Shown here: positions 1-64,000 of the stretch, one piece after another | Layout of the letters: the number at the start of each line of letters is the position of its first letter | How positions within the stretch are numbered: position 1 is the first letter of the stretch | NCBI GenBank assembly: GCA_964397395.1 | Contig: CAYNIN010000001.1 | Span: forward strand, 1,353-65,352 | Length of the DNA: 64,000 bases | DNA from: an uncultured Faecalibacterium sp. | GTDB taxonomy: Bacteria > Bacillota > Clostridia > Oscillospirales > Acutalibacteraceae | Direction of reading: 5' to 3' | Notes under the pieces: model-generated | Seen by the model: the letters and a program-made list of their open reading frames with translations, nothing else | Told to the model about the DNA's origin: nothing | The model's database searches: none | Position numbers and translations under genes: made by a program

Positions 1-1104
1 GTTCCTTTCAACACCGTTTTCATTCACGGTATCGTTCGTGACGAACTCGGCAGAAAGATGTCAAAATCTCTCGGCAACGGTATCGACCCCCTGCTTGTTA
101 TCGACAAGTACGGCGCTGACGCCCTTCGCTTCACCCTTGCAACAGGTAACAGCCCAGGAAACGATATGCGTTATTCCGATAAGAAGGTTGAGGCAAGCCG
201 TAACTTTGCAAACAAAATCTGGAACGCCGCAAGATTTATCCTTATGAATCTCAGTGAAGACCAGAAGGCACCTCATATCCCTGCTGACCTTGCTCTTGAA
301 GACAAGTGGATTCTTTCAAGATTCAATACCCTTGCAAAAGAGGTTACGGATAATCTTGAAAAATTTGAACTCGGTGTTGCAGTTCAGAAACTCTATGATT
401 TTATCTGGGATATTTTCTGCGATTGGTATATCGAACTTGCAAAGATAAGACTTTTCAAAGGCGGCGACGAAGCCGATACTGCAAGAGCAGTTCTCGTTTA
501 TGTTATGAGCGAAACTCTCAAACTTCTTCATCCCTTTATGCCTTTCATCACCGAAGAAATCTGGCAGACTCTCCCCCACGACGGCGAAACAATTATGCTT
601 TCAAAGTGGCCCGAATTTTCTGCTGACCTTGTCTTCACCGAAGATGAAAACAAGATGGATATTATTATGGATGCCATCAGGGCTATCCGTAACAGACGTG
701 CCGAAATGAACGTACCGCCCTCAAGAAAGGCTCACGTTTATATTGCAGCGGAAAAGGCAGACGTCTTTGAAAAGAGTGCGGAATTTATGCAGAAACTCGC
801 CTCCGCTTCCGACGTTTCCGTCGGTGAAAGTTTCTCAATCGACGGCAGTGTAAGTATCGTTACCGCCGACGCAAAGATTTACATTCCCATGGGTGACCTT
901 GTTGACTTTGAGGCAGAAAGAAAACGTCTTACGAAAGAAAAAGAAACCGCTGAAAAGAAACTTGCGCAAATTAACGGCAAACTTTCAAATCCCGGTTTCC
1001 TTGCAAAAGCACCCGAAAATGTTATTGCGGGACAGAAAGCCGATGCAGAAAAACTGACGGAAAAAATCAAGATGATTGACGAAAGTCTTGCTTCACTGGG
1101 TTAA
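1..1104 (+). CDS. valS: Valyl-tRNA synthetase, C-terminal part (5' end lies outside the window)
   Basis: Frame 1 is open from base 1 (..GRKMSKSLGNGIDP, the KMSKS class I motif). It has an anticodon-binding region and the C-terminal coiled coil typical of ValRS. A hairpin terminator follows. Confidence 0.9.
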   Translation, partial: VPFNTVFIHGIVRDELGRKMSKSLGNGIDPLLVIDKYGADALRFTLATGNSPGNDMRYSDKKVEASRNFANKIWNAARFILMNLSEDQKAPHIPADLALEDKWILSRFNTLAKEVTDNLEKFELGVAVQKLYDFIWDIFCDWYIELAKIRLFKGGDEADTARAVLVYVMSETLKLLHPFMPFITEEIWQTLPHDGETIMLSKWPEFSADLVFTEDENKMDIIMDAIRAIRNRRAEMNVPPSRKAHVYIAAEKADVFEKSAEFMQKLASASDVSVGESFSIDGSVSIVTADAKIYIPMGDLVDFEAERKRLTKEKETAEKKLAQINGKLSNPGFLAKAPENVIAGQKADAEKLTEKIKMIDESLASLG

Positions 1105-1116
1105 TTTAAAGAATCA

Positions 1117-1150
1117 AGAGATGTTCTTTCGGGAACGTCTCTTATTTTTC
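1117..1150 (+). terminator. Rho-independent terminator after valS
   Basis: Stem agagatgttc / gaacgtctct with loop tttcgg, followed by a T-run (ttattttt). Confidence 0.6.
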
Positions 1151-1212
1151 TTGCCAAAAGGAAAAAGATAATGTATAATGTAAACAAATAAAATTTAAAC
1201 AAGGATATTGAA

Positions 1213-1716
1213 ATGATAGTACGTCTTGCAAAGGAAAAGGATTTACCCGAAATACAAAAGGTTTACCGTAAAATAACAGAATATATGAAAGAGCAGAAAA
1301 TTGTTATATGGGATGAGATTTATCCCAACGACTTTTTCATTGAAGATATAAAAAAGAAGGAGTTTTACGTTCTTGAAAAAGACGGCGTTATCCTTGGCGG
1401 TTTTGCATTGAGCAGTGAAGACGAAGGCGAAAAGTTTGTTGAGTGGGAAAAGAGGGGTGCCCCTGCCCTTTACCTTAACCGTCTTGGTGTAAGAACAGAA
1501 AACCAGCGTACAGGTCTTGGCGAATTTCTCATTTACAAGGCAGAAGAAAAGGCAAAAGAAAAAGGTGCCGAATTTCTTCGTTTGTTCGTTGTGGACTATA
1601 ACACCCCTGCCATAAGACTTTACGAAAAAACGGACTTCCGAAAAGCAAAGGGGCTTTACAGAAATTTTCAGGGTGAGATTACCCTTAAAGAATACGGCTA
1701 TGAAAAGAAATTGTAA
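1213..1716 (+). CDS. GNAT family N-acetyltransferase
   Basis: 167 aa. Contains the acetyl-CoA binding-like segment LGVRTENQRTGLGEFLI and the C-terminal RLYEKTDF motif typical of GNAT proteins. Confidence 0.75.
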   Translation: MIVRLAKEKDLPEIQKVYRKITEYMKEQKIVIWDEIYPNDFFIEDIKKKEFYVLEKDGVILGGFALSSEDEGEKFVEWEKRGAPALYLNRLGVRTENQRTGLGEFLIYKAEEKAKEKGAEFLRLFVVDYNTPAIRLYEKTDFRKAKGLYRNFQGEITLKEYGYEKKL

Positions 1717-1731
1717 AAGGAGAAAATTATT

Positions 1732-2013
1732 ATGAGTCTTTCAAGATACAACAAAATTTACAACATCAGTTTAGGTATTGTTATTCTTTATACCCTGATG
1801 AGTTTTATTGCTCTTATAACAAAGATAGAAATTTTAGGCAGTATCATAAGTGCCACGGGCTTTATTTATGCCCTTTTTGCCGCCGTTATGCTCTGGTATA
1901 AAATCCACCTTACGAGAAAGTATTTTATCGGCGGAAGCGTTATTATCAATCTGATTGTTCACGGGGTGCTTATGGGAATAAGTTTTCTTCTTATTCTTAT
2001 ATCTGTTTTATAA
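1732..2013 (+). CDS. Small integral membrane protein (3 predicted TM helices), function unknown
   Basis: 93 aa and hydrophobic. RBS AAGGAG lies 8 nt upstream. It directly follows the GNAT gene. Confidence 0.55.
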   Translation: MSLSRYNKIYNISLGIVILYTLMSFIALITKIEILGSIISATGFIYALFAAVMLWYKIHLTRKYFIGGSVIINLIVHGVLMGISFLLILISVL

Positions 2014-2046
2014 TACGCAAAGGACAGACTTTTAACGGTCTGTCCT

Positions 2047-2115
2047 TTAAATTTGTTCACCTATATATTCACCGCCTTTGAAATGACGGTATCTGCCTTT
2101 TTCAATCTTACTCAT
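2047..2115 (-). pseudogene. Possible truncated remnant of a DUF1653-like gene (22 codons)
   Basis: My translation is MSKIEKGRYRHFKGGEYIGEQI*, preceded by an AAGGAG RBS. The G-x-YRH(F/Y)KG-x-x-Y motif matches the N-terminus of ~70-aa DUF1653 proteins as I recall them. The ORF stops inside a terminator hairpin. Confidence 0.3.
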
Positions 2116-2130
2116 AAAATACTCCTTATC

Positions 2131-2162
2131 AAAAACGGCACCTTACTTAAATGCAAGGTGCC
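2131..2162 (-). terminator. Rho-independent terminator after the aminotransferase gene
   Basis: On the minus strand: ggcacctt-gcatttaagt-aaggtgcc followed by gttttt. Confidence 0.65.
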
Positions 2163-2170
2163 TTCATTTT

Positions 2171-3451
2171 TTATTCGCTTAAAAGCTTTTCACAAGCGGC
2201 AAGTTTAACGCAGATACAAAGCAGTTTTGTTGCCGTCATAAGTTCATCAACGGGAGGATAGGAAGGAGCAATTCTGATGTTCTTATCCTCGGGGTCAATA
2301 CCGTATGGGAAGGTTGCACCAACGGTTGTGAGGGTAACGCCTGCATTTTTGCAAAGTTCGTAAACTCTTTTTGCCGTGCCGCCCATTACGTCAAGGCTTA
2401 TGAAGTAACCGCCGTTGGGCTTTGTCCATTTTGCAACGCCGTATTCGCCGAGACTGCTTTCAAATTCGTTGATAACTGCCTTGAATTTGGGTGCAAGAAT
2501 GTGTCTGTGAAGTTTCATATGCTTCTTTATGCCGTCAACATCCTTATAGAATTTAACGTGTCTGTACTGATTTATCTTATCGTAACCGATAGTCTGAACA
2601 GACATACGCTTCATAATCATTTTGATGTTGTTATCGGAAGCGGCAAGAACCGCAACACCTGCACCGGGGAAACTTATTTTTGATGTTGAAGTGAATTCAA
2701 TTACCATATCTTCGTTGCCGTACTTTTTAAGCACGTCGAAAATATTGTCAAGGTGATCCCCTTCTTTTACAAGGTCGTGGATAATGTATGCGTTATCCCA
2801 GATGATTCTGAAGTCCTTTGCCGCAGGCTTCATTTTTGCAATTCTGTCAACAACCTCACTTGAATAAGTTGCACCTGTGGGGTTTGAATATTTGGGTACG
2901 CAGAACATACCCTTAACGGAACTGTCTTTGACCATTTCTTCAACGGCATTCATATCAGGACCGTTTTCATCCATAGCAATGGGAATGAGTTTGATGCCGT
3001 AATACTGTGCAATTGCAAAATGTCTGTCATAGCCGGGAGAAGGACAAAGGAACTTGATTTCACCCTGATCTTTCCAGGGCTTGTCACCTGAACCTGTGAG
3101 CATACACTGGGTAATATAGTCAAACATCATATTAAGGCTTGAGTTACCGCATACAATTACATTGTCCGTTGGTACGCCGAGAAGGTCAGCAAAAATTTCC
3201 TTGCATTCAATTATACCCGTAAGAAGACCGTAGTTTCTGTATTCAAGACTGTGATTGCTTGCATCGTCTTCCCAATCACGTGAAGTAATTGCATCAAGAA
3301 GTCCGTTTGAAACGGCAAGTTGATCCGAACCGGGCTTGCCTCTTGACATATCAAGTTTCAGTCCCTGATTCACGTAAGCATCATATTCTTCCTGAAGTTT
3401 ATTCTTTAAGTCTGATAACTGTTGTTTACTGTATGATTTAATTTCTGCCAT
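2171..3451 (-). CDS. PLP-dependent aminotransferase (class I/II fold, aspartate-aminotransferase-like)
   Basis: 426 aa. Has the YSNPTG motif and STSKISFPGAG (PLP lysine). I chose the ATG at 3451, 6 nt after AGAGGTG. The ORF-track start at 3460 is a GTG. Confidence 0.8.
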   Translation of the reverse strand: MAEIKSYSKQQLSDLKNKLQEEYDAYVNQGLKLDMSRGKPGSDQLAVSNGLLDAITSRDWEDDASNHSLEYRNYGLLTGIIECKEIFADLLGVPTDNVIVCGNSSLNMMFDYITQCMLTGSGDKPWKDQGEIKFLCPSPGYDRHFAIAQYYGIKLIPIAMDENGPDMNAVEEMVKDSSVKGMFCVPKYSNPTGATYSSEVVDRIAKMKPAAKDFRIIWDNAYIIHDLVKEGDHLDNIFDVLKKYGNEDMVIEFTSTSKISFPGAGVAVLAASDNNIKMIMKRMSVQTIGYDKINQYRHVKFYKDVDGIKKHMKLHRHILAPKFKAVINEFESSLGEYGVAKWTKPNGGYFISLDVMGGTAKRVYELCKNAGVTLTTVGATFPYGIDPEDKNIRIAPSYPPVDELMTATKLLCICVKLAACEKLLSE

Positions 3452-3465
3452 AAATTGCACCTCTG

Positions 3466-4860
3466 TTAAAAATCTGCACTGCCCGTTGTTCTGGGGAAGG
3501 GAAGAACGTCACGGATATTTGAAATGCCCGTAAGATACATTACGAGTCTTTCAAAGCCGAGTCCGAAACCTGCGTGCTTTGTGCCGCCGTACTTACGAAG
3601 GTCAAGATACCACCAATAGTCTTCCTCTTTAAGACCGAGTTCTCTGATTCTGTCAATGAGAACGTCATATCTTTCTTCTCTCTGGCTGCCGCCGACAATT
3701 TCGCCGATACCCATAACAAGAAGGTCACAAGCAGCAACGGTCTTGCCGTCATCGTTAAGTCGCATATAGAAAGCCTTGATTTCCTTGGGGTAATCCGTAA
3801 CGAAAACGGGCTTTTTGAAAATCTGCTCTGTAAGGTATCTTTCGTGCTCTGTCTGAAGGTCGCAACCCCAATATGCCTTAAACTCAAACTCACCGTTGTG
3901 TTCTTCGAGAAGTTTAACGGCTTCTGTATAAGTTACTCTTGCAAAGTCGGAAGAAGCAACTGCCGTAAGTCTTTCAATAAGACCCTTGTCAACAAACTGA
4001 TTGAGAAATTCGATATCCTGCCTGCAATGCTCCATAACGTAATTGATAACAAACTTTATCATTCTTTCTGCAAGATCCATATCGTCGCAAAGGTCTGCGA
4101 AAGCAATTTCGGGTTCAATCATCCAGAACTCTGCGGCGTGGCGCTGAGTATAACTCTTTTCTGCTCTGAAAGTGGGGCCGAAAGTATAAATTTTACCGAA
4201 AGCCTGTGCCATAATTTCGCCCTGAAGCTGACCTGAAACGGTGAGGAAAGCACTCTTACCGAAGAAATCCTGACTGTAGTCGATTTCGCCGTCTTCTGTT
4301 CTGGGGGGATTTTCCATATCAAGAGTTGTCACTCTGAACATTTCACCTGCACCCTCACAGTCACTGCAGGAAATAAGGGGTGTGTGAGCATAGATGAAGC
4401 CTTCGCTTTCAAAGAAACGGTGAATAGCCTGAGCGGCAACGGAACGGACTCTGAAAGAAGCGGAATAAATATTTGTGCGGGGACGAAGATGCGCAATTGT
4501 TCTGAGATACTCAAGGGAGTGTCTCTTTTTCTGCAAGGGATATTCGGGAGCAGATGCACCCTCCAATTCAACCTTGGTAGCATTGATTTCAAAAGGCTGT
4601 TTTGCTTCGGGGGTGAGAATAAGATTACCCTCAACGATAACCGCAGCACCTACGTTATATTTTGCAACTTCAGCGAAGTTGTCAATCTTTTCCTTTTCAA
4701 AAACTACCTGAACACCTTTAAAGCAACTGCCGTCATTGATTTCCATAAAGCCGAGAACTTTTGAATCTCTGTTTGTTCTTATCCAGCCGCAAACCTTAAC
4801 GGTGCCTTCAGTGTACTTTTCGGCACACTCATAAATTTTAGCAATTTCTGTTCGTTTCAT
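3466..4860 (-). CDS. asnS: Asparaginyl-tRNA synthetase
   Basis: 464 aa. N-terminal OB fold ([23 protein letters not shown]) and class II motifs ([30 protein letters not shown]). GGAGG RBS. Confidence 0.92.
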
Positions 4861-4957
4861 TTATCTTTACCTCCGAACTGAAGTATTTAAACACTGATAG
4901 ATTATTATATCAATAACTGTCTTAAAAATCAAGACTGCAAAGGAATTTTGTTCACCT

Positions 4958-6412
4958 TCAGGGTGATAAGTATACTCTGATGTCCTTTAAAACAGGATTT
5001 GACCTTGACTGCGTAACAATAAGAAGCAGTTCATCGGTCAACGCCTTATCCTCAAGTCTTATTATTTTGCCCGAGCCGATAACCGTACCTTTGTAAATAA
5101 GTCCGTATCCCTTTTCTGTTTTTGCGTAAAGTTCAAATTCCTCTATCCTCTGACTGAAACGCAAATCCTCTTTTATTTTAAGGGCGGTAACTTCTCTTTT
5201 TCCGCCAAGAGAAACGCAAACGCCCATTTCGTCATCACCGAAAGCAAGGTTTTCTTTTTTTCTCTTTTCTCCGTTTATCTTAAAAGCAGAAAAAGAAAGG
5301 TTTGTCAATTCATTTCTGAACGGCTCTGTTATGAGCCTTGTAAACTTTTCAAGAGTTGCAATTTCTCTTTTGTTGATAAGACCTTTTTTATCCGGCGGAA
5401 CATTAAGAAGCATTGAAGCGTTACCGCCGACAGAATTGAAGTATATCTGTGCCAGGTCTTCGGCGGTACGGTTTTTCTTAAAGAGATAGTAAAAATTATT
5501 ATGCCAGAACCAACCGAGGTTAATTGAAACGTCTGCTTCTGCAGGTTTAAAGCACAAATCCTTATACTTTGAAAGGATTTCTCTTGAGCCTAAATCCTCA
5601 TCTCTCTCCCCTACTTCTGCGAGTTTTTTGCCCTCGTTTTCATTTTGTTGGGAATTTTCGGCAACCTTCTCGTTTGCCTGACTGTAAGCGGGAATAACGC
5701 TCCATTCGCTTTTTCTCACTCTGCCGCCCTCGTTGCCTATCCATCTGACATCGGGACCGCAAACGGAAATGACTGCATCGGGGTGGTACTTTCTTATAAC
5801 TTCATAATACCTTTTCCAATCATAAACCTGTTTCTTTCCGTTTTTGCCCTCACCGCAGGCACCGTCAAACCAGAAACAGAAAATATCACCGTAATTCTCA
5901 CAAAGTTCCGTAAGTTGATTTACAAAAAAATCGTTGTACTTTTCTGTGCCGTAGGTCTTTTCGTGTCTGTCCCAAGGGGAAAGATAGATGCCGAGTTTCA
6001 AGCCGAATTTCCTGCAACTTTCAGAAAGCATCTTCACTATATCTTTGCCGAAGGGGGTATTCATAACGTTATGATCCGTTTGCTCGGTATCAAAAAGACA
6101 GAAACCGTCATGGTGCTTTGCCGTAATAATTATACCTTTACTGCCCGTGCTTTTAAGCACCCGACACCACTGGTCTGTGTCAAGTTTTTCGGGATTGAAG
6201 CGGGATATATCCTCGTTACCCTTGCCCCACTCCGCATTGTTCATTGTATTTATGCCGAAATGAATGAAGTTGTAGTATTCCATTTCGAGAAAATCAAGTT
6301 GTCTTTGTGAGGGCACAACGCTTATATATCTTTCGACTTCTGCATCATTAACGGGGCAGGAGTTGTTTGCCGTGCACCAGGATTTTCCGATTTTCACCGT
6401 TTCCTCTTTCAT
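4958..6412 (-). CDS. Alpha-L-fucosidase (GH29)
   Basis: IITAKHHDGFCLFDT, PWDRHE and WFDGACGEG are typical of the GH29 catalytic domain. I chose the ATG at 6412; the track start at 6427 is a TTG. Confidence 0.85.
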   Translation of the reverse strand: MKEETVKIGKSWCTANNSCPVNDAEVERYISVVPSQRQLDFLEMEYYNFIHFGINTMNNAEWGKGNEDISRFNPEKLDTDQWCRVLKSTGSKGIIITAKHHDGFCLFDTEQTDHNVMNTPFGKDIVKMLSESCRKFGLKLGIYLSPWDRHEKTYGTEKYNDFFVNQLTELCENYGDIFCFWFDGACGEGKNGKKQVYDWKRYYEVIRKYHPDAVISVCGPDVRWIGNEGGRVRKSEWSVIPAYSQANEKVAENSQQNENEGKKLAEVGERDEDLGSREILSKYKDLCFKPAEADVSINLGWFWHNNFYYLFKKNRTAEDLAQIYFNSVGGNASMLLNVPPDKKGLINKREIATLEKFTRLITEPFRNELTNLSFSAFKINGEKRKKENLAFGDDEMGVCVSLGGKREVTALKIKEDLRFSQRIEEFELYAKTEKGYGLIYKGTVIGSGKIIRLEDKALTDELLLIVTQSRSNPVLKDIRVYLSP

Positions 6413-6435
6413 CTTCTTACCTTTCAAAAAAGGCC

Positions 6436-6473
6436 GTCACAGACAGCACCGTAAGAGTACAGTCACAGACAGC
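6436..6473. repeat. Two exact 12-nt direct repeats (gtcacagacagc) 26 nt apart, in the intergenic region upstream of the fucosidase gene
   Basis: Copies at 6436-6447 and 6462-6473. They lie between the stop of the Fn3 protein gene (6482) and the fucosidase start (6412). Confidence 0.6.
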
Positions 6474-6481
6474 CCTTGGTT

Positions 6482-8554
6482 TTATGCATATACTATGTTT
6501 ATATCGAGTCCGCTTACCGTATAAGTCATACTCGTTGCGTCAAGTCCCTTTTTGAATGCCACGAGCATATCATAATCTTCCATTGTGATTCTTGCATCAA
6601 TCCGCAGATTCTGATAGTTACCCATAACGTTACCGGGAATGAAGCCCGTGCACCACCAATATTCACCGTAAGGTCTTGTGAAAACTTCAACCCAATCGGT
6701 TTTACTGCTAAATACATTCTTTCTCTTGATAAAGGTCATTGACATTTTGAGCATATCGTCGTCGGTTGCACAGTCATAATGAGGAATCGTTCTTGATGAA
6801 GGCTTGTTGTAAACGCCGATTTCCGCACCGTAGAACACAAGTCCGTACTGACCTTTCCAGAACTGAACGAGCCAGTCTTTGTTGTTCCAGGAGAAATAAA
6901 CTCTTTCGGTATCGTAGTTTATAAGGGTGAAGGGCGCTATAACATCATAGACCTCGTTATATCCTGCAACTCTCTGCCAGGGGTCTGCGGCAGTATAAAA
7001 ATAGTTGCCTTGGGCATCGTAAAGATAGCCAAAAATGCCCTCTTTTTGCATCTGCTCGATATACTCGTTAGAGGATTTTTTTGCCTCGTAACTTACGCTG
7101 ACGGAAGAAGTGTGATTGCTGTAATAAGAGGTATTTCCCTGAGTATAGTATGCAATGACTCTGTATGTATAAACGGAAGTTTCGGAAAGAGATGTGTCCG
7201 TATAAGTGGTTTCCTTAATCTGTGCCACGGTTGTCCATTTGCCCTTTGAAGCGTCGTACTTTTCAACGGTGTAACCTGTTGCGCCGTCACTTGCCGACCA
7301 GGAAAGCACCGCCGAATTGCCCGAAAGAGAAGCCTTAAGGTTTTCGGGAACTGCAGGTGCCGTCGAAGCGGTGAGAGAAGAAGAATATTCGCCATAGGTG
7401 ACACCGAGACTGTTTATTACAAGAGCTCTTACCTTATACTGAACAGACGATGCACAAGCAAGGTTTTCAGCGGTATAACTTTCCGTTGTAACCGTTGCAA
7501 CTGCCTTCCATTTCTTTGAAGAAAGGTCATACCGTACCACCTGGTAACCCGTTGCACCCGTCACTTTTTTCCAAGTCAGTGTGCAGGAATTACTTGTGTA
7601 AGCAGACAGTTTAAGGGAACTCACCTTTGCAGGTGCCGTTGTGAAGGAAAACTCCTCCGAAGCACTGCCCCACACTGTCGGTGATGCCGAATAATAGGCT
7701 TTGACCTTGATTTTATACGCCGTAGCCGTGGAAAGTGAAGTGAGTTTATATGAGGTGTTTTTCGTTGTGGCAACACGTACATACTTTTCTGTTGACGGGT
7801 TATATCTGAAAATACGGTAGCCCGTTGCGCCCTTGACGGCAGACCATGAAAGCACCGCCGAAGACGATGTTACCGAAGAAACCGAAAGACCCGTTACCTT
7901 ATCGGGAACGGTTGTCGTTTTAACGGCAGAAGTGGGCGAACTGTAAATATAGGAATTGCCTGTTTTTTTATAGGCTCTTACCCTGAACTTATAAGTAGTT
8001 GACGAAGAAAGAGAGGAAACCGTGCAGGAAGAAGCCGTTGTCATTTTAACGCTTTTCCACTTCTGTGCACTTTCATCATATCTGTAAATTTTATAACCCG
8101 TTGCACCCTCAACCTTATCCCAGGAAAGTTTGACTTTGGACGTTGAGGTGCTGTTCACTTTAAGACCCGAGGGAGTTTTGGGTAAAGTTGTAACGGAAAA
8201 GACAGAAGACGAAGATCCGTAATAAGTTTCAGAATCTTTCTTTGCGTACGCCTTGACTTTAAATTTATAAGTTGTGGCGGAATTAAGAGAAGTTACGCTG
8301 TAAGTTCTGTTAGTGGTGTTTTTGATGTTGACCCACTTTTTTGTATTCGTATCGTACTTATAAATCTTATATCCCGTTGCACCCGAAACCTTGCTCCATT
8401 TAAGACTTACCTTTGAGGTCGTTACCTCTGTCGCCTTGACAGTTTTAACTTTACCGAGAGAGGCAGCAGATGCAAAAACCGAGTTGCCTCCGATAACGAA
8501 GATGCACATTACAAGACATAATACGAGTTTTGCAAGTTTTTTCACTCTGTTCAT
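6482..8554 (-). CDS. Secreted protein: signal peptide, five fibronectin type III repeats, and a C-terminal ~190-aa domain of unknown function (DUF4474-like)
   Basis: 690 aa. N-terminal signal peptide (..VFASAASL). Five ~91-aa repeats contain W(S/K)KV.GATGY.I(Y/F)RY. The C-terminal domain (DPWQRVAGYNEVYDV..NKDWLVQFWKGQYGLVFYGAEIGVY..YWWCTGFIPG) is shared with the 12987..13976 product. Confidence 0.85.
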   Translation of the reverse strand: MNRVKKLAKLVLCLVMCIFVIGGNSVFASAASLGKVKTVKATEVTTSKVSLKWSKVSGATGYKIYKYDTNTKKWVNIKNTTNRTYSVTSLNSATTYKFKVKAYAKKDSETYYGSSSSVFSVTTLPKTPSGLKVNSTSTSKVKLSWDKVEGATGYKIYRYDESAQKWKSVKMTTASSCTVSSLSSSTTYKFRVRAYKKTGNSYIYSSPTSAVKTTTVPDKVTGLSVSSVTSSSAVLSWSAVKGATGYRIFRYNPSTEKYVRVATTKNTSYKLTSLSTATAYKIKVKAYYSASPTVWGSASEEFSFTTAPAKVSSLKLSAYTSNSCTLTWKKVTGATGYQVVRYDLSSKKWKAVATVTTESYTAENLACASSVQYKVRALVINSLGVTYGEYSSSLTASTAPAVPENLKASLSGNSAVLSWSASDGATGYTVEKYDASKGKWTTVAQIKETTYTDTSLSETSVYTYRVIAYYTQGNTSYYSNHTSSVSVSYEAKKSSNEYIEQMQKEGIFGYLYDAQGNYFYTAADPWQRVAGYNEVYDVIAPFTLINYDTERVYFSWNNKDWLVQFWKGQYGLVFYGAEIGVYNKPSSRTIPHYDCATDDDMLKMSMTFIKRKNVFSSKTDWVEVFTRPYGEYWWCTGFIPGNVMGNYQNLRIDARITMEDYDMLVAFKKGLDATSMTYTVSGLDINIVYA
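7088..8458 (-). repeat. Five tandem ~273-nt coding repeats (Fn3 modules)
   Basis: Approximate protein repeat boundaries are aa 33-123, 124-215, 216-306, 307-398 and 399-489. Confidence 0.8.
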
Positions 8555-8573
8555 CTCCTTTTACAAACAGTTG

Positions 8574-8624
8574 AGGTAACGGAAACGAACGCAAATTGCC
8601 TTATACGTCCGCTTTCACGCACCT
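8574..8624 (-). repeat. Copy A of a conserved ~55-nt intergenic stem-loop element (candidate cis-regulatory RNA)
   Basis: Minus-strand sequence: aaaggtgcgtgaaagcggacgtataaggcaatttgcgttcgtttccgttacctca. It shares a 20-nt identical core (aaaggtgcgtgaaagcggac) and the same two-stem fold with copy B at 26291..26344. Confidence 0.5.
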
Positions 8625-8651
8625 TTGAAGTTTTTTCGTCTTGAAAAACGA

Positions 8652-9938
8652 TTATTTAATCTGTACTCCGCCGTAGGGTCTTATCGAAAGAACATAGCAT
8701 GAGTCATCTCCGAAGATTGACTTCATAGCGTCGGTATAGGTATCAATCATTTCGTTTGGTACAAATGCCTGAATGGTACCTGCAAAACCGCCGCCGTGAA
8801 CTCTCCAGGCACCCTTGCCGCCGAGAATCTGCTGACTTACTGCAAGAGCAAGGGAAAGGGGCTGGTTTTTGGGAGCCTTACAGGTGTATACGTTCTGATT
8901 ATACATATATGAGGAATTACCGCTTGCAATAATCAGTTCCTTGAATTTTTCAAAATCCTTTTCGGCAAGAGCCTGACTCTGTGCAATAACCTTTTCGTTT
9001 TCGCCGAAGAAATGAAGTGCTCTTATAACGGCTCTTTCACCTTTCTGCTTTGCAATTTCGCCTGCGTTTTTAATCACGTCTTCCTTGGTGCATTCACGCA
9101 GAACTTTTTTACCGAAAAATTCTGCAACGCTTTCCATTTCACTTCTTACTGCCGCATATTCGTCAGTAAGGTCTGAATGACTGCCCTTTGTGTCAACAAT
9201 ACAAAGAGAGTGACCCGACTTTGAAAAATCAAAGTCAATCTTTTTGATGACGGGTTTATTTGTATCTTCAAAGTCGATGGAAACAAATCCGCCCACGGAA
9301 CAAGCAGTCTGGTCAAGAAGACCGCAGGGTTTATCAAAGTAAACATTTTCACTGTACTGCGAAATCTTTGCAATTTCAACGGGGTCAACCTTGCCGTCAT
9401 TATAAAGGTGGTTGAGCATTGTGCATACAAGCACTTCAAAGGCGGCGGAAGATGAAAGACCTGAGCCTGAAAGCACCTGGGAAGCCGTTGTTGCATCAAA
9501 ACCGCCGACGTTATAGCCGAGTTCCTTGAATCTTGCAACAATACCTCTTACAATTGACTGGCTCTTGCCCTTTTCGCAGTCTTTGACCTGAAGGTCATCA
9601 CAACAAACCTTATCAAGAGGATAGCCTGCCGACTTGATTCGTACAATACCCTCGTCATTTTTGGAAGCCACCGCAATAGCGTCAAGGCTGATACCTGCAG
9701 CAAGAACAAGACCGTGATTGTGGTCGGTGTGATTGCCGCCGATTTCACTTCTGCCGGGAGCAGAGAAAAGACCTACTTCACGTTGACCTTCTTTGTCGAA
9801 AAGTTCACGGAAGGCATCAAGAACCCGAAGATATCTTTCATACTGCTTTGCATAATTTTCCTTTTCATAAACCACAGAAAAACATTCGTCGAGTTGCTTC
9901 TCTTTCAGGAGTTTTTCCATTTCATTTGTTTTAATCAT
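8652..9938 (-). CDS. galK: Galactokinase
   Basis: GRSEIGGNHTDHNHG (galactokinase signature) and GSGLSSSAAFEV (GHMP ATP motif). I chose the ATG at 9938; the track start is a TTG. Confidence 0.9.
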   Translation of the reverse strand: MIKTNEMEKLLKEKQLDECFSVVYEKENYAKQYERYLRVLDAFRELFDKEGQREVGLFSAPGRSEIGGNHTDHNHGLVLAAGISLDAIAVASKNDEGIVRIKSAGYPLDKVCCDDLQVKDCEKGKSQSIVRGIVARFKELGYNVGGFDATTASQVLSGSGLSSSAAFEVLVCTMLNHLYNDGKVDPVEIAKISQYSENVYFDKPCGLLDQTACSVGGFVSIDFEDTNKPVIKKIDFDFSKSGHSLCIVDTKGSHSDLTDEYAAVRSEMESVAEFFGKKVLRECTKEDVIKNAGEIAKQKGERAVIRALHFFGENEKVIAQSQALAEKDFEKFKELIIASGNSSYMYNQNVYTCKAPKNQPLSLALAVSQQILGGKGAWRVHGGGFAGTIQAFVPNEMIDTYTDAMKSIFGDDSCYVLSIRPYGGVQIK

Positions 9939-9951
9939 ATTTATCAACCTT

Positions 9952-10680
9952 TCATTTGTTGTTATTTCTTTTGTTGCTTTTCATTCCTATTCCCTCTCCG
10001 ACCAGCAAAAGCACCAATCCCGACAGAAAGGAAAGGATAATAATAGGTAAGATGAAACTTGTTGAAGCAGGGTCAAAGACATTATAACCGATGATTGTGT
10101 ATGTAATAAGTTTGTGGCCGTACCCTGCAAGAGAAATGAGAAGGAATTTCCATAATTTCATATCCGTTGTTCCGTAAAGGGTGCTGACTTTATTAAGGGG
10201 CATCAAAGGAAGGAACCTGAGCAGAAACAGAACCACGGGTGAGCCGATTTTATGCTCTGTCACATAGCGGTATATAGTTTGATTTTTTGAAATTATTTTT
10301 TCAGCATTACCTGCACCGAATCTTTTACCCCAATAATATTTCGCTGTAAAGGCAATAGAAATTCCGACGGCATTTATTGCAATTGCTATATACCATTCAA
10401 AAACCACACCGCAGGCAAGGCAGATACAGGCAACGGGACACCAAGGGAAAGCCGCCCACACAAGATAGTTGAGCAGAACGAAAACCACCGTTATCCAGGA
10501 CGGGCCGTAGGTCTGAATCCAATTTTCATAGGAAAGTAAGGTCTGGGTATATTTACCGTACCAGATATTGAACTCCTCAAGATGAAAAATCCTCAGGAGT
10601 ACCGCTAAAACAAGGGCAAAGAGAAAACAAAAAAATGCCCCTACGGTAAAACTGTTATAAAACTTTTTGTTTTTATTCAA
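9952..10680 (-). CDS. Multi-pass membrane protein, TVP38/TMEM64 (VTT/DedA-like) family
   Basis: 242 aa with 5-6 TM helices. The FLLRFLPLMPLNKVSTLYG segment resembles a VTT domain. TTG start 7 nt after AAGGAG. Confidence 0.5.
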   Translation of the reverse strand: MNKNKKFYNSFTVGAFFCFLFALVLAVLLRIFHLEEFNIWYGKYTQTLLSYENWIQTYGPSWITVVFVLLNYLVWAAFPWCPVACICLACGVVFEWYIAIAINAVGISIAFTAKYYWGKRFGAGNAEKIISKNQTIYRYVTEHKIGSPVVLFLLRFLPLMPLNKVSTLYGTTDMKLWKFLLISLAGYGHKLITYTIIGYNVFDPASTSFILPIIILSFLSGLVLLLVGEGIGMKSNKRNNNK

Positions 10681-10872
10681 GATTTTTCTCCTTAATCTGT
10701 TTTAAGACATAAAATTATACAGTATATATTTTATAATATATAATCATTTTGGTCAACCCGATTTGTTAAAATTATTGAAAAAATTATAGCCTTTGTGTAT
10801 ATTTTATTCCGTAAACGGTGACAACTTTACTCAAATATGATAGAATTATAAAAAAGATATATGGAGGCATTT

Positions 10873-11832
10873 ATGAAACTTGTAATTCTTGATGCATACA
10901 CGGAAAACCCCGGTGACCTTTCTTGGAAATGGTTAAGTGATGTTGTTGACGAATATGAAATTTACGACATTACTCCCCCTGAAAAAATCATCGAAAGATG
11001 CAAGGGTGCAGAAATAATCGTTACAAATAAAACCATTATAACAAAAGAAATTATTCAGGCTCTTGACTCTCTTAAATTCATTTCAACTCTTTCAACGGGC
11101 TATAACACAATTGACCTTGAAGAAACGAACAAAAGAGGTATCATTGTTTCAAACATTCCTGCTTACAGCACTGACGGCGTTGCTCAGCTTGTTTTTGCTC
11201 TGCTTCTTGAAATGACTAATCACACGGCTCTTCACAATAACAGCGTCAAGAAAGGTGAATGGTGCGAAAGTGAACATTTCTGTTATTGGAAAGCACCTAT
11301 CGCCGAACTTGCGCACAAAGTTTTCGGCATCATCGGTTTCGGTAAAATCGGCTCGGCGGTGGCAAACATTGCCAATGCTTTCGGTATGAAAGTTCTTGCA
11401 TTTTCGCCTAACACCAGAAGTTACAACGGTTTCGGTCAGGTGGAATTTGCCGACATGGAAACTCTTATTAAAGAAAGTGACGTTATCTCTCTGCACTGCC
11501 CTCTCACAAAGGAAACAACGGGACTTGTTGATATAAACTTCCTTGAAAAGATGAAAAGCACCGCCTACCTCATTAACACTTCAAGAGGTCCCGTAGTAAA
11601 TGAAAAGGATCTGAAAAAAGCACTTGACGAGGGTATCATCGCAGGGGCAGGTGTTGATGTGCTTTCCACAGAGCCGCCTTCAAAGGATAATCCGTTGCTT
11701 TATTGCGAAAAGTGCCTTATTACGCCTCATATAGCCTGGGCAAGTCTTGAAGCCAGAACACGACTTATGAATATTTTCAGAAGTAATATCGAGGGCTTTG
11801 TCAAAGGCGAATATGTTAATGTGGTGAAATAA
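10873..11832 (+). CDS. D-isomer-specific 2-hydroxyacid dehydrogenase (glycerate dehydrogenase-like)
   Basis: Rossmann motif GIIGFGKIGSAVA, plus RGPVVNEKDL and TPHIAW. I chose the ATG at 10873, 5 nt after GGAGG. Confidence 0.85.
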   Translation: MKLVILDAYTENPGDLSWKWLSDVVDEYEIYDITPPEKIIERCKGAEIIVTNKTIITKEIIQALDSLKFISTLSTGYNTIDLEETNKRGIIVSNIPAYSTDGVAQLVFALLLEMTNHTALHNNSVKKGEWCESEHFCYWKAPIAELAHKVFGIIGFGKIGSAVANIANAFGMKVLAFSPNTRSYNGFGQVEFADMETLIKESDVISLHCPLTKETTGLVDINFLEKMKSTAYLINTSRGPVVNEKDLKKALDEGIIAGAGVDVLSTEPPSKDNPLLYCEKCLITPHIAWASLEARTRLMNIFRSNIEGFVKGEYVNVVK

Positions 11833-11880
11833 TTACCGCTTCAGCACTGTTACGGCATAAATACGGTATATAAATACAGA

Positions 11881-11920
11881 CTCCCCTTTGTAACTGTCAA
11901 TACAAAGAGGAGTTCTTAAT
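11881..11920 (+). terminator. Terminator after the dehydrogenase gene
   Basis: Stem ctcccctttgta / tacaaagaggag (11 of 12 bp), followed by ttcttaat. Confidence 0.55.
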
Positions 11921-11922
11921 AA

Positions 11923-11956
11923 CAGCAGAAAACACTCCCCGATAACGAGGAGTGTT
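11923..11956 (-). terminator. Putative terminator after the acidic surface-protein gene
   Basis: Stem aacactcc / ggagtgtt with a 10-nt loop. The U tract on the minus strand is weak. Confidence 0.4.
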
Positions 11957-11985
11957 AATTTTAGTATTTGAAGATTTTAAATGAA

Positions 11986-12864
11986 TCAGTCTTCCTTTTT
12001 CTTGAGGCAAACGAAAGCAGCAGCGGATGCTACGGAAAGAGTAGCGATTGCTACGATAACAGCGGAAGTGTCGCCTGTCTTGGGAACTTCTGTTGTTACA
12101 ACTTCAGGAACCTTTGTTGTGGATTCTGTTGTTTCTGTGGGTTCTTCAACCGTGCCGTCAACATAACCGATGTAAAGGTTAGCAAAGAAGTTAACGATTT
12201 CGTTATCAAGCATTGCTTCGATTGTTGTTGTGTCAAGACCGAGAGATTCAAGACCTGAAAGAATTGTATCTGCAATGCCTGCCATAAGGTCAGTTGTTGC
12301 ATAGGATGTTGAGGATGAACCTGTTGATGCAAGGAGAGTTGAAACGTCAACGTTACCGATTGCACTAAGGTCAAATGTGCTCAGATCTACACCTGCACCT
12401 GACATTGATTCTGAAACAACTGCAAGAAGATCGTCAAGACCTGCAACTTCAAAACCGCTGAACATATCAGTGAGAGCGGTTGTATCCATTTCTGATGAAA
12501 GAATGTTTGTCAGCCATGTGAGGTCAAGCACTGAAGTGTTTGCTGCTGCGGTTGTTTCCGGTTCTTCAACAACTTCTTCGTCAGTTACTTCTTCATCAGT
12601 TGCTTCTTCATCAGTTGCTTCTTCTGAAGTTTCTTCTGTTCCTGTGAAATCAGCAAGAAGTGAGTCAAGATCAAGACTTCCGAGGTCAAGGTCTGCAAGC
12701 ATTGCTTCAATTTCTTCTGTGGAGAAGGAACTTACATCAATGTCGCCGAAATATTCGTTGAGAATATCTTCAAGACCTGTTGTTTCTGATACTGCTGATA
12801 CTGTGGGGATAAGCATACATAAGCAAAGGGAAACTGCTACGATAATGCCAAAAATCTTTTTCAT
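11986..12864 (-). CDS. Very acidic cell-surface protein with a signal peptide and a C-terminal sortase-type anchor (VPKTG + TM + KKKED)
   Basis: 292 aa. Signal peptide ..PTVSA. (ATDEE)n acidic repeat. Repeated h-x-x-h-G-h-D modules (YFGDIDVSSF, SGAGVDLSTF, LESLGLDTTTIEAML). C-terminus is VPKTGDTSAVIVAIATLSVASAAAFVCLKKKED. Confidence 0.8.
   Translation of the reverse strand: MKKIFGIIVAVSLCLCMLIPTVSAVSETTGLEDILNEYFGDIDVSSFSTEEIEAMLADLDLGSLDLDSLLADFTGTEETSEEATDEEATDEEVTDEEVVEEPETTAAANTSVLDLTWLTNILSSEMDTTALTDMFSGFEVAGLDDLLAVVSESMSGAGVDLSTFDLSAIGNVDVSTLLASTGSSSTSYATTDLMAGIADTILSGLESLGLDTTTIEAMLDNEIVNFFANLYIGYVDGTVEEPTETTESTTKVPEVVTTEVPKTGDTSAVIVAIATLSVASAAAFVCLKKKED
12576..12635 (-). repeat. Tandem 15-nt coding repeat (about 4 units) encoding (A/V)TDEE
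   Basis: cttcgtcagttactt / cttcatcagttgctt / cttcatcagttgctt / cttctgaagtttctt. Confidence 0.7.
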
Positions 12865-12986
12865 TTAAAATCAAATCCTTTCTAACGCTTATATAAACGG
12901 CAAAAGCCGAAATATTTCTATCACTGAAGTATTATACTATATGTAGATACAAAAATCAATAGTTATACATATATTTTTTTATTTTT

Positions 12987-13976
12987 TTACCAATAAATAT
13001 ATACGTCAAGTCCCTTTACTTTGTATGTCATAAATTCTTCGGAACTTGATTTTGTGAAGCCGTTTTCTTCAAGTGCATCACAGAAAATCTCACGCATTTC
13101 TTTATCTTTCATTGTTAAACGGGAATTAAGAGTAATTTCCGAACGGTCACTCATCTTATCAAGTCTGCCGGGCACAAAGCCTGTGCACCACCAATATTTC
13201 GCATAATCTCTTGTGTAGATTTCTACACCGTCACGGTATGCGGTACAAGTCATATAGAGTGCGTCTTCGTTACTTGCGCAGTCATAATATTCGGCATCTC
13301 TTGAAGGATCTTTGGTGTAAACACCGATTTCAGTACCGATGAAAATCATACCGTACTGACCTTTCCAGAACTGAATGCACCAATCTTTATTATCATAGTT
13401 GAACTTGCAACGGAAAGTATCAAGATAGAAAATGGCAAAGGGTGAAAGCACGTCATAAATTTCACCGTAGCCGATTGCTCTCTGCCAGGGGTCGCTGCTT
13501 GTAAAGTAGTAGTTACCGTCGGAACTGTACTGATAACCTGCAAGACCGTCGTCAAAAACAGCACCGTTTGAATCGCCCGAAAGGGCAGCGGCTGTTGTTG
13601 ACTGAGTTGTGGGCATTGTTACCGTCTGAGTCGTTGTAGCCTGAGTAGTAGGCTGGGTTGTGGTGGGCAACGTGGGAGCAGTTGTAGTTTCCGTTGTTGT
13701 CTGAGTTGTAGACTCTGTTGTTGAAACGGCAAATGTAGTGATAACTGACTGTGCCGTTGTGATTTGTGTTGTGGGAACTTCAAAAGTTGTGCTTTCTGTT
13801 GTGGGAACAGTTGTAGTTTCCGTTGTTGCCTGAGTTGAAATGTTATATGTAGGCTGAACTGTTGTAGCCGGTTCAAGTGAATTTTTCATCGCACGTACAC
13901 CGAGGAAAGAGCCGATGCAAACAACTACCAGCACTACAAGTGCAACCACTCCTGTGTTTATTTTTACGTTCTTCAT
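12987..13976 (-). CDS. Secreted/membrane-anchored protein: N-terminal TM/signal, Thr-rich linker, and a C-terminal DUF4474-like domain
   Basis: 329 aa. The C-terminal ~190 aa (SDPWQRAIGYGEIYDV..NKDWCIQFWKGQYGMIFIGTEIGVY..YWWCTGFVPG) is a paralog of the C-terminus of the 6482..8554 product. Confidence 0.8.
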   Translation of the reverse strand: MKNVKINTGVVALVVLVVVCIGSFLGVRAMKNSLEPATTVQPTYNISTQATTETTTVPTTESTTFEVPTTQITTAQSVITTFAVSTTESTTQTTTETTTAPTLPTTTQPTTQATTTQTVTMPTTQSTTAAALSGDSNGAVFDDGLAGYQYSSDGNYYFTSSDPWQRAIGYGEIYDVLSPFAIFYLDTFRCKFNYDNKDWCIQFWKGQYGMIFIGTEIGVYTKDPSRDAEYYDCASNEDALYMTCTAYRDGVEIYTRDYAKYWWCTGFVPGRLDKMSDRSEITLNSRLTMKDKEMREIFCDALEENGFTKSSSEEFMTYKVKGLDVYIYW

Positions 13977-14164
13977 CCGTTAAACCTCCGTTGCAAATAT
14001 ATGATAAAAATTATAAGGGCATTTTAATACATCTAATAGAATAACAGAAATATGCAATTCGGTCAAGTATGTTTCAATAATGTTTACAATTTTATTTTAC
14101 TCAATCCGAATAAAGCATAAAAGAACTGCCCCGAAGGGACAGTTCTCGCTTATATTCGAAGTTA

Positions 14165-15532
14165 TCAGTTGTTACCGAAAATGTTTCTGCCCTTGAATAC
14201 GGGGAGAACATCGCTTTCGTCTTCGTCTGCATCATCAAAGATTGAACCGCTTTTCTTTGCGGGAGTTTCAATTACATCATAAGCCTGTGCAGGAGCCTCC
14301 TGGGCGGGTGCTTCCTCCTGTACGGGAGCAGTTGCAATGGGCTCGAAGATACCCTGATTGTTTGTATTGTTAGCCTGAACTGCTTTTTCAAAAATTGATG
14401 CAAAACTCTGACCGAACTTTGTTGAAGCAAAGTCAACTGCCTCACGGTTGGCACCTGAGAAAATTGTTCCTGCAGATGCGCCTCTTGCTGACTGGCTGAT
14501 AAATTCGGGAGCACCTTCAACCTGAGGCTGAACTGCTGCGCCCTGAGCCTGCTGAACGGGGGCTTCGTCTTTCTTCTGCATACCGAAGCCTGTTGCAATA
14601 ACGGTAATGAGCATTTCGTCACCCATATCTTCATCAAATACCGAACCGAAGATGATGTTTGCATCGGGATGTGTTGCATCAGCGATAAGTGAACCTGCCT
14701 GCTCAATCATATCAAGGGACATATCAGATGAACATGTAACGTTGATGATAACACCGCTTGCACCGTCAATTGCAGTTTCAAGCAGAGGACTTGTAATAGC
14801 CTGCTTCGTCGCTTCTGCGGCACACTCTGCACCCTTGCCTCTACCGATACCCATATGAGCAAGACCTGCGTCTTTCATTACGCTCTTGATATCTGCAAAG
14901 TCAAGGTTGATGTAGCCGGGAACTTTGATTGTGTCGGAAATACTCTTAACACCCTGCCAGAGCACTTCGTTTGCCTTGCCGAAAGCATCTCTCATTGAAA
15001 GGGACTTGTCACCTAAAAGTTTGAGTCTTTCGTTGGGGATTACGATAAGGCTGTCAACGTGCTTTTCGAGTTCTCTGATGCCGTCTTCTGCCTGCTGCAT
15101 TCTCTTTCTGCCTTCGAATTTGAAAGGCTTTGTAACGATACCTACGGTGAGGGCACCGAGTTCTCTTGCAATTTCCGCAACAACGGGAGCCGCACCTGTA
15201 CCTGTACCGCCGCCCATACCGGCAGTAATGAATACCATATCCGTTGAACGCAGAGCGTCTGCAATAATGTCACGGCTTTCTTCGGCTGCTCTCTTACCTA
15301 CTGCGGGATCACCGCCGGCACCCATGCAACCTGTAACCTTTTCACCGATTTGAATTTTATGGTCTGCTTTGGAATTTTCGAGAATCTGTCTGTCGGTATT
15401 GATTGAAAGAAATTCAACGCCGATAATACCTGACTCAACCATTGAGTTAACGGCATTACCGCCGCCACCGCCTACACCGACAACTTTGATCTGATTATAA
15501 GCGATATTTTCGTTATCCATTATGAAGCCCAT
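14165..15532 (-). CDS. ftsZ: Cell division GTPase FtsZ
   Basis: [10 protein letters not shown] and [10 protein letters not shown] tubulin signature. It has a long disordered linker and a C-terminal peptide [18 protein letters not shown] 6 nt upstream. Confidence 0.95.
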
Positions 15533-15616
15533 TTTACTTCCTCCTGTTAATATATTTGAACTGAAATTATAGTTTTATTGACGCCTAAGAAGGCATAACA
15601 ACTTATTATTCACGTT

Positions 15617-15645
15617 ATTATAACACATCTTAACAGAAAATACAA
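15617..15645 (-). promoter_or_regulatory. Candidate promoter for ftsZ
   Basis: Minus strand: TTGTAT, 17 nt, TATAAT, with TG at the extended -10 position (tgtTATAAT). It lies in the 175-nt ftsQ-ftsZ spacer. Confidence 0.4.
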
Positions 15646-15707
15646 TAAGAAAGCAATATAAATTTTTTACAATTTTTAAATTTAAAAAATCGCATCGCAA
15701 TTTGCCT

Positions 15708-16991
15708 TTATTTAGCCTCCATTGAGCCCACATAAAGATAGGCTTTGTTACTGTATCGCAGGTCAATATACGCCTTCTGTCCCTCGGCAACTCCCTTGAG
15801 CATGGTTTCGGCACCCAGAGAAAGTTGACTTTCGATTTCTCCCCCATCACCGAGATAGAGTCTGACTCTTGAATCATAGGTAAAGGTTATATCCGTCAGG
15901 TCCTTTACGTTCAGTATGCCCTTTTTGAAACTTCCGTTTTCTTTAAGAGCGGAAATTATACGCTTTGCCGTCTCATATCTTTCTGCGTTTTCTTCACTCG
16001 GCACAAAGGTTGCGCACAGTTCGATTTCCTGCTTTTCAAGACCGTCTATTCTGTACATACCCTCGGAAAGTTTCTTCTTTTTAAGCAGAAGGATTTTATC
16101 ATAATCGTCCACACAGAAAAAGTCCGAACCGTTTTTAATAAGCAGGGTTTCCTTTGTGGGTGTCACCGTAATGGTAAGGGTATCGGGAAGAGTGCGTTTG
16201 ATTTCGGCACTGTGAATATAAGGATAAGTCTGCGTAAGCACTTCGTTGACTTTGCTTTCTCTGATGCTGAGCATATTCAGCCCTTTATAGATGTTGGCTG
16301 TTTCCGTTATCTGCTTTTTTGAGTAAACCGTTTCGCCTTCGAGTTTGATTGTCTGCAAAATAGCACCGTTGTTATATGCGTACCAGCCCGCAACGCCGAA
16401 AACAAAAAGCATAACGGTAAGCGTTGTAAGCAGTGCCGCAAGTTTTCTTTTCTTGCGTTTGTTTTTTGCTCTGCCCTTGCTGATTTCATCGTGGGATTTT
16501 CCCTGTCTTAAACTTTCACGGTACTTCTCCTCGGATTTGTTGAGTTTCTTTTTGTTGTTAACGGCTTTTTTCTCTGCGGTTTTTCTCTGTTTCTGCTGAT
16601 CGAGTGCTTTAGCCGATTCGGAAATAGGCCTGTCCTTTTCGGGAACATTACGCATATCTTTGCCCTTCGGTTTACGGCTCTTGGGAGCACTCTTTTTCTT
16701 TTCCGCCCTTTGCTTCGGTGCCTGTTTTTTACTTTGAGATGCTTTATTCCCTTTCGCACTTTCTGATATTCTTTCGGGCATTGCACTTTTATTCTTGTTT
16801 GATGCAGCCGTTGTTTTTTTGGTCTGTGCTTTTTTTCTCGGTGCATTCGTCGGCGCTTTCTGCGGCGAACTCTTTGTTAAATTTATCGGCGTTCCCGTAC
16901 TTATGACTTCGTACATATCGGAGGTCACGTTTTTAACTTCACCTGCACCGTTTTCTTTATAAAAATTCAGACTGTCGGAATTTTTGTTCAT
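15708..16991 (-). CDS. ftsQ: Cell division protein FtsQ/DivIB with a long lysine-rich N-terminal extension
   Basis: A single TM helix (LAALLTTLTVMLFVFGVAGWYAY) is followed by a POTRA-like region (IKLEGETVYSKKQI..). It sits in the canonical position before ftsZ. The start is ambiguous: ATG at 16991 or GTG at 17003. Confidence 0.75.
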   Translation of the reverse strand: MNKNSDSLNFYKENGAGEVKNVTSDMYEVISTGTPINLTKSSPQKAPTNAPRKKAQTKKTTAASNKNKSAMPERISESAKGNKASQSKKQAPKQRAEKKKSAPKSRKPKGKDMRNVPEKDRPISESAKALDQQKQRKTAEKKAVNNKKKLNKSEEKYRESLRQGKSHDEISKGRAKNKRKKRKLAALLTTLTVMLFVFGVAGWYAYNNGAILQTIKLEGETVYSKKQITETANIYKGLNMLSIRESKVNEVLTQTYPYIHSAEIKRTLPDTLTITVTPTKETLLIKNGSDFFCVDDYDKILLLKKKKLSEGMYRIDGLEKQEIELCATFVPSEENAERYETAKRIISALKENGSFKKGILNVKDLTDITFTYDSRVRLYLGDGGEIESQLSLGAETMLKGVAEGQKAYIDLRYSNKAYLYVGSMEAK

Positions 16992-17090
16992 AACGAAATG
17001 CACTCTCCTTTCATATATAAATAAAGAACGGCCGTATACTGCTAAAAAGAGATACAGCCGCCCGAAAAACTCAATTTTAATTTTAACCCG

Positions 17091-18344
17091 TTATCCCCGT
17101 CTTATCTCTGCGCCCAGGTTTTTCAGGTCATCTTCGATTTTTTCGTAGCCTCTGTCAATATGACTGACCTGCTCGATAACCGTTGTGCCTTTTGCCCCAA
17201 GACCTGCCACAACAAGAGCCGCACCGCCCCTTAAATCCGGAGAATATACCGTTGCCGGATAAAGTTGGTCTGTGCCGTCAATCAAAGCCACTTTTCCTTC
17301 AATTTTAATTTTTGCACCCATTCTCGCAAGTTCACCGACATGCTTGAAACGGCTTTCAAAAATATTTTCTACTATTACACTCGTACCCCTTGCCGTCGAA
17401 AGCATTGCCATAATCGGTGCCTGTGCATCGGTAGGAAAGCCCGGATAAGGCATTGTGCGTATATCCCTGACCGCACGGGGCCGTTTGTCTGTTCTGATTC
17501 TCAGGGAGTCACCCCTGTTTTCAATCTGACACCCTGCCGCTTCAAAAACGGGAATGACAGACATAAAATGATTTGTGTTGACTTTACTGAGTACAACATC
17601 GCCTCTTGTCACAACTGCCGCCGCCATATATGTAAGGGCAACAATTCTGTCGGGCATTACGGTATACTCACAGCCGTGTGCCGACTTCACACCGTCAATT
17701 ATTACGGTGCCGTGTGAACGGATATCAATTCTGCAACCGCATCGGCAAAGAAAATTTGCAAGGTCTTCGATTTCCGGTTCCCTTGCCGCATTAAGTATTA
17801 CTGTTCTGCCCTTTGAAAGAGCCGCCGCAAGAATTATATTTTCCGTTGCACCCACGCTGGGAAAAGAAAGACTGATAACCGTCATTTCAGAACTCTCATT
17901 TTTTCGGCAGGTAATAAGACCGTGGCTTTCATCAATTTCAAAGCCCATCTTTTCAAGGGAACTCAAATGAAGATCAATGGGTCTTAAACCGATTTCACAA
18001 CCGCCGGGAGCAGAAAGCACCGCCTCACCCGTTCTGCCCGATATTGAACCGAGAAAAACAATTGACGAGCGCATCTCCCGCATAAGAGAGTCAGGTATAT
18101 TATAGCACGATATCCTCGACGAATCAACGGTAACGGTGTTATTTCCTCTTTTTACTTTACAGCCAAGATGTTCAAGAATTTTAACCGCCGCATCAACATC
18201 GGTAAGATTCGGGCAGTTATGTATGACACACACTCCGTCAACGAGTACCGTTGCCGCAAGAATGGGCAATGCACTGTTTTTTGACCCTTGAACATCAACC
18301 TCACCTTTGAGATGCCGTCCTCCGTCAACAATAAAACTGCCCAT
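17091..18344 (-). CDS. murA: UDP-N-acetylglucosamine 1-carboxyvinyltransferase
   Basis: 417 aa. GSKNSALPILAA, and the active-site Cys context PGGCEIGLRPIDLH. Confidence 0.92.
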   Translation of the reverse strand: MGSFIVDGGRHLKGEVDVQGSKNSALPILAATVLVDGVCVIHNCPNLTDVDAAVKILEHLGCKVKRGNNTVTVDSSRISCYNIPDSLMREMRSSIVFLGSISGRTGEAVLSAPGGCEIGLRPIDLHLSSLEKMGFEIDESHGLITCRKNESSEMTVISLSFPSVGATENIILAAALSKGRTVILNAAREPEIEDLANFLCRCGCRIDIRSHGTVIIDGVKSAHGCEYTVMPDRIVALTYMAAAVVTRGDVVLSKVNTNHFMSVIPVFEAAGCQIENRGDSLRIRTDKRPRAVRDIRTMPYPGFPTDAQAPIMAMLSTARGTSVIVENIFESRFKHVGELARMGAKIKIEGKVALIDGTDQLYPATVYSPDLRGGAALVVAGLGAKGTTVIEQVSHIDRGYEKIEDDLKNLGAEIRRG

Positions 18345-18404
18345 ATCATCACACCTTTCACATCATCTTATGCAAAGAAACGGAAAGCCGTGATTAAAAA
18401 AGGG

Positions 18405-19523
18405 TTATTTTATCAAAGAAATTACGATATCTGCAATTTTTTCTTTAGCATTAAGAGATGCCATTGCCTTGGCATTTTTCTCCGTAGCCTGTCTTTTTGC
18501 ATCGTCATCGGCAAGAGAAAGGAAAAGTTCGTTCATCTTTTCTTTCGTAATATCCTTTTCCTCAATAACGAGTGCCGCACCGCCTCTTACAAGCGCCATT
18601 GCATTGTGGTACTGGTGATTTTCCGAAACGTTGGGTGAGGGAATGAGAATTGACGCCTTGCCCAGAGCCTGAAGTTCCGAAAGAGATGACGCACCTGCAC
18701 GGCATATAACCACGTCAGCCGCCGCCATACATCTGTGCATATCGCTTATATATTCTCTTATTTCAACATTACTGCTGTTTTCAAGGTCAACACCTTTTTC
18801 TTTGAGTTTGTCGGGCACCCATAAACCGTACTGACCCATGGCGTGAAGGAAATAATAATTCTCGTTTTTGTGATGCTCTGAAATAATATCAACCATTGCA
18901 TTGTTGATTGTTGCCGCACCAAGACTTCCGCCCATAGAAAGAATGAGTTTCTGTGAATCTTTGATGCCGAGTTCCGCTCTGCTTATCTCTCGGTCGGCAG
19001 TGAGCATTTCTCCTCTTACGGGAAGACCCGTAACCGTAGGTGCGTTTTTGCACTGAAGATGTTTTTCTGCATCTTTTGCCGTGAGCATAACTCTGTCAAC
19101 AAGTTTTGCAAGAGCCTTATTGGTAACACCGGGAAAAGCATTCTGCTCGTGAATTGCCGTGGGTATGCCCATTTTTGCCGCCATTCTTACAACGGGACCG
19201 CTGACGTAACCGCCGAAGCCTACAACAACATCGGGGGCAAAATCTTTGATTATCTTTTTCACAGCGGCACCTGAAGTGAGAAGATACCATAAGGCAAGGA
19301 TATTTCTTACTATATTCTTCAGAGATATTTTTCTCTGGAAACCTGCAATTTTAATTGTTTTGAGTTCAAAGTCTGCCTGAGGTACAAGTTTTTCTTCCAT
19401 TTTGCCCTTTGCACCGACGAAACGTATCTGCGCATCGGGATATCTTTCTCTGATTTCACCTGCAACTGCTAAAGCAGGATTGATGTGTCCGCCCGTACCG
19501 CCTGCAGCAAATAAAACTTTCAT
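18405..19523 (-). CDS. murG: Undecaprenyldiphospho-muramoylpentapeptide beta-N-acetylglucosaminyltransferase
   Basis: AAGGTGGHINPALAV motif. I chose the ATG at 19523, 6 nt after GGGAGAG. Confidence 0.9.
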   Translation of the reverse strand: MKVLFAAGGTGGHINPALAVAGEIRERYPDAQIRFVGAKGKMEEKLVPQADFELKTIKIAGFQRKISLKNIVRNILALWYLLTSGAAVKKIIKDFAPDVVVGFGGYVSGPVVRMAAKMGIPTAIHEQNAFPGVTNKALAKLVDRVMLTAKDAEKHLQCKNAPTVTGLPVRGEMLTADREISRAELGIKDSQKLILSMGGSLGAATINNAMVDIISEHHKNENYYFLHAMGQYGLWVPDKLKEKGVDLENSSNVEIREYISDMHRCMAAADVVICRAGASSLSELQALGKASILIPSPNVSENHQYHNAMALVRGGAALVIEEKDITKEKMNELFLSLADDDAKRQATEKNAKAMASLNAKEKIADIVISLIK

Positions 19524-19542
19524 TTTTATCTCTCCCATTTTT

Positions 19543-20811
19543 TTATTCTTTTTCTATTCTTGAATTTCTTGATACCGATAAAACTATGCCCATTTCACCA
19601 AGCAGGGCAATAAGCGATGAACCGCCGTAACTGAAGAAAGGAAGTGCCATACCCGTATTGGGAATAAGGTCGGTTACAACGGCAAGGTTGATAATAACCT
19701 GCAAAGCCACCTGAATGACAACACCCATTACAAGAAGTGAGCCGAAATAGTCTTTGCTCTTTGTGGCAATAACCATACCTCTGCAAATGAGAGCGGCAAA
19801 GAGTATAAGCACGAATGCCGCACCGATAAATCCGAACTCCTCGCAGAAAATCGAAAAAACAAAGTCGTTCTGCGGTTCGGGAATGTAAAGTTGTTTCTGT
19901 ACGGAGTTGCCGAAGCCCACACCGAAAAGTCCGCCCGAACCAATGGCGTAAAGTCCGTTTACCGTCTGTCTTCTCTGGTCAACGTAAATAGGATTTGAAG
20001 GGTCGAGCCAGGCTTTGATTCTGCTTGCGGCAAAACCGAAACCTGAGATAATATCGGGGTTGATTATAACAACGGCAACAACAACCGCCATTACCGTAAC
20101 AAGTGCGGCGAAGTAGTTTCTGTTGGCACCGCTGAGCCAGGCAATCGAAATACCCAGAAGACCGATGAGAATTGTTGCCGAATAGTGCTTTTCAAGAAGA
20201 ATAAGCACACAGTAGGAAAGGGTTACAAAGGCAAGAACAAGACAAGCCTTGAAAGGTGTTTTTACATTTTTAAAAAGTTTAATTTCAAGATTGCTCAATC
20301 CGTCTTTCTGAGGAGTGAAAGCACCTCTTTTTCCCTTCGGTGCCCTGAGTGCATTTTTGAGAACACATATAAGGTAAGACATTACAATAATCAGGGACAT
20401 CTTGGCAAATTCCGAAGGCTGAAGCTGTAAAGGTCCTATATAAATCCAACGGCTTGTGCCCGTTTCATCGCCTGCACCGAGAGCAATTGTATAAACAAGA
20501 ACTGCCACCGTTATAAAGTATGCAAAAATGGCAAATCTGCCGTTATAAATTTTATAGTCAAGTTTGCTCAGGACAATCATAAACAGAAAGCCGATGAATG
20601 CATTACGCAGTTGCGAAGTGAAATAAAGATTTGCATCACCGTCATAGTATGCCGCATAAGCATAACTTGCCGAGTACATTGAAACAATACCGACAGCAAA
20701 GAGAATTAAAACAATGCAGGCAAAAACCACATCAAAACTTCCGTTCAGAAACAGATTTGTTCTGAACTTTATGTCTATATTAAAATGCTTTTTCAAAAAA
20801 CCTTTGACCAC
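19543..20811 (-). CDS. ftsW: SEDS peptidoglycan glycosyltransferase FtsW/SpoVE
   Basis: About 10 TM helices. C-terminal TGMALPFFSYGGSS SEDS motif. I chose the GTG at 20811, 6 nt after GGAGGG. The longer track ORF starts at a TTG with no RBS. Confidence 0.88.
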   Translation of the reverse strand: MVKGFLKKHFNIDIKFRTNLFLNGSFDVVFACIVLILFAVGIVSMYSASYAYAAYYDGDANLYFTSQLRNAFIGFLFMIVLSKLDYKIYNGRFAIFAYFITVAVLVYTIALGAGDETGTSRWIYIGPLQLQPSEFAKMSLIIVMSYLICVLKNALRAPKGKRGAFTPQKDGLSNLEIKLFKNVKTPFKACLVLAFVTLSYCVLILLEKHYSATILIGLLGISIAWLSGANRNYFAALVTVMAVVVAVVIINPDIISGFGFAASRIKAWLDPSNPIYVDQRRQTVNGLYAIGSGGLFGVGFGNSVQKQLYIPEPQNDFVFSIFCEEFGFIGAAFVLILFAALICRGMVIATKSKDYFGSLLVMGVVIQVALQVIINLAVVTDLIPNTGMALPFFSYGGSSLIALLGEMGIVLSVSRNSRIEKE

Positions 20812-20848
20812 AGTTTTCCCTCCTGCAAAGATATGAGATTTTAAAAAA

Positions 20849-21892
20849 TTACATGGCAACCGTTGCTTTCATTATAAGTACACCGATAACACAGCCAACA
20901 ATGCTTACGAAGGTGAACACTGCAACGATTTTATTTTCATTCCAGCCGCACATTTCAAAGTGATGATGAATGGGAGCCATTTTGAAAACTTTCTTTTTAC
21001 GGATTTTGATTGAGCCAATCTGAATAACATCGGAAAGAGCCTCGATAACATAGATTATTCCCAAAGGAAGAAGAATGAGAGGACACTCAACGGCATAGGC
21101 AAGAGCCACGACAATACCGCCAAGGAACATTGAGCCCGTGTCACCCATCATTACTTTTGCAGGATAACGGTTCCATAAAACATAACCGACACAGCCGCCT
21201 GCAAGAGCCGCACCGAGTATACCCACGGAAGTGAGGCTGAGCATAAGAGCAATAACGGTGAAAGCGACGCCGACGGGTACTGTAACAGTACCGCAAAGGC
21301 CGTCGATACCGTCGGTGAAGTTAACGGCATTGATAGCGCCGTAAATTACGCATACGCTGAAAATGCAGAAGAAAATTATTCCGCCGATACCCTCGAAGGC
21401 AACTTTGCCGTAAAAAGGAATGAACATTGAAGTGTTCTCACTTATAATAAAAGAAGCGAGATAACAACCGATGATAAGTACCTGGGGAATTGTTTTCTGG
21501 ATTTCGGTAAGACCTAAATTTCTCTTTTTAACAACCTTGATATAATCATCGGCAAAACCAACAAAGGCAAAACAGATTGCCATTAAGATGCCTGCGAAAA
21601 CTCTTGTATACTGCTGATGTCTTGTAATTTCAAGGTCTGCAAAAATCTGAAGACCCGTCACTTTGCAGATAATATACGTTACTGCTACGGAAACAAGTAT
21701 ACCTATAATAAACATAAAACCGCCCATTGTGGGAGTACCCTGTTTCTTTGCGTGCCACTTGGGACCGATATCCGTGAGAATATTCTGACCGAATTTAAGG
21801 TTGTGCAGAACGGGTATAAGCACAAATCCAAGCAGTGCCGTAACTGCAAAGGAAATTACTGCTGAAAGTATAATTGCCGATGTTGTTGTCAT
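20849..21892 (-). CDS. mraY: Phospho-N-acetylmuramoyl-pentapeptide transferase
   Basis: 347 aa. Motifs KKQGTPTMGG, NAVNFTDGIDGL and MGDTGSMFLGG. Confidence 0.93.
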   Translation of the reverse strand: MTTTSAIILSAVISFAVTALLGFVLIPVLHNLKFGQNILTDIGPKWHAKKQGTPTMGGFMFIIGILVSVAVTYIICKVTGLQIFADLEITRHQQYTRVFAGILMAICFAFVGFADDYIKVVKKRNLGLTEIQKTIPQVLIIGCYLASFIISENTSMFIPFYGKVAFEGIGGIIFFCIFSVCVIYGAINAVNFTDGIDGLCGTVTVPVGVAFTVIALMLSLTSVGILGAALAGGCVGYVLWNRYPAKVMMGDTGSMFLGGIVVALAYAVECPLILLPLGIIYVIEALSDVIQIGSIKIRKKKVFKMAPIHHHFEMCGWNENKIVAVFTFVSIVGCVIGVLIMKATVAM

Positions 21893-21925
21893 TTAAAACA
21901 TTCCTTTCAAATATGTACTTTTATT

Positions 21926-23344
21926 TTAGACTTCCGATAATATTTCTCTTACAACTTCTCTTTCGTCAAAATGAAGTTTTTCGTCTTTGATGATCTGATA
22001 GGTTTCGTGACCTTTACCTGCAAGAAGAATTATATCTTCGGGCTGAGCAATTTTCAAAGCGTAAGCAATTGCTTCACGTCTGTTTTCTTTAATATATACG
22101 GGAGTTTTTGTGTCTTTAATACCTTTTACGATATCTTCTATAATATCTCCCGGCTCCTCCCCTCTCGGATTGTCGCTTGTAACAATAACAATATCCGAAT
22201 AGGTTGAGGCGATTTCACCCATAATACTGCGTTTTTCTCTGTCCCTGTTGCCGCCGCAACCGAAAAGAGTGATTATTCTTTTGCCGTGGAAATTTCTTAA
22301 AGCAAGAATAATATTTTTAAGAGCATCGGGTGTGTGGGCGTAGTCGATTACAACCTTATAAGGCTTGTCGATTTCAACGAGTTCAAATCTGCCCTTAACA
22401 CCGTAGAAGTTTCTCATAGCCGCCGCACAGGTTTCAATGCTTACACCGAGGTTTGAACAGGTGATAATTGCCGCCATTGTGTTTGAAATGTTGAAAATAC
22501 CGGGAAGGTGAGATTTAATTCTGTGAATGAGTCCGTCGGTAACAATTGCGTAGTCCGTTATTCCGTCGCCGAATTTTATGCATTTTGCCGTATAGTCGGC
22601 ACTGTCACTTTCAAGAGAATAAGTCTTGACGGTGCAAGAAGCGGCTTTTACAAACTCATCGGCATATTCGTCGTCATAATTTATTACGGAAAGTTTGCTC
22701 TGGGTAAAGAGAATTTTCTTTGCCTCTTTGTAATTTTCCATAGTTTTGTGATAGTCAAGATGGTCTTCGGTTACATTGGTCAGTATGCCTGCCTCAAACT
22801 CAACGCCGTAAAGTCTTTGCTGAAAAAGACCTTGGGAAGAAGCCTCGATAATGCAGTACTCCGTACCGCAGGAAACCATTTCGCTGAACATTCTGTGAAG
22901 TTCAAAACTGTCGGGAGTTGTAAGAGAAGCGGGTTCTGCCTTGCCGCCGAAACGGTTTTCAACGGTGCCGAGAAGTGCACACTTGTGACCTGCAAGGGTG
23001 AGAATACTGTAAATCATATTCGTAACCGTTGTTTTGCCGTTGGTGCCCGTTACACCGATAACCTTGATTTTTCTGTTTGCGTGACCGAAAAATGCCGCCG
23101 ATAAAAGAGCGTATGCTTTTCTTGTGTCCTCAACAACAATTGTATTTTCACTTAATTTTCTCTGAGCGACAACTGCAACTGCACCCTTTTCAATTGCCTG
23201 TGCAACATAGGGTTCGCCTTTTTCGTGGCAGATAAAGAGAGTGTCTTTTTCTACCTTTCTTGAGTCGTCAGTAATATATTTTATATCAACGTCCTGTGCT
23301 TTATACATGATATTTGCATTACTAAGCAGTTGTGAAATAAGCAT
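21926..23344 (-). CDS. murE: UDP-N-acetylmuramoyl-L-alanyl-D-glutamate--2,6-diaminopimelate ligase
   Basis: ITDDSRKV, GVTGTNGKTT, and the DNPR motif (TSDNPRGEEP) associated with meso-DAP specificity. GGAGG RBS. Confidence 0.9.
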   Translation of the reverse strand: MLISQLLSNANIMYKAQDVDIKYITDDSRKVEKDTLFICHEKGEPYVAQAIEKGAVAVVAQRKLSENTIVVEDTRKAYALLSAAFFGHANRKIKVIGVTGTNGKTTVTNMIYSILTLAGHKCALLGTVENRFGGKAEPASLTTPDSFELHRMFSEMVSCGTEYCIIEASSQGLFQQRLYGVEFEAGILTNVTEDHLDYHKTMENYKEAKKILFTQSKLSVINYDDEYADEFVKAASCTVKTYSLESDSADYTAKCIKFGDGITDYAIVTDGLIHRIKSHLPGIFNISNTMAAIITCSNLGVSIETCAAAMRNFYGVKGRFELVEIDKPYKVVIDYAHTPDALKNIILALRNFHGKRIITLFGCGGNRDREKRSIMGEIASTYSDIVIVTSDNPRGEEPGDIIEDIVKGIKDTKTPVYIKENRREAIAYALKIAQPEDIILLAGKGHETYQIIKDEKLHFDEREVVREILSEV

Positions 23345-23356
23345 AAAAATCCTCCT

Positions 23357-25702
23357 TTAATCCTCATCAATTACTTCTGCTTTAAAATAAACGGTAATCT
23401 TTGAGCCTGCTTCCACCGTTGCTCCCACAGCCACATCCTGACTGTAAGAAACGGTGCCCGAAGCATCTGTGGGCCCTGAGAAAACTGCGTTAATTCCCTT
23501 TGATACGGCAAGGCTGTTTACCTGACTTACCGTAAGACCTGAAAAATCGGGGACTTCAACTTCCTGGGCTTGCATATCTGTTTCGGTATACAGAACAACT
23601 ACGCCGCCCGAGGGTATTGTCTGACCGGAAGCGGGAACCTGTGAAATAACGGTATCACCGTCACCGACAACTCTCGTCGAATAGCCTTCTGCAGCAGCGG
23701 CAACCTTTGCCTGACTGATGTTTTTGCCGATAAGAGCAGGTGTAGTTCCGCTGATTTTTTTAAGTTCACTTTCGGTGTATCTCGGTTCAATGTTGAGATA
23801 TGAGAGAGTTGAACTCATAACCTCTTTTGCAATGGGAGCGGCAAGAGCACCGCCGCCACGGATTTCACCTGCGCCGTTTTCAACGCAGATAAGTATTGCA
23901 ACCTCCGGGTCATCGGCGGGGGCAAAACAGACAAAAGAAGCAACGTAAATTTCCTGCTCTGAATTGTCGTCAAGTTTCTGTGCCGTTGCCGTCTTACCTG
24001 CCACACGGTAACCTGCAAGGTATGCGTTTTTACCCGTACCCGCCTCAACAACGGCTTCCATCATTGATGTTACCTTCTGTGAAGTGGATTCGGAAATTAC
24101 ATTTCTTACAACGGTGGGTTCTGTCTGTGAAACAATGTTACCCTCACTGTCAACAACGCTTTGCACAAGATAAGGCTTCATAAGTTTTCCGCCGTTGGCA
24201 ATTGCACAGGTTGCGGTGATAAGTTGCAAGGGAGTTATTCTGAAAGACTGACCGAACGAGGTACTTGCAAGGTCAACAATCGACATAGTTTCTGCGTTAT
24301 GAACATAGGAGTATGCTTCGTTGCCGATGTCAATACCCGTTCTTTCCGTAAAACCGAAGGCTTCAAAGTATTTCATATAGGACTCTATACCGAGTGTCTG
24401 ACCTACATTTATAAATCCGCAGTTACAGGAATTCATAAGCATCTGTGTAAGAGTCTGATAGCCGTGGGCTCTGTTGTTTGCGCAGTGATAGGTTGTGTCT
24501 GCGACTCTGTTATAGCCCACGCAGGTGTAAGTTGTGTTAAGAGAAGCCGTGCCTTCCTCGATTGCCGCAGAGGCACCGAAGATTTTGAACGTTGAGCCCG
24601 GCTCGTAAGTATCCGTTACGCAGGAACTGCTCCACTGCTCATAAAGCAGACGGCTGTATTCCGTGTTATATTCTTCACTTCCGCTTTCAAAAGTTTTAAG
24701 AAGTGACGTATCTGCATAGTCATTGAGAGTGCCAGGATTCGTAAGGTCAAAGTCGGGTTTTTCACTCATTGCAAGAATCGCACCCGTGTCAACGTCCATA
24801 ACAATACCGTAGACACTTTCGGAGTTTATACTGTTAAGTGCCTGTTCAAGTGCATTTTCAAGGTAGGATTGAATATTAGCGTCAATAGTTATAACAATGC
24901 CGTTGCCTTCACTTGCATCGAAAACCGTTTCAAAACTTGAATCGAGCACCTGACCTCTTGAGTCTTTGGCGGTAACTATTCTGCCGCTTTCACCCGTAAG
25001 GATACTGTTATAGTAACTTTCAAGACCGGTAACACCGTTGTTTTCGTCATTTACAACGCCGAGCACCGTTGAAGCAAGATGGCTCTGGGCATAAACTCTG
25101 GTACTGTCATTTTCATAGGAAAAGCAGGAAGACGGGCTTACGCTTTTCTTTTTTTCCTCTGTTGTTGTTTTGCCCCATGAGGTTGTTTCTACGCTAACGT
25201 AAAAAATATATTTTTCTTCAAGGAAAGCCTGAAGCGCTATTTTTTCAGAGGGTGTTACCTCTTTTTTAATTCGCACATACTGACTGTCCTCTTTTTTAAG
25301 AAGTTTCTTTACATCCTTTGCTTCAAGGTCAAGTATTTTTGCTATACCCTTTGCAAGATACGAGTAATATTCATTGAGATAACTTTCGTCATATTTTGAA
25401 AATAACTTTCTGATTTCGTTGGGGTTGGCACAGAGAATCCATGCCGATGTGCTTGTAACCAGAGGGGTCATATTTCGGTCATAGATTGTGCCTCTTATAG
25501 CCTCAATCGTTTCGTCATAAAGTTGACTTTCAACGGCTGCCTGACGGTATTCTTCGCCGTGAAACGCCATTATCCAACCTATTCTGCCGAGATTAACACA
25601 AAACAAAAACACAAGAAAACCCGCCACAAGACCTTTTGCCCGTTTGACAAAGGTTGTGTCGGTTTTTCTTTTAACACGGTCTTTATATAATCTGAAATAC
25701 AA
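23357..25702 (-). CDS. Class B penicillin-binding protein (FtsI/SpoVD/PBP2B-like) with two C-terminal PASTA domains
   Basis: N-terminal TM, dimerisation domain, transpeptidase motifs STFK and SCN, and K-T-A in place of KTG (AGKTATAQK). Two PASTA repeats at the C-terminus. The start is uncertain; I chose the TTG at 25702, 8 nt after GGAG. Confidence 0.88.
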   Translation of the reverse strand: MYFRLYKDRVKRKTDTTFVKRAKGLVAGFLVFLFCVNLGRIGWIMAFHGEEYRQAAVESQLYDETIEAIRGTIYDRNMTPLVTSTSAWILCANPNEIRKLFSKYDESYLNEYYSYLAKGIAKILDLEAKDVKKLLKKEDSQYVRIKKEVTPSEKIALQAFLEEKYIFYVSVETTSWGKTTTEEKKKSVSPSSCFSYENDSTRVYAQSHLASTVLGVVNDENNGVTGLESYYNSILTGESGRIVTAKDSRGQVLDSSFETVFDASEGNGIVITIDANIQSYLENALEQALNSINSESVYGIVMDVDTGAILAMSEKPDFDLTNPGTLNDYADTSLLKTFESGSEEYNTEYSRLLYEQWSSSCVTDTYEPGSTFKIFGASAAIEEGTASLNTTYTCVGYNRVADTTYHCANNRAHGYQTLTQMLMNSCNCGFINVGQTLGIESYMKYFEAFGFTERTGIDIGNEAYSYVHNAETMSIVDLASTSFGQSFRITPLQLITATCAIANGGKLMKPYLVQSVVDSEGNIVSQTEPTVVRNVISESTSQKVTSMMEAVVEAGTGKNAYLAGYRVAGKTATAQKLDDNSEQEIYVASFVCFAPADDPEVAILICVENGAGEIRGGGALAAPIAKEVMSSTLSYLNIEPRYTESELKKISGTTPALIGKNISQAKVAAAAEGYSTRVVGDGDTVISQVPASGQTIPSGGVVVLYTETDMQAQEVEVPDFSGLTVSQVNSLAVSKGINAVFSGPTDASGTVSYSQDVAVGATVEAGSKITVYFKAEVIDED

Positions 25703-25806
25703 GGAAAACACTCCTTTTTAGTTGATACGCAAAAATCTCATTAAATCCCAAAATAGGGGCTGTGTAAGTAAAGTATACTTTTAACAGTCCCCTTGTGTTA
25801 TAAAAA

Positions 25807-26271
25807 TTATTTATCTGTGTCCTTTTCTGTGCTTTGAGATAAAATTACTTGATTTCCGTTATATGAGTCAAGATAAACCTCATTGTCCGAGGTAACTTTG
25901 ACCATACCTAATTTTTCAACGGCATAAAGGTCAATATTCTGCTGCGTTCTCAAAGCCACAAGTTTTGAATTGAGTTCCTTTAATTCCGATTGACAGATAA
26001 TAAGATTACTGTTTGCGGCATTAAGGTTTCTTTTGGCGTTTTCTTTTTTGTAGTGACTGTCGCAAACAATTCCGAACATACCGATTACAAGGGCAACGGC
26101 AGCGGCAATTTTCAAAACTTGCTTCAGATCTCTTTTTTCAAGAGCAATTGCATCGGGCTTTTGCTTTTTAAGGGTCTTTAAATTTTGCTTTTCCTGTTTT
26201 TCTTCCCTGACCAGAGGTTCTGCCGTCTGCGCATAACCGTAGTCGTACTTATAAGCATTCTCTGCCGCCAT
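25807..26271 (-). CDS. ftsL: FtsL/DivIC-like septum formation protein
   Basis: 154 aa. One TM helix (IAAAVALVIGMFGIVC) followed by a coiled coil. It occupies the canonical ftsL position between rsmH and the PBP gene. I chose the ATG at 26271. Confidence 0.6.
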   Translation of the reverse strand: MAAENAYKYDYGYAQTAEPLVREEKQEKQNLKTLKKQKPDAIALEKRDLKQVLKIAAAVALVIGMFGIVCDSHYKKENAKRNLNAANSNLIICQSELKELNSKLVALRTQQNIDLYAVEKLGMVKVTSDNEVYLDSYNGNQVILSQSTEKDTDK

Positions 26272-26290
26272 CTCTCTCACCCTTTCACTG

Positions 26291-26344
26291 AAGGTGACGG
26301 GAATCGGACACGATATACCTCATATGTCCGCTTTCACGCACCTT
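26291..26344 (-). repeat. Copy B of the conserved ~55-nt intergenic stem-loop element (candidate cis-regulatory RNA) in the rsmH-ftsL spacer
   Basis: Minus-strand sequence: aaaggtgcgtgaaagcggacatatgaggtatatcgtgtccgattcccgtcaccttca. P1 is AAGGUG/CACCUU and P2 is CGGACA/UGUCCG. It ends 19 nt before the ftsL ATG. Confidence 0.5.
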
Positions 26345-26350
26345 TTTTAC

Positions 26351-27280
26351 TTACTTTATCTTTTCAACACACCGAAGTGTTGCACTTCTTGACCTTTGAT
26401 TTTCTTCAATTTCTTCCTTTGAGGGAAGCACCTTTTTAAAGGGCAGTTTACCCTCGGGCGTTTTTCCGCAAACACAAATGGGACTTGACGGGGGACACTC
26501 ACAACCCTTGCAGAAAGAAGCGAAAGCCTTTTTGACTATTCTGTCTTCTAAAGAATGGAAAGTGATTATCGCCACTCTGCCGCCCACATTAAGACTCGAG
26601 AACATATCATCCACGGTCTGACTGACTTTTTCAAGTTCGCCGTTGACTTCTATTCTCAAAGCCTGGAACACTCTTCTTGCAGGGTGACCGCCTGAACGTC
26701 TTGTTGCGGCAGGTATTGCATTTTTGATTATCTCTGCAAGGAAGGTGGTGCTTGTTATTCTTGCTTTTTCTCTTTCGTCTGTAATTGCCGCCGCAATTCT
26801 CGACGAGAACTTTTCTTCGCCGTAATCACGGAAAATTCTGACTAAATCTTTATAGGAATAGGTATTGACAACGTCTTCGGCAGACATTCCCGTCTGTGAC
26901 ATACGCATATCAAGAGGAGCGTCGTTATGATAAGAAAAGCCTCTTTCCGCTTTGTCAAGCTGATGGGAAGAAACACCTAAATCCGCAAGAACTCCGTCAA
27001 CTTTTTCTATTCCGAGATTTTCAAGGATATTCTTTAAATTTGAAAAATTATCGTGTACCACCGTAACGCACGGATGGCAACCGATTCTTTCTTTTATAAT
27101 CTCAATTGCGTCGGGGTCCTGGTCAATTGCAATAAGCCGACCGCCTTCGCCGAGATGCTTTAATATTTCACGGCTGTGTCCCGCACCGCCGCAGGTACAG
27201 TCAACGTATATGCCGTCTTTTTTTATATTCAGGGCATCAATTGTTTCCTGAAGAAGAACACTTTTATGAGAAAATTCCAT
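26351..27280 (-). CDS. rsmH: 16S rRNA (cytosine1402-N4)-methyltransferase
   Basis: 309 aa. [18 protein letters not shown] and [12 protein letters not shown] motifs. Confidence 0.93.
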
Positions 27281-27291
27281 AACCGCACCTC

Positions 27292-27786
27292 TTACAGTGA
27301 TGCTTCGGGAGAAGAAATGAACTTGCCCTCTGCAAGAAGATTGCGGTAAATTTCTTCTTCCTTCTTAATAGCCTGCTCGTCGGCAATATAACTGTCACTG
27401 ATGGACTGAAGATAGTTTTCATAAGTTTCGGGACTCATTACTTCAACATAGGAGCCGAAGCCGACGAAAACACACTGCTTTTCAATTCCCGCTTTTTTTG
27501 CAATCAAGGGGTTAATAACAATTCTGCCCTGACTGTCGTAGGAGGCAACGCCTGCGCCGTGATAGATTCTTGCAAGAGCCTCTCTTTTTTTAACGGGGTG
27601 GGTTATGCCGTCAACGGAGCCGAGGAAAGTTTTTTCAAATTCTTCTTTGCTGTAAAGTTGAACGGAAGGATGCTCTGAAGGAAAAATCTTATAAATGAAG
27701 TCATCGCCGAGACCGTTTCTGAACTTTGCGGGAATGAAAACTCTGTTTTTTCCGTCAAGGTTATGTTCGTATGTACCGATAAACAT
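27292..27786 (-). CDS. mraZ: Transcriptional regulator MraZ
   Basis: [23 protein letters not shown] plus a second DxxGR repeat ([11 protein letters not shown]). I chose the ATG at 27786. The upstream extension in the track lacks MraZ homology. Confidence 0.9.
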
Positions 27787-27873
27787 AACATTCAGCCTTC
27801 CTTTCTTTAAACTAAAGCAGAAGAAAGAACCTTGATTTCCACCAAAATTCCCCTTCGACCGACACAAATACAG

Positions 27874-27889
27874 TCACTTTCCCCACTTT
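27874..27889 (-). promoter_or_regulatory. Two direct AAAGTG(G/A) repeats, candidate MraZ operator
   Basis: Minus strand reads AAAGTGGggAAAGTGA, immediately downstream of the -10 box. AAAGTG-type direct repeats have been described as MraZ boxes in other Firmicutes/Mollicutes. Confidence 0.4.
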
Positions 27890-27897
27890 GTAGAAAC

Positions 27898-27926
27898 ATT
27901 ATAAACTTATACAGAAAAAAAGTCAA
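27898..27926 (-). promoter_or_regulatory. Candidate promoter of the dcw cluster (mraZ)
   Basis: Minus strand: TTGACT, 17 nt, TATAAT. Confidence 0.55.
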
Positions 27927-28049
27927 CATATAAAAGAAAAAATTTTCAGATTTTTTCCGTTGTTTTTAAAGGGAGCAAAAGGAAAAGTCCCCTTTTCATT
28001 GAGAAAAAGGGACTTTGAAATTTTCGGTGGTGAAAAGTGGGGCGGATTG

Positions 28050-30638
28050 TCACCCCTTTGCATCATACCAGGTCTTTCCGCAGTGGACATCGGCAAGAAG
28101 TTTGACTTTCATCTTGCAGGCGTTTTCCATTTCCTGCTTGAGAATGACTTCAACTGCCTGTCTGTCCTTTTCGCTGCACTCAACAATAAGTTCGTCGTGA
28201 ACCTGCATAATGAGTTTTGCGTCAAGTTTTTCTTTTTTGAGCCGGACACTGACTTTTATCATTGCGATTTTGATTATATCGGCGGCAGTTCCCTGAACGG
28301 GCATATTCTTTGCAACTCTTTCGCCGAAAGCCTGAAGCATTTTATTGCTTGCGGAAAGTTCCGAAAGGTATCTTCTTCTGCCGAACATGGTGCTGACAAA
28401 GCCGTCTTCTCTTGCTTTCTCAACAGTCTTTTCAAGATAGTTTCTGATACCGCTGTAATGGTGAAGATAACCCTTTATATAGTTATCCGCCTCTTTCCTC
28501 GTTACGCCGATATCCTTTGCAAGTGAGAAAGCACCGATACCGTAAACAATACCGAAGTTTACCGCCTTTGCTCTGCTTCTCATAAGAGGAGTTACCATAA
28601 ATAAGGGCATATTGAAAACCTCGGAGGCAGTAATTGCGTGAATATCCTCTCCGTCATTGAAAGCCTGTATCATTGCGCTGTCATTTGACAAGTGAGCAAG
28701 AACACGCAGTTCAATCTGTGAATAGTCGGCATCGACAAGAACTTTGCCCTCAGCGGCACAGAAGAATTTACGCATTTCTCTGCCGAGTTCCGAGCGCACG
28801 GGAATATTCTGCAAATTGGGCTCTGCGGAAGAAATTCTGCCCGTTCTCGTTTCCGTCTGATTAAGAGTTGAACGGATTCTGCCGTCAGAGTCAATAACCT
28901 TCAAAAGTCCCTCGCAGTAGGTGGACTTGAGTTTTGATATTGCTCTGTATTCGAGAACGTCGGCAATAATGGGATAATCCGCCGAAAGTTCTTCAAGAAC
29001 TTCCGCATTGGTGGAATAACCGCTTTTTGTTTTCTTTCGGCAGGGTATGAGCAAATCTTCAAAAAGCACCTTGCCGAGTTGTTTGGGTGAGTTGATATTA
29101 AACTCCTCACCTGCCAGGGTATAAATTCTCTGTGTCAGTTCTTCAGCCTTTTCCGTCATAAGTTCGCCGAATTTTTCAATGCCCTCTTTGTCAACGAGGA
29201 AGCCTACCCTTTCCATATCGGCAAGAACTTCTGCAAGAGGCATTTCAATTTCATAGAAAAGTTCCGTCTGTCCGTTTTCTTCCATAAGGGAGAGAAGTTT
29301 ACCGCACAAATCTCTGAAAGAAGCACAGACAACCGCCTTTTCTTTAAACTCATCTGCACAGTCCACATCACAAAGCACCCCGTACTCCTGACAGAGTCTG
29401 TCAGCCTCATAAGAGTTTGCCGAGGGGTTGAGAATGTAGCCTGCAAGAGAGGTATCCATTTTTACGTTTTTAACTTCAACGTTCTTTTTCTTTGCAAATT
29501 TATAAAGAGCCTTGACGTCACTTGTATATTTTTCACTGTCACCCGAAAGGAAGGCGCAGACAAATTCTTCAAAGTCCAGGCAGTCCGAAGCAACATACTT
29601 CACCTTATCCTCAAAGGAGAACCAGAATTCCTTTATGCCCTTTTCATCAAAGAAGGTATTGAAATACGCCTTACCCTCTTTTTTGATTTCACCGAGAAGC
29701 AAAGGCAAATCTCTTTCTTCAATGAAAGACTTTTTCTCTTTTTCCTCCACCGTTAAAGCGGTGTTCTTTTCTGCCGTAAGACCCAGCTTTTCGATTATAC
29801 CGAACATTTCAAGATTTACAAGTATGGAAATTGCTTTCTTTGCGTCAATCTCACCGATACTGTAAGTTTCCATATTCAGACAAACGGGTGCTTCAAGACA
29901 GATTGTGCCGAGAGTACGGCTTAAGAAAGCGTTGTCCTTATCGGCAAGAAGTTTATCGTGAACGCCTTTTTTGATTTCGAGTTCCTCAAGGTGCTCATAG
30001 ATGTAGTCGATACTGCCGTACCTTGCAATAAGGTCGCCTGCGGTTTTCTGTCCCACACCTGCAACGCCGGGAATATTATCCGAGGAGTCGCCCATGAGAG
30101 CCTTAATTTCAATCATACCCTTGGGCTCAACGCCGTAATCTTCCATTATTTTTTCTTTATCGTATACGGTGGTAATGGCTTTGCCCATTTTTGTTGAGGC
30201 AAGAAGTACCTTTGTGGTATCGCTCACAAGTTGCAGAGAGTCACGGTCACCCGTTGCAATAAAGCACTCGTCCCCTTCCTTGCACTGAGCCGAAAGAGTA
30301 CCGAGAATATCGTCGGCTTCGTAGCCTTCTTTTTCTACGATTGTGTAACCTAAAGCGGTGAGCAGTTCCTTTAAAATGGGCATCTGACTGCGCAGTTCTT
30401 CAGGCATACCCTTTCGTCCTGCTTTATACTCGGAGTACATCTTATGTCTGAAAGTGGGAGCCTTCAGGTCAAAGGCAATTGCCACCTTATCGGGCTGACA
30501 CTCCTCACGGAGTTTAATGAGAATATTAAGAAAGCCGTAGATACCGTTGGTAAACTGACCGTCTTTGTTTGTCAGAAGTTTGATACCGTAAAAGGCTCTG
30601 TTGACAATACTGTTTCCGTCAAGAACAAGAAGTTTCAT
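28050..30638 (-). CDS. polA: DNA polymerase I
   Basis: 862 aa. 5'-nuclease domain (LLVLDGNSIVNRAFYG), then the polymerase motifs DYSQIELRVLAH, RSRAKAVNFGIVYG and QVHDELIVE. I chose the ATG at 30638, 6 nt after AGAGGTG. Confidence 0.93.
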   Translation of the reverse strand: MKLLVLDGNSIVNRAFYGIKLLTNKDGQFTNGIYGFLNILIKLREECQPDKVAIAFDLKAPTFRHKMYSEYKAGRKGMPEELRSQMPILKELLTALGYTIVEKEGYEADDILGTLSAQCKEGDECFIATGDRDSLQLVSDTTKVLLASTKMGKAITTVYDKEKIMEDYGVEPKGMIEIKALMGDSSDNIPGVAGVGQKTAGDLIARYGSIDYIYEHLEELEIKKGVHDKLLADKDNAFLSRTLGTICLEAPVCLNMETYSIGEIDAKKAISILVNLEMFGIIEKLGLTAEKNTALTVEEKEKKSFIEERDLPLLLGEIKKEGKAYFNTFFDEKGIKEFWFSFEDKVKYVASDCLDFEEFVCAFLSGDSEKYTSDVKALYKFAKKKNVEVKNVKMDTSLAGYILNPSANSYEADRLCQEYGVLCDVDCADEFKEKAVVCASFRDLCGKLLSLMEENGQTELFYEIEMPLAEVLADMERVGFLVDKEGIEKFGELMTEKAEELTQRIYTLAGEEFNINSPKQLGKVLFEDLLIPCRKKTKSGYSTNAEVLEELSADYPIIADVLEYRAISKLKSTYCEGLLKVIDSDGRIRSTLNQTETRTGRISSAEPNLQNIPVRSELGREMRKFFCAAEGKVLVDADYSQIELRVLAHLSNDSAMIQAFNDGEDIHAITASEVFNMPLFMVTPLMRSRAKAVNFGIVYGIGAFSLAKDIGVTRKEADNYIKGYLHHYSGIRNYLEKTVEKAREDGFVSTMFGRRRYLSELSASNKMLQAFGERVAKNMPVQGTAADIIKIAMIKVSVRLKKEKLDAKLIMQVHDELIVECSEKDRQAVEVILKQEMENACKMKVKLLADVHCGKTWYDAKG

Positions 30639-30721
30639 TTTTCGCACCTCTTAAATTTGTGTTGGTAATAGTATAACACAAATTTTTCCATAAAGATATA
30701 CAAATATAAGATTTTTTATGC

Positions 30722-30753
30722 GTAAAAAAGGAACGGACATTTCTGCCCGTTCC
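30722..30753 (-). terminator. Terminator after the zinc-ribbon membrane protein gene
   Basis: Stem ggaacgg / ccgttcc, followed by a U-run on the minus strand. Confidence 0.6.
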
Positions 30754-30816
30754 CGTGAGGTTATTTGATTTTGACAATTTAAATAATCCCTTGAAATACA
30801 AAAAATATATTTTAAA

Positions 30817-31416
30817 TTACTCAATTTCTATTGTAAAAGTGATAGGATCATCAAATCCTAAAAACTCGCTGATTTCAACTTCAATGGCAGTTTCTTCATC
30901 ATTGAGTATATATGCCTGCTGTACATCAATAGTTGCACCCGGTTTTATTGTTTTTGACTGATTGTCTGTATCGTAGTTGTCAATCTCATATGAAAAGAAT
31001 TCTTTTTCAAGCTCTATCCCGTTCTGAAAGCATTGATCATACATGGAAACATCGAAACTTGCATCAGATTCCGACTTATTTGTGAAAGTGTAAGTTATAA
31101 CTATGACCTTCTCATTCTCGGAGTTTTCTTCATAAAAATGATCTTTAATAACCACATTATAAGAGCCAACATCTCCAAATTCTTTTTCGGGTTCTTCTTC
31201 AGATGAGCCTATACCTATAAAAATGGCAATAATAAGAACGATAATTATGGCAATTAAGCAACCTCGTTTCTTTCTTTTCGGCACAATGTTGTTAACTTGA
31301 ACAACTTGAGTTGTTTTCTGCACTTGATCAGGCTGAGCCTCAAAAGGCGTACCGCAATTAGTGCAATTTACAGCGGTATCTTCGTGTTGTGTTCCACATT
31401 TTTGACAAAATTTCAT
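30817..31416 (-). CDS. Zinc-ribbon / single-TM protein with an extracellular beta-rich domain (DUF4352-like)
   Basis: N-terminal CxxC..CxxC (MKFCQKCGTQHEDTAVNCTNCG), a TM helix (CLIAIIIVLIIAIFIGI), and a ~125-aa C-terminal domain. Confidence 0.6.
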   Translation of the reverse strand: MKFCQKCGTQHEDTAVNCTNCGTPFEAQPDQVQKTTQVVQVNNIVPKRKKRGCLIAIIIVLIIAIFIGIGSSEEEPEKEFGDVGSYNVVIKDHFYEENSENEKVIVITYTFTNKSESDASFDVSMYDQCFQNGIELEKEFFSYEIDNYDTDNQSKTIKPGATIDVQQAYILNDEETAIEVEISEFLGFDDPITFTIEIE

Positions 31417-31573
31417 TTTTCATGTCTCCTTTGTTTTTCATTTGAGAGCAGTGGTGGAAATACTGCTCCTATTGATATGATAAATACTATCATATTTAAT
31501 ATTTTATCTGTATTTCAGATAAAAGTCAATATCTGTATTCAAGATATTTATAATAATTACAGGTGATATATAT

Positions 31574-31804
31574 ATGATTTTTAAAAATGTACGTGCTTTA
31601 CGTGAAGACAGGGATTTAAAGCAACGTGAAATTGCCAAAATCCTTGGCATGTCGCAAAACACTTACTCACAATACGAAACAGGAGTCATAGCTTTTACTG
31701 ATCAGGTGCTCATTAAACTTGCCGATTATTACGGAGTCAGCGTGGATTATCTAATGGACAGAACACAAACAAAAGAGCCTTATCCTACACAATCAAAAAA
31801 TTAA
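31574..31804 (+). CDS. XRE-family helix-turn-helix transcriptional regulator
   Basis: 76 aa. LREDRDLKQREIAKILGMSQNTYSQYETG is a classic Cro/C1 HTH. It is divergent from the zinc-ribbon gene. Confidence 0.8.
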   Translation: MIFKNVRALREDRDLKQREIAKILGMSQNTYSQYETGVIAFTDQVLIKLADYYGVSVDYLMDRTQTKEPYPTQSKN

Positions 31805-31839
31805 ACCTGACATTTATTAAGTGTCAGATTTTGCCATAC

Positions 31840-31870
31840 AACAAAAAGCAGGGCTACAAACCCTGCTTTT
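31840..31870. terminator. Bidirectional terminator between the XRE gene and the CDF transporter gene
   Basis: Stem agcaggg / ccctgct, flanked by an A-run and a T-run. Confidence 0.6.
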
Positions 31871-31871
31871 C

Positions 31872-32780
31872 TTAATGGTGGTGATGATGGTGATGATGAC
31901 CGTGAGGGGTCTCGCCCGTAATACAGCACTTTTCTTCGTGGCAGTGCTCCGAAGTGCTCTCAAGCTCAAGAGTTGAATGAACTATACCGTGTTCCTTCAG
32001 TTCCTCCCGTACTGCATCTTTAATTTTGTGGGGGTCTTCGTCGGTAACGATGTGCATTGTGGCATAGTTGCGGTAGCCGTCAATACTGCGTATATGGATA
32101 TGGTGAACATCGGCAACACCTTCGATTTCGCAAAGGTGCTCTTTAATTTCACTCACGGAAATGCTGTCGGGTGTTTTCTCAAGAAAAAGGTCTGTAACGG
32201 TTTTAAGGTTTTTCACAGCGTTTACCAGTATGAAAACAGCAACACCGATTGACATAAGCGGGTCAATAATTGGAATATCCGTAAAGCGCATTATTACGGC
32301 ACCGATAAGAACAACAACCCAGCCAAGCACATCTTCAAGCATATGAAGATTTACTGCTTTCTGATTAAGAGAGTCGCCTTCTCTGGTGAAATACGCCGCA
32401 AGGAAATTTAAGGCAGCGCCGAAAAGGGCAAAAATTATCATTCCGTTATAATTTATTTCCACGGGAGTTATAATACGGCAAACTGCATTATATATAACGG
32501 CAACAGAACCGACAAGCAAAATCACCGTTGTGATAACGCTTCCCACAACGGAGTATCTTATATATCCGTAGGTGTAGTTATCATCGGGCTCCTTTTTGCT
32601 TTTCTTTTCAAGGAAATACGACAGACCTATACTCGCCGCATCGCCCATATCGTGAACTGCATCGGAAACAATAGCAACGCTTCCCGTTATGGCTCCGCCG
32701 ATAAATTCAAAAATTGAAAAAGAAAGATTAAGAATAAATGCAATTAAAATATTTCTTTGTGTTTTCACAAAATACCTCAC
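31872..32780 (-). CDS. Cation diffusion facilitator (Zn/Co/Cd efflux, CzcD/ZitB-like) with a native C-terminal His8 tail
   Basis: 6 TM helices, SDAVHDMGD and HMLEDVLGW metal-site motifs, a cytoplasmic C-terminal domain, and a ..HGHHHHHHHH end. The GTG start overlaps the arsR-family stop (GTGA). Confidence 0.88.
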   Translation of the reverse strand: MRYFVKTQRNILIAFILNLSFSIFEFIGGAITGSVAIVSDAVHDMGDAASIGLSYFLEKKSKKEPDDNYTYGYIRYSVVGSVITTVILLVGSVAVIYNAVCRIITPVEINYNGMIIFALFGAALNFLAAYFTREGDSLNQKAVNLHMLEDVLGWVVVLIGAVIMRFTDIPIIDPLMSIGVAVFILVNAVKNLKTVTDLFLEKTPDSISVSEIKEHLCEIEGVADVHHIHIRSIDGYRNYATMHIVTDEDPHKIKDAVREELKEHGIVHSTLELESTSEHCHEEKCCITGETPHGHHHHHHHH

Positions 32781-33127
32781 TCAATAACGTGTTCAAGACC
32801 TAAATTGATTATCTCTCTGACGTGCTCGTCGTCAAGCATATAGAAAATTATTTTGCCTTCTCTTCTGCATTTAACAAGTTTTGATGCTTTTAGAATACGA
32901 AGCTGATGGCTTACGGCAGAGGTTGAAAGAGAAAGTATTGTCGCTATATCACTCACGCAAAGTTCCGTTCCCGAAAGAGCGAACAAAATTCTGATTCTGT
33001 TGGAGTCACCGAAAATTTTGAAAAGTTCCGCCAAATCAAAAAGCACGTTTTCATCAAGTTGACCTGCCTGAACTTTTTTGGCTTCCTCTTTTTCCAAGGC
33101 TAAAAAATCCTTGTTTTCTTCAAGCAT
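32777..33127 (-). CDS. ArsR/SmtB-family metal-responsive repressor
   Basis: FKIFGDSNRIRILFAL..LCVSDIA..LSLSTSAVSHQLRILK winged-HTH signature. I chose the ATG at 33127, 5 nt after AGAGGTG. It is translationally coupled to the CDF gene. Confidence 0.88.
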   Translation of the reverse strand: MLEENKDFLALEKEEAKKVQAGQLDENVLFDLAELFKIFGDSNRIRILFALSGTELCVSDIATILSLSTSAVSHQLRILKASKLVKCRREGKIIFYMLDDEHVREIINLGLEHVIE

Positions 33128-33284
33128 AAAAGCACCTCTTTTTATCATTTGAACAACTGTTCAAATATTATTATATGCATATACCTCTGTTTGTCAACAG
33201 ATAAATAAAAATTTTTAAAAAAGTAATGAAATTTATCCCCGTATGTGTTATAATATCAGATAGAATAAAAAAGGAAGATTATAA

Positions 33285-34253
33285 ATGAAAATTGGTGATA
33301 TAGAAATCAGTTCCCGCTCTGCAATTCTTGCCCCTATGGCAGGTGTTGCCGACAGAGCCTTCAGGGAACTTTGCGTGGAGTACGGCGCTTCTTACGTTGT
33401 CAGCGAAATGGTAAGCAGTAAAGGTCTTACAATGTGCGACAGAAAAAGCAAGGAACTGTTACTCCTTTCCGAAAAAGAACGACCTGCGGCGGCACAGATT
33501 TTCGGCTCCGACCCTGAGATTATGGCGGAAAGTGCAAAAAGTTGCCTTGCCTATAATCCCGACGCCATTGACATAAATATGGGGTGTCCTGCTCCGAAAA
33601 TTGCAGGAAACGGCGGCGGTGCGGCGCTTTCAAAAAATCCCGACCTTGCCGAAAGAATAATGAAAAGTGTTCGTAATGCCGTTGATATTCCCGTCACGGT
33701 AAAAATCCGTTTGGGCTGGGACAGCGAAAGCATCAACTGCGTTGAAATGGCACAAAGAGCCGAAAGGGCAGGTATTGATGCAATTACCCTTCACGGCAGA
33801 ACAAGAGCACAGATGTACGCTCCCTCCGTTGACCGTAAAATGATTGCGGAAGTTAAAAAGAATGTGAATATTCCTCTTATTGCCAACGGCGACATTACCG
33901 ACGGTTTATCTGCCGCACAGATGATTGAAGAAACGAACTGCGACGGCATTATGGTGGGCAGAGGCGCTTTGGGCAGACCCTGGGTCTTCAGTCAGATAAA
34001 CGCCTATCTTGAACACGAAGTCATTCTCCCCGAGCCACCCGTAAGCGAAAGAATGAGGGTTATGGTAAAGCATATAAAACGCATCTGCGAATATAAGGGT
34101 GAAAGAGTCGGTATCAGAGAAGCCAGAAAACACGCCGCCTGGTATATCAAAGGCATAAAAGGTGCCGCTTCTTACAGACAGCAGGTAGGTATGCTTGAAA
34201 GCATTGAACAACTTGAAGAATTAGCCTATAAAATTATGATAGAAAATTCATAA
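33285..34253 (+). CDS. dusB: tRNA-dihydrouridine synthase
   Basis: LAPMAGVADRAFR, INMGCPAPK and HGRTR motifs. 322 aa. Confidence 0.9.
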   Translation: MKIGDIEISSRSAILAPMAGVADRAFRELCVEYGASYVVSEMVSSKGLTMCDRKSKELLLLSEKERPAAAQIFGSDPEIMAESAKSCLAYNPDAIDINMGCPAPKIAGNGGGAALSKNPDLAERIMKSVRNAVDIPVTVKIRLGWDSESINCVEMAQRAERAGIDAITLHGRTRAQMYAPSVDRKMIAEVKKNVNIPLIANGDITDGLSAAQMIEETNCDGIMVGRGALGRPWVFSQINAYLEHEVILPEPPVSERMRVMVKHIKRICEYKGERVGIREARKHAAWYIKGIKGAASYRQQVGMLESIEQLEELAYKIMIENS

Positions 34254-34284
34254 ATACAGAGCATAAATGAAAGGACGAAGAAAT

Positions 34285-34740
34285 ATGAGTACACAACAGA
34301 AAGATTATCTTAAAAAAGGCATTTTATATTCCCTTACGGCAATTATCCTCTTTTGCAGCGGTTACATAATCGGCGCCCTCACAAATTCCGTTACGGCTAC
34401 AATTGACAAACCCATTGCCGTTGCCGCAACCGCCGAGGTCACAACTACCACATCAACCCCCGAAACAACAACTTCCACAACGGTTGCACCCACCACAACG
34501 GCTCCGACAACAACCGAGCCCACAACAGAAACCGCAACTACCACAACAGAGCCCACGACCGAGTCCGCAACACAGGGCGAAAATCAGGGTGCAGAAGAAA
34601 GAGTGTTCAACTGCTTCCTTATCGAAATGAAGGTTAATGCCCTTGAAGCTATCCGTGACCTTCTCAACATCGATTTTGTAACAACTGTTATTGATACAAT
34701 CGTTTCATTCTGTATGACCGTTGACTCACTTTTCGCATAA
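34285..34740 (+). CDS. Membrane-anchored protein with a Thr/Pro-rich linker and a C-terminal amphipathic module
   Basis: 151 aa. TM helix (ILYSLTAIILFCSGYIIGAL), a TTTSTPETTTSTTVAPTTTAPTTTEPTTE linker, and the C-terminus ALEAIRDLLNIDFVTTVIDTIVSF, which resembles the small-peptide family at 58-61 kb. I chose the ATG at 34285. Confidence 0.6.
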   Translation: MSTQQKDYLKKGILYSLTAIILFCSGYIIGALTNSVTATIDKPIAVAATAEVTTTTSTPETTTSTTVAPTTTAPTTTEPTTETATTTTEPTTESATQGENQGAEERVFNCFLIEMKVNALEAIRDLLNIDFVTTVIDTIVSFCMTVDSLFA

Positions 34741-34791
34741 AATTACATAAGTATTAACCCCACAGTTTTTTTCGACTGTGGGGTTTAATTT

Positions 34792-35511
34792 TTATCGGAG
34801 TTTTTCAATCATTCTGTCGGGGAAGTTGCCGATAAGGGAGTCTACTCCCCACTCGGCAAGACGCTCAATATCTTCATATTCGTTAACTGTCCAGGTGTTG
34901 ATTTCACAACCTGCAGAGTGCATTTCGTCAATGACTTCTTTGCTTAAAGTGATGTGCCAGGGATGACAGCACTGCACATTTCTTTCCCTTGTGTATTTGC
35001 CGAAATCCACAAGCCAGTCACCCGTGAGGAAGCCCCTCTTGATTTCGGGTGCAATTTTTTCGCAACGTTTAACAGTGAAGTGATTAAAGGAAGAGAAGAT
35101 TATTTTATCTTCAAGACCGAATTCTTTAATAAGGTCAGTCACCTTCCGTTCAATGCCCTCATACTCGTAAACACCTGTTTTAAGTTCAATGTTTGTTATA
35201 ATGTCGGTATCTTTTACAAGTTCGAAATATTCTCTCAAAGTGGGGATACCGCAAAAGCCGTAAACTCCTCTGAAAGCGGCGGAAGCATCGAACTTTTTAA
35301 GTTCTTCAAGAGTCATATCCTTAACAAGACCTTCGCCGTCGCAGGTTCTTTTAATATCTTCATCGTGAATGATAACAATTTCTCCGTCTTTTGTAAGATG
35401 AACGTCAAGTTCAATTCCGTCAACACCGATTTCAACTGCCTTTTCAAAAGCGAGCATTGTGTTTTCGGGGTATTTGCCTGAAAAACCTCTGTGAGCAAAA
35501 ATTTTTGACAT
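34792..35511 (-). CDS. Glycerophosphodiester phosphodiesterase
   Basis: AHRGFSGKYPENT, ELDVHLTKDGEIVIIHD and the C-terminal GVDSLIGNFPD are GDPD-family signatures. Confidence 0.88.
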   Translation of the reverse strand: MSKIFAHRGFSGKYPENTMLAFEKAVEIGVDGIELDVHLTKDGEIVIIHDEDIKRTCDGEGLVKDMTLEELKKFDASAAFRGVYGFCGIPTLREYFELVKDTDIITNIELKTGVYEYEGIERKVTDLIKEFGLEDKIIFSSFNHFTVKRCEKIAPEIKRGFLTGDWLVDFGKYTRERNVQCCHPWHITLSKEVIDEMHSAGCEINTWTVNEYEDIERLAEWGVDSLIGNFPDRMIEKLR

Positions 35512-35596
35512 TGGTAACACTTCCCTTTTTTTATTTTACAAGACGATTATACACCCTCCCCGATTTTTTGCAAGAGTAAAAAAGAAAAAATCAGGA

Positions 35597-35992
35597 TTAA
35601 TTCCTGACTTCTCCTTCACTTACCAGAACAATCCAACCGTGTTCAGAAAGGCTCTTAAGAACTTCCTCGGGTATATCCGACACCTCACCCTCACCGAGTT
35701 TAATAACCGCATACACTCCCGTCGAGCCGGGGTAAGACTCGTTTATACCGTCGTGAACAACCCATATTCTGTCACCCGTATCAATATTATTGAAAAGTTT
35801 TTCATTATCCTTTGTGTTATGCATAACGATGGGTGAGTTTTCTTTTATCATCATATATGAGCCGTTTTCTGCCACAAGACATCTTGCAACGGAAAAGCCA
35901 AAACCTCTTTGCACGGCTGAAAACAAAAGCGCTGTAAAAACAGTAGCCACAAGCAGAATTACACATATTACGGTAACAATTTTTTTCTTCAT
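35597..35992 (-). CDS. Membrane-anchored hypothetical protein
   Basis: 131 aa with an N-terminal TM/signal anchor and a GGAGG RBS. It lies 12 nt downstream of the preceding gene. Confidence 0.5.
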   Translation of the reverse strand: MKKKIVTVICVILLVATVFTALLFSAVQRGFGFSVARCLVAENGSYMMIKENSPIVMHNTKDNEKLFNNIDTGDRIWVVHDGINESYPGSTGVYAVIKLGEGEVSDIPEEVLKSLSEHGWIVLVSEGEVRN

Positions 35993-36004
35993 TAAAACTC
36001 CTCC

Positions 36005-36967
36005 TTAAAATATTCCCGGGATAATCTTTGCCGCGATGAAGCCTGCACCGAAGGAAACTGCATTTGCCACAAAAGAATAGATAATGTAAAACCTTGCTTT
36101 TCTCTCTTTGCTGCCGAGTTTTTTCATAAATGCCGAATAAAGCAGTGCTTCAAGGGCGAAGACGATAATTTCAAAGAAAATATAGTTATAAGTAAAAGCA
36201 AGATAACCCGAAGTGAAATTCACCGCATTTAAAAGAACGTTAAGTATTATCTGGGTTATGATATTGACGGCAGAAAGGAAAATAAGTTCATTTTTCTTTC
36301 TGAAGCCGAAAATAAGAGCAACTGCCGTTTCAATAATAATTGTTATCACAATACGTGCAAACAATGACAGAAGTTCTTTTGAATAATCGTAGGATTTTTC
36401 AGCCGTCAGTTCCTGACGGGTGGAGGCTTCAAACTGTTCAATACGTTCGTCGGTGCTGAGGGTTTCGTTATAATCCACAGTGCCGATTTCAATGCCCTGC
36501 ATATTAACCGTGTAATAAGTGTCAAAGGCGTATCTTTCATAAATTCCGCTGACGGCAAACTTTTCACTTTCGGGGTAATAGAGAAGAATTTTGAAACTGT
36601 GGGGCGGATAGTAAGTCCAGGCGAGTTCCTTATTTTCGCTGACTTTCCAGCCTGACTGCAAAAAGTAGTAACCGTCAGTATCTTTATAATCGACAAAGGC
36701 TTTCCAGATGTCGAAGTTTAGTTCTGAATATGAGTAATACTCGTTTTCATTGTGCCTTGCGTTTTCATCTTTTCCGTCCCATACCGCCGCAGGTCCCGTG
36801 CAGTCCGTTTCTGAAAGAAGAGTTCCGTAGCAAAGTTCGTCACCCATATTTTCAAAGATAATATGTACCGAAGCCTTGGGACCTATATCCGCATAAGCCG
36901 TTAAACTCATACACATAAGCACCGTTAAAATACAAAGTGCCCAATAAAACAATCTTTTGATTTTCAT
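36005..36967 (-). CDS. Hypothetical membrane protein (signal peptide, ~190-aa extracytoplasmic domain, 4 C-terminal TM helices)
   Basis: 320 aa. I recognise no family. Confidence 0.5.
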   Translation of the reverse strand: MKIKRLFYWALCILTVLMCMSLTAYADIGPKASVHIIFENMGDELCYGTLLSETDCTGPAAVWDGKDENARHNENEYYSYSELNFDIWKAFVDYKDTDGYYFLQSGWKVSENKELAWTYYPPHSFKILLYYPESEKFAVSGIYERYAFDTYYTVNMQGIEIGTVDYNETLSTDERIEQFEASTRQELTAEKSYDYSKELLSLFARIVITIIIETAVALIFGFRKKNELIFLSAVNIITQIILNVLLNAVNFTSGYLAFTYNYIFFEIIVFALEALLYSAFMKKLGSKERKARFYIIYSFVANAVSFGAGFIAAKIIPGIF

Positions 36968-37237
36968 TGTTATCCCCCTTGCTGTGTTTTCTTCACTTTA
37001 TAAGATAAATTTTTCTGCTGTTTTGTTGCATATCCCATAAAAAAATAAAAGTTCCGACCTAAAGCCGAAACCAACACCCTCCTCTTACATATTTATTATA
37101 ACATACCTTGTCAAAAAATACAAGACTTGTATTTTACTGCTTTTAAGAGTAATATGTGTGTTGTCCCAATATTTTACAGTCGCAAACTCCGTTACGGTTT
37201 GTTTCAACCTGAAAATATAAAAATCGAGGTGATAAAA

Positions 37238-39067
37238 ATGAGCCCGAGATTACGTTACACGGGCGACAGAGGGAAGGTTCCCCTTGTCAAAAACATTGCC
37301 TTTGCCTTAAAACTTGTATGGCAGGCAGATAAAAAACTTCTCATTTGCTCCCTTGCCAATTGGATTGCAGATTCGGTGTTTTCTCTTTTTGTTCAGAATA
37401 TTCTGTTTTTAAAGATACTTCTCGGAATCATTGACGCAAAGGGTAATTTCGAGGAATATTTCAAAAACCTTGTTTTGTTTCTTGTCTTATCTGTGGTGCT
37501 TAAAGGCATCATCTGGTACACCGCCTATGTAAGACAGGTTTCAACAAAAAATGTTTTAAAGGAACTTAATAACAAGGTTTTTAAAAAGGCTTTGGAACTT
37601 GACATTTCCTGCTATGAAGACCCGAAATTTTACGACAAATACCAACGTGCAACGCAAGTGCTCGCATGGGGACTTTTCGATTCCGTTTGCAATAACGTTG
37701 CCCTTGTTCTCGGCAGCATTCTCTCTTTAGCCCTTGTTGTCGGTACCGTCACAACAATTGACCCTGTTTATCTTCTTTTCCTGCTGCCTACCGGCTTTGT
37801 TTTTGTTATTGAACTTTTCAAAAGCAAACTTGTCTTTAAACGTGACAAGGAAATGACCGCCAACAACCGAATTAAAGCCTATATTCAGCGCACGGTTTTC
37901 CTTAAAGAGTATTCAAAAGATATACGCACATCAAATATCTTTGCTGTTTTAATGGTACGCTTCAAAGCGGCAATTGATGCCAACGTGGAAATTCTGAAAA
38001 GTTACGGTGTACGGCTTTTCATTTACAGTATGGTAAGTTCACTTTTCAGTGATTTTATCCCAACCATCGGCACCTACGCTCTTGCGGCATATCAGTTCGT
38101 TTTCACCAAAACCATGACTGTTTCCGCCTTTTCCGTTGTACTTTCTTCAATCAATTCCGTAAGTATATCAACAATGCGTGTTGCAAACAGTTTTCAGATG
38201 CTCTCCGAAGCGGCTTTCTACTTCCAGAATCTGCGTGAGTTTTTTGATTACGAACCTGAAATCATCGGCGGCAGCAAGAAATGTGAAGAATTTGAATCTC
38301 TTGAATTTAAAAATGTTTCTTTCCGCTACCCCTCGGCAGAAAAGAATTCTCTCACAGACGTTTCATTTAAAATAAATAAAGGCGAAACCGTTGCTCTTGT
38401 GGGTGTCAACGGTGCAGGTAAAAGTACTCTTGTCAAACTCCTGCTTCGTTTCTACGATGCCACAGAGGGTGAGATCCTCTATAACGGCATAAACATCAAG
38501 GATTATGACCTTACTTCTCTGCGTGAAAGTTACGGCGCCGTTTTTCAGGATTACAAAAACTTTGCCGTTTCCGTTTACGAAAATATTATGTGTCACGAAT
38601 GTTCCGACGAAGAAAAAGAAAAGGCGAAAACCGCCCTCATGCAAAGCGGTATATGGGATAAGATTTCTGCCCTGCAAAAAGAAGGCGATACGGTACTTAC
38701 AAGAGAATTTGAAAATGACGGTATCGGTCTTTCGGGCGGTGAAAACCAGAAAGTTTCCGTTGCCCGTCTTTTTGCAAAGGATTTTCAGTTTGCGGTTCTC
38801 GACGAGCCTTCCTCTGCCCTTGACCCGATTGCAGAATACAAGATGTATCAGAGTCTGATTGAGGTTACAAAAGGCAAAACCGTTCTCTATATATCCCACC
38901 GACTTTCTTCTGCCGTTCTTTCGGATAAAATCATCGTTTTAGGCGGCGGAAAGGTGCTCGAAAGAGGCTCCCATCAGGAACTTCTTTCAAAAGGCGGAGA
39001 GTATAGCCGTATGTTCACCCTCCAGGCATCAAGTTACAACAGAGAAAAGGAGGATGAAAATGAGTAA
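37238..39067 (+). CDS. ABC exporter, fused permease/ATPase (half-transporter 1 of a heterodimer)
   Basis: 6-TM domain plus NBD: Walker A GVNGAGKST, signature LSGGENQK, Walker B AVLDEPSS, H-loop ISHRL. I chose the ATG at 37238, after GAGGTGA. Confidence 0.88.
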   Translation: MSPRLRYTGDRGKVPLVKNIAFALKLVWQADKKLLICSLANWIADSVFSLFVQNILFLKILLGIIDAKGNFEEYFKNLVLFLVLSVVLKGIIWYTAYVRQVSTKNVLKELNNKVFKKALELDISCYEDPKFYDKYQRATQVLAWGLFDSVCNNVALVLGSILSLALVVGTVTTIDPVYLLFLLPTGFVFVIELFKSKLVFKRDKEMTANNRIKAYIQRTVFLKEYSKDIRTSNIFAVLMVRFKAAIDANVEILKSYGVRLFIYSMVSSLFSDFIPTIGTYALAAYQFVFTKTMTVSAFSVVLSSINSVSISTMRVANSFQMLSEAAFYFQNLREFFDYEPEIIGGSKKCEEFESLEFKNVSFRYPSAEKNSLTDVSFKINKGETVALVGVNGAGKSTLVKLLLRFYDATEGEILYNGINIKDYDLTSLRESYGAVFQDYKNFAVSVYENIMCHECSDEEKEKAKTALMQSGIWDKISALQKEGDTVLTREFENDGIGLSGGENQKVSVARLFAKDFQFAVLDEPSSALDPIAEYKMYQSLIEVTKGKTVLYISHRLSSAVLSDKIIVLGGGKVLERGSHQELLSKGGEYSRMFTLQASSYNREKEDENE

Positions 39068-40856
39068 GACCAAAGACAAAAAGCAGTACAGTATGCTGTC
39101 AAACATTTTCTTTTTCGTAAAACTTCTCTTTTCAATTTCCCCTTTGCTTGTTATCGGTGAATTTATCTGGGGCATACTTCTCATTCTTCCCGAAAGGCTC
39201 GTTTCGGTCATCGGTGTGAAGTATATCATCGACGTTGTTACCGAAGGCGAAAACCTTGAAAGAATCTTTGCAGCCGTCGGAGTGATTGCCCTTGTTATAA
39301 TTTTAAGCAAAGTTTTCTCCTGGCTTTTCAGAGAATTTTTCTGGAACACGGAAAAAGAAAAAGTTTACTACGGGCTTAACAAAACCCTTTACGACAAAGC
39401 CCGTGGACTTGACGAAGAAAATTACGACAATCCCGAATTTTACAACAACTTCATTCTGACAATTGAATCTTCCTCTGACAATATTCAGAATCTTTTAGGT
39501 CTTGTCAGAAACTATGTGGGCAACGTAATTTCTCTTATTACAATTGCAGGTGTTCTTCTCACCATCGACCCCCTTTGTCTTGTGATAATCGTCTTTTTCA
39601 TCGGTGCTTTTCTTCCCCTGAGCCGAAAAATCGGTGATTTACAGATGGGCAGGCGGATTGACAACACAAAGTACCACCGCAGAAGTGACTACTTCCAGCG
39701 TATTTTCTACCTTCAGGACTACTGCAAAGAGGTACGAATGAACAACATCTCCCCTCTGCTTATGGAAAGGTATAACGATGCGGCAACAGATGTTGTTAAA
39801 AATCAGAAGAAATATTGGAAAAAGATTTCTTCACTTTATATGGTACAGGAAACGGGCATACAGATTTTAGGGTTTATGTTTGTGCTCCCCCTTTATCTCG
39901 GATACTGTGTACTTGTGAAAGAGAGCCTTTCGGCAGGTGATTTCGTTGCCGCTTTCAACGGCGCTCATTCAATTGCAATTTCAATCAATTTTCTGACGGT
40001 GTGGGCAGTTGCCGTTTTCACCGAAAGAGGAAAAATGATTGAAAAGTACCGTGAATTTTTAAAATGCGACTTTAAAATCAAAGACGGCGAGAAGACCGCA
40101 GAAAAATCAGAGCCCAAAGAGATTAAAATTGAAAATCTCAACTTCACCTATCCCGGTAACGATGAGCCGACTTTAAGCGACATAAATCTCACGATAAAGC
40201 CTTATGAAAAAATTGCCCTCGTCGGCTATAACGGCGCAGGTAAAACCACCCTTACCAATCTGCTTCTTCGCCTTTATGATGCCACAAGCGGTACAATTAA
40301 AATCGGCGGTGAAGACATAAGGGAAAGTACCCTTGCTTCTCACCGTGACAGATTTTCCGCCGTTTTCCAGGACTTCCAACTTTTCTCCTGCAGTGTTGGT
40401 GAAAACGTTGCTCTCGACAAGGAGTATGACAGCGAAAAGGTTATGCAGGCTCTTTCTCACAGCGGTTTCACAAAGGAACTCAAGAAGGGTACGGAAACAG
40501 AACTTCTGCGTGAATTTGACGATGAAGGCGTTATGCTTTCCGGCGGCGAAAGCCAGAAAGTTGCAATTGCAAGAGCCTTTTATAAAAACTGTCCCTTTGT
40601 TATTCTCGACGAGCCTTCGGCAAATCTCGACCCTGTTGCAGAGTACAATCTCAACTGTGCTATGATGGAAGCGGCTGCACATAAGACCGTTATTTTCATC
40701 TCACACCGTCTTTCCACAACGGTCAATGCCGACAGAATTTATGTTATGGAAAAAGGCAGGATAATCGAAAGCGGAAGCCACGAAGAACTGATGAAGATGA
40801 AGGGAACTTATGCGTATATGTTCAATCTTCAGGCAGAAAAATATAAAACCGAATAA
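39060..40856 (+). CDS. ABC exporter, fused permease/ATPase (half-transporter 2)
   Basis: Walker A GYNGAGKTT, signature LSGGESQK, Walker B VILDEPSA. The ATG at 39060 overlaps the upstream stop by 8 nt. AAGGAGG RBS. Confidence 0.88.
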   Translation: MSKTKDKKQYSMLSNIFFFVKLLFSISPLLVIGEFIWGILLILPERLVSVIGVKYIIDVVTEGENLERIFAAVGVIALVIILSKVFSWLFREFFWNTEKEKVYYGLNKTLYDKARGLDEENYDNPEFYNNFILTIESSSDNIQNLLGLVRNYVGNVISLITIAGVLLTIDPLCLVIIVFFIGAFLPLSRKIGDLQMGRRIDNTKYHRRSDYFQRIFYLQDYCKEVRMNNISPLLMERYNDAATDVVKNQKKYWKKISSLYMVQETGIQILGFMFVLPLYLGYCVLVKESLSAGDFVAAFNGAHSIAISINFLTVWAVAVFTERGKMIEKYREFLKCDFKIKDGEKTAEKSEPKEIKIENLNFTYPGNDEPTLSDINLTIKPYEKIALVGYNGAGKTTLTNLLLRLYDATSGTIKIGGEDIRESTLASHRDRFSAVFQDFQLFSCSVGENVALDKEYDSEKVMQALSHSGFTKELKKGTETELLREFDDEGVMLSGGESQKVAIARAFYKNCPFVILDEPSANLDPVAEYNLNCAMMEAAAHKTVIFISHRLSTTVNADRIYVMEKGRIIESGSHEELMKMKGTYAYMFNLQAEKYKTE

Positions 40857-40910
40857 AAAAATATCCACTCCCCGTTTGAAAACTTTTTAACGAGGGAGTG
40901 GACTTTTTTA

Positions 40911-41882
40911 TCAGTAAGTGAAATCCGAAAGGTACATATAATTATCAAGAACTGCCGTTCCTGCGGCGTTCAGACCGATAACTTTACCGCTGTTGATTTT
41001 AATAAGAATATGCATATATTGGTCAAGGGAAACAATTTCGTTTGTTTCGGGGTTATAGACAAGTTCTGCGGTGCAGTCATAATACGTAAGACTGAAATCG
41101 ATGTCTTTAATAAGGAACTTTACAGCCTTATCGTTTTCAAGAGTGTAGACAACCTCCGCTCTCTGAATAGGCGTGAACAATGAGCCGACGGCACTTTCGC
41201 AGGTCGTTGCACCTTCAGCGGGAGGCTCACTGTTGACTTCGTCGTTAAGCACAATAACAATTTTATTGTTGCCGTCGGGAAGAGCAGTACAAGTGGCAGA
41301 TTTAATTTTGCTCACATCGGTAAGCATACAGCCTTTCTGTACTCTGTAAATCGGGAACCAATACATATCGTTTCCCTTTTCTCTGATTTCGGGATTTGCT
41401 CTTGCCTTTTCTTCCGTTACGAAAAAGTTTGATGCAATAGGCAGAATTTTATCAAATACGCCGCCCTCAAAGTTAACTTTATCTTCGGGGATAGCCTGAT
41501 ATTCCACCTTTTTATGAGCAGGCTTTTCAGTTTTTGCCTTATCCACAATTAAAGTATACTTTGCAAGAATTTCTTCTGCCGTTGAGGGAACGGAAGATAC
41601 CGTTGCCTCGGTGGTGGTGACGGCAGAGGTTGTGGTGGCATCGGCAGAACTTTGTTCCGTTACCTGTGCCTGAGTTGTCGTTTGTGCAGTCGCTTGAGTT
41701 GTTGCCTGAGTTGTTGCCTGCGTTGTTGCCTGCGTTGTTGTTACGGGGGCCTGAGTAGTTGTCTGCGATGCAGTTTCAACTTCCGAGGTGTTTCCGTCTG
41801 AAGTTACGACAAAAACGACCGCTACGGCAAGACATACCGTAAGGGCAACGAGCAGTCTTAAAATTGTTTTTTCCTTTTTCAT
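40911..41882 (-). CDS. Secreted/anchored hypothetical protein with a (TTQA)n linker
   Basis: 323 aa. N-terminal TM/signal, a TTQATTQATTQATTQATAQTTTQAQ repeat, and a ~210-aa C-terminal domain of unknown family. Confidence 0.55.
   Translation of the reverse strand: MKKEKTILRLLVALTVCLAVAVVFVVTSDGNTSEVETASQTTTQAPVTTTQATTQATTQATTQATAQTTTQAQVTEQSSADATTTSAVTTTEATVSSVPSTAEEILAKYTLIVDKAKTEKPAHKKVEYQAIPEDKVNFEGGVFDKILPIASNFFVTEEKARANPEIREKGNDMYWFPIYRVQKGCMLTDVSKIKSATCTALPDGNNKIVIVLNDEVNSEPPAEGATTCESAVGSLFTPIQRAEVVYTLENDKAVKFLIKDIDFSLTYYDCTAELVYNPETNEIVSLDQYMHILIKINSGKVIGLNAAGTAVLDNYMYLSDFTY
41693..41740 (-). repeat. Tandem 12-nt coding repeat (4 units) encoding TTQA
   Basis: cttgagttgttg / cctgagttgttg / cctgcgttgttg / cctgcgttgttg. 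Confidence 0.75.
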
Positions 41883-41947
41883 TTTCCTCTCTCCTTTTTA
41901 TTTGACGGACATAAGTCCGTTTTTTATTTTGTGTTTGCTGTTACTTT

Positions 41948-42424
41948 TTACTCAACTGTTACAATATGCTCTATTCCTGAATGTTCTTTATTCAGATATT
42001 CTTTTAAAAATGTGGGATAAGCCTTGTATTTATCCAAATCTTTTATAGCAATCCAAACCATATTTTCTTTTACACCTTGAGTATAACTGTTGCTGTTTAA
42101 CTCTTGAGTGCCTCTCGGTTTCATCAGAAAATAAAATGCGACTTCGTGGCACTTCAAGTCTTTAAAACATTCGCTTGAATCAGTAAAAAAGTTTTCATGT
42201 ATTACTGCCAACCGGTCAACTTCGTAAAGTGTGCCCGTTTCTTCAAAAACCTCACGAACAACGGCGTCTTCTGCTTTTTCACCGATATGCACACCGCCGC
42301 CGACGGAATAGTAATAATCCGCTTTTTCATTGCTTGCCAACAGAACATGGTTGTTTTCAACAATGATTGCAGCAGCACGGAACCTGAACCAGTTGTTTTC
42401 TTTTGTTAAGCCACAATCAAACAT
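41948..42424 (-). CDS. NUDIX hydrolase
   Basis: Nudix box GGGVHIGEKAEDAVVREVFEETG. Confidence 0.85.
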   Translation of the reverse strand: MFDCGLTKENNWFRFRAAAIIVENNHVLLASNEKADYYYSVGGGVHIGEKAEDAVVREVFEETGTLYEVDRLAVIHENFFTDSSECFKDLKCHEVAFYFLMKPRGTQELNSNSYTQGVKENMVWIAIKDLDKYKAYPTFLKEYLNKEHSGIEHIVTVE

Positions 42425-42465
42425 TTCACGCTCTCCTTTTGTTCATCGGATATAAGTTTAGCCAA

Positions 42466-43377
42466 TCACGGAAGTTTATTTCCCGCCGCCCTGTAAATCT
42501 CATACCATTCTTCACGGGTGAGTTTAACTTCACTTGCTTTAAGGCAATCGGTAAGACGGGTAAGCTTTGTCGTTCCCGTAACGGGCTGCATTTTTGCAGG
42601 GTGACGGAGTATCCAGGCAAAAGCAACAGTCGTTTTTGAAACGCCGTATTTTTCGCCTATATTTTCAAGTGCTTTGTTAAGTTCGGGGAACTTTTCATTA
42701 TCAATATAGCAGCCTTCAAAAAAGCCGTATTGCATAGGTGACCATGGCTGAATTGTGATTCTGTTCAGTCTGCAGAAATCGAGCACACTGCCGTCACGGT
42801 TAATTCCCGATTCGTTATACATATTGACGTTGATTCCCGATTGAATCATCGGTGCGTGCATAACGGAAAACTGAAGCTGATTTGCACAAATGGGCATATC
42901 AAGGCAGGATTCAAGAAGCTTCATCTGATAAGGATTCTGATTTGAAACACCGAAGTGACGGACTTTTCCTGAAGATTTCAGTTCATCAAAGGCTCTTGCA
43001 ACCTCTTCAGGCTCCATAAGTGCGTCGGGACGGTGAAGAAGGAGAACGTCAATATATTCTGTACCGAGGCGTTCAAGACTGCCGTTAACGGAATTTACGA
43101 TATGCTCGTAGGAAAAATCAAATCTGCCGGGACGGATACCGCATTTAGTCTGAATAAAAATGTTTTCACGCATAGAGGGTGTTATTGCTTTGCCGAAAAC
43201 ACTTTCACTTTTTCCGCCGCCGTAAATATCTGCATGGTCGAAAAAGTTTGCACCGTTTTCAAGAGAAGTATCAACAAAAGCAGACACTTCTTTTCCGCTC
43301 ATATCGCTTATACGCATACAGCCAACGGCAACAGTTGGCACAAGCAGACCGCTTTTACCAAGTTCAATTTTATACAT
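42466..43377 (-). CDS. Aldo/keto reductase
   Basis: 303 aa. FDHADIYGGGKSE, LLHRPD and GVSNQNP motifs. Confidence 0.88.
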   Translation of the reverse strand: MYKIELGKSGLLVPTVAVGCMRISDMSGKEVSAFVDTSLENGANFFDHADIYGGGKSESVFGKAITPSMRENIFIQTKCGIRPGRFDFSYEHIVNSVNGSLERLGTEYIDVLLLHRPDALMEPEEVARAFDELKSSGKVRHFGVSNQNPYQMKLLESCLDMPICANQLQFSVMHAPMIQSGINVNMYNESGINRDGSVLDFCRLNRITIQPWSPMQYGFFEGCYIDNEKFPELNKALENIGEKYGVSKTTVAFAWILRHPAKMQPVTGTTKLTRLTDCLKASEVKLTREEWYEIYRAAGNKLP

Positions 43378-43403
43378 AACTGTTCTCCTTTTATGGTGTT
43401 TTT

Positions 43404-46400
43404 TTACATATCAAACAAACTCATCTGTCTTGTTTCGGGCAAATCCCTGAATGCACCAACCTGACGGAGTGCTTCAATTGTTGATGAAGAAGCCGAGGCT
43501 TTCTGGGCAAAATCGTCAACGGATACAAACTCCGCACCGCCTTTTCTCGCCTCCATAAGAGCAATAGCCGCATTTTCACCGACACCGCTTAAAGCGCCGA
43601 AAGGCATACGGATTTTTCCGTCTTCAATTTCGTAAACGGTGGCGTGGGACTTGTAAATATCAACGGGAAGAAGTTCAATACCTCTTGCCATCATTTCATT
43701 TACAACCTGCAAAGTCGGGTACATATTGATTTCTTTGGGTTGTGCGTCCTTACCCTTGAGTTTAATATCCGCCATTCTTCTCTTAACGGCGTTTCTGCCC
43801 TCGATAACCGTTGCTGCTTCAAGGTCGCCGCCTCGTACCGTCATAAATGCCGCATAATATTCAAGGGGGTAGTAAATCTTGTACCAGCCAAGACGGAGTG
43901 CCGCACTTACATAAGCCGCCGCATGAGCCTTGGGGAACATATACTTGATTTTCATACAGGAGTCAATGTACCACTGCTCAACACCGTTATCTTTCATAGC
44001 CTGAATATGCTCCTCGGTAAGAAGTTTTGTCGCCTTACCCTTACGGACAATTTCCATAATCTTAAACGCCATACTCGGCTCAACGCCCTTATGCATAAGG
44101 TAAACCATAATGTTGTCACGGGTACCGATAACTTCTGAAATGGTGCAGATTTCGTCTTTGATAAGTTCCTGGGCATTACCCAACCAAACGTCCGTACCGT
44201 GAGAAAGACCTGAAACCTGAAGAAGATCGGAGAAATTCTTGGGCTGTGCATCAAGAAGCATCTGTATAACAAAGGGAGTGCCCATTTCGGGAATGGAAAG
44301 TGTACCCGTAGGACAGTCAATATCCTCTGCCGTAACACCCAAAGGCTCGGGGCTGAGAATTAGTTCGTATATCTTCGGGTCACATATATCCGTATCCATA
44401 ACGGAGATACCCGTCAGATCTTCAAGATGCTTATAAAGGGTGGGAACATCATGACCCAGATTATCAAGTTTGAGAATTGTATCGTGAAGTGCGTGGAAGT
44501 CGAAGTGGGTTGTTCTCGTGTCACTCTTTGCGTCGTCAGCAGGGTGCTGAACGGGAGTGAAGTCGGAAAACTCAAAAGCGTCGGGCACAACAACCATACC
44601 GCCCGGGTGCTGACCCGTTGTTCTTTTAACACCGGTACAACCCTTTGTGAGTCTGTCTTCTTCGGCACGGCTGACAACAATATCCCTTTCCTGAAGGTAT
44701 TTCTTAACATAACCGTAAGCGGTTTTATCGGCAACGGAGGCAATTGTTCCCGCTTTGAAAACGTGACCGTCACCGAAAAGGGTTTCCGTATATCTGTGGG
44801 CTCTTGACTGATATTCGCCCGAGAAGTTAAGGTCAATATCGGGGCTCTTATCGCCCTTGAATCCAAGGAAAGTTTCAAAGGGGATATCGTGACCGTCACG
44901 AATCATCGGTGTATCACAGTGGGGACAGTTTTTCGGCGGAAGGTCATAACCCGAACCTACCTCACCTTTAAGGAAAAATTCCGAATGTTTACAGTCGGGA
45001 CAGCGGTAATGGGGAGCAAGAGGATTAACTTCGGAAATACCCGAAGCGTTGGCAACATAAGATGAGCCGACGGAACCTCTCGAGCCTACGAGGTAACCGT
45101 GTTCCTCGGAGTTTTTAACAAGTTTCTGGGCAATCATATAAAGAACGCCGAAACCGTGTTTGATAATTGAGGTAAGTTCCTTTTCAAGACGTTTTGCAAC
45201 ATATTCGGGTACGGGGTCACCGTAAAGGCTTTTCGCCTTATCCCAGCAAAGTCTTGTCAGTTCCTCGTCGGCACCCTCAAGGGAGGGCGGGAAGTTACCG
45301 CTGGGTATGGGTATTATTTTTTCAATCATATCGGCAATTTTGTTGGTGTTGGTGATAACAACTTCCTTTGCCGTTTCTTCACCGAGATATGCAAATTCGC
45401 CGAGCATTTCCTCGGTGTTTCTGAAGTAAAGAGGTGCCTGATTATCCGCATCGGTAAAGCCCTGACCCGCCATAAGAATTGCTCTGTACTTTGCATCTTC
45501 CGGGTCAATGAAGTGAACGTCGCAGGTTGCAACAACCATTTTACCGAGGGCATCGGCAACGTGAATAACCTTGCGGTTGAAGTTCTGTATATCCTCAACG
45601 GAATTTACATTGGGGAATCGCTCGCTTCTTATCATATATTCGTTGTTGCCGCAGGGCTGAATTTCAAGATAGTCGTAAAAGGAAGCGATTTTCAGTATCT
45701 CCGCATCACTTTTGCCCTCAACAATCGCTCTGTAAAGTTCACCTGCCTCACAGGCACTGCCAATGATAAGACCCTCTCTGTGCTTTATGAGTTCACTTTT
45801 GGGAATAATGGGTCTGCGGTGGTAATATTCAAGGTTTGATTTTGTAATAAGTTTATAAAGATTTTTAAGACCCGTAAGGTTCCTTACGAGAATAATCTGG
45901 TGAAAATACTTATTCTTCGCCTTTTTCCAATCTTCAAAACTTTGCTCGGTATCGTCAATAAAATATCCTTCCATACCGTAGATAATCTTAATCTTACCGC
46001 CTGCCGCCGCAACGGCTTCGGGGAAAGCCTGAACAACGCCGTGGTCAGTGATTGCAATTGCCTTGTGACCCCAACTGATTGCTCTTTTTACAAGCACCGA
46101 CGCATCGGTCATACCGTCCATCATAGACATCTTTGTATGAAGATGCAGTTCAACTCTTTTTTCAGGTGCATCATCGGTCTTGGGTATTTTTTCAACAAGA
46201 CTTATTGCTCTGGGAGAAATAACATTTTCGCCCGTATATTTATCAAAGGAAAGGTCACCTCTGAGAAGCAGCGTAACGCCGTCTTTGATTTTTGCAAGAA
46301 GTGTTTCGCAGTTTTCCTTTCTCTCAAAAACCTTGCAGGTATAGGAATAAGTGTTGTCGGTAATGTTAAAGGTTATGATATTGCTTCTGCCGTCCCTTGT

Positions 46401-47138
46401 TTCTCTGCTTTCAAAAGAGAAAACATCACCCCACACAACGCAGGAGCCGTCTTCGGGAGTAATATCAATAAGAGGACGGGGATTTTTTGTAATTTTATTG
46501 CCGTAAATGGGTTTTGCTGTTTCAAGATAAAGAGGTATGCCCGGGGCGATTTTGTGTTCTTTCGGCTTCGGTGCCATATACTCCGCAGGGTCAATACCCT
46601 TGGCACGAAGATTTTCTTCTTCGGCTTTTCTGTGGAAAGAGGCAATCTCGTCGTCACTGATGTTAAGTTCCCTCTGTCCGCCGAAAACAACTTTAATTTT
46701 CCTGCCGAAATGCTCGGCAACTTTTCTTTCCATATACTCCCCTGCTTTGAAGGAGTCAAGAATGTCACCGCCGCCGTGAGAAAGTTCAACAGTCAGAGTT
46801 GTTCCGTCAAAACTGCAACTGCTGTCGGTAAGAAAGCCGTTTGAGGCAGGTATATCTCTGTTGACAAGGCTTACAAGAGATGAAAAATAACTTTCGGAAA
46901 ATCTTTCGGCAGGCATTTTTGTTCTGATATGAACGGAGTTTACCTGAAGTTTTGCTTTAAGTTCCTTTTCCGCCTCGTCGATTACTTTATATGTAACAAT
47001 ATCGGGAAAGAACGCCGTTATTTCAACGGCTTTTTTCTCCATAGATATTGCAACGTTTTCTATTTCACATAATAAAAATGCTTCTCTTGCCCTCTCTGAA
47101 CTGAAAGGGCCAAAGAGTTCTTCAAATCTACTGCTCAT
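43404..47138 (-). CDS. polC: PolC-type DNA polymerase III alpha subunit, apparently lacking the internal 3'-5' exonuclease domain
   Basis: PolC N-terminal domain, OB fold (VVWGDVFSFESRETRDGRSNIITFNITD), PHP (HLHTKMSMMDGM, AITDHGVVQAFPE), PolC Zn module (CPDCKH..CPHCDTP), polymerase core and C-terminal HhH. It is 1244 aa, versus roughly 1430 aa for canonical PolC. Confidence 0.88.
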   Translation of the reverse strand: MSSRFEELFGPFSSERAREAFLLCEIENVAISMEKKAVEITAFFPDIVTYKVIDEAEKELKAKLQVNSVHIRTKMPAERFSESYFSSLVSLVNRDIPASNGFLTDSSCSFDGTTLTVELSHGGGDILDSFKAGEYMERKVAEHFGRKIKVVFGGQRELNISDDEIASFHRKAEEENLRAKGIDPAEYMAPKPKEHKIAPGIPLYLETAKPIYGNKITKNPRPLIDITPEDGSCVVWGDVFSFESRETRDGRSNIITFNITDNTYSYTCKVFERKENCETLLAKIKDGVTLLLRGDLSFDKYTGENVISPRAISLVEKIPKTDDAPEKRVELHLHTKMSMMDGMTDASVLVKRAISWGHKAIAITDHGVVQAFPEAVAAAGGKIKIIYGMEGYFIDDTEQSFEDWKKAKNKYFHQIILVRNLTGLKNLYKLITKSNLEYYHRRPIIPKSELIKHREGLIIGSACEAGELYRAIVEGKSDAEILKIASFYDYLEIQPCGNNEYMIRSERFPNVNSVEDIQNFNRKVIHVADALGKMVVATCDVHFIDPEDAKYRAILMAGQGFTDADNQAPLYFRNTEEMLGEFAYLGEETAKEVVITNTNKIADMIEKIIPIPSGNFPPSLEGADEELTRLCWDKAKSLYGDPVPEYVAKRLEKELTSIIKHGFGVLYMIAQKLVKNSEEHGYLVGSRGSVGSSYVANASGISEVNPLAPHYRCPDCKHSEFFLKGEVGSGYDLPPKNCPHCDTPMIRDGHDIPFETFLGFKGDKSPDIDLNFSGEYQSRAHRYTETLFGDGHVFKAGTIASVADKTAYGYVKKYLQERDIVVSRAEEDRLTKGCTGVKRTTGQHPGGMVVVPDAFEFSDFTPVQHPADDAKSDTRTTHFDFHALHDTILKLDNLGHDVPTLYKHLEDLTGISVMDTDICDPKIYELILSPEPLGVTAEDIDCPTGTLSIPEMGTPFVIQMLLDAQPKNFSDLLQVSGLSHGTDVWLGNAQELIKDEICTISEVIGTRDNIMVYLMHKGVEPSMAFKIMEIVRKGKATKLLTEEHIQAMKDNGVEQWYIDSCMKIKYMFPKAHAAAYVSAALRLGWYKIYYPLEYYAAFMTVRGGDLEAATVIEGRNAVKRRMADIKLKGKDAQPKEINMYPTLQVVNEMMARGIELLPVDIYKSHATVYEIEDGKIRMPFGALSGVGENAAIALMEARKGGAEFVSVDDFAQKASASSSTIEALRQVGAFRDLPETRQMSLFDM

Positions 47139-47156
47139 TTTTTTGCCACCCTAAAC

Positions 47157-48206
47157 TTACAGAAGTTCAATTTCTTTCATAAGTTCGTTTAAAATATCTT
47201 CTTCTTTTACTTTGCGCAATACTTCGCCTTTTCTGAATATCACCGCAGCGCCGTCACCGCCGGCAATGCCGATATCCGCTTCTTTTGCTTCACCGGGGCC
47301 GTTAACAACACAGCCCATTACTGCAACGGTAATATTCTTTTTTACACCTTTGAGTTTTTCTTCCGTTTCCTTTGCAAGAGAAATTAAGTCAATTTTCGTT
47401 CTTCCGCAAGTGGGGCAGGAAACGAGCCTTGGTGTGCTTTTATCAATCCCCACGGCTTTTAAAATATCAAAACCTGCATAAACCTCATTGACGGGCTTGT
47501 CCGTAAGGGAAACTCTTATTGTGTCGCCGATACCTCTTGTGAGAAGTGAGCCGATACCAACGCTTGACTTTATAAGTCCCATTCTTGCAGTGCCCGACTC
47601 CGTAACGCCCAGATGCAAGGGATAGGGACACAAAGAAGCAATTTTTTCATAAGAGGCTATCATATTCCCCACGTCCGAGGACTTGATGGAAATTACGATG
47701 TCGTCAAAGTCAAATTTCTCGAGAAGCCTCACGTGGTAAAGGGCGCTTTCTGCCATAGCCTCGGGAGTGGGTGCACCGTAAGAGGCAAGAATCTCTTTTT
47801 CAAGGGAGCCTGAATTAACTCCTATTCTTATAGGCACTCCCCTTCTCCTGCATTCGTCGGCAACTGCTCTGACTTTTTCGTCGGAACCGATATTGCCCGG
47901 ATTTATACGGATTTTATCCGCACCTGCCGCAAGACTTTCAAGGGCAAGTTTATAATCAAAGTGAATGTCCGCAACAAGAGGTACGGTGATATTTTTCTTC
48001 ACTTCTTCAAGGGTTTTTACGCTTTCTTTGTCGGGAACTGCAATTCTGATTATTTCACAGCCTGCTGTTTCAAGTTCCTTTGCCTGACGGATATTACCCT
48101 CTGTATCATAGGCAGGAATGTTAAGCATTGACTGAACGGTTATTTTACTGTCGCCGCCGATGAATATATCGCCGACTTTAACTTTTTTGCTCTGCCGTCT
48201 TGTCAT
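47157..48206 (-). CDS. ispG: 4-hydroxy-3-methylbut-2-en-1-yl diphosphate synthase
   Basis: IFIGGDSKITVQSM, CPTCGRT and GCVVNGPGE motifs. I chose the ATG at 48206, after GGGAGGAAG. Confidence 0.92.
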   Translation of the reverse strand: MTRRQSKKVKVGDIFIGGDSKITVQSMLNIPAYDTEGNIRQAKELETAGCEIIRIAVPDKESVKTLEEVKKNITVPLVADIHFDYKLALESLAAGADKIRINPGNIGSDEKVRAVADECRRRGVPIRIGVNSGSLEKEILASYGAPTPEAMAESALYHVRLLEKFDFDDIVISIKSSDVGNMIASYEKIASLCPYPLHLGVTESGTARMGLIKSSVGIGSLLTRGIGDTIRVSLTDKPVNEVYAGFDILKAVGIDKSTPRLVSCPTCGRTKIDLISLAKETEEKLKGVKKNITVAVMGCVVNGPGEAKEADIGIAGGDGAAVIFRKGEVLRKVKEEDILNELMKEIELL

Positions 48207-48230
48207 ATTTCTTCCTCCCGCCAAAAAATT

Positions 48231-49517
48231 TTAATAAAAACCTTTACCTGAAATAAGTTTCCATATATCGCTTGCCGATATAATCACCATAAAACCTAAA
48301 AGCAGTACAAGACCTGCGGCATGAATGTAGGACTCATATTTCTGAGGTACGGGTTTTCTGAAAACAAGTTCAAAAACCATAAAGAATAAGTGTCCGCCGT
48401 CAAGGGCAGGTATGGGTAAAAGGTTGAAAAGCCCGATGTTAATGGTAATCATTGCCATGAGCATAAACAGACCGCTCCAATCAACCGAAGCGATGCTTGA
48501 CTGTGCAATGTCCGCAATAACGGTAACTGTGCCGATGGGACCCGCAAGGTCATTGAGTCCGTACTGACCACGAAGCAAATCGAAAAGGCTCAGATACACA
48601 ATTCTGCCCATTGAAAGAGAATAGGAAAAGGCAGCAGAAAGCACATTGAAAACATTCTTTTCTTCACCCAATATCACAAAGTCGAAAAACGTTACCGTTG
48701 CAAGAGGAATATCGGAAAGAGATATTTCTTCTTCCCCTCTTTTTACGGTGAAGTCATAAACATAGTCTTCGTCTTTACCCAGAGAAGCCACAAGTTCTTC
48801 ACCCGTCGTAATTTTTTCGCCGTTAACCGAGGTGATAACATCGTTTTCTTCAAAACCTGCCTCTAAAAGTTCCTCGGAAATGCCGTAAACGGAGCCGTCT
48901 TCCGTATAATAGAAGTTTCCGCTTGTTCGTTTGCCGAATTTAACCTCGTCTAAAACTACCTTTTCGCCGTCACGAAGCACTGTAAATTCATAAGTACCGC
49001 TTGCGTTTCTTTGCATAAAATAGCTGATATCATAATCGGAAAAGACTCTTTTTCCGTCAATTTCAAGAATTTTGTCATTCTCTTTAAGGGCTTGGTTACT
49101 TACCGCACCCTCATAAAACTGCAAAACTGTGTTTGTTCCGACGTATTGCTCACTTGAAACAAGACAGATGCAGACAATAAAACCGAGAATAAGATTGAAC
49201 ACCGCACCTGCGGCAATTATAATCATTCTCTTCCATACTTTCTGGTTGCAGAAAGCTCTTTTGTCATCGCTGTTTTCTTCTTCACCCTCCATACTTACAA
49301 AACCGCCGAAAGGCAGAAGACGGAGAGCATATTTCGTTTCTTTGCCCTGCTTTTTCAGTATCGTCGGGCCCATACCGATGGCAAATTCGTTGACCTTGAC
49401 ACCGAAAAGTTTCGCAAAGATAAAGTGACCGAACTCGTGAATAAAGATAATCAGCCCAAAAAAGAGAATTGCAATAACAAAGGGTATAACCTTAGATAAA
49501 ATCGTTGAAAGTTCCAT
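48231..49517 (-). CDS. rseP: RIP site-2 metalloprotease RseP/RasP
   Basis: HEFGHF zinc motif in TM1, a central PDZ region, and the C-terminal NLLPIPALDGG motif. Confidence 0.9.
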   Translation of the reverse strand: MELSTILSKVIPFVIAILFFGLIIFIHEFGHFIFAKLFGVKVNEFAIGMGPTILKKQGKETKYALRLLPFGGFVSMEGEEENSDDKRAFCNQKVWKRMIIIAAGAVFNLILGFIVCICLVSSEQYVGTNTVLQFYEGAVSNQALKENDKILEIDGKRVFSDYDISYFMQRNASGTYEFTVLRDGEKVVLDEVKFGKRTSGNFYYTEDGSVYGISEELLEAGFEENDVITSVNGEKITTGEELVASLGKDEDYVYDFTVKRGEEEISLSDIPLATVTFFDFVILGEEKNVFNVLSAAFSYSLSMGRIVYLSLFDLLRGQYGLNDLAGPIGTVTVIADIAQSSIASVDWSGLFMLMAMITINIGLFNLLPIPALDGGHLFFMVFELVFRKPVPQKYESYIHAAGLVLLLGFMVIISASDIWKLISGKGFY

Positions 49518-49569
49518 TCTGAAAATTTAAGAGATAAACTCTTACCTTTCTTTAAAATTTATCCGCTTT

Positions 49570-50718
49570 TTACAGTATATGACTTTCCACCGTAAGTCTT
49601 GCATTTTTATCTGCTTCAAGAACGTCGGAAAGGTTGTAATCTTCTTTACTTGCCCCGTTTTCAAGGGCAAAAGATACACAGTCGGCAATTTCAAGGAAAC
49701 CGATTTTTCCCTGTCGGAAAAGTTCGTTTGCCTTTTCGTTGGCACCGTTGACAATTGCAGGGTAAAGTCCGCCTTTTTCAATTGCTTTTCTGCAAAGTGA
49801 AGGACAGATGAAAGTTTCGCTGTCCATTTCAAAAAATGAAAGATTGCCGTACTTTGAAAGGCTGAGTTTCCCCGTCGGCGACTCATACCTTTCAGGGTAG
49901 GTCAGAGCATACTGAATGGGAATCCTCATATCAGGTACGCCGAGTTGTGCAATAACAGAGTTATCTCTGTATTCAACAAGGGAATGCACCACGCTTTCAC
50001 GGTGAATGACTATATCAATCATATCAGGTTTGACATCAAAAAGCCACACCGCTTCAATAAGTTCAAGACCCTTGTTCATCATTGAAGCAGAATCAACGGT
50101 TATCTTTGCACCCATTGACCAGTTAGGGTGATTAAGTGCCTCTTTTACAGTGACATTTTCAAGGTCTTTTCTTTTTTTACTGAAAAAAGGGCCGCCTGAT
50201 GCCGTTAATATAATTGACTTAAGTTCACTCTTTTTATTCATACCCTCAAGACATTGAAAAATTGCACTGTGCTCACTGTCAACGGGCAGAATTTTTACAC
50301 CTTTTTCCCTTGCTCTCTTTGTCACAAGGGCACCGCCTGCCACAAGGGTTTCCTTATTGGCAAGGGCGATATTTTTCTTTTCGTCAATCGCCGTAAGAGT
50401 AGGCATTAGTCCTGCAATGCCCACAAGGGAGTTAAGCACCGTGTCGGCGTCTTTTGCCGCCGCACATTCGCAAACACCCTCTGCCCCCGAGAAAATTTTT
50501 GTATTCGTATCGGCAACAAGAGTTCTGAGTTCAGATGCCGCTTTTTCGTCAGCCATAGCGGCAAAGTCGGGTTTAAACTTTCTTATCTGCCTTTCCATCA
50601 ACTTAACGTTGCTTCCTGCGGCAAGAGAAACCACCTTTATGTTTCTCTTTTCGGCAACCTGAAGTGCCTGGGTGCCGATGGAGCCCGTTGAGCCTAAAAT
50701 TGAAATTTTCTCTGTCAT
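49570..50718 (-). CDS. dxr: 1-deoxy-D-xylulose 5-phosphate reductoisomerase
   Basis: ILGSTGSIGTQAL, LANKETLV, PVDSEHSAIFQC and NHPNWSMG. I chose the ATG at 50718, after GAGGAG. Confidence 0.93.
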   Translation of the reverse strand: MTEKISILGSTGSIGTQALQVAEKRNIKVVSLAAGSNVKLMERQIRKFKPDFAAMADEKAASELRTLVADTNTKIFSGAEGVCECAAAKDADTVLNSLVGIAGLMPTLTAIDEKKNIALANKETLVAGGALVTKRAREKGVKILPVDSEHSAIFQCLEGMNKKSELKSIILTASGGPFFSKKRKDLENVTVKEALNHPNWSMGAKITVDSASMMNKGLELIEAVWLFDVKPDMIDIVIHRESVVHSLVEYRDNSVIAQLGVPDMRIPIQYALTYPERYESPTGKLSLSKYGNLSFFEMDSETFICPSLCRKAIEKGGLYPAIVNGANEKANELFRQGKIGFLEIADCVSFALENGASKEDYNLSDVLEADKNARLTVESHIL

Positions 50719-50745
50719 AAGACAACTCCTCAAAGGATAATACTG

Positions 50746-51654
50746 TTAAAACTGAAAATTGATTAAAGCGAAAATGCCGTAGAGAGCAGGTGCAACAAAG
50801 GTACAACTGTCAAAACGGTCCATAATACCGCCGTGACCCGGAAGCAGTTGACTGTAATCTTTGATGCCGAAGTTTCTCTTGAGCACCGATGCGGCAAGGT
50901 CGCCTATCATACTTACAAAGGAAAGCACCATTGAAATGGGTATAATGTAAAGATACTTCGCAGCACTGTCGCCGAAGATTTTATATCCCATAACCTTTTC
51001 ACCGATAAGGTCAAAGGCAAGAAGGAGTATAACGTTGAAAACGGCAGTTACAACAATACCGCCGATTGCACCCTCAACAGACTTCTTGGGACTGATAACG
51101 GGTGCCATTTTATGTTTGCCGAACTTTCTGCCCACAAGGTAAGCAAAAGAGTCCGTTATCCATGAACAAGCGAAAGCAAGACCTACAAGGTATGTACCCT
51201 CATAATGACTGTAACTTTCGTTAAGTTCTGCAATATTATTAAGTCTGATGAAGCAGGAAAATGCATAGGGAATTGCAACGGAAGCAAAGAATGCCGTTAC
51301 GGTGTGGGTGAAAACGATGTTCTTGTTGTCAAAAACGTTCAGCGAGAGAAGTAAAAGAACATAGAAACTCAGAAGCACACCCGAGGGAATCGTGATGCCG
51401 AAGCCCACACTGAGCACACTGAAAGCACCAACGGCACAGGAAACGACATAGAGAAGTTTATTTTTTGTTCCTACTGCTCTCACAACTTCAAAAACTGCAA
51501 TTGCGGCAAGGGCAGCGAGTATAACCGTCATAACGGGCACCCAATCTTTTATTACCGTTACAAGAAAGAGGATAAGTCCGATGATGATTTTTATTGTTGA
51601 AGCCGTTCTTTCCCCTTTGAAAATCTTTTTCTTTTCTTTTGTTTTGTTTGACAC
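50746..51654 (-). CDS. cdsA: Phosphatidate cytidylyltransferase
   Basis: Multi-TM. SPKKSVEGAIGG and the C-terminal GHGGIMDRFDS signature. Probable GTG start. Confidence 0.88.
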   Translation of the reverse strand: MSNKTKEKKKIFKGERTASTIKIIIGLILFLVTVIKDWVPVMTVILAALAAIAVFEVVRAVGTKNKLLYVVSCAVGAFSVLSVGFGITIPSGVLLSFYVLLLLSLNVFDNKNIVFTHTVTAFFASVAIPYAFSCFIRLNNIAELNESYSHYEGTYLVGLAFACSWITDSFAYLVGRKFGKHKMAPVISPKKSVEGAIGGIVVTAVFNVILLLAFDLIGEKVMGYKIFGDSAAKYLYIIPISMVLSFVSMIGDLAASVLKRNFGIKDYSQLLPGHGGIMDRFDSCTFVAPALYGIFALINFQF

Positions 51655-51687
51655 TTTAATTTCCGCCTTTCTTTTTAAGGTGACACC

Positions 51688-52410
51688 TTATACACCGCCG
51701 AAACGACGGTTTCGTTTAGAATATTCCTCTATTGCTCTGTCTAAATCTTTTGAAGTGTAATCAGGCCAGAGAATATCGTCAATGAAAATTTCACTGTAAG
51801 CACTCTGCCATAAAAGGAAGTTTGAGAGTCTGTATTCCCCGCTGGGTCTTATTATCAGATCCGGGTCGGGCTGACCTGCCGTATAAAGATAAGAGGAAAT
51901 CAGTTCCTCGTCTATTTCTTCGGTGACAAGTCCGCCTTCTTTTACCTTACGGGCAATAGCCTTTACGGCATCGGTTAATTCGGTACGGGCGCCGTAGTTA
52001 AAGGCAATGTTGATATTTATTTTTTTCTTGTCTTTTGTTCTCTCACGGGTTTCCTCCATAAGTTTAACTACATCTTCGGGCATACCCACTCTTGAGCCGA
52101 GAAAACGGATTCTGTATCCTTCTTTCTCGTTTTCCTTTGCTCTTTCTTCAAGTTCATCAAGATATTTTCTCAAAAGATTCATTATCCCCGCAACTTCTGC
52201 GGCAGACCTTTTCCAATTCTCCGTTGAAAAAGCGTAAAAGGTCACGTACTCGATACCGATTTCGGCACAGTAGGAGCAAATCTGTTTGAAAACTTCGGCA
52301 CCTTTTTTGTGCCCGTGGCTTCTGGGAAGACCTCTTTGCTTTGCCCATCTTCCGTTTCCGTCCATAATGATTGCGATATGCCTTGGTAAAAGTGAGGATT
52401 TGTTTTCCAT
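51688..52410 (-). CDS. uppS: Di-trans,poly-cis-undecaprenyl-diphosphate synthase
   Basis: HIAIIMDGNGRWA, FSTENWKR and RLSNFLLWQ motifs. Confidence 0.93.
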   Translation of the reverse strand: MENKSSLLPRHIAIIMDGNGRWAKQRGLPRSHGHKKGAEVFKQICSYCAEIGIEYVTFYAFSTENWKRSAAEVAGIMNLLRKYLDELEERAKENEKEGYRIRFLGSRVGMPEDVVKLMEETRERTKDKKKININIAFNYGARTELTDAVKAIARKVKEGGLVTEEIDEELISSYLYTAGQPDPDLIIRPSGEYRLSNFLLWQSAYSEIFIDDILWPDYTSKDLDRAIEEYSKRNRRFGGV

Positions 52411-52519
52411 AAATCTACTTCCAATCTTGAATTTTAAGCCATAAAAAGAGAAAAAACAAACACCTTAATAAAACACCAACAGTGGCTATCCGACAGAATA
52501 GCCACCATGTAATTTTTCT

Positions 52520-53074
52520 TTATACAGACATAATTTCTTTCTGCTTTGCTGCGGAAATATCGTCAATCTCCTTGATAAAGCCGTCGGTGATTTTCTGAAT
52601 TTCCTTTTCGCCGTCTTTAAGGTCGTCCTCTGTGATTTCTGAATTTTTCTTCATAGCCTTGAGTTTTTCAAGACAGTCACGGCGGATTGAACGGGCGGCA
52701 ACTTTTGAGTTTTCAGCAATTTTCTGAATATCCTTAACAAGTTCCTTACGTCTGTCTTCGGTAAGAGGAGGGAATGTGAGGCGGATAATTGAGCCGTCAT
52801 TCTGAGGATTGATGCCGATATCTGAAGTCTGGATTGCTTTTTCAATTGCTTTGAGAACACTCTTGTCCCAGGGCTGAATTGTGAGCACTCTTGCTTCTGC
52901 AACGGCAACGGAAGCGAGCTGGTTAATCGGAGTAGGTGTGCCGTAATAGTCAACGGTTACTTTGTCAAGAATCTGGGGATTTGCTCTGCCTGCTCTGATT
53001 GCACCGTACTCTGTAACAAGAGCGTTAACGGTTTTGCCCATTTTGCTTTTTGCGATTTCATATACTGCTTTCAT
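52520..53074 (-). CDS. frr: Ribosome recycling factor
   Basis: 184 aa. IRAGRANPQILD, and the RRD..K segment in SIRRDCLEKLK. Confidence 0.93.
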   Translation of the reverse strand: MKAVYEIAKSKMGKTVNALVTEYGAIRAGRANPQILDKVTVDYYGTPTPINQLASVAVAEARVLTIQPWDKSVLKAIEKAIQTSDIGINPQNDGSIIRLTFPPLTEDRRKELVKDIQKIAENSKVAARSIRRDCLEKLKAMKKNSEITEDDLKDGEKEIQKITDGFIKEIDDISAAKQKEIMSV

Positions 53075-53113
53075 AAGATATTTCCTCTCTTTATGTAAAT
53101 TGTTTTAATTTTA

Positions 53114-53821
53114 TTATTCACTTACAACGGTACCGATATTCTCACCCTGAACCGCTCTTACGATGTTATCGTAATCATTAAGGTTAAAAACAAGAATATC
53201 AATGTTGTTATCTCTGCAAAGAGAAGCTGCCGTTGCGTCCATAACTTTAAGACCCTTTGAAAGAACTTCCGAATGAGTAAGAGTGTCAAACTTCACTGCA
53301 TCGTCAAACTTATTGGGATCCTTGTCGTATACACCGTCAACATTGGTTGCCTTGAAGATGATTTCAGCGCCGATTTCTGCGGCACGCAAAGCAGCCGTTG
53401 TATCAGTTGAAAAGAAGGGACAACCGATACCTGCACCGAAAATTACAACTTCGCCTTTTTCAAGATGCTCAACGGCACCTCTTTTTGTATAGGGGTCTGC
53501 CACAAGGGGCATGGAAATAGCCGTCTGAACATAGGCTTTGACACCCATCTGCTCAAGGGTATCACAAAGAGCGAGAGCGTTGATACAAGTGGCAAGCATA
53601 CCCATATGGTCTGCTCTTGTTCTGTCCATTTCACCGCTGCTTCTGCCTCTCCAGAAATTACCGCCGCCGACAACAAGCCCAATCTGTGTGCCGAGTTCGG
53701 TACATTTTTTAATTCTCTGACAAACGTCATTTACAATTTCAAAATTGATACCCTTGCCCTCTTCGCCTGCGAGAACTTCGCCGCTGAGTTTGAGGAGTAT
53801 TCTTTTATATTTACTTTGCAT
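53114..53821 (-). CDS. pyrH: UMP kinase
   Basis: [21 protein letters not shown] and [12 protein letters not shown] chose the ATG at 53821, 6 nt after GGAGGTG. Confidence 0.93.
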
Positions 53822-53892
53822 TTTAAGCACCTCCATGTATCTTTTATTTTACTAAATATAACTAAAACTGTAAAGCCTTTTCAGAATTTTTC

Positions 53893-55248
53893 TTAAACAA
53901 TTTTTATATTTTCATATTCTTCAAAAGCACTTTCGGCAGTAAATCTTACTGTTTCAAGATTTTCCACCTTTTCGCAGTAAAGACCGTGAGCGTAACTTTC
54001 GCAGACATTCTTATAATCTGCTCTGACTTTCATAAGCAGAACGTCTTTTGCGTTCTTGATGAAAATGCAGGAATTTTTGCTTTCGGTAATACCCACGTCA
54101 ACAGCAGGGCGAAGGTCATAAATTCCGCAGTCCCACTTTGAAGTTTTGTCAAGTGTAACCTTAACGTTTTCAAAGGAGATGTCTTCAATGGGGTTGTTTT
54201 CCGTACCGTGAACAAGAATACCGTTTTCACCGCAGCAGGTGATGTTGCTGAAACGTACATTTTTAATGTGACCGCAGACGGTATTTTCATCACGGCGGAA
54301 AGCGGTAATTGCAATAGGTTCTGCACTGCCCCACCAATCAGGACAGAAACGTCTGGTTTCAATGATGATGTTGGAGAAACTTACATTTTCAACGTTACCG
54401 CCGTCACGAATCTGAATGGAGATACCTCTGTTCGACTTGGAGATAACGCAGTTATCAACAATAACGTTACGGAAGTTGCCCACACCTTCGGTGCCGATTT
54501 TAAGAGCGGCAGAGGTTGAAGTAAGGGTACAGCCCGTAATAACGATATTTTCGCAGGGACCGTATTCACTGTTACCCTTTGAAGTCTTAAGGCAGATACA
54601 GTCGTCGGCACAGACAACGTGGCAACCGACGATTCTTACATTTGAGCAGTGGTCGGGGTCGATACCGTCACTGTTGGCAACATCAATGGGGTTGAGGATA
54701 CGGATATTTGAAATAAGCACATCGTTACAGCCTGCAGGGTGGAGAGTCCAGAAAGGTGCGTCTTTCACCGTTACGTCTTTGACTGTGATATGATGACTGT
54801 TTTCGATATAGATTGTTGTGGGTCTCGGATAGAAGTTACCCGTAACATAATACTGACTCTTTCTTTCAACAAAAGCGTAGCAGTTGCCGTCGATAACACC
54901 CTCGCCGCTTATAGTGCAGTTATCTGCACCGTAGCCGTAAATAAAAGCAAAGGAGGGTTTGCCCGTCACGGGATTTCCCACAAGAGCAGTTTTGGGGTCG
55001 TTAATGGTTTCGCAGGGTCTTATATAAGAGTCAATGTCGGCGCTTGCTTTAAGGTGTGCGCCTTTTTGCAGGTGAAGGTCAACATTTGCCTTAATCGCAA
55101 TAGAGTGACTGTAATATTCGCCGCTTTCAAGCACAACCCTGCCGCCGCCGTTTTCGTGACAGGTATCAATTGCTTTCTGTATTGCATTGCCGTCGTCGTG
55201 TTTTCCGTCACATACGGCGCCGAAATCTTTTACGTTATATAATTTCAT
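53893..55248 (-). CDS. Glycoside hydrolase family 28 (polygalacturonase-like, right-handed beta-helix)
   Basis: N-terminal VKDFGAVCDGKHDDGNAIQKAI, catalytic-region NSDGIDPD and ADDCICLK, and RGISIQ. Confidence 0.8.
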   Translation of the reverse strand: MKLYNVKDFGAVCDGKHDDGNAIQKAIDTCHENGGGRVVLESGEYYSHSIAIKANVDLHLQKGAHLKASADIDSYIRPCETINDPKTALVGNPVTGKPSFAFIYGYGADNCTISGEGVIDGNCYAFVERKSQYYVTGNFYPRPTTIYIENSHHITVKDVTVKDAPFWTLHPAGCNDVLISNIRILNPIDVANSDGIDPDHCSNVRIVGCHVVCADDCICLKTSKGNSEYGPCENIVITGCTLTSTSAALKIGTEGVGNFRNVIVDNCVISKSNRGISIQIRDGGNVENVSFSNIIIETRRFCPDWWGSAEPIAITAFRRDENTVCGHIKNVRFSNITCCGENGILVHGTENNPIEDISFENVKVTLDKTSKWDCGIYDLRPAVDVGITESKNSCIFIKNAKDVLLMKVRADYKNVCESYAHGLYCEKVENLETVRFTAESAFEEYENIKIV

Positions 55249-55262
55249 AGTGAATTTCTCCT

Positions 55263-57665
55263 TTACACTTTTTCTAATTTTGCATAATTTGCCATCAGTT
55301 TCTTTGTACTTCCGCCCTCAAAGGCAATTTCAAGCATTGCATCGTTTGCAACGGGTTTCGAGGAAAGAACAACACCTTTGCCGAAAACCTTATGCATAAC
55401 CGTGTCGCCCACATTGTACTGCACTTTCGGTGCGGCGGATTTACTCTGTACGGTCTGCTTGTTTCTTGCAAGGTATCCGTTACCCGTAAAGGCACTGCGG
55501 TCGCTTGCATCAATTCTGTCCTGTCTTTCATAGTCACCTCTTGCCAGAGCCTCAAAGGACATCTGCGACGAGGGACGTCTGCCGATTTTTTCCGTCAGGG
55601 CATCGGGGATTTCCAGAACAAAACGTGAGGGAAGATTACGGTGCGTTGTACCAAAGAGCATTCTTGAATTTGCGTGAGATAAGAAAAGTTTTCTCTTGGC
55701 TCTTGTTATACCGACATAGGCAAGTCGCCTTTCTTCCTCAACATCGTCGGGGTTGAACATACTCTGCACACCCGGGAAAATCGTTTCTTCCATACCGGGA
55801 ATGAAAACAACGGGAAATTCAAGACCCTTTGCCGAGTGGATTGTCATAAGGACTACGGCATCCTGCTGGGCGTTATAGTTATCAAGGTCGGTCATAAGAG
55901 CAACTTCTTCAAGGAAGCCCGAAAGTGTAGGTTCCTCGGCTTCATTCTGATAAGTTTTCAGGTTAGAAACAAGTTCGTATATGTTCTCGACTCTTTCTTC
56001 GCCCTTTTCTTTATCAAGGCGAAGATGAGCAATATAATCCGTCTTTCTTAAAACATCGTCAAAGAGTTCATCAAGAGGCAATTTGTCGATGTTCTCCCTC
56101 ATGGATTCAATACTTTCAGTAAAGAGCATCAACTTTTTGGCGCTTCGTTTGAGAGCCTCATACTCGTCAGCGTGAGAGAAAACCTCAAAGAGAGATATTC
56201 CGAGACCCGACGCAATTTCACTCGCCTTGTTTACCGTAGTGTCGCCGATGCCCCTTTTGGGCACATTAACAATTCTGCGCAGCCTTACGTTATCACCGGG
56301 ATTGTTTACCACCGTCAGATATGCAATCGCATCACGGATTTCCGCTCTTTCATAGAAACGGAAACCGCCGATAATTTTATAGGGTATGCCCGCCCTTACA
56401 AGTACATTTTCAAGGTTATTGGACTGGGCATTCATTCGGTAAAGAATTGCGTGGTCGCTGAAAGTGAACTTGCCTGAACTGACGTTTTCTTCGATTGTTT
56501 CCGCAATGAATTTTGCTTCGTCGGTTTCATCGTAAGCGGTATTGATAACTACCTTATCACCGCCGCCGTTGGCAGTCCAGAGGCTTTTGCCCTTTCGCTT
56601 TTTGTTGTTGGAGATAACCTCGTTGGCAACATCGAGAATCGTCTGGGTTGAGCGGTAGTTCTGCTCAAGACGGATTATCTGACTTTCCGCATATCTGTGT
56701 TCAAAGGAAAGTATATTTTCAATCGTTGCGCCACGGAAACGGTAGATACTCTGGTCATCGTCACCGACAACACAGATGTTTCTGTGACCTGCCGCAAGAA
56801 GTTCCGTCAGTCTGTACTGTGCGTGGTTTGTATCCTGATACTCGTCTACCATTATGTATCTGAATTTGCGTTGATAGTAACCTCTTACGTCGGGGTACTC
56901 CTCAAGAAGTTTAACGGTATTTACAATAATATCATCAAAGTCCATTGCATCGGAATTTTTCAGTTCTTTCTGGTACATTTTATAGACTTTGCCGATTTGC
57001 GCCTTTCTTGCATCCTTACCTGCCGAGGCTATATAATCCTCGGGAGAAACAAGGCTGTCCTTTGCGTGACTGATTTCATTAACAACAGTCTTGACAGGGA
57101 GAACGGCATCGCTTATACCCAATTGCCTCTGGCACTCTTTGACGAGCCTTTTGGTGTCGTCGGAATCGTAAATCGTGAAGTTTTTACTGTAACCGAGAAC
57201 TTCGCCGTCTTTTCTGAGTATTCTCACACAGCAGGAGTGGAAAGTTGAAGCCCAGATGTCCCCCGCCTCGTCGCCGAGCATTTTTTCAAGACGCTCTTTA
57301 AGTTCGTTTGCCGCCTTGTTGGTAAAGGTGATGGCAAGTATCTGCCAGGGTCTTGCAGGGTCAACGGCAATCAGATCCTCAATATCAAACATCGCATCGG
57401 TATCGCCGTCAAGATATGCTTTCATCAGACGTATATCTCTTTCACTCGGCTCAAAGGCAACTTCTTTGCTGTGATATGCGTCACCGTATTTTACGATATT
57501 TGCAATACGGTTAACGAGTACCGTTGTTTTGCCGCTTCCTGCACCTGCAAGAATGAGCACGGGGCCGTTGACCTGAAAGATAGCCTGCTGCTGTTTGTCA
57601 TTCATATATTTGAAATCATTCTCGATGATTTTCTTTCTGAGTTCAAAAAATTCTTTAGATGCCAT
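55263..57665 (-). CDS. pcrA: ATP-dependent DNA helicase PcrA/UvrD
   Basis: AGAGSGKTT (motif I), VDEYQDTN (motif II), the SF1 motifs, and a C-terminal Tudor-like VGDTVMHKVFGKGVV. Confidence 0.92.
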   Translation of the reverse strand: MASKEFFELRKKIIENDFKYMNDKQQQAIFQVNGPVLILAGAGSGKTTVLVNRIANIVKYGDAYHSKEVAFEPSERDIRLMKAYLDGDTDAMFDIEDLIAVDPARPWQILAITFTNKAANELKERLEKMLGDEAGDIWASTFHSCCVRILRKDGEVLGYSKNFTIYDSDDTKRLVKECQRQLGISDAVLPVKTVVNEISHAKDSLVSPEDYIASAGKDARKAQIGKVYKMYQKELKNSDAMDFDDIIVNTVKLLEEYPDVRGYYQRKFRYIMVDEYQDTNHAQYRLTELLAAGHRNICVVGDDDQSIYRFRGATIENILSFEHRYAESQIIRLEQNYRSTQTILDVANEVISNNKKRKGKSLWTANGGGDKVVINTAYDETDEAKFIAETIEENVSSGKFTFSDHAILYRMNAQSNNLENVLVRAGIPYKIIGGFRFYERAEIRDAIAYLTVVNNPGDNVRLRRIVNVPKRGIGDTTVNKASEIASGLGISLFEVFSHADEYEALKRSAKKLMLFTESIESMRENIDKLPLDELFDDVLRKTDYIAHLRLDKEKGEERVENIYELVSNLKTYQNEAEEPTLSGFLEEVALMTDLDNYNAQQDAVVLMTIHSAKGLEFPVVFIPGMEETIFPGVQSMFNPDDVEEERRLAYVGITRAKRKLFLSHANSRMLFGTTHRNLPSRFVLEIPDALTEKIGRRPSSQMSFEALARGDYERQDRIDASDRSAFTGNGYLARNKQTVQSKSAAPKVQYNVGDTVMHKVFGKGVVLSSKPVANDAMLEIAFEGGSTKKLMANYAKLEKV

Positions 57666-57839
57666 ATTTACCTCTTACCGAATCCGTTTTCGCAGACGGA
57701 TTTCTAACTTTAAACATACACTGTAATTTTACATTATCCTAAAGAAAATTACAACCATTAAAAGTAAATATTATTATTTTTTCTTGACTGCCCACCCCAA
57801 AAGCAGTACAATAGGAAAAAACTCAAAGGAATGATATAT

Positions 57840-58313
57840 ATGGCAATTGAAAAAGTCAGGGACTATTTCAGTCAGTTCGGTATGGAAAACAGAATAATGG
57901 AATTTGACGTTTCTTCTGCAACCGTTGAACTTGCGGCAAAGGCTCTCGGCACCCAGGGAAAGAGAATTGCAAAAACTCTTTCATTTCACCTTGACAGCGG
58001 TGCAATTCTCATTGTTGCCGCAGGTGACGGCAGAGTTGACAACAAAAAATTCAAAGCAACTTTCTCACAGAAAGCAAAAATGCTCTCTTTTGACGAAGTT
58101 GAACAAATGACAGGCCATGCCGTCGGCGGTGTTTGTCCTTTCGGAATAAATGAGGGTGTCAGGGTTTATCTTGACGAAGGGCTCAAACGTTTCGATACGG
58201 TTTTTCCTGCCTGCGGAAGCAGTAACAGCGCAATTGAACTGACCGTTGAGGAACTTGAAAAATACTCAAAGGCAGACGGCTGGGTTGACGTGTGCAAAAC
58301 ACCCGAAGAATGA
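57840..58313 (+). CDS. YbaK/EbsC-family aminoacyl-tRNA deacylase domain protein
   Basis: 157 aa. TGHAVGGVCPFG motif. I chose the ATG at 57840, 9 nt after AAAGGA. Confidence 0.75.
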   Translation: MAIEKVRDYFSQFGMENRIMEFDVSSATVELAAKALGTQGKRIAKTLSFHLDSGAILIVAAGDGRVDNKKFKATFSQKAKMLSFDEVEQMTGHAVGGVCPFGINEGVRVYLDEGLKRFDTVFPACGSSNSAIELTVEELEKYSKADGWVDVCKTPEE

Positions 58314-58320
58314 TTCATAC

Positions 58321-58353
58321 AAAAAAGCGAGGCACACTTTATCAGTGTGCCTC
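58321..58353 (-). terminator. Terminator after small ORF P1 (probably also serves the ybaK-like gene)
   Basis: Stem gaggcacact / agtgtgcctc with a 5-nt loop. The minus strand continues gctttttt. Confidence 0.7.
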
Positions 58354-58375
58354 ATGTTTCGCTTTAAAGGGTTAA

Positions 58376-58504
58376 TTATTCGCCTTCAGTTTCAGTTTCT
58401 TCTGTGTCGATTGTGGGCATCTTGCTTGTGTCAACACCGAAAAGTTCAAGAATGCTCTTGATGAATGCTAAAAACTGAGCAATAACTGATTCAAGCATTT
58501 TCAT
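58376..58504 (-). CDS. Small acidic amphipathic peptide P1 (42 aa)
   Basis: My translation: MKMLESVIAQFLAFIKSILELFGVDTSKMPTIDTEETETEGE*. GGAGG lies 8 nt before the ATG. It has its own promoter and terminator and is a paralog of P2-P11. Confidence 0.75.
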   Translation of the reverse strand: MKMLESVIAQFLAFIKSILELFGVDTSKMPTIDTEETETEGE

Positions 58505-58535
58505 ATTAAAATCCTCCGTTCATATTTGTATTTAT

Positions 58536-58564
58536 ATATTAACCGATAATATATAATTTGTCAA
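58536..58564 (-). promoter_or_regulatory. Sigma-A-type promoter of P1
   Basis: TTGACA, 17 nt, TAATAT. Confidence 0.6.
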
Positions 58565-58571
58565 TATATCA

Positions 58572-58612
58572 CCGTAATAAAAACTGTCCTGCCGACTTAC
58601 CGACAGGACAGT
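58572..58612 (-). terminator. Terminator after P2
   Basis: Stem actgtcctg..caggacagt (9 bp plus 2 inner bp), followed by ttttatt on the minus strand. Confidence 0.7.
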
Positions 58613-58623
58613 TTCGTTTTTAA

Positions 58624-58758
58624 TTATTCTTCTGTTGCTGTGTACTCGTCAAGTTTTCCCTGAAGAGTTGCTGCTGCATCGGTTAAGCCGAGTGCTTCAA
58701 GAATTGTTACGAATGCTGCAAGGAATGCGAAAATTACGTTTTTTACTTCTGCGGGCAT
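58624..58758 (-). CDS. Small acidic amphipathic peptide P2 (44 aa)
   Basis: MPAEVKNVIFAFLAAFVTILEALGLTDAAATLQGKLDEYTATEE*. GGAGG lies 8 nt before the ATG. Confidence 0.75.
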   Translation of the reverse strand: MPAEVKNVIFAFLAAFVTILEALGLTDAAATLQGKLDEYTATEE

Positions 58759-58793
58759 GGTATTAGCCTCCTTTATTTATTTTTTGCAATTTT

Positions 58794-58823
58794 ATTATAT
58801 AATATTTTTATGCTGTTTGTCAA
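58794..58823 (-). promoter_or_regulatory. Sigma-A-type promoter of P2
   Basis: TTGACA, 18 nt, TATAAT. Confidence 0.6.
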
Positions 58824-58854
58824 GAGTTTTTTAAACAAACTGTGAATTTTATTT

Positions 58855-58891
58855 TAAACAAAAAAGAAGAAGCCTACCGTAAAGGCAGGCT
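58855..58891 (-). terminator. Terminator after P3
   Basis: Minus strand: aagcctgcc-tttac-ggtaggctt (with one G-U pair), followed by cttctttttt. Confidence 0.7.
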
Positions 58892-58906
58892 TGTTGCTGA
58901 ATAAAA

Positions 58907-59056
58907 ATTATTCTTCTGCTGCGATTTCTTCTCTGATTTTATCTTTAGCATTTGATAACATTTCCTTAACAAAATCGGGAGTTGCAAGACCGAGAGCGTT
59001 TAAGAGAGCTTCGACTGCTGCTGCAATGCTTTCAATAACATTAATGATAGTTGCCA
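58907..59056 (-). CDS. Small acidic amphipathic peptide P3 (49 aa)
   Basis: MATIINVIESIAAAVEALLNALGLATPDFVKEMLSNAKDKIREEIAAEE*. GGAGG lies 9 nt before the ATG. Confidence 0.75.
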
Positions 59057-59114
59057 TAATGAGTAACCTCCAAAAAAATTTGATTTAATCTGTTTGTTTT
59101 TCAGATTACGGATA

Positions 59115-59143
59115 CATTCTACAACAAATAATTCGATTTGTCA
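59115..59143 (-). promoter_or_regulatory. Sigma-A-type promoter of P3
   Basis: TTGACA, 17 nt, TAGAAT. The leader is about 50 nt. Confidence 0.6.
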
Positions 59144-59210
59144 ATAATATGTTAACATTTTTATTGTTTTTAATAAAATTATCTCACACTTTTCTTTCGA
59201 GAACCTTGTA

Positions 59211-59249
59211 CAATAAAAATTCGGCACACCTCAAAAGAAGTGTGCCGAA
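59211..59249 (-). terminator. Terminator after P4
   Basis: Stem ttcggcacac / gtgtgccgaa with a 10-nt loop, followed by tttttatt on the minus strand. Confidence 0.7.
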
Positions 59250-59268
59250 AAGCATTTGTGTTTGGATT

Positions 59269-59424
59269 TTAGTTGTTTTTACCGTCGCTGAACTGATCAA
59301 GAAGTTCGTGAGCCTTTTCGGAAAGAGTTGTTGCGAAATCGGCAAGATTAAGTTTGTTAAGGATAACAACGAAAACTTCTATAAGAGCCAATGCGGTGTC
59401 TGCAAAATTTACGGGTAATTCCAT
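59269..59424 (-). CDS. Small acidic amphipathic peptide P4 (51 aa)
   Basis: MELPVNFADTALALIEVFVVILNKLNLADFATTLSEKAHELLDQFSDGKNN*. GGAGG lies 9 nt before the ATG. Confidence 0.7.
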   Translation of the reverse strand: MELPVNFADTALALIEVFVVILNKLNLADFATTLSEKAHELLDQFSDGKNN

Positions 59425-59455
59425 AGTTATATTCCTCCTCAAATTCTATGGTTTT

Positions 59456-59484
59456 AGTCTACATTATAAATGTTCATTTGTCAA
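59456..59484 (-). promoter_or_regulatory. Sigma-A-type promoter of P4
   Basis: TTGACA, 17 nt, TAGACT. Confidence 0.55.
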
Positions 59485-59538
59485 GAGAAAATTCACAATT
59501 TATTTAATTTTAACTATTTATTTATATTACTGCAAACT

Positions 59539-59571
59539 AAAAAAGAAAAAACCTGCCCCTAAGGACAGGTT
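59539..59571 (-). terminator. Terminator after P5 (end of the P6-P5 unit)
   Basis: Minus strand: aacctgtcc-ttag-gggcaggtt (one G-U pair), followed by ttttttcttttt. Confidence 0.7.
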
Positions 59572-59607
59572 TAATTTAAACTGTTAACAACTTAAATTAT
59601 ATGGGAA

Positions 59608-59754
59608 TTATTCACCAATAGCTTCTTTAACCCATTCGCCATTGAGTTTTTCTTCAAATCTTTCAAGAACACCGGCATCAACGCCAAGCTTTGCAAGAAT
59701 TGTTGTGAAAACAGCAACAAGAGTTTCAATTAACTTTGCAATATTTTCAGGCAT
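59608..59754 (-). CDS. Small acidic amphipathic peptide P5 (48 aa)
   Basis: MPENIAKLIETLVAVFTTILAKLGVDAGVLERFEEKLNGEWVKEAIGE*. GGAGG lies 8 nt before the ATG. It is 47 nt downstream of P6 with no intervening terminator. Confidence 0.75.
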   Translation of the reverse strand: MPENIAKLIETLVAVFTTILAKLGVDAGVLERFEEKLNGEWVKEAIGE

Positions 59755-59801
59755 GTTTATATCCTCCATATTAGATTTTGTTTTTTAGAAAAAATTCAGG
59801 A

Positions 59802-59960
59802 TTATTCACCTTTAATGATGTATTCCCAGTCGTTTGCGAAATCTTCAGCCTTTTTACCTGCTTCTTCAAGTTCAGCATCTGTTGTGAAACCGATAGCTAC
59901 GAGAACCTGACCAAAGAAAGCAGCAATTTTTGCTACGAGATCCTTAAGAAAATCAGCCAT
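59802..59960 (-). CDS. Small acidic amphipathic peptide P6 (52 aa)
   Basis: MADFLKDLVAKIAAFFGQVLVAIGFTTDAELEEAGKKAEDFANDWEYIIKGE*. GGAGG lies 9 nt before the ATG. Confidence 0.75.
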   Translation of the reverse strand: MADFLKDLVAKIAAFFGQVLVAIGFTTDAELEEAGKKAEDFANDWEYIIKGE

Positions 59961-60013
59961 TATACTTTTCCTCCTTTATATAGTTAATCTGAGTTTCCTC
60001 TGATTACTCTCTT

Positions 60014-60042
60014 ATTTTATACCCAAACTATAAACTTGTCAA
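60014..60042 (-). promoter_or_regulatory. Sigma-A-type promoter of the P6-P5 unit
   Basis: TTGACA, 17 nt, TAAAAT. The leader is about 46 nt. Confidence 0.6.
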
Positions 60043-60098
60043 TAGTTTTTTAACAATTGTTTATCATCTGTTTTTTTAATCTTTTTTCTTTTAAATTT

Positions 60099-60130
60099 TA
60101 AAAAGAAAAACCTGCCTGAAGGGCAGGTTT
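60099..60130 (-). terminator. Terminator after P7
   Basis: Stem aaacctgcc / ggcaggttt with a 5-nt loop, followed by a U-run on the minus strand. Confidence 0.7.
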
Positions 60131-60141
60131 AAACTTTGTGA

Positions 60142-60279
60142 TTATGCTACGGTTCCCTCGGTTGAATCTTCTTCCGTTTCTAAACTTGCCAACCAATCTG
60201 TGATAAATGAAGGAACATCTTCACCGATAAGTGACATAAGTTTTACGATAAATTCAGCAATAATTTTAATAAAAGCCAT
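60142..60279 (-). CDS. Small acidic amphipathic peptide P7 (45 aa)
   Basis: MAFIKIIAEFIVKLMSLIGEDVPSFITDWLASLETEEDSTEGTVA*. GGAGG lies 8 nt before the ATG. Confidence 0.75.
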   Translation of the reverse strand: MAFIKIIAEFIVKLMSLIGEDVPSFITDWLASLETEEDSTEGTVA

Positions 60280-60336
60280 TTCATTTTCCTCCTGAAAAAT
60301 TATTTATCTGATTTATAAATCAAATTTATTGTTTTT

Positions 60337-60365
60337 ATTTTACATCATAAATTTGTAAAAGTCAA
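60337..60365 (-). promoter_or_regulatory. Sigma-A-type promoter of P7
   Basis: TTGACT, 17 nt, TAAAAT. The end of the leader (aaataatttttcaggaggaaaa) is nearly identical to that of P8. Confidence 0.6.
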
Positions 60366-60401
60366 CAAAATATAATAAACCAATTGTTAACATTAAGAAG
60401 C

Positions 60402-60436
60402 AAAAAAAGAAAACCTACTCTTTCGGGTAGGGTTTC
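60402..60436 (-). terminator. Terminator after P8
   Basis: Stem aacctactc / gggtagggtt (bulged, with a G-U pair) and loop tttc, flanked by an A/T run. Confidence 0.6.
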
Positions 60437-60466
60437 GGATTATACTATAATTTTTTTGCACTGAAA

Positions 60467-60613
60467 TTATTCAGCGTTTTCTGAGTCTAAATCAAAAATA
60501 CTTCCAAAGATTCTCTTAAGGCTTGCCTCAAGTTCTTCCGTATCACCTTGAATACCGAAAACAGAAAGAATGACCTTAACAAGTTTCATTGCATATTCGA
60601 GAATGGCTTCCAT
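60467..60613 (-). CDS. Small acidic amphipathic peptide P8 (48 aa)
   Basis: MEAILEYAMKLVKVILSVFGIQGDTEELEASLKRIFGSIFDLDSENAE*. GGAGG lies 8 nt before the ATG. Confidence 0.75.
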   Translation of the reverse strand: MEAILEYAMKLVKVILSVFGIQGDTEELEASLKRIFGSIFDLDSENAE

Positions 60614-60669
60614 TATGTTTTCCTCCTGAAAAAATTATTTGTCTGACAAACAATCAAACCTACGTTCAT

Positions 60670-60698
60670 ATTTTACAGTATTTTGTCTTAAAAGTCAA
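60670..60698 (-). promoter_or_regulatory. Sigma-A-type promoter of P8
   Basis: TTGACT, 17 nt, TAAAAT. Confidence 0.6.
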
Positions 60699-60730
60699 TA
60701 ATATATAACAAATCATTTTTAAAATACAGC

Positions 60731-60762
60731 AAAAGAAAAAACCCACCCGAAAGGGCAGGTTT
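60731..60762 (-). terminator. Terminator after P9 (end of the P10-P9 unit)
   Basis: Minus-strand RNA: aaccugccc-uuuc-ggguggguu, followed by uuuuucuuuu. Two G-U pairs mean the stem forms only in the minus-strand transcript. Confidence 0.7.
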
Positions 60763-60767
60763 TTAAT

Positions 60768-60786
60768 TATACTATACTATACTATA
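60768..60786. repeat. Pentanucleotide microsatellite (tatac) x 3.8 in the P9 3' UTR
   Basis: tatactatactatactata. A single tatactata occupies the equivalent position after P8 (about 60441). Confidence 0.7.
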
Positions 60787-60803
60787 ATTATTTTGTAACG
60801 AAA

Positions 60804-60965
60804 TTATTCGCCTACAGTTTCGTCAGCAGCATCATCATTGCCCATGATAACGTTCATGATCTTTGTGATGAGACCAACGATTGCTTCTACGAGAGCGCTA
60901 AGTTCTGCGTTTTCGGGAGCAACAGCTTTGATTTCAGCAATTACTTTTGCGATAGCTTCTTTCAT
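60804..60965 (-). CDS. Small acidic amphipathic peptide P9 (53 aa)
   Basis: MKEAIAKVIAEIKAVAPENAELSALVEAIVGLITKIMNVIMGNDDAADETVGE*. GGAGG lies 8 nt before the ATG. It is 37 nt downstream of P10. Confidence 0.7.
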   Translation of the reverse strand: MKEAIAKVIAEIKAVAPENAELSALVEAIVGLITKIMNVIMGNDDAADETVGE

Positions 60966-61002
60966 TGTTAAATCCTCCTTGTAAAATTTTAAGTTAAGTC
61001 AA

Positions 61003-61146
61003 TTATGCGTTGAGATCTTCGAGACCAGCGAGTTCTTTTTCAATTGCTTCCCATTCGCCAAGGTCAACAAGAAGAGCCTTAACTGCGTTTACGATTGAAA
61101 CGATGAGAGCTTCGAACTTTGTGATAAAATCTGTAATAGCCTGCAT
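61003..61146 (-). CDS. Small acidic amphipathic peptide P10 (47 aa)
   Basis: MQAITDFITKFEALIVSIVNAVKALLVDLGEWEAIEKELAGLEDLNA*. GGAGG lies 9 nt before the ATG. Confidence 0.7.
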   Translation of the reverse strand: MQAITDFITKFEALIVSIVNAVKALLVDLGEWEAIEKELAGLEDLNA

Positions 61147-61200
61147 TATACGCTACCTCCTTATAAGATTAAGTTAGGGTTATCCCCTATCTTTAGTCTT

Positions 61201-61229
61201 ATAATACACCTTAATTCACAATTTGTCAA
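61201..61229 (-). promoter_or_regulatory. Sigma-A-type promoter of the P10-P9 unit
   Basis: TTGACA, 17 nt, TATTAT. The leader is about 48 nt. Confidence 0.6.
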
Positions 61230-61330
61230 TATATTACTCAAAATTTTAATAAAATTATTTTATTAAGATTTCTTAAGGTAAATTTGCACCTCCATTTGAA
61301 GAACCGTGGGCGGTATAACTCTTTATCGTA

Positions 61331-61365
61331 CCAATGAAAAGCACCCCGTTTTTTTCGGAGTGCTT
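61331..61365 (-). terminator. Putative terminator after P11
   Basis: Stem aagcactccg / cggggtgctt with loop a7. The U tract is weak (ttcatt). Confidence 0.5.
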
Positions 61366-61372
61366 CATAATT

Positions 61373-61477
61373 TTATTCTGTTTCTTCGGAACCCAAAACT
61401 TTGTCAAGACCAATCTTACTGAGAAGATTGATAAGAGCCACTATAATTTCGTCAATCCATGCTTTAAACTGTGCCAT
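61373..61477 (-). CDS. Small acidic amphipathic peptide P11 (34 aa)
   Basis: MAQFKAWIDEIIVALINLLSKIGLDKVLGSEETE*. GGAGG lies 7 nt before the ATG. It is 28 nt downstream of the Cys-rich protein gene and is probably co-transcribed with it. Confidence 0.7.
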   Translation of the reverse strand: MAQFKAWIDEIIVALINLLSKIGLDKVLGSEETE

Positions 61478-61505
61478 TTTCTTTCCTCCTTAAATTACCG
61501 TTAAC

Positions 61506-61988
61506 TTATGCGCCCATAATTTCGTCGAATCTGAGGAATTCGAAGATTGTGTTAAAGAAGTTATCAAACCATTCTCTTAAAGTTTTAAGAACACGCTGGA
61601 ATGTGGTGACAATCTGTTCCTGCTGATCCTCACTGAAAATGGGCTTGCTGTCGTTTTCTGAGCCGTCGGAATTTACGGGACAGCATGTGCAGTTACATGT
61701 GCAGGGATAAATACCGTTACATTCGACACAGCAAGTCTGAAGGTCATAATATGTTTTGCCGTCTTCACCTACAAAAACAGTCTTTTCAACGCAAGCTGTT
61801 CTGTATGAAAGATCAAGGTTATCGCACCAGATGCAACAATGGCATTTTTCACCTGATTCTGCAGGATAGTGGTCTTCTGTACATTCGCATTTATTTGCAG
61901 CAATGGCTTCGTCTGCAGCAAAAGTTGCAGGAACAAAGAGAGTTGCAAGCATTAAAACTGCAAGTAAAACTGATAAAAACTTTTTCAT
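61506..61988 (-). CDS. Secreted cysteine-rich protein with a C-terminal amphipathic helix
   Basis: 160 aa. Signal peptide (..PATFA/ADEA). 15 Cys fall within ~75 residues (CEC..CHCCIWC..C..CCVEC..CTCNCTCC). The C-terminus is IVTTFQRVLKTLREWFDNFFNTIFEFLRFDEIMGA. GGAGG RBS. Confidence 0.75.
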   Translation of the reverse strand: MKKFLSVLLAVLMLATLFVPATFAADEAIAANKCECTEDHYPAESGEKCHCCIWCDNLDLSYRTACVEKTVFVGEDGKTYYDLQTCCVECNGIYPCTCNCTCCPVNSDGSENDSKPIFSEDQQEQIVTTFQRVLKTLREWFDNFFNTIFEFLRFDEIMGA

Positions 61989-62041
61989 AATTGTCTCCTC
62001 CGGATTATTTTACGGCTACATTGTAAACCGTTCACAGATAT

Positions 62042-62070
62042 ATTATAATTCATAACCCTTTAAAAGTCAA
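62042..62070 (-). promoter_or_regulatory. Sigma-A-type promoter of the Cys-rich protein/P11 unit
   Basis: TTGACT, 17 nt, TATAAT. Confidence 0.6.
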
Positions 62071-62079
62071 CCGAATTCG

Positions 62080-62111
62080 CAAAAAAATAAATGCCCACCG
62101 AAGTGAGCATT
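62080..62111 (-). terminator. Terminator after the 131-aa secreted protein gene
   Basis: Minus strand: aatgctcac-ttcg-gtgggcatt (one G-U pair), followed by tattttttt. Confidence 0.7.
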
Positions 62112-62122
62112 CTTCTTTGCAA

Positions 62123-62518
62123 TTAAGCAGCAACGGGACTAACGTCTTCTTCTGCGGGAGCAGTTGTTGTAACTTCTTCCTCAGTTTCGGTGCTTCCCGA
62201 GTTCATGGCACCTGCGATAAGTTCTTCAATCTGACTGATGATATCATCTTTGTCAATTACACCGAAAATCATGGCAAGTTTCACATAAACTTTAACAAGT
62301 TTAAGAGCAATCTTTGCAAACTTGAGAGCAGGACCAACCGTCCAGAAAGGAAGGTCGAGAATCCACTGAAGCGTATCATCGGTTTCGGCTTCGGAAGCAT
62401 CACCTTCAACTTCTCCTGTTGTTGTTTCGGCGTCATCTGTTACATCTTCAGCAAAAGCAACGGTTGTAACTGAGAACATCATTAAAAGTGCAAGAAAAAG
62501 TGAAATAATTTTTTTCAT
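62123..62518 (-). CDS. Secreted acidic protein carrying an internal copy of the amphipathic helix-G-h-D module
   Basis: 131 aa. Signal peptide (..TVAFA/EDV), an acidic stretch, LKFAKIALKLVKVYVKLAMIFGVIDKDDIISQIEELIAG, and an acidic Thr/Glu tail. AAGGAGG RBS. Confidence 0.75.
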   Translation of the reverse strand: MKKIISLFLALLMMFSVTTVAFAEDVTDDAETTTGEVEGDASEAETDDTLQWILDLPFWTVGPALKFAKIALKLVKVYVKLAMIFGVIDKDDIISQIEELIAGAMNSGSTETEEEVTTTAPAEEDVSPVAA

Positions 62519-62550
62519 TGGAAATTCCTCCTTGAATTTTATTTGACTTT

Positions 62551-62579
62551 ATTATACCTTTTATTAACTGAATTGTCAA
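62551..62579 (-). promoter_or_regulatory. Consensus sigma-A promoter of the 131-aa protein gene
   Basis: TTGACA, 17 nt, TATAAT. The -35 box overlaps the stop codon of the XRE gene. Confidence 0.6.
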
Positions 62580-62950
62580 CAGTTTTCTTGTTTATTAAGA
62601 CTGTTAATAAACTCAAGGGCTTTCTCTTTATCTTCTTTGTTCAGGACTCTGAAATACATAAGAAGATACCTTTCTTCTTTCGGAAGATTTGCTATCGGGT
62701 CAATTTCCACAGAAGAAAGAGCGTCGACTTTTTCTCTTCTCAGTTCGGGATTGTTTTCTTCATAACCGCAAAGATAACCGAGAGATACGTTATATATATC
62801 GCACAGTTTTTTCATAGATTCAAGAGAAGGTCTTGTTTTACCGATTTCATAAAATGTGTAGGCACTTCTGTCGATACCGAGAACATCAGCGATGTTCTGC
62901 TGAGTAAAATGATGACTCTTTCTTAAATTTCTGAGGTTTTCATCAAGCAT
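62576..62950 (-). CDS. XRE-family HTH transcriptional regulator
   Basis: 124 aa. LRNLRKSHHFTQQNIADVLGIDRSAYTFYEIGKTRPSLESMKKL is a Cro/C1 HTH, followed by a ~55-aa C-terminal extension. It is the first gene of the peptide locus on the same strand. Confidence 0.8.
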   Translation of the reverse strand: MLDENLRNLRKSHHFTQQNIADVLGIDRSAYTFYEIGKTRPSLESMKKLCDIYNVSLGYLCGYEENNPELRREKVDALSSVEIDPIANLPKEERYLLMYFRVLNKEDKEKALEFINSLNKQENC

Positions 62951-63058
62951 AGTTTCACTCCTTTTGTGTTTCTTACTTTATCTGAATGTATAATAACACA
63001 AAATGTGACATTTTTCAACATTATTTAAAAAGTTTTATTTAATTTTTTTCATCTTCCG

Positions 63059-64000
63059 TCAGTGCTCTTTGTGAAAATATGCGTATATTTTTTCACCGTC
63101 GGTTTTGCTGATACCCTTAACGGAAGAAAGGGTATCGGCATCGGCGTTTTTAATTGCGGTAAGAGTTCTGAAATGTTCCAGAAGCAGCAGTGCTTTCTTT
63201 TCACCGATACCGTCAATTTTTGTAAGAGTCATGGAAAGAGCCGATTTTCCGTGCTTTTGTTTGTGGTAGGTTATTGCATAGCGGTGCACTTCCTCCTGAA
63301 TTGCAGAAACGAGAGTAAAAACACGTCTGCCCGAATTTATGGCAATTTCCTGACCGCCCGAAGTTATGGCTCGGGTGCGGTGCTTCGAGTCCTTGACCAT
63401 ACCGAAAACGGCTATATCAAGACCGAAAGCCTCGACAACGGGTTTAACGGCATTGACCTGCCCCTGACCGCCGTCAAGCAAAATCAGATCGGGGAGTCTG
63501 CCGAAGCCCTCGTCACTCTTTTCACTTTCGGTGTATCGGTTAAGTCGGCGGCTGATAACTTCTCTCATTGAGCCGTAATCGTCCTGACCCGAAAAGCCTT
63601 TTATGGCAAATCGGCGGTATGCACTTCTCAAAGGTTGTCCGTTTCTGAAAACTACCATACCTGCCACATTGTCACTGCCTGCGGTATGGGATATATCGTA
63701 AGACTCGATGTATTCGGGCGTTTTTTTAAGACCGAGCACCTTGGCAAGTTCATCAAGCACCGCCGTTTCGCCTGCCTGTCTGCCCAGATATTCGTCAAGT
63801 TTCTGTGCCGCATTGTTAAGACACATCTCCGTCACCCTTACTTTTTCTCCCCTTTGAGGATTTAAAAGGGTAACCTTTCTGCCTTTCTTCTCTGTGAGCC
63901 ACTGAGCCACAAGTTCGCTGTCCGTAACCTCACCGTCGGTGACTATAAGGGACGGCACGGCTCTGTCGAGGGAATAGTAGGAGGTTATAAGTTCCTGGCG
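63059..64000 (-). CDS. uvrC: Excinuclease ABC subunit C, C-terminal part (5' end outside the window)
   Basis: The frame is open to base 64000. It has the UvrC endonuclease-V-like region (PDLILLDGGQGQV) and the C-terminal (HhH)2 (IDGIGEKKALLLLEHF). Confidence 0.88.
   Translation of the reverse strand, partial: RQELITSYYSLDRAVPSLIVTDGEVTDSELVAQWLTEKKGRKVTLLNPQRGEKVRVTEMCLNNAAQKLDEYLGRQAGETAVLDELAKVLGLKKTPEYIESYDISHTAGSDNVAGMVVFRNGQPLRSAYRRFAIKGFSGQDDYGSMREVISRRLNRYTESEKSDEGFGRLPDLILLDGGQGQVNAVKPVVEAFGLDIAVFGMVKDSKHRTRAITSGGQEIAINSGRRVFTLVSAIQEEVHRYAITYHKQKHGKSALSMTLTKIDGIGEKKALLLLEHFRTLTAIKNADADTLSSVKGISKTDGEKIYAYFHKEH

Follow-up and report, generated by a model that had tools for sequence, protein, structure and literature searches.

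A PolC-type DNA polymerase III alpha subunit lacking the DnaQ-like exonuclease domain in an uncultured Clostridia bacterium

Background

Textbooks present PolC as the replicase that carries its own DnaQ proofreader, and the enzyme is also a target of antibiotics. Where a PolC naturally lacks this exonuclease (Exo), one has to ask how replication stays accurate. According to the survey of Timinskas et al. (2014, Nucleic Acids Res, PMC3919608), 6% of PolCs lack Exo; they occur in Clostridia and Negativicutes that possess PolC together with DnaE1, and their PHP motifs are intact. The PolCs of Acidaminococcus consist of an N-terminal domain (NTD), an OB fold, the PHP domain, the Pol3 core and a helix-hairpin-helix (HhH) domain, with the PHP motif conserved at nine of nine positions (PMC3919608). 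The 3F2B structure of G. kaustophilus PolC lacks both the NTD and Exo (Figure 1 legend, PMC3919608).

Exonuclease activity of the PHP domain itself has been established for Pol III of T. thermophilus and T. aquaticus (Barros 2013) and for DnaE1 of M. tuberculosis (PMC5636811). G. kaustophilus PolC's PHP domain, the sole PolC PHP assayed, binds metals and has no detectable exonuclease activity; it carries Asn, not Asp, at ligand 8 (Barros 2013). A biochemical assay of an exo-less PolC was not found in the literature searched. Here we describe a polC gene in a 64-kb window, by which we mean the whole stretch of DNA that was analysed, for which an original prediction had claimed a PolC without its proofreading exonuclease.

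Results

Identity and domain organisation

The gene (Table 1) is the true polC orthologue of its host, a member of the Clostridia from gut or rumen that has not been cultured. That its product is a PolC, as the original prediction stated, follows from two NCBIfam equivalog models, both matched above their cut-offs: NF001688 with 1475 bits (cut-off 873) and TIGR01405 with 1355 bits (cut-off 1043). Each of these models matches in two stretches, the second of which begins at query residue 405-406, corresponding to position 609 of the NF001688 profile. The top PDB match is 3f2b, which spans query residues 221-1243, and comparison of the predicted structural model with 3f2b in Foldseek gives a TM-score of 0.77/0.79. 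Pfam matches comprise PHP, DNA_pol3_alpha, the finger domain and HHH_6, along with weak matches to the PolC N-I, N-II and OB models; together with the 3f2b alignment they give a domain order in which NTD and OB lie N-terminal to PHP, as is PolC-like, followed by the Pol3 core and the C-terminal HhH.

The zinc module and the C-terminal HhH named in the prediction are both present, the former with the cysteine pairs C713-C716 and C738-C741, all four of which are invariant in the family alignment. The catalytic PDIDLN motif is kept in 114 of the 115 family members, and the C-terminal clamp-type motif reads Q[IM]SLF across the family; QMSLF is of a type listed for PolC in the table of Timinskas et al. 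(PMC3919608). Two further elements give weaker profile signals. For the PolC N-terminal domain there are signals at the expected end of a protein whose N-terminus agrees with the family consensus, but both are sub-threshold (PF14480, E=1.8e-4 and 21.8 bits with a cut-off of 22; PF11490, E=0.027). The OB fold aligns with its counterpart in 3f2b and forms a beta-barrel in the predicted model (pLDDT 82-92), but its PF01336 match is weak. The predicted split of the PHP domain was not recovered, as PHP is contiguous in the 1244-aa protein (Pfam PHP 330-487).

Table 1. Positions of polC, of the parts of its product and of neighbouring genes in the window
Feature	Position	Strand	Residues	Details
polC	43404..47138	(-)	1244 aa + stop codon	exo-less PolC-type DNA polymerase III alpha subunit; continuous ORF and NCBIfam
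PolC N-terminal region	46524..47138	(-)	about 1-205	weak N-I and N-II domain signals
OB fold	46179..46478	(-)	about 221-320	aligned to 3f2b OB region; PF01336 weak
PHP domain	45354..46157	(-)	about 328-595	contiguous; PF02811 E=7e-31
Junction linker	45903..45968	(-)	391-412 (22 residues)	GYFIDDTEQSFEDWKKAKNKYF; occupies the canonical site of the ~190-aa Exo
Polymerase core (palm, thumb, fingers)	43689..45353	(-)	about 596-1150	PF07733 E=1e-55; PF17657 E=2.5e-20
PolC-specific zinc module	44916..45002	(-)	713-716 and 738-741	CPDC ... CPHC
Catalytic motif	44826..44843	(-)	766-771	PDIDLN
Tandem helix-hairpin-helix domain	43425..43682	(-)	1153-1238	C-terminal; PF14579 E=4e-17
Beta-clamp-binding-type motif	43413..43427	(-)	1238-1242	QMSLF, C-terminal
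ispG	47157-48224	(-)		upstream of polC; NCBIfam equivalog above cut-off
rseP	48231-49517	(-)		upstream of polC; NCBIfam equivalog above cut-off
dxr	49570-50733	(-)		upstream of polC; NCBIfam equivalog above cut-off

A short linker at the site of the exonuclease

Canonical PolCs carry a DnaQ-like exonuclease between PHP ligands 5 and 6; the query family lacks it and has a conserved linker of 20-24 residues in its place. In the query, 22 residues join ligand 5 (E390) to ligand 6 (H413), whereas the same spacing in Exo-bearing PolCs is typically 197-219 residues; relative to the G. kaustophilus numbering (E405 to H620) the deficit amounts to about 192 aa, which fits the missing domain, as had been suggested from the length of the protein. 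The segment that the prediction had singled out (45906-45956, residues 395-411, DDTEQSFEDWKKAKNKY) is part of this linker. Y392 and K408 are invariant across the family, and the predicted model places a short helix at 401-407 (pLDDT about 80-85).

Profile searches are consistent with this observation. Pfam recovers PHP (PF02811) in the query PolC, but RNase_T (PF00929) gives no match when hits up to E<=1 are admitted. A profile HMM built from 92 PolC Exo inserts, with which Exo-bearing controls score 237-248 bits, has no match on the 1244-aa protein, and when all six frames of the window are scanned its best match reaches only E=3.2. Our data thus confirm the central claim of the original prediction: the absence of the exonuclease is clean and in frame.

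Conservation and genomic context

The exo-less architecture is common to 115 homologues with at least 64% identity, and a continuous exo-less polC is present in all 80 of the related species-level genomes compared (Acutalibacteraceae, Ruminococcaceae and Oscillospiraceae MAGs). The labels of the relatives vary between Acutalibacteraceae, Ruminococcaceae, Oscillospiraceae and plain Clostridia. More than 100 of them conserve every remaining part of PolC intact, from the N-terminal region through OB fold, PHP domain, zinc module and catalytic aspartates to HhH and clamp motif. These counts mark the gene as real and under selection. With the Exo HMM, no Exo-like ORF or other Exo-like sequence was detected in any frame of the 80 related polC loci (about 1.1 Mb), and neither a split gene nor an exonuclease relocated within the locus, circumstances that would have spoken against the prediction, was seen in the window or in these loci.

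Directly upstream of the gene and on the same strand lie pyrH-frr-uppS-cdsA-dxr-rseP-ispG, which is the canonical polC neighbourhood of Firmicutes. A spacer of 18 nt with a GGTGG ribosome-binding site separates the ispG stop from polC; a promoter and terminator scan of the polC gene region remained at chance level.

The PHP metal site

Ligands were mapped by means of Table 1 of Barros 2013, the 3f2b alignment and a scripted position check. All nine metal-binding residues, whose state the original prediction had left to be checked, are intact and canonical (H332, H334, D341, H366, E390, H413, C463, D540 and H542, or HHDHEHCDH), and the motif is kept in 114 of the 115 family members. PHP motifs of this kind are classed as 'active' in a survey of 2026, which also describes up to three proofreaders in Clostridia.

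Intact PHP sites are found in 32/33 Exo-less and 55/94 Exo-bearing PolCs, a difference with a raw Fisher p=0.001 that ignores kinship. In a phylogeny-aware test of independent pairs, PHP status was the same in about 13 of 14 pairs, so the link between Exo loss and PHP is not independent of phylogeny; the test being uninformative, we set the association aside. In one PolC, P0224, Exo is absent and PHP is degenerate. It was considered as a sign of an organism without proofreader and rejected, because an Exo-bearing PolC is encoded next to it and P0224 is the second copy of this tandem; at the level of the organism it is no counterexample.

Recurrent loss of the exonuclease

The trees indicate that deletion or erosion of Exo recurs many times across clostridial PolCs. 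A 127-row tree contains 17 Exo changes, at least 12 of them forced by well-supported branches, and a careful 25-row tree contains 8, at least 5 of them forced; exo-less rows were monophyletic in none of the 200 bootstrap trees of the latter. Nine PolCs possess long but eroded inserts that give no exonuclease signal with either the HMM or Pfam. The loss in the query lineage was very probably an event independent of that in Acidaminococcus. Multiple losses within the query's own family are not claimed, because an AU test of a single loss in its 10-row clade does not reject a single origin (p=0.12).

Discussion

How can a replicase without its built-in exonuclease remain accurate? We think it rather probable that the exo-less product of this polC is active as a replicase and that its proofreading is PHP-based. 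It would act as the replicative polymerase of a PolC+DnaE1 replisome, and 3'-5' proofreading would most likely come from a metal-dependent PHP-domain exonuclease, be it at the site of PolC itself (HHDHEHCDH), at the PHP site of its partner DnaE1, or at both. Two observations make this source the most likely one: all nine PHP ligands of PolC are canonical, and four related MAGs (JAZRJR01, JAEEUW01, URPR01 and CADAYJ01), one of them with a PolC that shares 80% identity with the query, combine an exo-less PolC with a DnaE1 of 1150-1166 aa that carries HHDHEHCDH and hence an intact PHP motif. The PolC site resembles that of the active Thermus enzymes in having Asp at ligand 8, and an epsilon-like subunit in trans would not be expected. 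The DnaQ insert may have been one of several redundant proofreaders in this lineage, lost without cost, which would explain its repeated deletion or erosion in clostridial PolCs. Among the three functional options that the original prediction had raised (a stand-alone DnaQ-like protein, the PHP domain, or replication of unusual fidelity), PHP-domain proofreading is the best supported: the ligands are intact and almost universally conserved in the family, while the activity is one that we infer.

Alternatively, PolC might not proofread at all, and the PHP-intact DnaE1 might be the principal high-fidelity replicase, the exo-less PolC serving only a subsidiary purpose or a specialised one. We regard this as rather unlikely, and equally so its corollary that residual errors are left to DnaE1 in trans and to mismatch repair. 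The idea was raised by Timinskas et al., who point out that clostridial DnaE1 has every property of a replicase able to work alone, that DnaE1 is the only one of the two in part of the Clostridia, and that exo-less PolCs are confined to the PolC+DnaE1 group (PMC3919608). The co-occurrence of a PHP-intact DnaE1 with exo-less PolC in the four related MAGs accords with it as well, as does the lack of detectable exonuclease activity in G. kaustophilus PolC's PHP domain. On the other hand, retention of the PolC PHP ligands in all but one of the 115 proteins suggests a site that is used and not merely structural, and conservation of the canonical locus and of the motifs for polymerase, zinc and clamp is what one expects of a core replisome enzyme.

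Proofreading in trans by an exonuclease that escaped our searches, such as a divergent DnaQ/DEDD protein, a gene missing from the assembly or a non-DEDD nuclease, appears improbable. The genome is a MAG of 188 contigs, an estimated 97% complete, and PF00929 was the sole family searched; moreover, a DnaQ of non-canonical type works next to PHP in Mycobacteria (PMC11348249). Against this stands the single profile search of the whole assembly (1.97 Mb), which returned zero PF00929 matches while control genomes matched. Nor was there an Exo-like ORF in the window or in the related polC loci, and the Pol I encoded in the window matches PF22619, an RNase H-like Pol I domain, and not PF01612. The stand-alone DnaQ-like proofreader of the original prediction in particular is not supported: PF00929 is absent from the assembly in that one search, and the window and the 80 loci yielded no candidate.

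That the missing domain is an artefact of mis-assembly, a frameshift, a split gene or a decaying pseudogene can be dismissed, for apart from the genome being a MAG nothing favours it, and the frame is continuous, the same junction recurs in 115 homologues and, at species level, in 80 genomes that were assembled independently, the functional motifs are strongly conserved, and no frame of the window or of the related loci holds a remnant of Exo.

PHP-based proofreading by an active PolC, the reading that we prefer, can be taken further. The organism may be without any DnaQ-family exonuclease and may rely for replicative proofreading on PHP nucleases only, with PolC using its own PHP site and Exo lost at least 12 times; we offer this extended version tentatively, as possible but falling somewhat short of probable. 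If it is true, PHP proofreading by PolC, which is not known to have been demonstrated for any PolC, could be tested in this lineage as a PHP-only system provided by nature, and bacteria with PolC+DnaE1 could dispense with the DnaQ insert as a mere add-on, with at least 12 independent deletions or erosions of it.

The query is a further example of exo-less PolC, a variant on record since 2014 and frequent among related bacteria; the case reveals no new kind of system, the precedent being known from published genome surveys since that year. This, together with the pairing with a PHP-intact DnaE1 seen in the four related MAGs, considerably lowers the surprise. What our analysis adds is that a large clade of gut and rumen Clostridia, all uncultured, has the trait as a fixed feature along with tightly conserved PHP ligands, and that no DnaQ-family domain was found in the genome (one search, 97%-complete MAG). 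Taken together, these results sharpen the PHP-proofreading hypothesis and indicate proteins suited to testing it.

Comparison with known systems

Judging from its sequence, the query belongs to the exo-less PolC subgroup of Timinskas et al. 2014, for which the conserved PHP motif is HHDHEH[C/H]DH. With the PolC of Acidaminococcus fermentans DSM 20731 (1191 aa) it shares the exo-less architecture, HHDHEHCDH at nine of nine positions and a C-terminal clamp-binding-type motif. The subgroup is a PolC+DnaE1 lineage, a pairing that for the query lineage was seen in related MAGs only. Acidaminococcus belongs to the Negativicutes, whereas the query comes from uncultured gut Clostridia of Acutalibacteraceae type, and its linker sequence is specific to its own family.

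Canonical PolCs (B. subtilis, S. aureus and G. kaustophilus; PDB 9qpc) share with the query equivalog-level sequence, domain order, zinc module, catalytic motif, HhH, clamp motif and genomic locus, but possess the DEDDh exonuclease of ~190 aa inserted in the PHP domain that the query lacks. A further difference lies at PHP ligand 8, which is Asp in the query and Asn in G. kaustophilus and many Bacilli PolCs. In this respect the query resembles Pol III alpha of T. thermophilus and T. aquaticus and DnaE1 of M. tuberculosis, which have the complete set of nine PHP ligands with Asp at position 8 and, like the query, no DnaQ fused to the polymerase. These enzymes are of DnaE1 type and the query is of PolC type, and PHP exonuclease activity, shown experimentally in the former, is what we infer for the latter.

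A further parallel is an engineered one. The delta-N delta-Exo G. kaustophilus PolC (PDB 3F2B/3F2C/3F2D), crystallised with DNA and dGTP, is collinear with the query over residues 221-1243 without a large gap. In both, Exo gives way to a short linker at the same point; by a hand count from the alignment the construct has 26 residues between ligands 5 and 6, compared with 22 in the query. The query is the natural counterpart of this construct: in contrast to the man-made deletion, its own is natural and conserved, with a linker in which aromatic and basic residues are conserved and a short helix is predicted.

A PolC lacking the exonuclease domain

The polC gene of the window is an unbroken frame whose ATG, preceded by a GGTGG ribosome-binding site, is separated from the end of ispG by a spacer of 18 nt. 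Further upstream the order pyrH-frr-uppS-cdsA-dxr-rseP-ispG represents the usual polC neighbourhood, which marks the gene as the orthologue in its own locus rather than a stray paralogue. Its product clearly exceeds the cut-offs of both NCBIfam PolC equivalogs, NF001688 (1475 bits versus 873) and TIGR01405 (1355 bits versus 1043), and Pfam recognises the Pol III alpha NTPase and finger domains, a contiguous PHP domain and a C-terminal HHH_6, together with weak matches to the PolC N-I, N-II and OB models. The catalytic and clamp-type motifs are present, as is the zinc module quoted in the original prediction (see table).

Positions of the features discussed
Feature	Position (strand)	Product length or residues
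polC	43404..47138 (-)	1244 aa
Junction in polC, DDTEQSFEDWKKAKNKY	45906-45956	395-411
PHP domain of PolC (Pfam)		330-487
PHP metal ligands of PolC		H332, H334, D341, H366, E390, H413, C463, D540, H542
Zinc module of PolC		C713/C716, C738/C741
Catalytic PDIDLN motif of PolC		766-771
Clamp-type motif QMSLF of PolC		C-terminal
Pol I gene	28050-30647 (-)	865 aa
PcrA/UvrD-type helicase gene	55263-57665 (-)	800 aa
ORF near polC	40911-41882 (-)	~320 aa
ORF near polC	36005-36967 (-)	~320 aa
Tandem PolC pair, metagenomic contig L081	L081:3702-11537	1400 aa and 1178 aa

The claim that this PolC has no proofreading exonuclease (Exo) domain is confirmed by our data. In Geobacillus kaustophilus PolC, whose PHP metal ligands are H346, H348, D355, H380, E405, H620, C670, N743 and H745 (Barros et al. 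2013), Exo lies within the 214 residues that separate ligands 5 and 6. All nine ligands can be located in the window PolC, which has only 22 residues between the same two, about 192 aa fewer; the typical length of this segment in Exo-bearing PolCs is 197-219 residues (MAFFT alignment of 127 PolC representatives). Both equivalog matches are split in two, the second starting at residue 405-406 (NF001688 profile position 609). RNase_T (PF00929) does not match the protein even at E<=1, nor does an Exo HMM made from 92 Exo inserts of PolC representatives, which scores 237-248 bits on Exo-bearing controls; this excludes a divergent but intact Exo. When the same HMM was run on all six frames of the 64-kb window and of 80 related polC loci, no hit was better than E=3.2, which for the window excludes a split gene or an Exo encoded nearby.

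Two other ORFs near polC gave no NCBIfam match at E<=1e-5. The PcrA/UvrD-type helicase of the window matches TIGR01073 in two stretches, the main one from residue 95 (profile position 38), with 856 bits, just under the PcrA equivalog cut-off of 911; the position of the main stretch suggests an additional segment of ~55 aa near the N-terminus.

Conservation and recurrent loss

A junction-centred homologue search recovered more than 120 clusters of ~1244 aa without PF00929, with identities down to 64%; the assemblies of origin (NCBI, ENA and Logan) bear the names Clostridia, Acutalibacteraceae, Oscillospiraceae or Ruminococcaceae. In 115 near-full-length members of this exo-less family the linker measures 20-24 aa; the PHP motif reads HHDHEHCDH in 114 of them, the remaining one having His at position 3, as permitted by the Barros consensus. 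PDIDLN is likewise found in 114/115, and the zinc cysteines and Q[IM]SLF are conserved too. In the GTDB species-representative collection, all of the best 80 loci (53-86% identity), from gut and rumen MAGs of humans, cattle, goats, chickens and other hosts, carry an unbroken exo-less polC. An assembly or frameshift artefact is rejected, given the same architecture in the 115 members and these 80 loci. One homologue, P0055 (864 aa, on a 3.6-kb contig, annotated as a partial sodium/proton-translocating pyrophosphatase), combines PF03030 with PolC PHP and polymerase domains and most likely reflects a chimeric contig or fused gene call and no real fusion protein.

The exo-less state is scattered over the PolC phylogeny. 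An unrooted FastTree of the 127 representatives, with linker columns left out, requires 17 changes, at least 12 of them forced by well-supported branches, and an IQ-TREE of 25 rows around the window PolC requires 8 (bootstrap 5-95% range 8-9), at least 5 being forced; the exo-less rows form a single clade in none of 200 bootstrap trees of the latter. Strongly supported sister pairs of opposite state are P0141/P0175 and P0125/P0130. For the 10-row clade that contains the window PolC, an AU test does not reject a single loss (p=0.12). The unrooted counts fit either direction, but since site and insert are homologous across all these proteins, independent losses are far more plausible than independent gains.

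Nine further PolCs from other Clostridia-type lineages (P0138, P0148, P0155, P0158, P0176, P0192, P0197, P0203 and P0220) possess an insert of 140-290 aa with no RNase_T signal (best 16.4 bits versus a cut-off of 24; Pfam control 141.7 bits). Their DEDDh motifs are gone, the PHP motif is intact in all, and their sequences suggest intermediate stages in the erosion of an Exo-bearing PolC to an exo-less one. No recognisable Exo is found in 33/127 PolCs, and 32 of these have a perfect PHP motif compared to 55/94 Exo-bearing ones, a contrast that is largely phylogenetic and for which an independent-pairs test is uninformative. We therefore present Exo loss as arising on a PHP-intact background and do not claim compensation as proven. 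Recurrent loss, erosion intermediates and this background are what the present analysis adds.

The sole exception, P0224 (1178 aa), has degenerate PHP ligands (HRSLENADQ) and lies directly downstream of a 1400-aa Exo-bearing PolC on the same contig, which identifies it as a second PolC copy. Neighbours of the pair include DnaJ-like genes, a resolvase and two Cas12f1-like_TNB (TnpB-type) genes, a setting that may be mobile or otherwise unusual.

Possible sources of proofreading

The most likely mechanism, judged from sequence, is a PolC+DnaE1 replisome in which PolC would be an active polymerase and proofreading would come from the metal-dependent PHP exonuclease of PolC itself, of DnaE1, or of both. 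Exonuclease activity of this kind is well documented in Thermus Pol III (Barros et al. 2013) and Mycobacterium tuberculosis DnaE1 (PMC5636811). The main caveat is that the G. kaustophilus PHP, the sole PolC PHP domain ever assayed, had no detectable exonuclease activity (Barros et al. 2013); PHP ligand 8 of G. kaustophilus PolC is Asn, as opposed to Asp in the window PolC as well as in the active Thermus enzymes. DnaE1 loci were fetched from named genomes with the Ethanoligenens harbinense DnaE1 fragment printed in the PMC3919608 supplement, and all nine PHP positions are intact in 79/80 of them. Four MAGs are common to the exo-less PolC and DnaE1 lists: JAZRJR01 (PolC L017, 80% identity to the window PolC; DnaE1 L131), JAEEUW01 (L016, 74%; L149), URPR01 (L071, 55%; L124) and CADAYJ01 (L074, 53%; L152). 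Their DnaE1 proteins measure 1150-1166 aa and carry the PHP motif HHDHEHCDH.

The original interpretation is partly supported. Of the two sources of proofreading that it proposed, the PHP domain is favoured, and a stand-alone DnaQ-like protein is not supported: one search of the whole assembly (1.97 Mb, 188 contigs, 97% complete) gave zero PF00929 matches, compared to matches in 11/14 control genomes. If true, this complete lack would be unusual, as a bacterial proteome contains on average over three free-standing homologues of DnaQ (2026 polymerase survey). The window Pol I is full-length, with 5'-3' exonuclease and polymerase domains, but the sole Pfam match of its middle domain is PF22619 (RNase H-like Pol I domain), the 3'-5' exonuclease model PF01612 being absent, so that an active 3'-5' exonuclease is without Pfam support and this domain is probably vestigial.

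Comparison with known PolCs

We take Ethanoligenens harbinense to be a member of the window organism's order. Its PolC (1457 aa) has kept Exo (PMC3919608 supplement). Of the PolCs surveyed by Timinskas et al. (PMC3919608), 6% have no Exo; save one extra PolC copy in Thermotogae, these come from Clostridia and Negativicutes, lineages in which PolC is paired with DnaE1, and the internal exonuclease is absent in 16% of PolCs of PolC+DnaE1 systems. A 2026 survey by the same group defines HHDHEH[C/H]DH as the 'active' PHP motif and finds three candidate proofreaders usual in Clostridia. The literature searched contained no biochemical study of any exo-less PolC, and the remaining interest lies in this biochemistry rather than in the discovery of the variant.

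The best PDB match of the window PolC, collinear over residues 221-1243, is 3F2B, a G. kaustophilus PolC construct without the NTD and Exo domains (PMC3919608, Figure 1 legend). An AlphaFold model of residues 221-1244 (mean pLDDT 78.5; OB and PHP regions mostly >80) superposes on this likewise exo-less structure with TM-scores of 0.77/0.79, and the linker is predicted to form a short helix (401-407) between the PHP strands bearing E390 and H413. The Acidaminococcus PolCs (1191 and 1210 aa; NTD+OB+PHP+Pol3+HhH; PMC3919608 supplementary table) share with the window PolC both the lack of Exo and the PHP motif HHDHEHCDH (9/9), and the window polC is a new member of this already published exo-less class.

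Follow-up and report, generated by a model that had tools for sequence, protein, structure and literature searches.

The array lies on the chromosome of an uncultured ruminant-gut Acutalibacteraceae bacterium, between uvrC and ybaK/pcrA, within the 64-kb window, that is, the whole stretch of DNA analysed. It comprises 13 co-directional genes, all on the minus strand, which encode two Sec-exported proteins and eleven paralogous leaderless peptides and fall into ten short units. An XRE-family HTH regulator of 124 aa (62576..62950, minus strand; Pfam HTH_3, E 2e-14) adjoins the array, and its stop codon overlaps the –35 box of the first array promoter. The first exported protein (131 aa, 62123..62518) belongs to no Pfam or NCBIfam family and is built from a signal peptide, an acidic Thr/Glu linker and a conserved Lys-rich amphipathic helix (AKIALKLVKVYVK). 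The second, a Cys-rich protein of 160 aa (61506..61988), has 13 cysteines that are invariant, as is its C-terminal aromatic amphipathic helix (FD..F..IFEFL); its AF2 model is confident for helix 120–159 only.

The first peptide gene, P11 (34 aa, 61373..61477), is located 28 nt 3' of the Cys-rich gene and has its own SD. It is followed by P10 (47 aa, 61003..61146), P9 (53 aa, 60804..60965, with a 17-aa N-terminal extension), P8 (48 aa, 60467..60613), P7 (45 aa, 60142..60279), P6 (52 aa, 59802..59960), P5 (48 aa, 59608..59754), P4 (51 aa, 59269..59424), P3 (49 aa, 58908..59057), P2 (44 aa, 58624..58758) and P1 (42 aa, 58376..58504). The P5 start at 59754 follows an SD, inside which an upstream ATG (59769) is located. 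The eleven peptides (34–53 aa, net charge –3 to –7) share an N-terminal amphipathic helix of ~20 residues and a disordered acidic tail; the helix usually ends in a Gly-containing turn, which reads (F/L/I)-G-hydrophobic-D/E/T in most copies. The helical hydrophobic moment is 0.35–0.54 (0.44–0.54 in 10 of 11), and the N-terminal segments are hydrophobic, with a maximum Kyte-Doolittle value of 1.6–2.3 over 19 residues. AF2 places the helix at residues 2–22 with a pLDDT of 82–90, followed by a disordered tail, as seen for P1. Searches of the peptides against Pfam, NCBIfam and PDB sequences returned no match. Gene callers predicted all these ORFs in 23 metagenome contigs, and comparison with two orthologous arrays, sp2 (L091 and L089) and sp3 (L092), gave a dN/dS of 0.25 (dS 0.59) and 0.19, respectively. 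Judged by sequence comparison, the peptide genes are real and under purifying selection on the protein.

Each unit is headed by a promoter-like site. Over both strands of the window, the strict pattern TTGAC[AT]-N17/18-TAnnnT has 15 matches; ten of them are on the minus strand of 58564–62579, and each of these ten scores 10–12 of 12 against TTGACA/TATAAT. Promoter 1 (TTGACA-17-TATAAT, 12/12; 62551..62579) precedes the 131-aa gene with a predicted leader of ~26 nt, and promoter 2 (TTGACT-17-TATAAT; 62042..62070), which is also supported by conservation, precedes the Cys-rich gene and P11. Pattern scanning assigns promoter 3 (TTGACA-17-TATTAT; 61201..61229) to P10–P9, promoters 4 and 5 (both TTGACT-17-TAAAAT; 60670..60698 and 60337..60365) to P8 and P7, respectively, and promoter 9 (TTGACA-18-TATAAT; 58794..58823) to P2. 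The remaining four sites are supported by both the scan and orthologue comparison: promoter 6 (TTGACA-17-TAAAAT; 60014..60042) for P6–P5, promoter 7 (TTGACA-17-TAGACT, the weakest –10 box; 59456..59484) for P4, promoter 8 (TTGACA-17-TAGAAT; 59116..59144) for P3 and promoter 10 (TTGACA-17-TAATAT; 58536..58564) for P1. From each of the ten, a predicted leader of 25–52 nt runs to an SD (AGGAGG) and ATG. On the plus strand nearby, the single strict-pattern match is weak and is assigned to ybaK. The ten sites, with –35 boxes starting from 62579 down to 58564, stand where an earlier note on this DNA had placed them, nine with 17-nt and one with 18-nt spacers. The same note counted two perfect TTGACA-17-TATAAT sites; only the one at 62579 fits, since the second perfect hexamer pair (58823) has the 18-nt spacer.

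It is extremely improbable that these sites are chance matches in AT-rich DNA and that the genes form one or a few operons transcribed from the promoter of XRE or of the 131-aa gene. The array is indeed AT-rich (GC 30–38% versus 43–46% in the flanks, and 27.6% in its 1.8 kb of intergenic DNA), and a loose promoter scan of the region returns many weak matches on both strands. However, dinucleotide-preserving shuffles, which keep this composition, yield on average 0.17 strict matches for the region and 0.07 for the intergenic DNA, and the highest count in 2000 shuffles was 3. Furthermore, the sites hold a fixed position relative to the SD and alternate strictly with terminators, their –35 boxes are invariant in orthologues although the flanks diverge, and the design recurs in 15 other species. 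Beyond –35, –10 and SD, no operator common to the units or specific for any of them was found, so that neither the shared operator that the earlier note wished to see sought nor its proposal of individually tunable expression finds support.

At the other end of the units, ten minus-strand hairpin/U-tract terminators were located, one 3' of the last gene of each unit and never after the first gene of a pair; no terminator hairpin was found after Cys-rich, P10 or P6. They follow the 131-aa gene (62079..62120; three G-U pairs; dG –19.3 as minus-sense versus –9.5 as plus-sense RNA), P11 (61338..61366; dG –15.9; weak U-tract), P9 (60729..60772; three G-U pairs; preceded by a (TATAG)n motif at 60768–60786), P8 (60409..60436), P7 (60102..60137), P5 (59549..59572), P4 (59221..59248; dG –21.2), P3 (58870..58892), P2 (58580..58615; dG –23.6) and P1 (58319..58362), the last of which closes the array convergently with ybaK. 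The region has no strong terminator-like call on the plus strand. The proposal that G-U pairs make these hairpins strand-specific is borne out for eight of the ten, which contain 1–3 such pairs and are 3.8–9.8 kcal/mol more stable as minus-sense RNA. It fails for the P7 hairpin, which has no G-U pair, and for the P8 hairpin, which also lacks one and folds more stably as plus-sense RNA, its U-tract being present in the minus sense only. The relative sp2 lacks both the P2 terminator and the P1 promoter. Because the U-tract of the P11 terminator is poor and no terminator hairpin was found 3' of XRE, some read-through is likely. The start sites, termination efficiencies and transcript abundances of the units are predictions.

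The predicted leaders fall into the two classes that had been proposed, a short one of 25–29 nt (131-aa, P4, P1 and P2, the last previously left unclassified) and a long one of 47–52 nt (Cys-rich, P10, P8, P7, P6 and P3), and the suspicion that the long class carries structure proved correct. A long leader is a short leader plus a 5'-terminal hairpin, which is present in all six, with the first paired nucleotide at position 2–6 of the predicted transcript: Cys-rich (62012..62031; nt 5–24), P10 (61171..61193), P8 (60641..60659), P7 (60306..60325), P6 (59985..60006) and P3 (59086..59108). Two orthologues keep the P6 hairpin with an altered stem, and long leaders of five other lineages likewise begin pairing at nucleotide 2–6 with different stems. 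Taken singly, the window hairpins have modest z-scores (–0.5 to –1.9, dinucleotide shuffles); the pooled z-score is –13 versus shuffles with related sequences included, the stronger statistics being those from mononucleotide shuffles and related sequences. The predicted folds leave the consensus SD free. According to work cited in the review PMC3997798, 5' stem-loops are established mRNA stabilisers in the aprE leader and in E. coli ompA/papA. By analogy with the Bacillus subtilis aprE leader, and its protection from 5'-end-dependent decay, the hairpins of the long leaders may, with about even chances, serve as mRNA stabilisers.

The earlier note also took P7 and P8 for a recent unit duplication. 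Their promoters and leaders are 73–76% identical while their coding parts share only 41%, and the P9–P8 and P8–P7 intergenic regions are homologous over their whole length. Since the non-coding DNA is shared and the coding DNA is not, a recent duplication of the whole unit is not supported; either the duplication is old, with the control DNA kept or homogenised, or terminator–promoter cassettes are mobile independently of the ORFs. The tatactata motif (TATAGTATA on the coding strand), which had been assigned to the 3' UTRs of both P7 and P8, is indeed found in that of P8 and also in that of P9, that is, upstream of the P7 and P8 promoters, but is absent from the 3' UTR of P7.

Comparison with relatives bears on the whole layout. 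In the promoters of the two orthologous arrays, the –35 boxes are identical at 42 of 42 positions and the –10 boxes at 34 of 42, compared with 64 of 119 in the spacers and 36 of 70 in the 10 nt downstream. The Cys-rich gene is found not only in the window, its orthologous arrays and L094 but also in another 23 species representatives of Acutalibacteraceae/Clostridia, all 23 of which have a TTGAC[AT]-17-TATAAT site ~85 nt upstream of it. In 15 of the 23, one to six peptide genes follow in promoter-headed units, with a few second genes of pairs lacking their own promoter; an independent scan of one locus (L106) found seven same-strand promoters at 11–12/12 together with same-strand terminators. 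By this comparative evidence, the promoter-per-unit layout, a new observation, is conserved in related species and is not a quirk of this genome. The ten units stand as originally drawn, with promoters and terminators that are far above chance and conserved in orthologous as well as distantly related loci, and the cassette architecture is probably functional as ten self-contained promoter-to-terminator expression units.

Tandem units with their own promoter and terminator are also typical of small RNA and type I toxin–antitoxin arrays, and the 250–330 nt units together with the hydrophobic N-terminal segments would suit such a reading, in which the transcripts are functional and the ORFs secondary. 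This is nevertheless very unlikely: selection acts on the protein, the consensus SD is free in the predicted folds, no conserved antisense promoter was found (the lone weak plus-strand match belongs to ybaK), no Rfam family reaches threshold, and unrepressed membrane toxins under constitutive consensus promoters would be lethal.

What the peptides do is approached through their resemblance to the Cys-rich protein. An HMM of 34-aa 'type C' peptides, run against 7320 ORFs, matches only Cys-rich proteins among ORFs >60 aa, and each of the 22 matches covers the C-terminal helix; single pairs are weak (E 2e-4 to 0.9; hhalign E 0.02, probability 2%). Because the amphipathic helix of the anionic peptides resembles this invariant helix, we tentatively suggest that they could be surface-active or membrane-associating, comparable in mode of action to staphylococcal phenol-soluble modulins, and might cooperate with the co-encoded Cys-rich exported protein or assemble on it. 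Counting against this suggestion, anionic amphipathic peptides are atypical of membrane-active toxins and bacteriocins. The same anionic character (11 of 11 peptides, without a basic or Trp-rich face) makes it unlikely that the locus is a multi-peptide leaderless bacteriocin of the class II aureocin A70/enterocin L50 type, with promoters serving toxin production against competitors, even though the peptides are leaderless, short and helical, form tandem diversified paralogues and adjoin an XRE regulator. In addition, genes for transport, immunity or accessory functions are absent within ~8 kb, there is no match in Pfam, NCBIfam or PDB sequences, and the loci known for such bacteriocins are organised as operons, not per-gene cassettes.

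A possible, though doubtful, alternative is that the peptides remain intracellular as abundant acidic helper or regulatory mini-proteins, with the exported proteins merely as neighbours; they could be binders of the inner membrane face, chaperone-like shields or XRE partners. The peptides have no signal peptide, no exporter gene was found within ~8 kb either side of the array, and their disordered acidic tails look like the acidic tails that other proteins have in the cytoplasm. Moreover, eight of the 23 representatives (seven full loci, plus L099, whose contig ends ~40 nt after Cys-rich) have no adjacent peptide genes, and therefore the Cys-rich protein needs no adjacent peptides. Against an intracellular role, in the loci searched the arrays sit directly downstream of Cys-rich only (L116 has one additional copy ~3.7 kb downstream), the peptide helix resembles the C-terminal helix of the exported Cys-rich protein, and L095/L096-type loci have peptides without an XRE gene.

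Each cassette is made up, in this order, of an A/T-rich upstream tract, a near-consensus promoter of the housekeeping-sigma (sigma-A/sigma-70) type, a leader with a consensus AGGAGG, one or two small ORFs and an intrinsic terminator. The 5' hairpin of the six long leaders, the 3' terminator hairpin and a strong RBS would together protect the short mRNAs from 5'-end-dependent decay. The net effect would be that output of the peptide family is strong, mostly constitutive and additive, without polarity along the array; it would depend on how many cassettes there are and how good they are, not on a common operator. High expression of the array can reasonably be inferred, and the layout looks built for mass production of the peptides.

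The array occupies the minus strand and is flanked by uvrC (from 63059) and by a ybaK-like editing gene identified by Pfam (57831–58313, plus strand), which is convergent with the array and has pcrA beyond it. The gene order starts with the XRE-type HTH regulator (62576–62950, minus strand), followed by genes for two proteins that each have a signal peptide, the first of 131 aa and the second a Cys-rich protein of 160 aa, and by the eleven small paralogous peptide genes P11 to P1, which encode 34–53 aa. The wider neighbours comprise uvrC, spmA/B-like Gate proteins, ybaK, pcrA and a GH28 enzyme, and no transporter or immunity gene is found among the neighbours within about 8 kb. The closest relative of PcrA in a species-representative collection, among which no identical genome is present, is 87% identical, and the PcrA relatives belong to uncultured Acutalibacteraceae/Oscillospiraceae from ruminant guts. 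The locus is carried essentially unchanged by 23 Logan metagenome contigs, where gene callers predict all the small ORFs. GC content is 30–38% across 58000–63000 as compared with 43–46% in the flanks, mainly because of 1.8 kb of intergenic DNA at 27.6% GC. The longest intergenic stretch of the array, the 226-nt gap between P11 and P10 (61147–61372), contains no convincing ORF and may therefore be a decayed unit.

All ten near-consensus promoters proposed in the earlier note were recovered in a promoter scan. These minus-strand sites score 10–12 of 12 against the consensus and have spacers of 17 nt in nine cases and 18 nt in one. The proposal that two of them are perfect TTGACA-17-TATAAT promoters holds for the site at 62579, whereas the site at 58823 has perfect hexamers but an 18-nt spacer. 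The strict pattern by which the sites had been defined (TTGAC[AT]-N17/18-TAnnnT), scanned on both strands of the whole 64-kb window, gave 15 matches, ten of which are located at 58564–62579 on the minus strand. By comparison, dinucleotide-preserving shuffles predict 0.17 matches for the region and 0.07 for its intergenic DNA alone, and the maximum in 2000 shuffles was three against the ten observed; AT-richness therefore does not explain the promoter sites. Orthologous arrays from other metagenomes, designated sp2 (joined contigs L091 + L089) and sp3 (L092/L093), allowed the P6, P4, P3 and P1 promoters to be aligned with those of the window by anchoring at the −35 boxes. Identical positions amount to 42/42 in the −35 box, 34/42 in the −10 box, 64/119 (54%) in the 17-nt spacer and 36/70 in the 10 nt downstream of the −10 box. 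In their boxes, spacers of 17 ± 1 nt, above-chance frequency and conservation, the ten sites fit housekeeping sigma-70/sigma-A promoters. The overall observation of a dense series of promoters and terminators is confirmed and much strengthened by the comparative data. The start sites, the termination points and the stability and abundance of the mRNAs are predicted from sequence and comparison between species. The units are probably expressed at a high level.

Hairpins followed by T-runs are positioned 2–35 nt past the stop codons of the 131-aa gene, P11, P9, P8, P7, P5, P4, P3, P2 and P1, with dG values of −8.3 to −23.6 kcal/mol. No comparable hairpin follows XRE, the Cys-rich gene, P10 or P6, after each of which the next gene begins within only 28–57 nt. 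Together with the promoters, these terminators reproduce exactly the ten units drawn earlier: [131-aa], [Cys-rich + P11], [P10-P9], [P8], [P7], [P6-P5], [P4], [P3], [P2] and [P1]. The U-tract rule of the terminator scanner is passed by 8/10 hairpins on the minus strand and by none on the plus strand, and its strong terminator calls fall on the minus strand only. An automated strand comparison that included the flanks was left out, because it is confounded by pairing of the flanks. The suggestion that G-U pairs make the terminators strand-specific is borne out for eight of the ten hairpins, which contain one to three such pairs and are more stable by 3.8–9.8 kcal/mol as minus-sense RNA; it does not extend to the P7 hairpin, which lacks a G-U pair, or to the P8 hairpin, for which the plus-sense RNA has a slight advantage in stability. 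Some read-through is expected, given the weak U-tract of the P11 terminator and the lack of any terminator behind XRE.

With the predicted start site set 7 nt past the −10 box, the leaders fall into the two classes described earlier, namely short leaders of 25–29 nt (131-aa, P4, P2 and P1) and long leaders of 47–52 nt (Cys-rich, P10, P8, P7, P6 and P3). Each long leader consists of a short leader plus a 5′ hairpin of 5–8 bp, whose first paired base is at nt 2–6. The first 30 nt of the long leaders have predicted dG values of −2.4 to −9.1 kcal/mol, and whole-leader z-scores against dinucleotide shuffles are modest (−0.5 to −1.9). Among 20 long leaders from six lineages, all fold within the first 30 nt and 13 have nt 2 as the first paired position, with stem sequences that vary by lineage; the pooled z is −13 against mononucleotide shuffles, a value that is not a strict probability because the leader sequences are related. 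In nearly every species the Cys-rich leader has a hairpin at this position, built from no fewer than seven different stem sequences overall, and the SD is unpaired or weakly paired in the predicted leader folds. In studies listed by the review PMC3997798, the 5′ stem-loop of the Bacillus subtilis aprE leader stabilises mRNA (Hambraeus et al. 2002), as do the 5′ hairpins of Escherichia coli ompA and papA (Emory et al. 1992). The array leaders resemble these stabilisers, which reside on highly expressed mRNAs, in having a hairpin within the first few nucleotides, counted here from predicted starts, followed by a strong ribosome-binding site, and differ from them in that the hairpins are short (5–9 bp) and occur in only six of the ten units. 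The earlier suggestion that the long leaders could carry regulatory structure thus stands as to structure, a 5′-terminal hairpin being present in 6/6, but by analogy we infer 5′-terminal stabilisers of the aprE-leader kind, with a predicted role in mRNA stability, rather than regulatory switches.

K-mer and repeat searches on the ten upstream regions were used to look for a shared operator of the XRE regulator. The only words common to the ten regions are extensions of the −35 box (TATTGACAAAT), the −10 box and the SD (AGGAGGAA), so that no operator shared by all units was recovered in this comparison. An 8-bp palindrome, TGTTAACA, occurs three times in the 64-kb window, each time inside the locus: just upstream of the P3 −35 box (59150–59157), just upstream of the P7 −35 box (60385–60392) and in the P5 3′ UTR (59582–59589), within a stretch, TTGTTAACAGTTTAAAT, that sp2 and sp3 have also kept. 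The palindrome is a possible candidate operator for an XRE dimer and would touch only three units. Because of this limitation to three units, and because XRE is absent from loci of the L095/L096 type, a group of related loci in other species, the view that the units are individually tunable is unsupported; no unit-specific operator was found among the ten upstream regions. Graded constitutive output is the simpler reading, since the quality of the −10 box varies across units from TATAAT to TAGACT and there are two leader classes.

The units are cassettes, each comprising one promoter, a leader, one or two ORFs and a terminator. The proposed recent duplication of the whole P7/P8 unit is not borne out. 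The promoter-plus-leader regions of P7 and P8 are 73–76% identical, more than any other two upstream regions (52–68%), and the complete P9–P8 and P8–P7 intergenic regions are homologous, sharing the 3′-UTR motif TAATTTC..CAAAA.AATTATAGTATA, the terminator, the promoter and the leader. By comparison, P7 and P8 coding DNA is only 41% identical, which speaks against the proposed duplication; the non-coding cassette is therefore conserved or copied while the peptides diverge. The terminators after P3, P5, P7, P8 and P9 form one repeat family. In sp2, the closest other lineage, just 33 nt lie between P2 and P1 (L089 345–378), without a terminator or promoter, at the position that corresponds to 58505–58623 of the window. 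Both the P2 terminator and the P1 promoter are present in sp3, which is more distant than sp2, and terminator-promoter cassettes can therefore be lost or gained while the ORFs are left untouched; in sp2, one such cassette has apparently been lost cleanly. A (TATAG)n / TATAGTATAAT motif containing −10-like hexamers is located between the P9 stop codon and its terminator (60768–60786), with one copy after P8, and is likewise seen after a peptide gene in sp3 (L092, about 104–125).

The eleven peptides align as one family. Comparison with sp2 gives a dS of 0.59 and a dN/dS of 0.25, and comparison with sp3 a dN/dS of 0.19; judged from these aligned sequences, the peptide ORFs are under purifying selection at the protein level. 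This bears on the reading of the units as type I toxins or sRNAs. Tandem sRNA arrays such as Listeria LhrC1-4 have one promoter and one terminator per copy, and the present locus is similar to LhrC1-4 in its short head-to-tail units with their own promoter and intrinsic terminator and in the additive output predicted from them. Unlike LhrC1-4, however, the array units encode proteins on which selection acts and have consensus ribosome-binding sites with a free SD. Furthermore, an Rfam scan of 58000–63100 gave nothing above the gathering score, with weak matches that fall on terminators, and no plus-strand promoter of the strict pattern is present inside the array, where weak plus-strand matches are not repeated per unit; in type I toxin-antitoxin arrays, by comparison, every toxin is overlapped by an antisense RNA gene that has its own promoter. 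The toxin or sRNA reading is therefore unlikely.

In each peptide, an amphipathic helix at the N-terminus is combined with an acidic tail, and the net charge is −3 to −7 in all eleven. The helical hydrophobic moment is 0.44–0.54 in ten peptides and 0.35 in P2, most values exceeding those of residue shuffles (p <= 0.02). Consistent with this, AF2 run on the family alignment predicts a helix at residues 2–22 (pLDDT 82–90) and a disordered tail. No Pfam, NCBIfam, PADLOC or PDB-sequence family was found for the peptides or the two exported proteins, and a generic HTH match of the XRE protein is the sole family match of the locus in these searches. A full-text search of one literature collection found no description of this kind of peptide array.

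Leaderless bacteriocin loci, including aureocin A70 aurABCD, enterocin L50A/B and garvicin KS, also encode tandem paralogous leaderless helical peptides of 30–50 aa in Firmicutes. Leaderless bacteriocins are, however, cationic with a high pI, often Trp-rich, transcribed as operons and flanked by transporter or immunity genes. The array peptides do not fit this description, because they are anionic and have no transporter or immunity neighbours; in addition, they are headed by ten separate promoters. A closer likeness is seen with the staphylococcal phenol-soluble modulin (PSM) loci, which comprise the four-gene psm-alpha operon, the psm-beta operon and the RNAIII-encoded delta-toxin. PSMs are leaderless amphipathic helices of 20–45 aa expressed at very high levels, the beta type being about 44 aa long and net negative; their loci are single operons under direct AgrA control, and export is carried out by a dedicated ABC transporter (Pmt). 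Both systems contain tandem diversified paralogues that are leaderless amphipathic helices, here 34–53 aa long and without a signal peptide. In contrast to the PSM operons, nearly every gene here has its own consensus housekeeping promoter and terminator, the acidic tails are longer, a Cys-rich exported partner shares the helix, and the host is an anaerobic ruminant-gut commensal. No Pfam or NCBIfam match to PSM or delta-lysin families was obtained at E <= 1. By analogy, the peptides would in kind work most like the PSM-beta type, but by sequence they fall outside the PSM families; with no signal peptide, they may also act inside the cell. The locus is of the leaderless amphipathic peptide locus kind, and is distinguished by its per-gene consensus cassettes, its anionic peptides and its helix-sharing Cys-rich exported partner.

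A profile of the eleven peptides found only this locus and close orthologues, both in a word-indexed search of 5.8 billion proteins and in a HMMER search of 1.84 billion representatives, and the wider peptide family is visible only because the Cys-rich neighbour has relatives. In the related loci L094, L095 and L096/L097, the Cys-rich gene is followed by three to six small acidic peptide genes, in units headed by TTGAC[AT]-17-TATAAT or TAAAAT. A degenerate-pattern scan for the Cys-rich gene, with one genome per species, yielded 23 loci, all from Acutalibacteraceae or unclassified Clostridia MAGs of goat, sheep, cattle, roe deer and similar hosts. The sequence TTGAC[AT]-17-TATAAT is found about 85 nt upstream of the Cys-rich gene in 23/23, and 15 of the loci have one to six downstream peptides in promoter-headed units, with a few second genes of pairs lacking their own promoter. 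On the strand of the arrays, promoter matches are concentrated within the arrays and scarce or absent outside them, and an independent scan of one locus (L106) recovered seven promoters at 11–12/12 with interleaved same-strand terminators. The remaining eight representatives have no adjacent peptides: in seven, including the close relative L009/L109, the Cys-rich gene is alone or in a "head" (XRE, a 113–144-aa protein and Cys-rich), and in the eighth (L099) the contig ends about 40 nt past the Cys-rich gene. The array of the window is the largest seen, with eleven peptides and ten promoters.

Two arrangements depart from this layout. In a second species group (L095 4936–5772, L096 3804–4638), the neighbours of the Cys-rich gene and its three peptides are not XRE and the 131-aa gene, and include a divergent ECF-type sigma factor, a Beta_propel protein and a conserved basic 53-aa protein; the peptide promoters are still of the housekeeping type. 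Another locus, L116, has an extra gene for an acidic 49-aa peptide (9220–9369, region 9163–9435), with near-consensus promoters just upstream (9163) and just downstream (9406). This extra gene follows the last array peptide at a distance of about 2.7 kb and the Cys-rich gene at about 3.7 kb; copies can therefore sit outside the main array.

A possible relationship between the peptides and the Cys-rich protein emerged from an HMM of type C, the conserved 34-aa peptide MLEN.E.Y.NG.V.WFKKLFTII.EFL.DIGV.., which was run on the 7320 ORFs of all loci. Cys-rich proteins are its only matches above 60 aa in length (n = 22, E 2e-4 to 0.9), in all of which the match includes the C-terminal helix, and the match to REWFDNFFNTIFEFLRFDEIMGA is plain by eye. 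The best local profile-profile match between the peptide and Cys-rich families likewise falls on this helix, but is not significant (E 0.02, probability 2%). A shared module is thereby suggested collectively, each pair being weak. From the HMM matches and the profile alignment, the peptides resemble stand-alone versions of the amphipathic helix at the C-terminal end of the Cys-rich protein, which suggests that they may co-assemble at the membrane or cell surface. The Cys domain was modelled by AF2 with a pLDDT of 42–72, too uncertain for a fold search.

Two further proteins were considered as carriers of the module. For the 131-aa protein this is not supported (HMM E 0.67; hhalign E 0.02), the profile-profile match to the peptides falling on a Lys-rich helix without significance (E 0.02, probability 2%). 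The best-conserved part of this protein (62123–62518; L009 8078–8425; L094 5450–5842) is this Lys-rich amphipathic helix, AKIALK.VKVY.K, which comes after LDLP.WT and has a positive face that could be complementary to the anionic peptides. Nor is the module supported for a 151-aa protein (34285–34740; family HMM E 350), which has an N-terminal TM segment, a Thr/Pro-rich linker and a hydrophobic C-terminal tail.

A bolder model, improbable in its entirety, would describe an undescribed family-wide system of Acutalibacteraceae. In this model, the leaderless peptides would have arisen as free-standing copies of the amphipathic helix at the C-terminus of a Sec-exported protein with 13 Cys. Every copy would reside in a portable "maximal expression cassette", in which a consensus promoter is combined with a 5′ stabiliser hairpin, a consensus RBS and a terminator. 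The number of cassettes in a genome, between 0 and 11, would fix the dose and stoichiometry of the peptides. Co-assembly would join the anionic peptides to the Cys-rich protein and to the Lys-rich helix of the 131-aa protein, and the product would be an abundant cell-surface or extracellular structure.

If the predictions are true, the array would be among the densest natural chromosomal arrays of consensus promoters and terminators known, and would provide compact, naturally insulated strong promoter, leader and terminator parts for anaerobic Firmicutes. The peptide/Cys-rich pair is present in at least 23 ruminant-gut species and has no link to described families, and the system would be a concrete target for rumen and hindgut peptidomics and metatranscriptomics. 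In these bacteria, the output of a small-peptide family would then be scaled by multiplying whole expression cassettes, not by building an operon, and the peptides would probably constitute a very abundant, uncharacterised family with a Cys-rich exported partner.

Follow-up and report, generated by a model that had tools for sequence, protein, structure and literature searches.

An eleven-gene tandem array encoding putative leaderless amphipathic peptides of an undescribed family in an uncultured gut Clostridia bacterium

The minus strand of positions 58376-61477 of the window, which is the whole 64-kb stretch of DNA analysed here, carries eleven head-to-tail open reading frames (ORFs) of 34-53 aa (P1-P11; Table 1), and the questions are whether these ORFs are genes and what their products may do. 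A sequence-only reading of this DNA had proposed a paralogous family of small leaderless peptides, and the ORFs lie where it had placed them. Each starts with an ATG 7-9 nt past a perfect GGAGG and ends in TAA, as claimed, while computation bears out that all eleven peptides are free of Cys and have net charges of -3 to -7. The length range also stands, except that P7 comprises 48 rather than 53 aa, as its GGAGG serves the second ATG. Eight of the eleven peptides end in Glu, as had been noted, but the gene end GAATAAT said to accompany it occurs in seven genes only, P1 having GAATAAA instead. The array was unannotated solely in the ORF track used for that reading, since public records already hold the exact sequences of all eleven peptides, nameless, in the NCBI and Logan protein collections.

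Coding evidence and expression signals

The eleven ORFs are real protein-coding genes, a claim of the sequence-only reading that is confirmed by purifying selection, by intact frames and by strong translation and transcription signals. The comparison with relatives that it had proposed, looking for dN/dS below 1 and preserved reading frames, gives a pooled dN/dS of 0.24 (dS 0.65) for seven ortholog pairs with a sister strain, where the values are 0.22 for P5, 0.21 for P6, 0.36 for P7, 0.09 for P9 and 0.30 for P11, and P8 shows 17 synonymous and 5 non-synonymous differences (dN/dS 0.05). No frameshift or nonsense mutation is present across 10 independent metagenome contigs, and the sequence of P1 is identical across 10 contigs. 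The pooled value implies selection on the protein, which argues against ORFs incidental to small-RNA genes. This explanation and that of type I toxins, to which the multi-copy small hydrophobic ORFs and the structured 5' UTRs of some units would be suited, are extremely improbable, as the plus strand is without systematic antisense promoters or terminators, no match reaches the Rfam threshold, the tails are acidic, not basic, and perfect SD sequences with strong promoters would kill the cell if the product were toxic.

The genes are arranged in nine transcription units (S160+P1, P2+P3, P4, P5, P6+P7, P8, P9, P10 and P11) carrying near-consensus sigma-70 promoters and hairpin/T-tract terminators. 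Eight units, each with both signals, had been counted before; the signals are indeed near-consensus and well placed, but P1 lacks a separate promoter and shares that of the gene encoding a 160-aa secreted protein (S160), which it trails by 28 nt. The arrangement GGAGG-N7-9-ATG occurs 19 times in the window versus 3.7 +/- 2.1 expected, with 13 of the 19 inside the 4.2-kb cluster described here, and the region 57600-64000 contains 42 promoter-like sites (17.1 expected) and 18 terminator-like sites (5.1 expected), the best of which are nearly all on the minus strand and flank genes, before or after them. The paralogous units of P4 and P5 share 70% identity in the 5' regulatory flank but only 41% in the coding sequence. 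Codon bias exceeds what AT-richness gives (ATA 4% versus 20% in neighbouring genes; GAA 96%), and ATC and GCT/GGT are raised, so that codon usage resembles the pattern of highly expressed genes. With consensus promoters, SD sequences, a terminator per unit and this codon bias, the peptides look built for abundance, and the array comprises eleven tandem-duplicated genes for which separate and strong expression is predicted.

Table 1. Features of the peptide array and its surroundings (window coordinates).
Feature	Coordinates	Strand	Description	Basis
P1	61373-61477	-	34 aa, MAQFKAWIDEIIVALINLLSKIGLDKVLGSEETE	ORF + GGAGG-7 nt-ATG
P2	61003-61146	-	47 aa; leave-one-out rank 1	ORF + GGAGG-N7-9-ATG
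P3	60804-60965	-	53 aa; leave-one-out rank 1	ORF + GGAGG-N7-9-ATG
P4	60467-60613	-	48 aa	ORF + GGAGG-N7-9-ATG
P5	60142-60279	-	45 aa; ortholog in L100	ORF + GGAGG-N7-9-ATG
P6	59802-59960	-	52 aa; ortholog P0015	ORF + GGAGG-N7-9-ATG
P7	59608-59754	-	48 aa, second ATG as start	ORF + GGAGG-N7-9-ATG
P8	59269-59424	-	51 aa	ORF + GGAGG-N7-9-ATG
P9	58908-59057	-	49 aa	ORF + GGAGG-N7-9-ATG
P10	58624-58758	-	44 aa; ortholog P0002	ORF + GGAGG-N7-9-ATG
P11	58376-58504	-	42 aa; ortholog P0010	ORF + GGAGG-N7-9-ATG
Promoter, S160+P1	62042-62070	-	TTGACT-17-TATAAT	site scan
Promoter, P2+P3	61201-61229	-	TTGACA-17-TATTAT	site scan
Promoter, P4	60670-60698	-	TTGACT-17-TAAAAT	paralogous to P5 promoter (repeat families D2/D3)
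Promoter, P5	60337-60365	-		site scan; repeat families D2/D3 with P4 promoter
Promoter, P6+P7	60014-60042	-	TTGACA-17-TAAAAT	kept in sister strain
Promoter, P8	59456-59484	-		site scan + sister-strain comparison
Promoter, P9	59116-59144	-	TTGACA-17-TAGAAT	site scan + sister-strain comparison
Promoter, P10	58794-58823	-	TTGACA-18-TATAAT, 12/12 consensus	site scan
Promoter, P11	58536-58564	-	TTGACA-17-TAATAT	site scan
Hairpin + T-run past P1	61337-61366	-		read off sequence; absent from scanner list
Terminator past P3	60737-60764	-	terminator repeat family D1	site scan
Terminator past P4	60403-60434	-		site scan + repeat analysis
Terminator past P5	60108-60130	-		site scan + repeat analysis
Terminator past P7	59549-59572	-		site scan + repeat analysis
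Terminator past P8	59220-59249	-	13-bp stem	site scan
Terminator past P9	58870-58892	-		site scan + repeat analysis
Hairpin + T-run past P10	58577-58613	-		read off sequence
Terminator past P11	58328-58354	-	just beyond convergent ybaK-like stop codon	site scan
S160	61506-61988	-	160 aa, signal peptide, about 15 Cys, C-terminal amphipathic helix	
S131	62123-62518	-	131 aa, acidic, signal peptide, cationic amphipathic helix then FGVID	
Promoter, S131	62551-62579		perfect; own to S131	site scan
Terminator, S131	62089-62112		own to S131	site scan
XRE-family HTH regulator	62576-62950	-	124 aa	Pfam HTH_3 E 2e-14
ybaK-like aminoacyl-tRNA editing gene	57831-58313	+	convergent with array	Pfam tRNA_edit E 1.9e-26

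Architecture, family and relatives

The peptides have no signal peptide and share an amphipathic helix (residues 2-22), a Gly hinge and an acidic tail that is helical or disordered. This architecture, as described in the sequence-only reading, is reproduced by AlphaFold2 for P9 (pLDDT 82; helix 2-22, loop 23-27, helix 28-48) and for P11 (helix 2-22, then a low-confidence, disordered acidic tail). The hinge follows the motif [IL]-L-x3-G-[VIL]-[DNTE] (x represents any residue), often with Pro 4-6 residues beyond, and a cross-species alignment of 22 sequences shows G23 to be invariant and L19 to be at least 90% conserved; P8 has Asn in place of Gly (NKLNLAD), while P3 has an N-terminal extension preceding the family helix. 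Conservation peaks over the latter half of helix 1 and the hinge. The tails are variable and are where orthologs diverge quickest, with the C-terminal parts of P6, P8 and P9 being conserved.

Leave-one-out profile tests support the proposed single paralogous family, as the held-out peptide is placed between ranks 1 and 3 among 2428 sequences in 10 of the 11 cases (P1, rank 2; P7, E 6.6e-6), and P4, the weakest (rank 15), is ranked first by a profile from other species alone. The profile searches that had been suggested gave no match to a described family in Pfam, NCBIfam, PHROGs, PADLOC, PDB or Rfam, and a search of 1.84 billion representative proteins recovered only the peptides of the window and close orthologs. 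By these searches, the peptides form an undescribed family confined to a few uncultured gut Clostridia of one narrow lineage.

Related Acutalibacteraceae-like gut MAGs contain three-gene arrays at the identical chromosomal spot, convergent with the ybaK-like gene, which is the conserved positional anchor in every family-carrying species (synteny in L003-L012, L001, L024, L025, L093, L095 and L098). Their peptides, and no others, are probably relatives of those of the window. Since the profile matches are individually weak (best cross-species E-value 0.004), this relationship depends on synteny, a common architecture and rank enrichment in combination. The three-gene array is probably the ancestral form, which grew to eleven genes in the species of the window (copy number across related species 3 to 11), and the family thus probably predates the eleven-gene array, a point beyond the view of the sequence-only reading.

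Two secreted proteins and an XRE regulator are further additions in the species of the window. These three genes (S160, S131 and the 124-aa XRE HTH regulator) separate P1 from uvrC, so that of the two core genes between which the array was thought to be wedged, only the convergent ybaK-like gene is a direct neighbour. The XRE protein, encoded by the first gene of the cluster, is a candidate regulator, and its gene is not found in the three-gene arrays. S160, the first gene of its unit, has no Pfam family and no profile similarity to the array peptides. Genes for an exporter, a modifying enzyme or immunity do not adjoin the array, either in the window, as previously stated, or in relatives (six genomic contexts); the sole ABC exporter pair of the window is 17 kb distant and has no detected C39 peptidase domain.

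Possible roles of the peptides

We tentatively propose, with a probability of about 0.4, that the array supplies leaderless amphipathic peptides in abundance, with the membrane or the cell surface as their place of action, in working analogy to phenol-soluble modulins (PSMs). Made in large amounts, they would act at a lipid or other hydrophobic interface, where they would bind or self-assemble through the hydrophobic helix while the acidic tail would maintain their solubility and negative charge. The likeliest site would be outside the cell (outer face of the membrane, cell surface or medium), reached via a transporter whose gene lies at another place in the genome, and the peptides may serve as surfactants, biofilm or adhesion peptides, or vesicle-promoting peptides. 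Fast turnover, in copy number and in quickly diverging tails, is expected of outward-facing products, and an outward role is also supported by the two Sec-secreted proteins at the locus, one of them co-transcribed with P1. Against it stand the absence of a signal peptide and, in six genomic contexts, of a linked transporter; the likeness of S131 to the peptide module, moreover, is seen by eye alone and has no statistical support (hhalign probability 5%, aligning the signal peptide instead).

The N-terminal helix spans about 21 residues and has a broad hydrophobic face. In its best 19-residue windows, the hydrophobic moment is moderate (0.20-0.43) and the mean hydrophobicity is 0.54-0.78, which approaches that of the transmembrane segment of the Pf3 coat protein (0.77). 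The helix might therefore insert into the membrane of the producer, possibly in oligomeric form and possibly through a YidC-type route, with the acidic tail as a polyanionic brush on the outer face or as a modulator of an envelope enzyme or transporter. Single-pass proteins favour acidic flanks outside, short acidic tails can cross without Sec, and no exporter would be needed, matching its absence. Such an integral location is nevertheless rather unlikely, as the 2-4 charged residues of each helix, spaced i, i+3/4 on one face, are what interfacial helices, not transmembrane ones, typically show, the N-terminal side has no basic anchor, and eleven strongly expressed paralogs are uncommon for accessory membrane subunits.

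A cytoplasmic location, in which helical hairpins or bundles would control a partner protein by binding it or would serve as acidic decoys, would suit the missing export signal, the predicted helix-loop-helix of P9 and the full-length purifying selection on P8 and P6, which fits a specific binding surface; regulators are also common among characterised Gram-positive small proteins (PMC10730256). It is unlikely, as a regulator would not be expected to have 3 to 11 copies and fast-diverging tails, the consensus promoters, constitutive in appearance, and the codon bias of well-expressed genes suggest stoichiometric abundance rather than regulation, and the very hydrophobic helix 1 would require burial.

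Conserved helix 1 and Gly with variable tails is also the pattern of leader-core arrays, and the peptides might be precursors cut at the conserved Gly or beyond it, the helix being a leader or export signal and the acidic C-terminal product a signal peptide or a substrate of enzymes encoded elsewhere, with the adjoining XRE regulator in keeping. This is quite improbable: a double-glycine motif and Cys are both absent, the ABC pair shows no detectable C39 domain, no modifying enzyme is near the six loci, the C-terminal part is conserved in P6, P8 and P9 (and predicted to be helical in P9), and the XRE protein, missing in relatives, has no space for a peptide-binding repeat domain.

Comparison with known peptide systems

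Enterocin L50, aureocin and lacticin Q typify small leaderless helical peptides that are strongly cationic. The array resembles these classes in peptide size (42-53 aa), leaderless helical build and multi-peptide locus, and its rapid diversification would suit anionic leaderless bacteriocins or interbacterial toxins; such a role is very unlikely, however, as the charge is opposite, immunity and transporter genes are absent at the loci, and no Pfam or NCBIfam bacteriocin family matches, even at E up to 10. To our knowledge, no characterised family of membrane-active bacterial peptides has a net charge comparable to the -3 to -7 seen here, and weaker binding to anionic bacterial membranes is to be expected from it, which also bears on the proposed surface role.

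Membership of the PSM family was rejected, since no match to it reaches significance (Pfam PSMalpha, E=0.15; PDB 6gqc, E=0.56; hhalign probability 5%). The PSM-beta comparison made in the sequence-only reading, like the surfactant, biofilm and host-active roles suggested there, thus stays an analogy only. Staphylococcal PSMs are leaderless amphipathic peptides that act outside the cell and are exported by a separately encoded transporter. As this exporter, Pmt, is likewise encoded apart from the psm loci, a missing adjacent exporter is uninformative, and the C-terminal helix of PSM-beta1, with a hydrophobicity of 0.53 and a moment of 0.38, falls in the range of the array peptides.

Gene calls, expression signals and selection

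The eleven minus-strand ORFs of the array (P1 at the high-coordinate end to P11 at the low end) comprise 34, 47, 53, 48, 45, 52, 48, 51, 49, 44 and 42 codons from P1 to P11, within the 34–53 codons of the sequence-only reading, except that the start of P7 is moved to the second ATG, giving a product of 48 aa. As claimed there, an ATG lies 7–9 nt 3' of a perfect GGAGG in all eleven (ORF listing and sequence), the stop codon is always TAA, eight products end in Glu, none contains Cys, and net charges are −3 to −7; the conserved GAATAAT is also present, but in seven genes and not in eight. The arrangement GGAGG-N7-9-ATG occurs 19 times in the 64-kb window (3.7 ± 2.1 in shuffles), and 13 of these sites fall within 58.4–62.6 kb (4.2 kb), where they belong to the eleven peptides and two upstream genes.

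A promoter/terminator scan of 57600–64000 returned 42 promoter-like sites, where 17.1 are expected, and 18 terminator-like sites against an expectation of 5.1; those with the highest scores are located on the minus strand, directly before or after the small genes. The proposed promoter- and terminator-bounded units are retained, except that P1 has no promoter of its own and lies 28 nt after S160, the gene of a 160-aa signal-peptide protein. The transcription units assigned from signals and flanks are S160+P1, P2+P3, P4, P5, P6+P7, P8, P9, P10 and P11. The array promoters look like the plain sigma-70 consensus, and the sole regulator nearby is the 124-aa XRE protein.

The codon bias of the peptide genes exceeds what AT-richness alone explains: compared with the neighbouring core genes, which served as the reference set within the window, ATA falls to 4% from 20%, ATC, GCT and GGT are raised, GAA reaches 96%, and GCG and CTG are absent. 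In low-GC Firmicutes such a pattern would mark translationally selected, highly expressed genes. The peptide genes thus appear to be built for high output, and their expression signals predict very high abundance. The GC content is 0.29–0.37 across 58400–62600 and 0.43–0.49 in the flanking core genes, while GC3 is 0.30 in the peptide genes against 0.41–0.49, with similarly low values in the XRE gene and in S131 (the gene of a 131-aa signal-peptide protein); the low GC of the cluster fits either expression-linked codon bias or a distinct origin of the whole cluster.

Hairpins of 7–10 bp are present in five of the eight leaders, several of them with a ..CAGAT(T/A)AA 3' arm, and the P6 and P9 stems are retained in the sister strain, with an altered loop in P9. 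A shared 5' UTR hairpin acting as a regulatory element was not supported, as its stability is barely above that of shuffles (z −0.6 to −2.3); possible roles of the hairpins are those of an operator or of 5' stem-loops that stabilise the mRNA. In their 3' UTRs, P3 and P4 have a common ATTATAGTATA..TAAT element between stop codon and terminator, which is 88% identical over 32 nt in the two copies and forms a threefold TATAG repeat in P3.

P1–P11 are real genes under purifying selection. The sister strain or species in run SRR20337171 (loci L100 and L001) contains orthologs of P5–P11 in the same order, and the pooled dN/dS of these seven pairs is 0.24 (dS 0.65, dN 0.16; Nei-Gojobori), below 1 as anticipated from the sequence; P8 and its ortholog differ by 17 synonymous and five non-synonymous changes. 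Between the two strains the reading frames are intact although the tails carry indels, and identity is 74% in coding and 56% in intergenic DNA, where the conserved islands are the −35, −10, SD and terminator stems. Frame disruption, named beforehand as contrary evidence, was sought in 10 independent contigs of the same species as the window, all from metagenomes, with zero frameshift or nonsense changes.

Coordinates of the array, neighbouring genes and small elements (window positions unless a locus is named)
Feature	Position	Strand	Description
P1–P11	58376-61477	-	eleven small-peptide genes
ybaK-like gene	57831..58313	+	convergent with the array
S160	61506-61988	-	160 aa, signal peptide
S131	62123-62518	-	131 aa, signal peptide
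XRE	62576-62950	-	124 aa, HTH regulator
ABC pair	37127-40856	+	adjacent ABC-ATPase proteins, 646 and 600 aa
DUF4474 protein	6482-8554	-	
DUF4474 protein	12987-13976	-	
5' UTR hairpin, P2	about 61165-61195		
5' UTR hairpin, P4	about 60635-60660		
5' UTR hairpin, P5	about 60300-60325		
5' UTR hairpin, P6	about 59985-60010		
5' UTR hairpin, P9	about 59085-59110		
3' UTR element, P3	about 60755-60800		
3' UTR element, P4	60441-60472		
Mini-gene, L025	2920-3009	-	29-30 aa
Mini-gene, L093	9307-9399	-	29-30 aa
Mini-gene, L024	7532-7624	+	29-30 aa

Family relationships and history of the array

In a leave-one-out analysis, an HMM built from ten peptides was run against the eleventh together with 227 other small window ORFs and 2200 composition-matched shuffles. 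In seven of eleven cases the peptide left out came first, in three it came second or third, and for P4 fifteenth, with E-values of about 1e-5 for P7, P9, P10 and P11 and 0.008–0.04 for most others; ranks of 1–3 for ten of the eleven bear out the proposed paralogy. Single-peptide AlphaFold2 models of P9 and P11 both contain the expected N-terminal helix (residues 2–22), followed in P9 by a loop (GLATP; residues 23–27) and a second helix (residues 28–48; mean pLDDT 82), and in P11 by a low-confidence acidic tail. In a cross-species alignment of 22 sequences Gly23 is invariant and Leu19 is at least 90% conserved; among the window peptides the hinge Gly is present in ten, with Asn in P8. A wider alignment gives the signature M-x2-3, amphipathic helix, [IL]-L-x3-G-[VIL]-[DNTE], acidic tail, where the tail is short, acidic or Pro-containing and a Pro 4–6 residues beyond the hinge is common. 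The hydrophobicity of helix 1 is very high, its best segment of 19 residues reaching 0.54–0.78 on the Eisenberg scale, with its charged residues on one face and a hydrophobic moment of 0.20–0.43, in line with the helix models. The N-termini have no basic n-region and no signal peptide; the products are predicted to be short leaderless peptides dominated by amphipathic helix, a form by which PSMs are recognised.

The terminators, promoters and leaders of the array are repeat families themselves (repeat analysis), and the adjacent P4 and P5 units are 70% identical in the 5' flank and only 41% in the CDS, which indicates that whole expression units were duplicated in tandem as the array grew. After duplication the regulatory parts were retained, with the peptides free or driven to diverge.

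No significant profile match to a characterised family was found in Pfam, NCBIfam, PHROGs, PADLOC, PDB or Rfam, in agreement with the sequence-only reading. Every peptide gave only noise in Pfam and NCBIfam (E up to 10); PHROGs gave nothing beyond a holin (E=0.017 in 2 of 26 members), PADLOC no defence-system match, Rfam (E up to 1) only terminator-driven sub-threshold matches, and the PDB nothing significant with two family profiles, while the best Foldseek match of the P9 model in the PDB had an E-value of 3.5. The literature search found no described counterpart peptides. The family stands as paralogous and undescribed; the genes themselves cannot be called unannotated, as unnamed entries identical to all eleven already exist in the NCBI and Logan protein sets.

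Among 5.8 billion proteins, word-indexed searches recovered nothing beyond the peptides of the window and their close orthologs, and when the 11-peptide profile was run over 1.84 billion representatives (full HMMER scan), the matches were limited to the window peptides and two orthologs; the family was absent from the viral-contig scan, and the JGI metagenome scan gave one short locus only. The neighbourhoods of the ybaK-like gene were scanned in 80 genomes for SD-preceded small acidic ORFs. In the species-representative collection used, from which the window's own genome is missing, the closest ybaK genes are 74–77% identical and come from MAGs of Acutalibacteraceae and other Clostridia, many of them from one animal-gut MAG project. 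Two Acutalibacteraceae MAGs (L024 and L025) have three such small genes beside ybaK, and searches seeded with these genes led to subfamilies A (..NKIVKLVFDILAVFGIEGEESPVQPK), B (MDKFYAFLGGIWDFVMQILINAGV..) and C (MFWTIVKALTNNIFRLVVAILKNEGINTEGWPTELI) and a 29-aa D type. Three longer contigs share the gene order aromatic amino-acid operon, A, B, C, convergent ybaK, lipase, pcrA. Synteny with ybaK extends over L001, L003–L012, L024, L025, L093, L095 and L098; the small-gene array is always convergent with ybaK, in the window as well, and the upstream neighbour varies.

A profile of foreign sequences only, run against 2438 sequences, placed P4 first, P11 second and P6 sixth, with seven of the eleven in the top 41. 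Taken one by one these ranks are weak, but combined with synteny, with the architecture and with the Gly that never varies they make common descent of the window peptides and the three-gene arrays probable. At a single, fixed site of the chromosome the array has grown from three genes to eleven. Related species also carry extra mini-genes beside ybaK, for example those of MAEFFAKFEAIWQALWEYLYKVFAYWEEN, which public data contain in at least seven variants, and of MITIDELIALIKSYIDQIIEMIKSIISLAE; their products are amphipathic helices that lack the Gly hinge.

Neighbouring genes and candidate functions

The neighbours in the window are uvrC, the XRE regulator gene, the genes of two secreted proteins, ybaK and pcrA, and those in relatives are the aro operon, ybaK, lipase and pcrA. 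Of the flanks named in the sequence-only reading, the ybaK-like side is correct, but uvrC is not adjacent, as S160, S131 and XRE intervene between it and P1. The XRE gene, between uvrC and the array, occurs only in the expanded-array species, being absent from the relatives' three-gene arrays; its product may regulate the array, at which no shared operator for it was identified.

S160, which opens the unit holding P1, encodes a protein with a C-terminal amphipathic helix and CxC/CC/CxxC clusters that comprise about 15 cysteines, assigned to no Pfam family and present as four variants among 10 contigs. The gene of the acidic S131 product has a perfect TTGACA-17-TATAAT promoter. In the mature part of the protein a cationic amphipathic helix, with FGVID at its end, precedes an acidic tail rich in Thr and Glu. 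By its layout the protein resembles the peptide module in a Sec-exported form, but homology of S131 and S160 to the peptide family was not supported, at hhalign probabilities of 5% and 2%.

The 64 kb around the array belong to the core chromosome (valS, asnS or aspS, the dcw cluster, polA, polC, ispG, rseP, dxr, cdsA, uppS, GH28 and pcrA). Two DUF4474 proteins, one with three fibronectin type III repeats, have a fucosidase and a galactokinase encoded in their vicinity and are possible glycan-related surface proteins. The two adjacent ABC-ATPase proteins are probably a heterodimeric exporter; ABC_tran was found in them and Peptidase_C39 was not detected. They are, as first noted, the nearest ABC exporters, the sole such pair in the window and 17 kb from the array, and are not linked to the family in relatives. 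No ABC-2-type exporter was found within the 64-kb window. The noted absence of an adjacent exporter, modification or immunity gene holds at the array and in the relatives' loci, and in the loci examined neither processing nor export genes accompany the array.

The observation of the array is thus confirmed; for its function, the reading offered is an analogy. Helix 1 seems too hydrophobic for a monomer in water, so that oligomers, or a position at an interface with lipid or another hydrophobic phase, would be required; the acidic tail would solubilise the peptide and confer its negative charge. Weak pointers to an outward-facing role are the rapid copy-number turnover, the fast-diverging tails and the location of the array beside the genes of two Sec-secreted proteins; P1 is also co-transcribed with the Sec-secreted S160, according to the unit assignment from signals. 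From the interface requirement, the solubilising tail and these weak hints, the leading reading, with a probability of roughly 0.4, is that of abundant leaderless amphipathic peptides with a PSM-like action at the cell surface, the outer face of the membrane or in the medium. Membrane-resident mini-proteins with an external acidic tail would equally place helix 1 in lipid, and are unlikely. Cytoplasmic binders or regulators would accord with leaderless products lacking linked export genes, and are rather improbable.

A more specific version of the PSM-like reading, which is possible but doubtful, is that strictly anaerobic gut Clostridia of the Acutalibacteraceae group independently evolved a PSM-like battery that is strongly anionic, leaderless and abundant and leaves the cell without a linked exporter. 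The peptides would then be a rapidly expanding set among the most abundant products of the cell, serving as surfactants, matrix or amyloid-like components, or vesicle-releasing or host-acting agents in the gut. If true, they would form a new class of surface-active peptides with a charge opposite to that of nearly all known ones. PSMs act as leaderless amphipathic peptides that shape surfaces and biofilms as well as contact with the host; export of the window peptides would extend this principle to anaerobic gut commensals with an anionic chemistry which, to our knowledge, is almost without precedent among membrane-active peptides. If retained in the cell or membrane, they would still be a paralog family, massively expressed by prediction, in a widespread uncultured gut lineage. 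In both cases annotators can use the signature, together with the ybaK anchor, to find and name the family genes. No part of bacterial genomes is less well charted than the small proteins. Metagenomes commonly contain orphan families of this kind, and most small orphan ORFs are indistinguishable from noise, from which this array is distinguished by selection, signature, its three-to-eleven history and its expression signals.

Comparison with known systems

Leader-core arrays (double-glycine bacteriocin or pheromone precursors and prochlorosin/NHLP-type RiPP precursors) also consist of short paralogous ORFs, with a more conserved N-terminal part and a Gly at the junction, as in the window peptides. 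However, several C-terminal parts of the window peptides are conserved, that of P9 being predicted as helical, and the junction is G-[VIL]-[DNTE]. Leader-core precursors are thus quite improbable, and double-glycine and RiPP precursors were rejected, as there is no GG/GA/GS motif and no Cys in the family, and no C39 peptidase-containing ABC transporter or modifying enzyme in six loci.

Leaderless class II bacteriocins (enterocin L50A/B, aureocin A53/A70, lacticin Q and BHT-B) resemble the window peptides as 30–53-aa leaderless helical products, whose loci sometimes hold several peptides. They are, however, cationic, Trp/Lys-rich and compact saposin-like, whereas the window peptides are anionic, with one or two helices. 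The dissimilarity pointed out from the sequence holds in all eleven (net charge −3 to −7, no profile match), and the cationic bacteriocin reading was rejected on the negative charge and the lack of nearby transporter and immunity genes, which accompany class II bacteriocins. Anionic bacteriocins would suit the charge, but the partner genes are lacking here for them as well, and this reading is very improbable.

Type I toxins of Firmicutes (Fst/TxpA/BsrG and the C. difficile toxins reviewed in PMC10730256) are likewise multicopy products of 30–60 aa with a hydrophobic helix. Their transmembrane helix is uninterrupted, their tail basic and their translation repressed, with an antisense RNA, whereas the window peptides have amphipathic helices with spaced charged residues, acidic tails and maximal translation signals, which upholds the distinction first drawn. 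No recurring plus-strand promoter and terminator pair (antisense units) was found in 58376–61477, nor any Rfam match above threshold. Type I toxins were rejected on these grounds, and together with small-RNA artefacts are scarcely credible here.

The Streptomyces chaplins are several paralogous, surface-active small proteins (about 50 aa) whose joint site of action is believed to be a hydrophobic interface. They have Sec signal peptides and a conserved, beta-rich, Cys-containing chaplin domain; being unrelated in sequence to the window peptides, they offer an analogy only.

The closest analogy is with the staphylococcal PSMs (PSM-beta, about 44 aa; PSM-alpha and delta-toxin, 20–26 aa), which are leaderless, with amphipathic helices joined through a Gly-containing hinge, and form tandem paralogs in the core genome whose exporter is not encoded beside the peptide genes. 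Main-helix hydrophobicity and hydrophobic moment of the window peptides are within the PSM range, and very high expression, known for PSMs, is predicted for the array from its signals. Homology to PSM-beta had been denied, and no PSM-beta/Staph_haemo (PF05480) match appeared at E up to 10. PSM-alpha was the sole recurring name, at non-significant values (PF17063, best E=0.15 in 2 of 26 members; PDB 6gqc, PSM-alpha3, E=0.56; hhalign probability 5%), which reflects a shared amphipathic pattern and does not imply homology. PSMs are exported by the Pmt ABC transporter as formyl-Met peptides, the window peptides being compared from their genes alone. The beta-type PSMs are also net negative, but the window peptides are far more acidic (−3 to −7), and many members have a tail predicted to be disordered and acidic, unlike PSMs. 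Most window genes have their own promoter and terminator, whereas PSMs form an Agr-controlled operon under direct quorum sensing through AgrA, and the host is a strictly anaerobic gut bacterium of the Clostridium class instead of a staphylococcus. The strong negative charge, the per-gene promoters and terminators and the host lineage thus make the array an unusual, putatively PSM-like system of leaderless amphipathic peptides.
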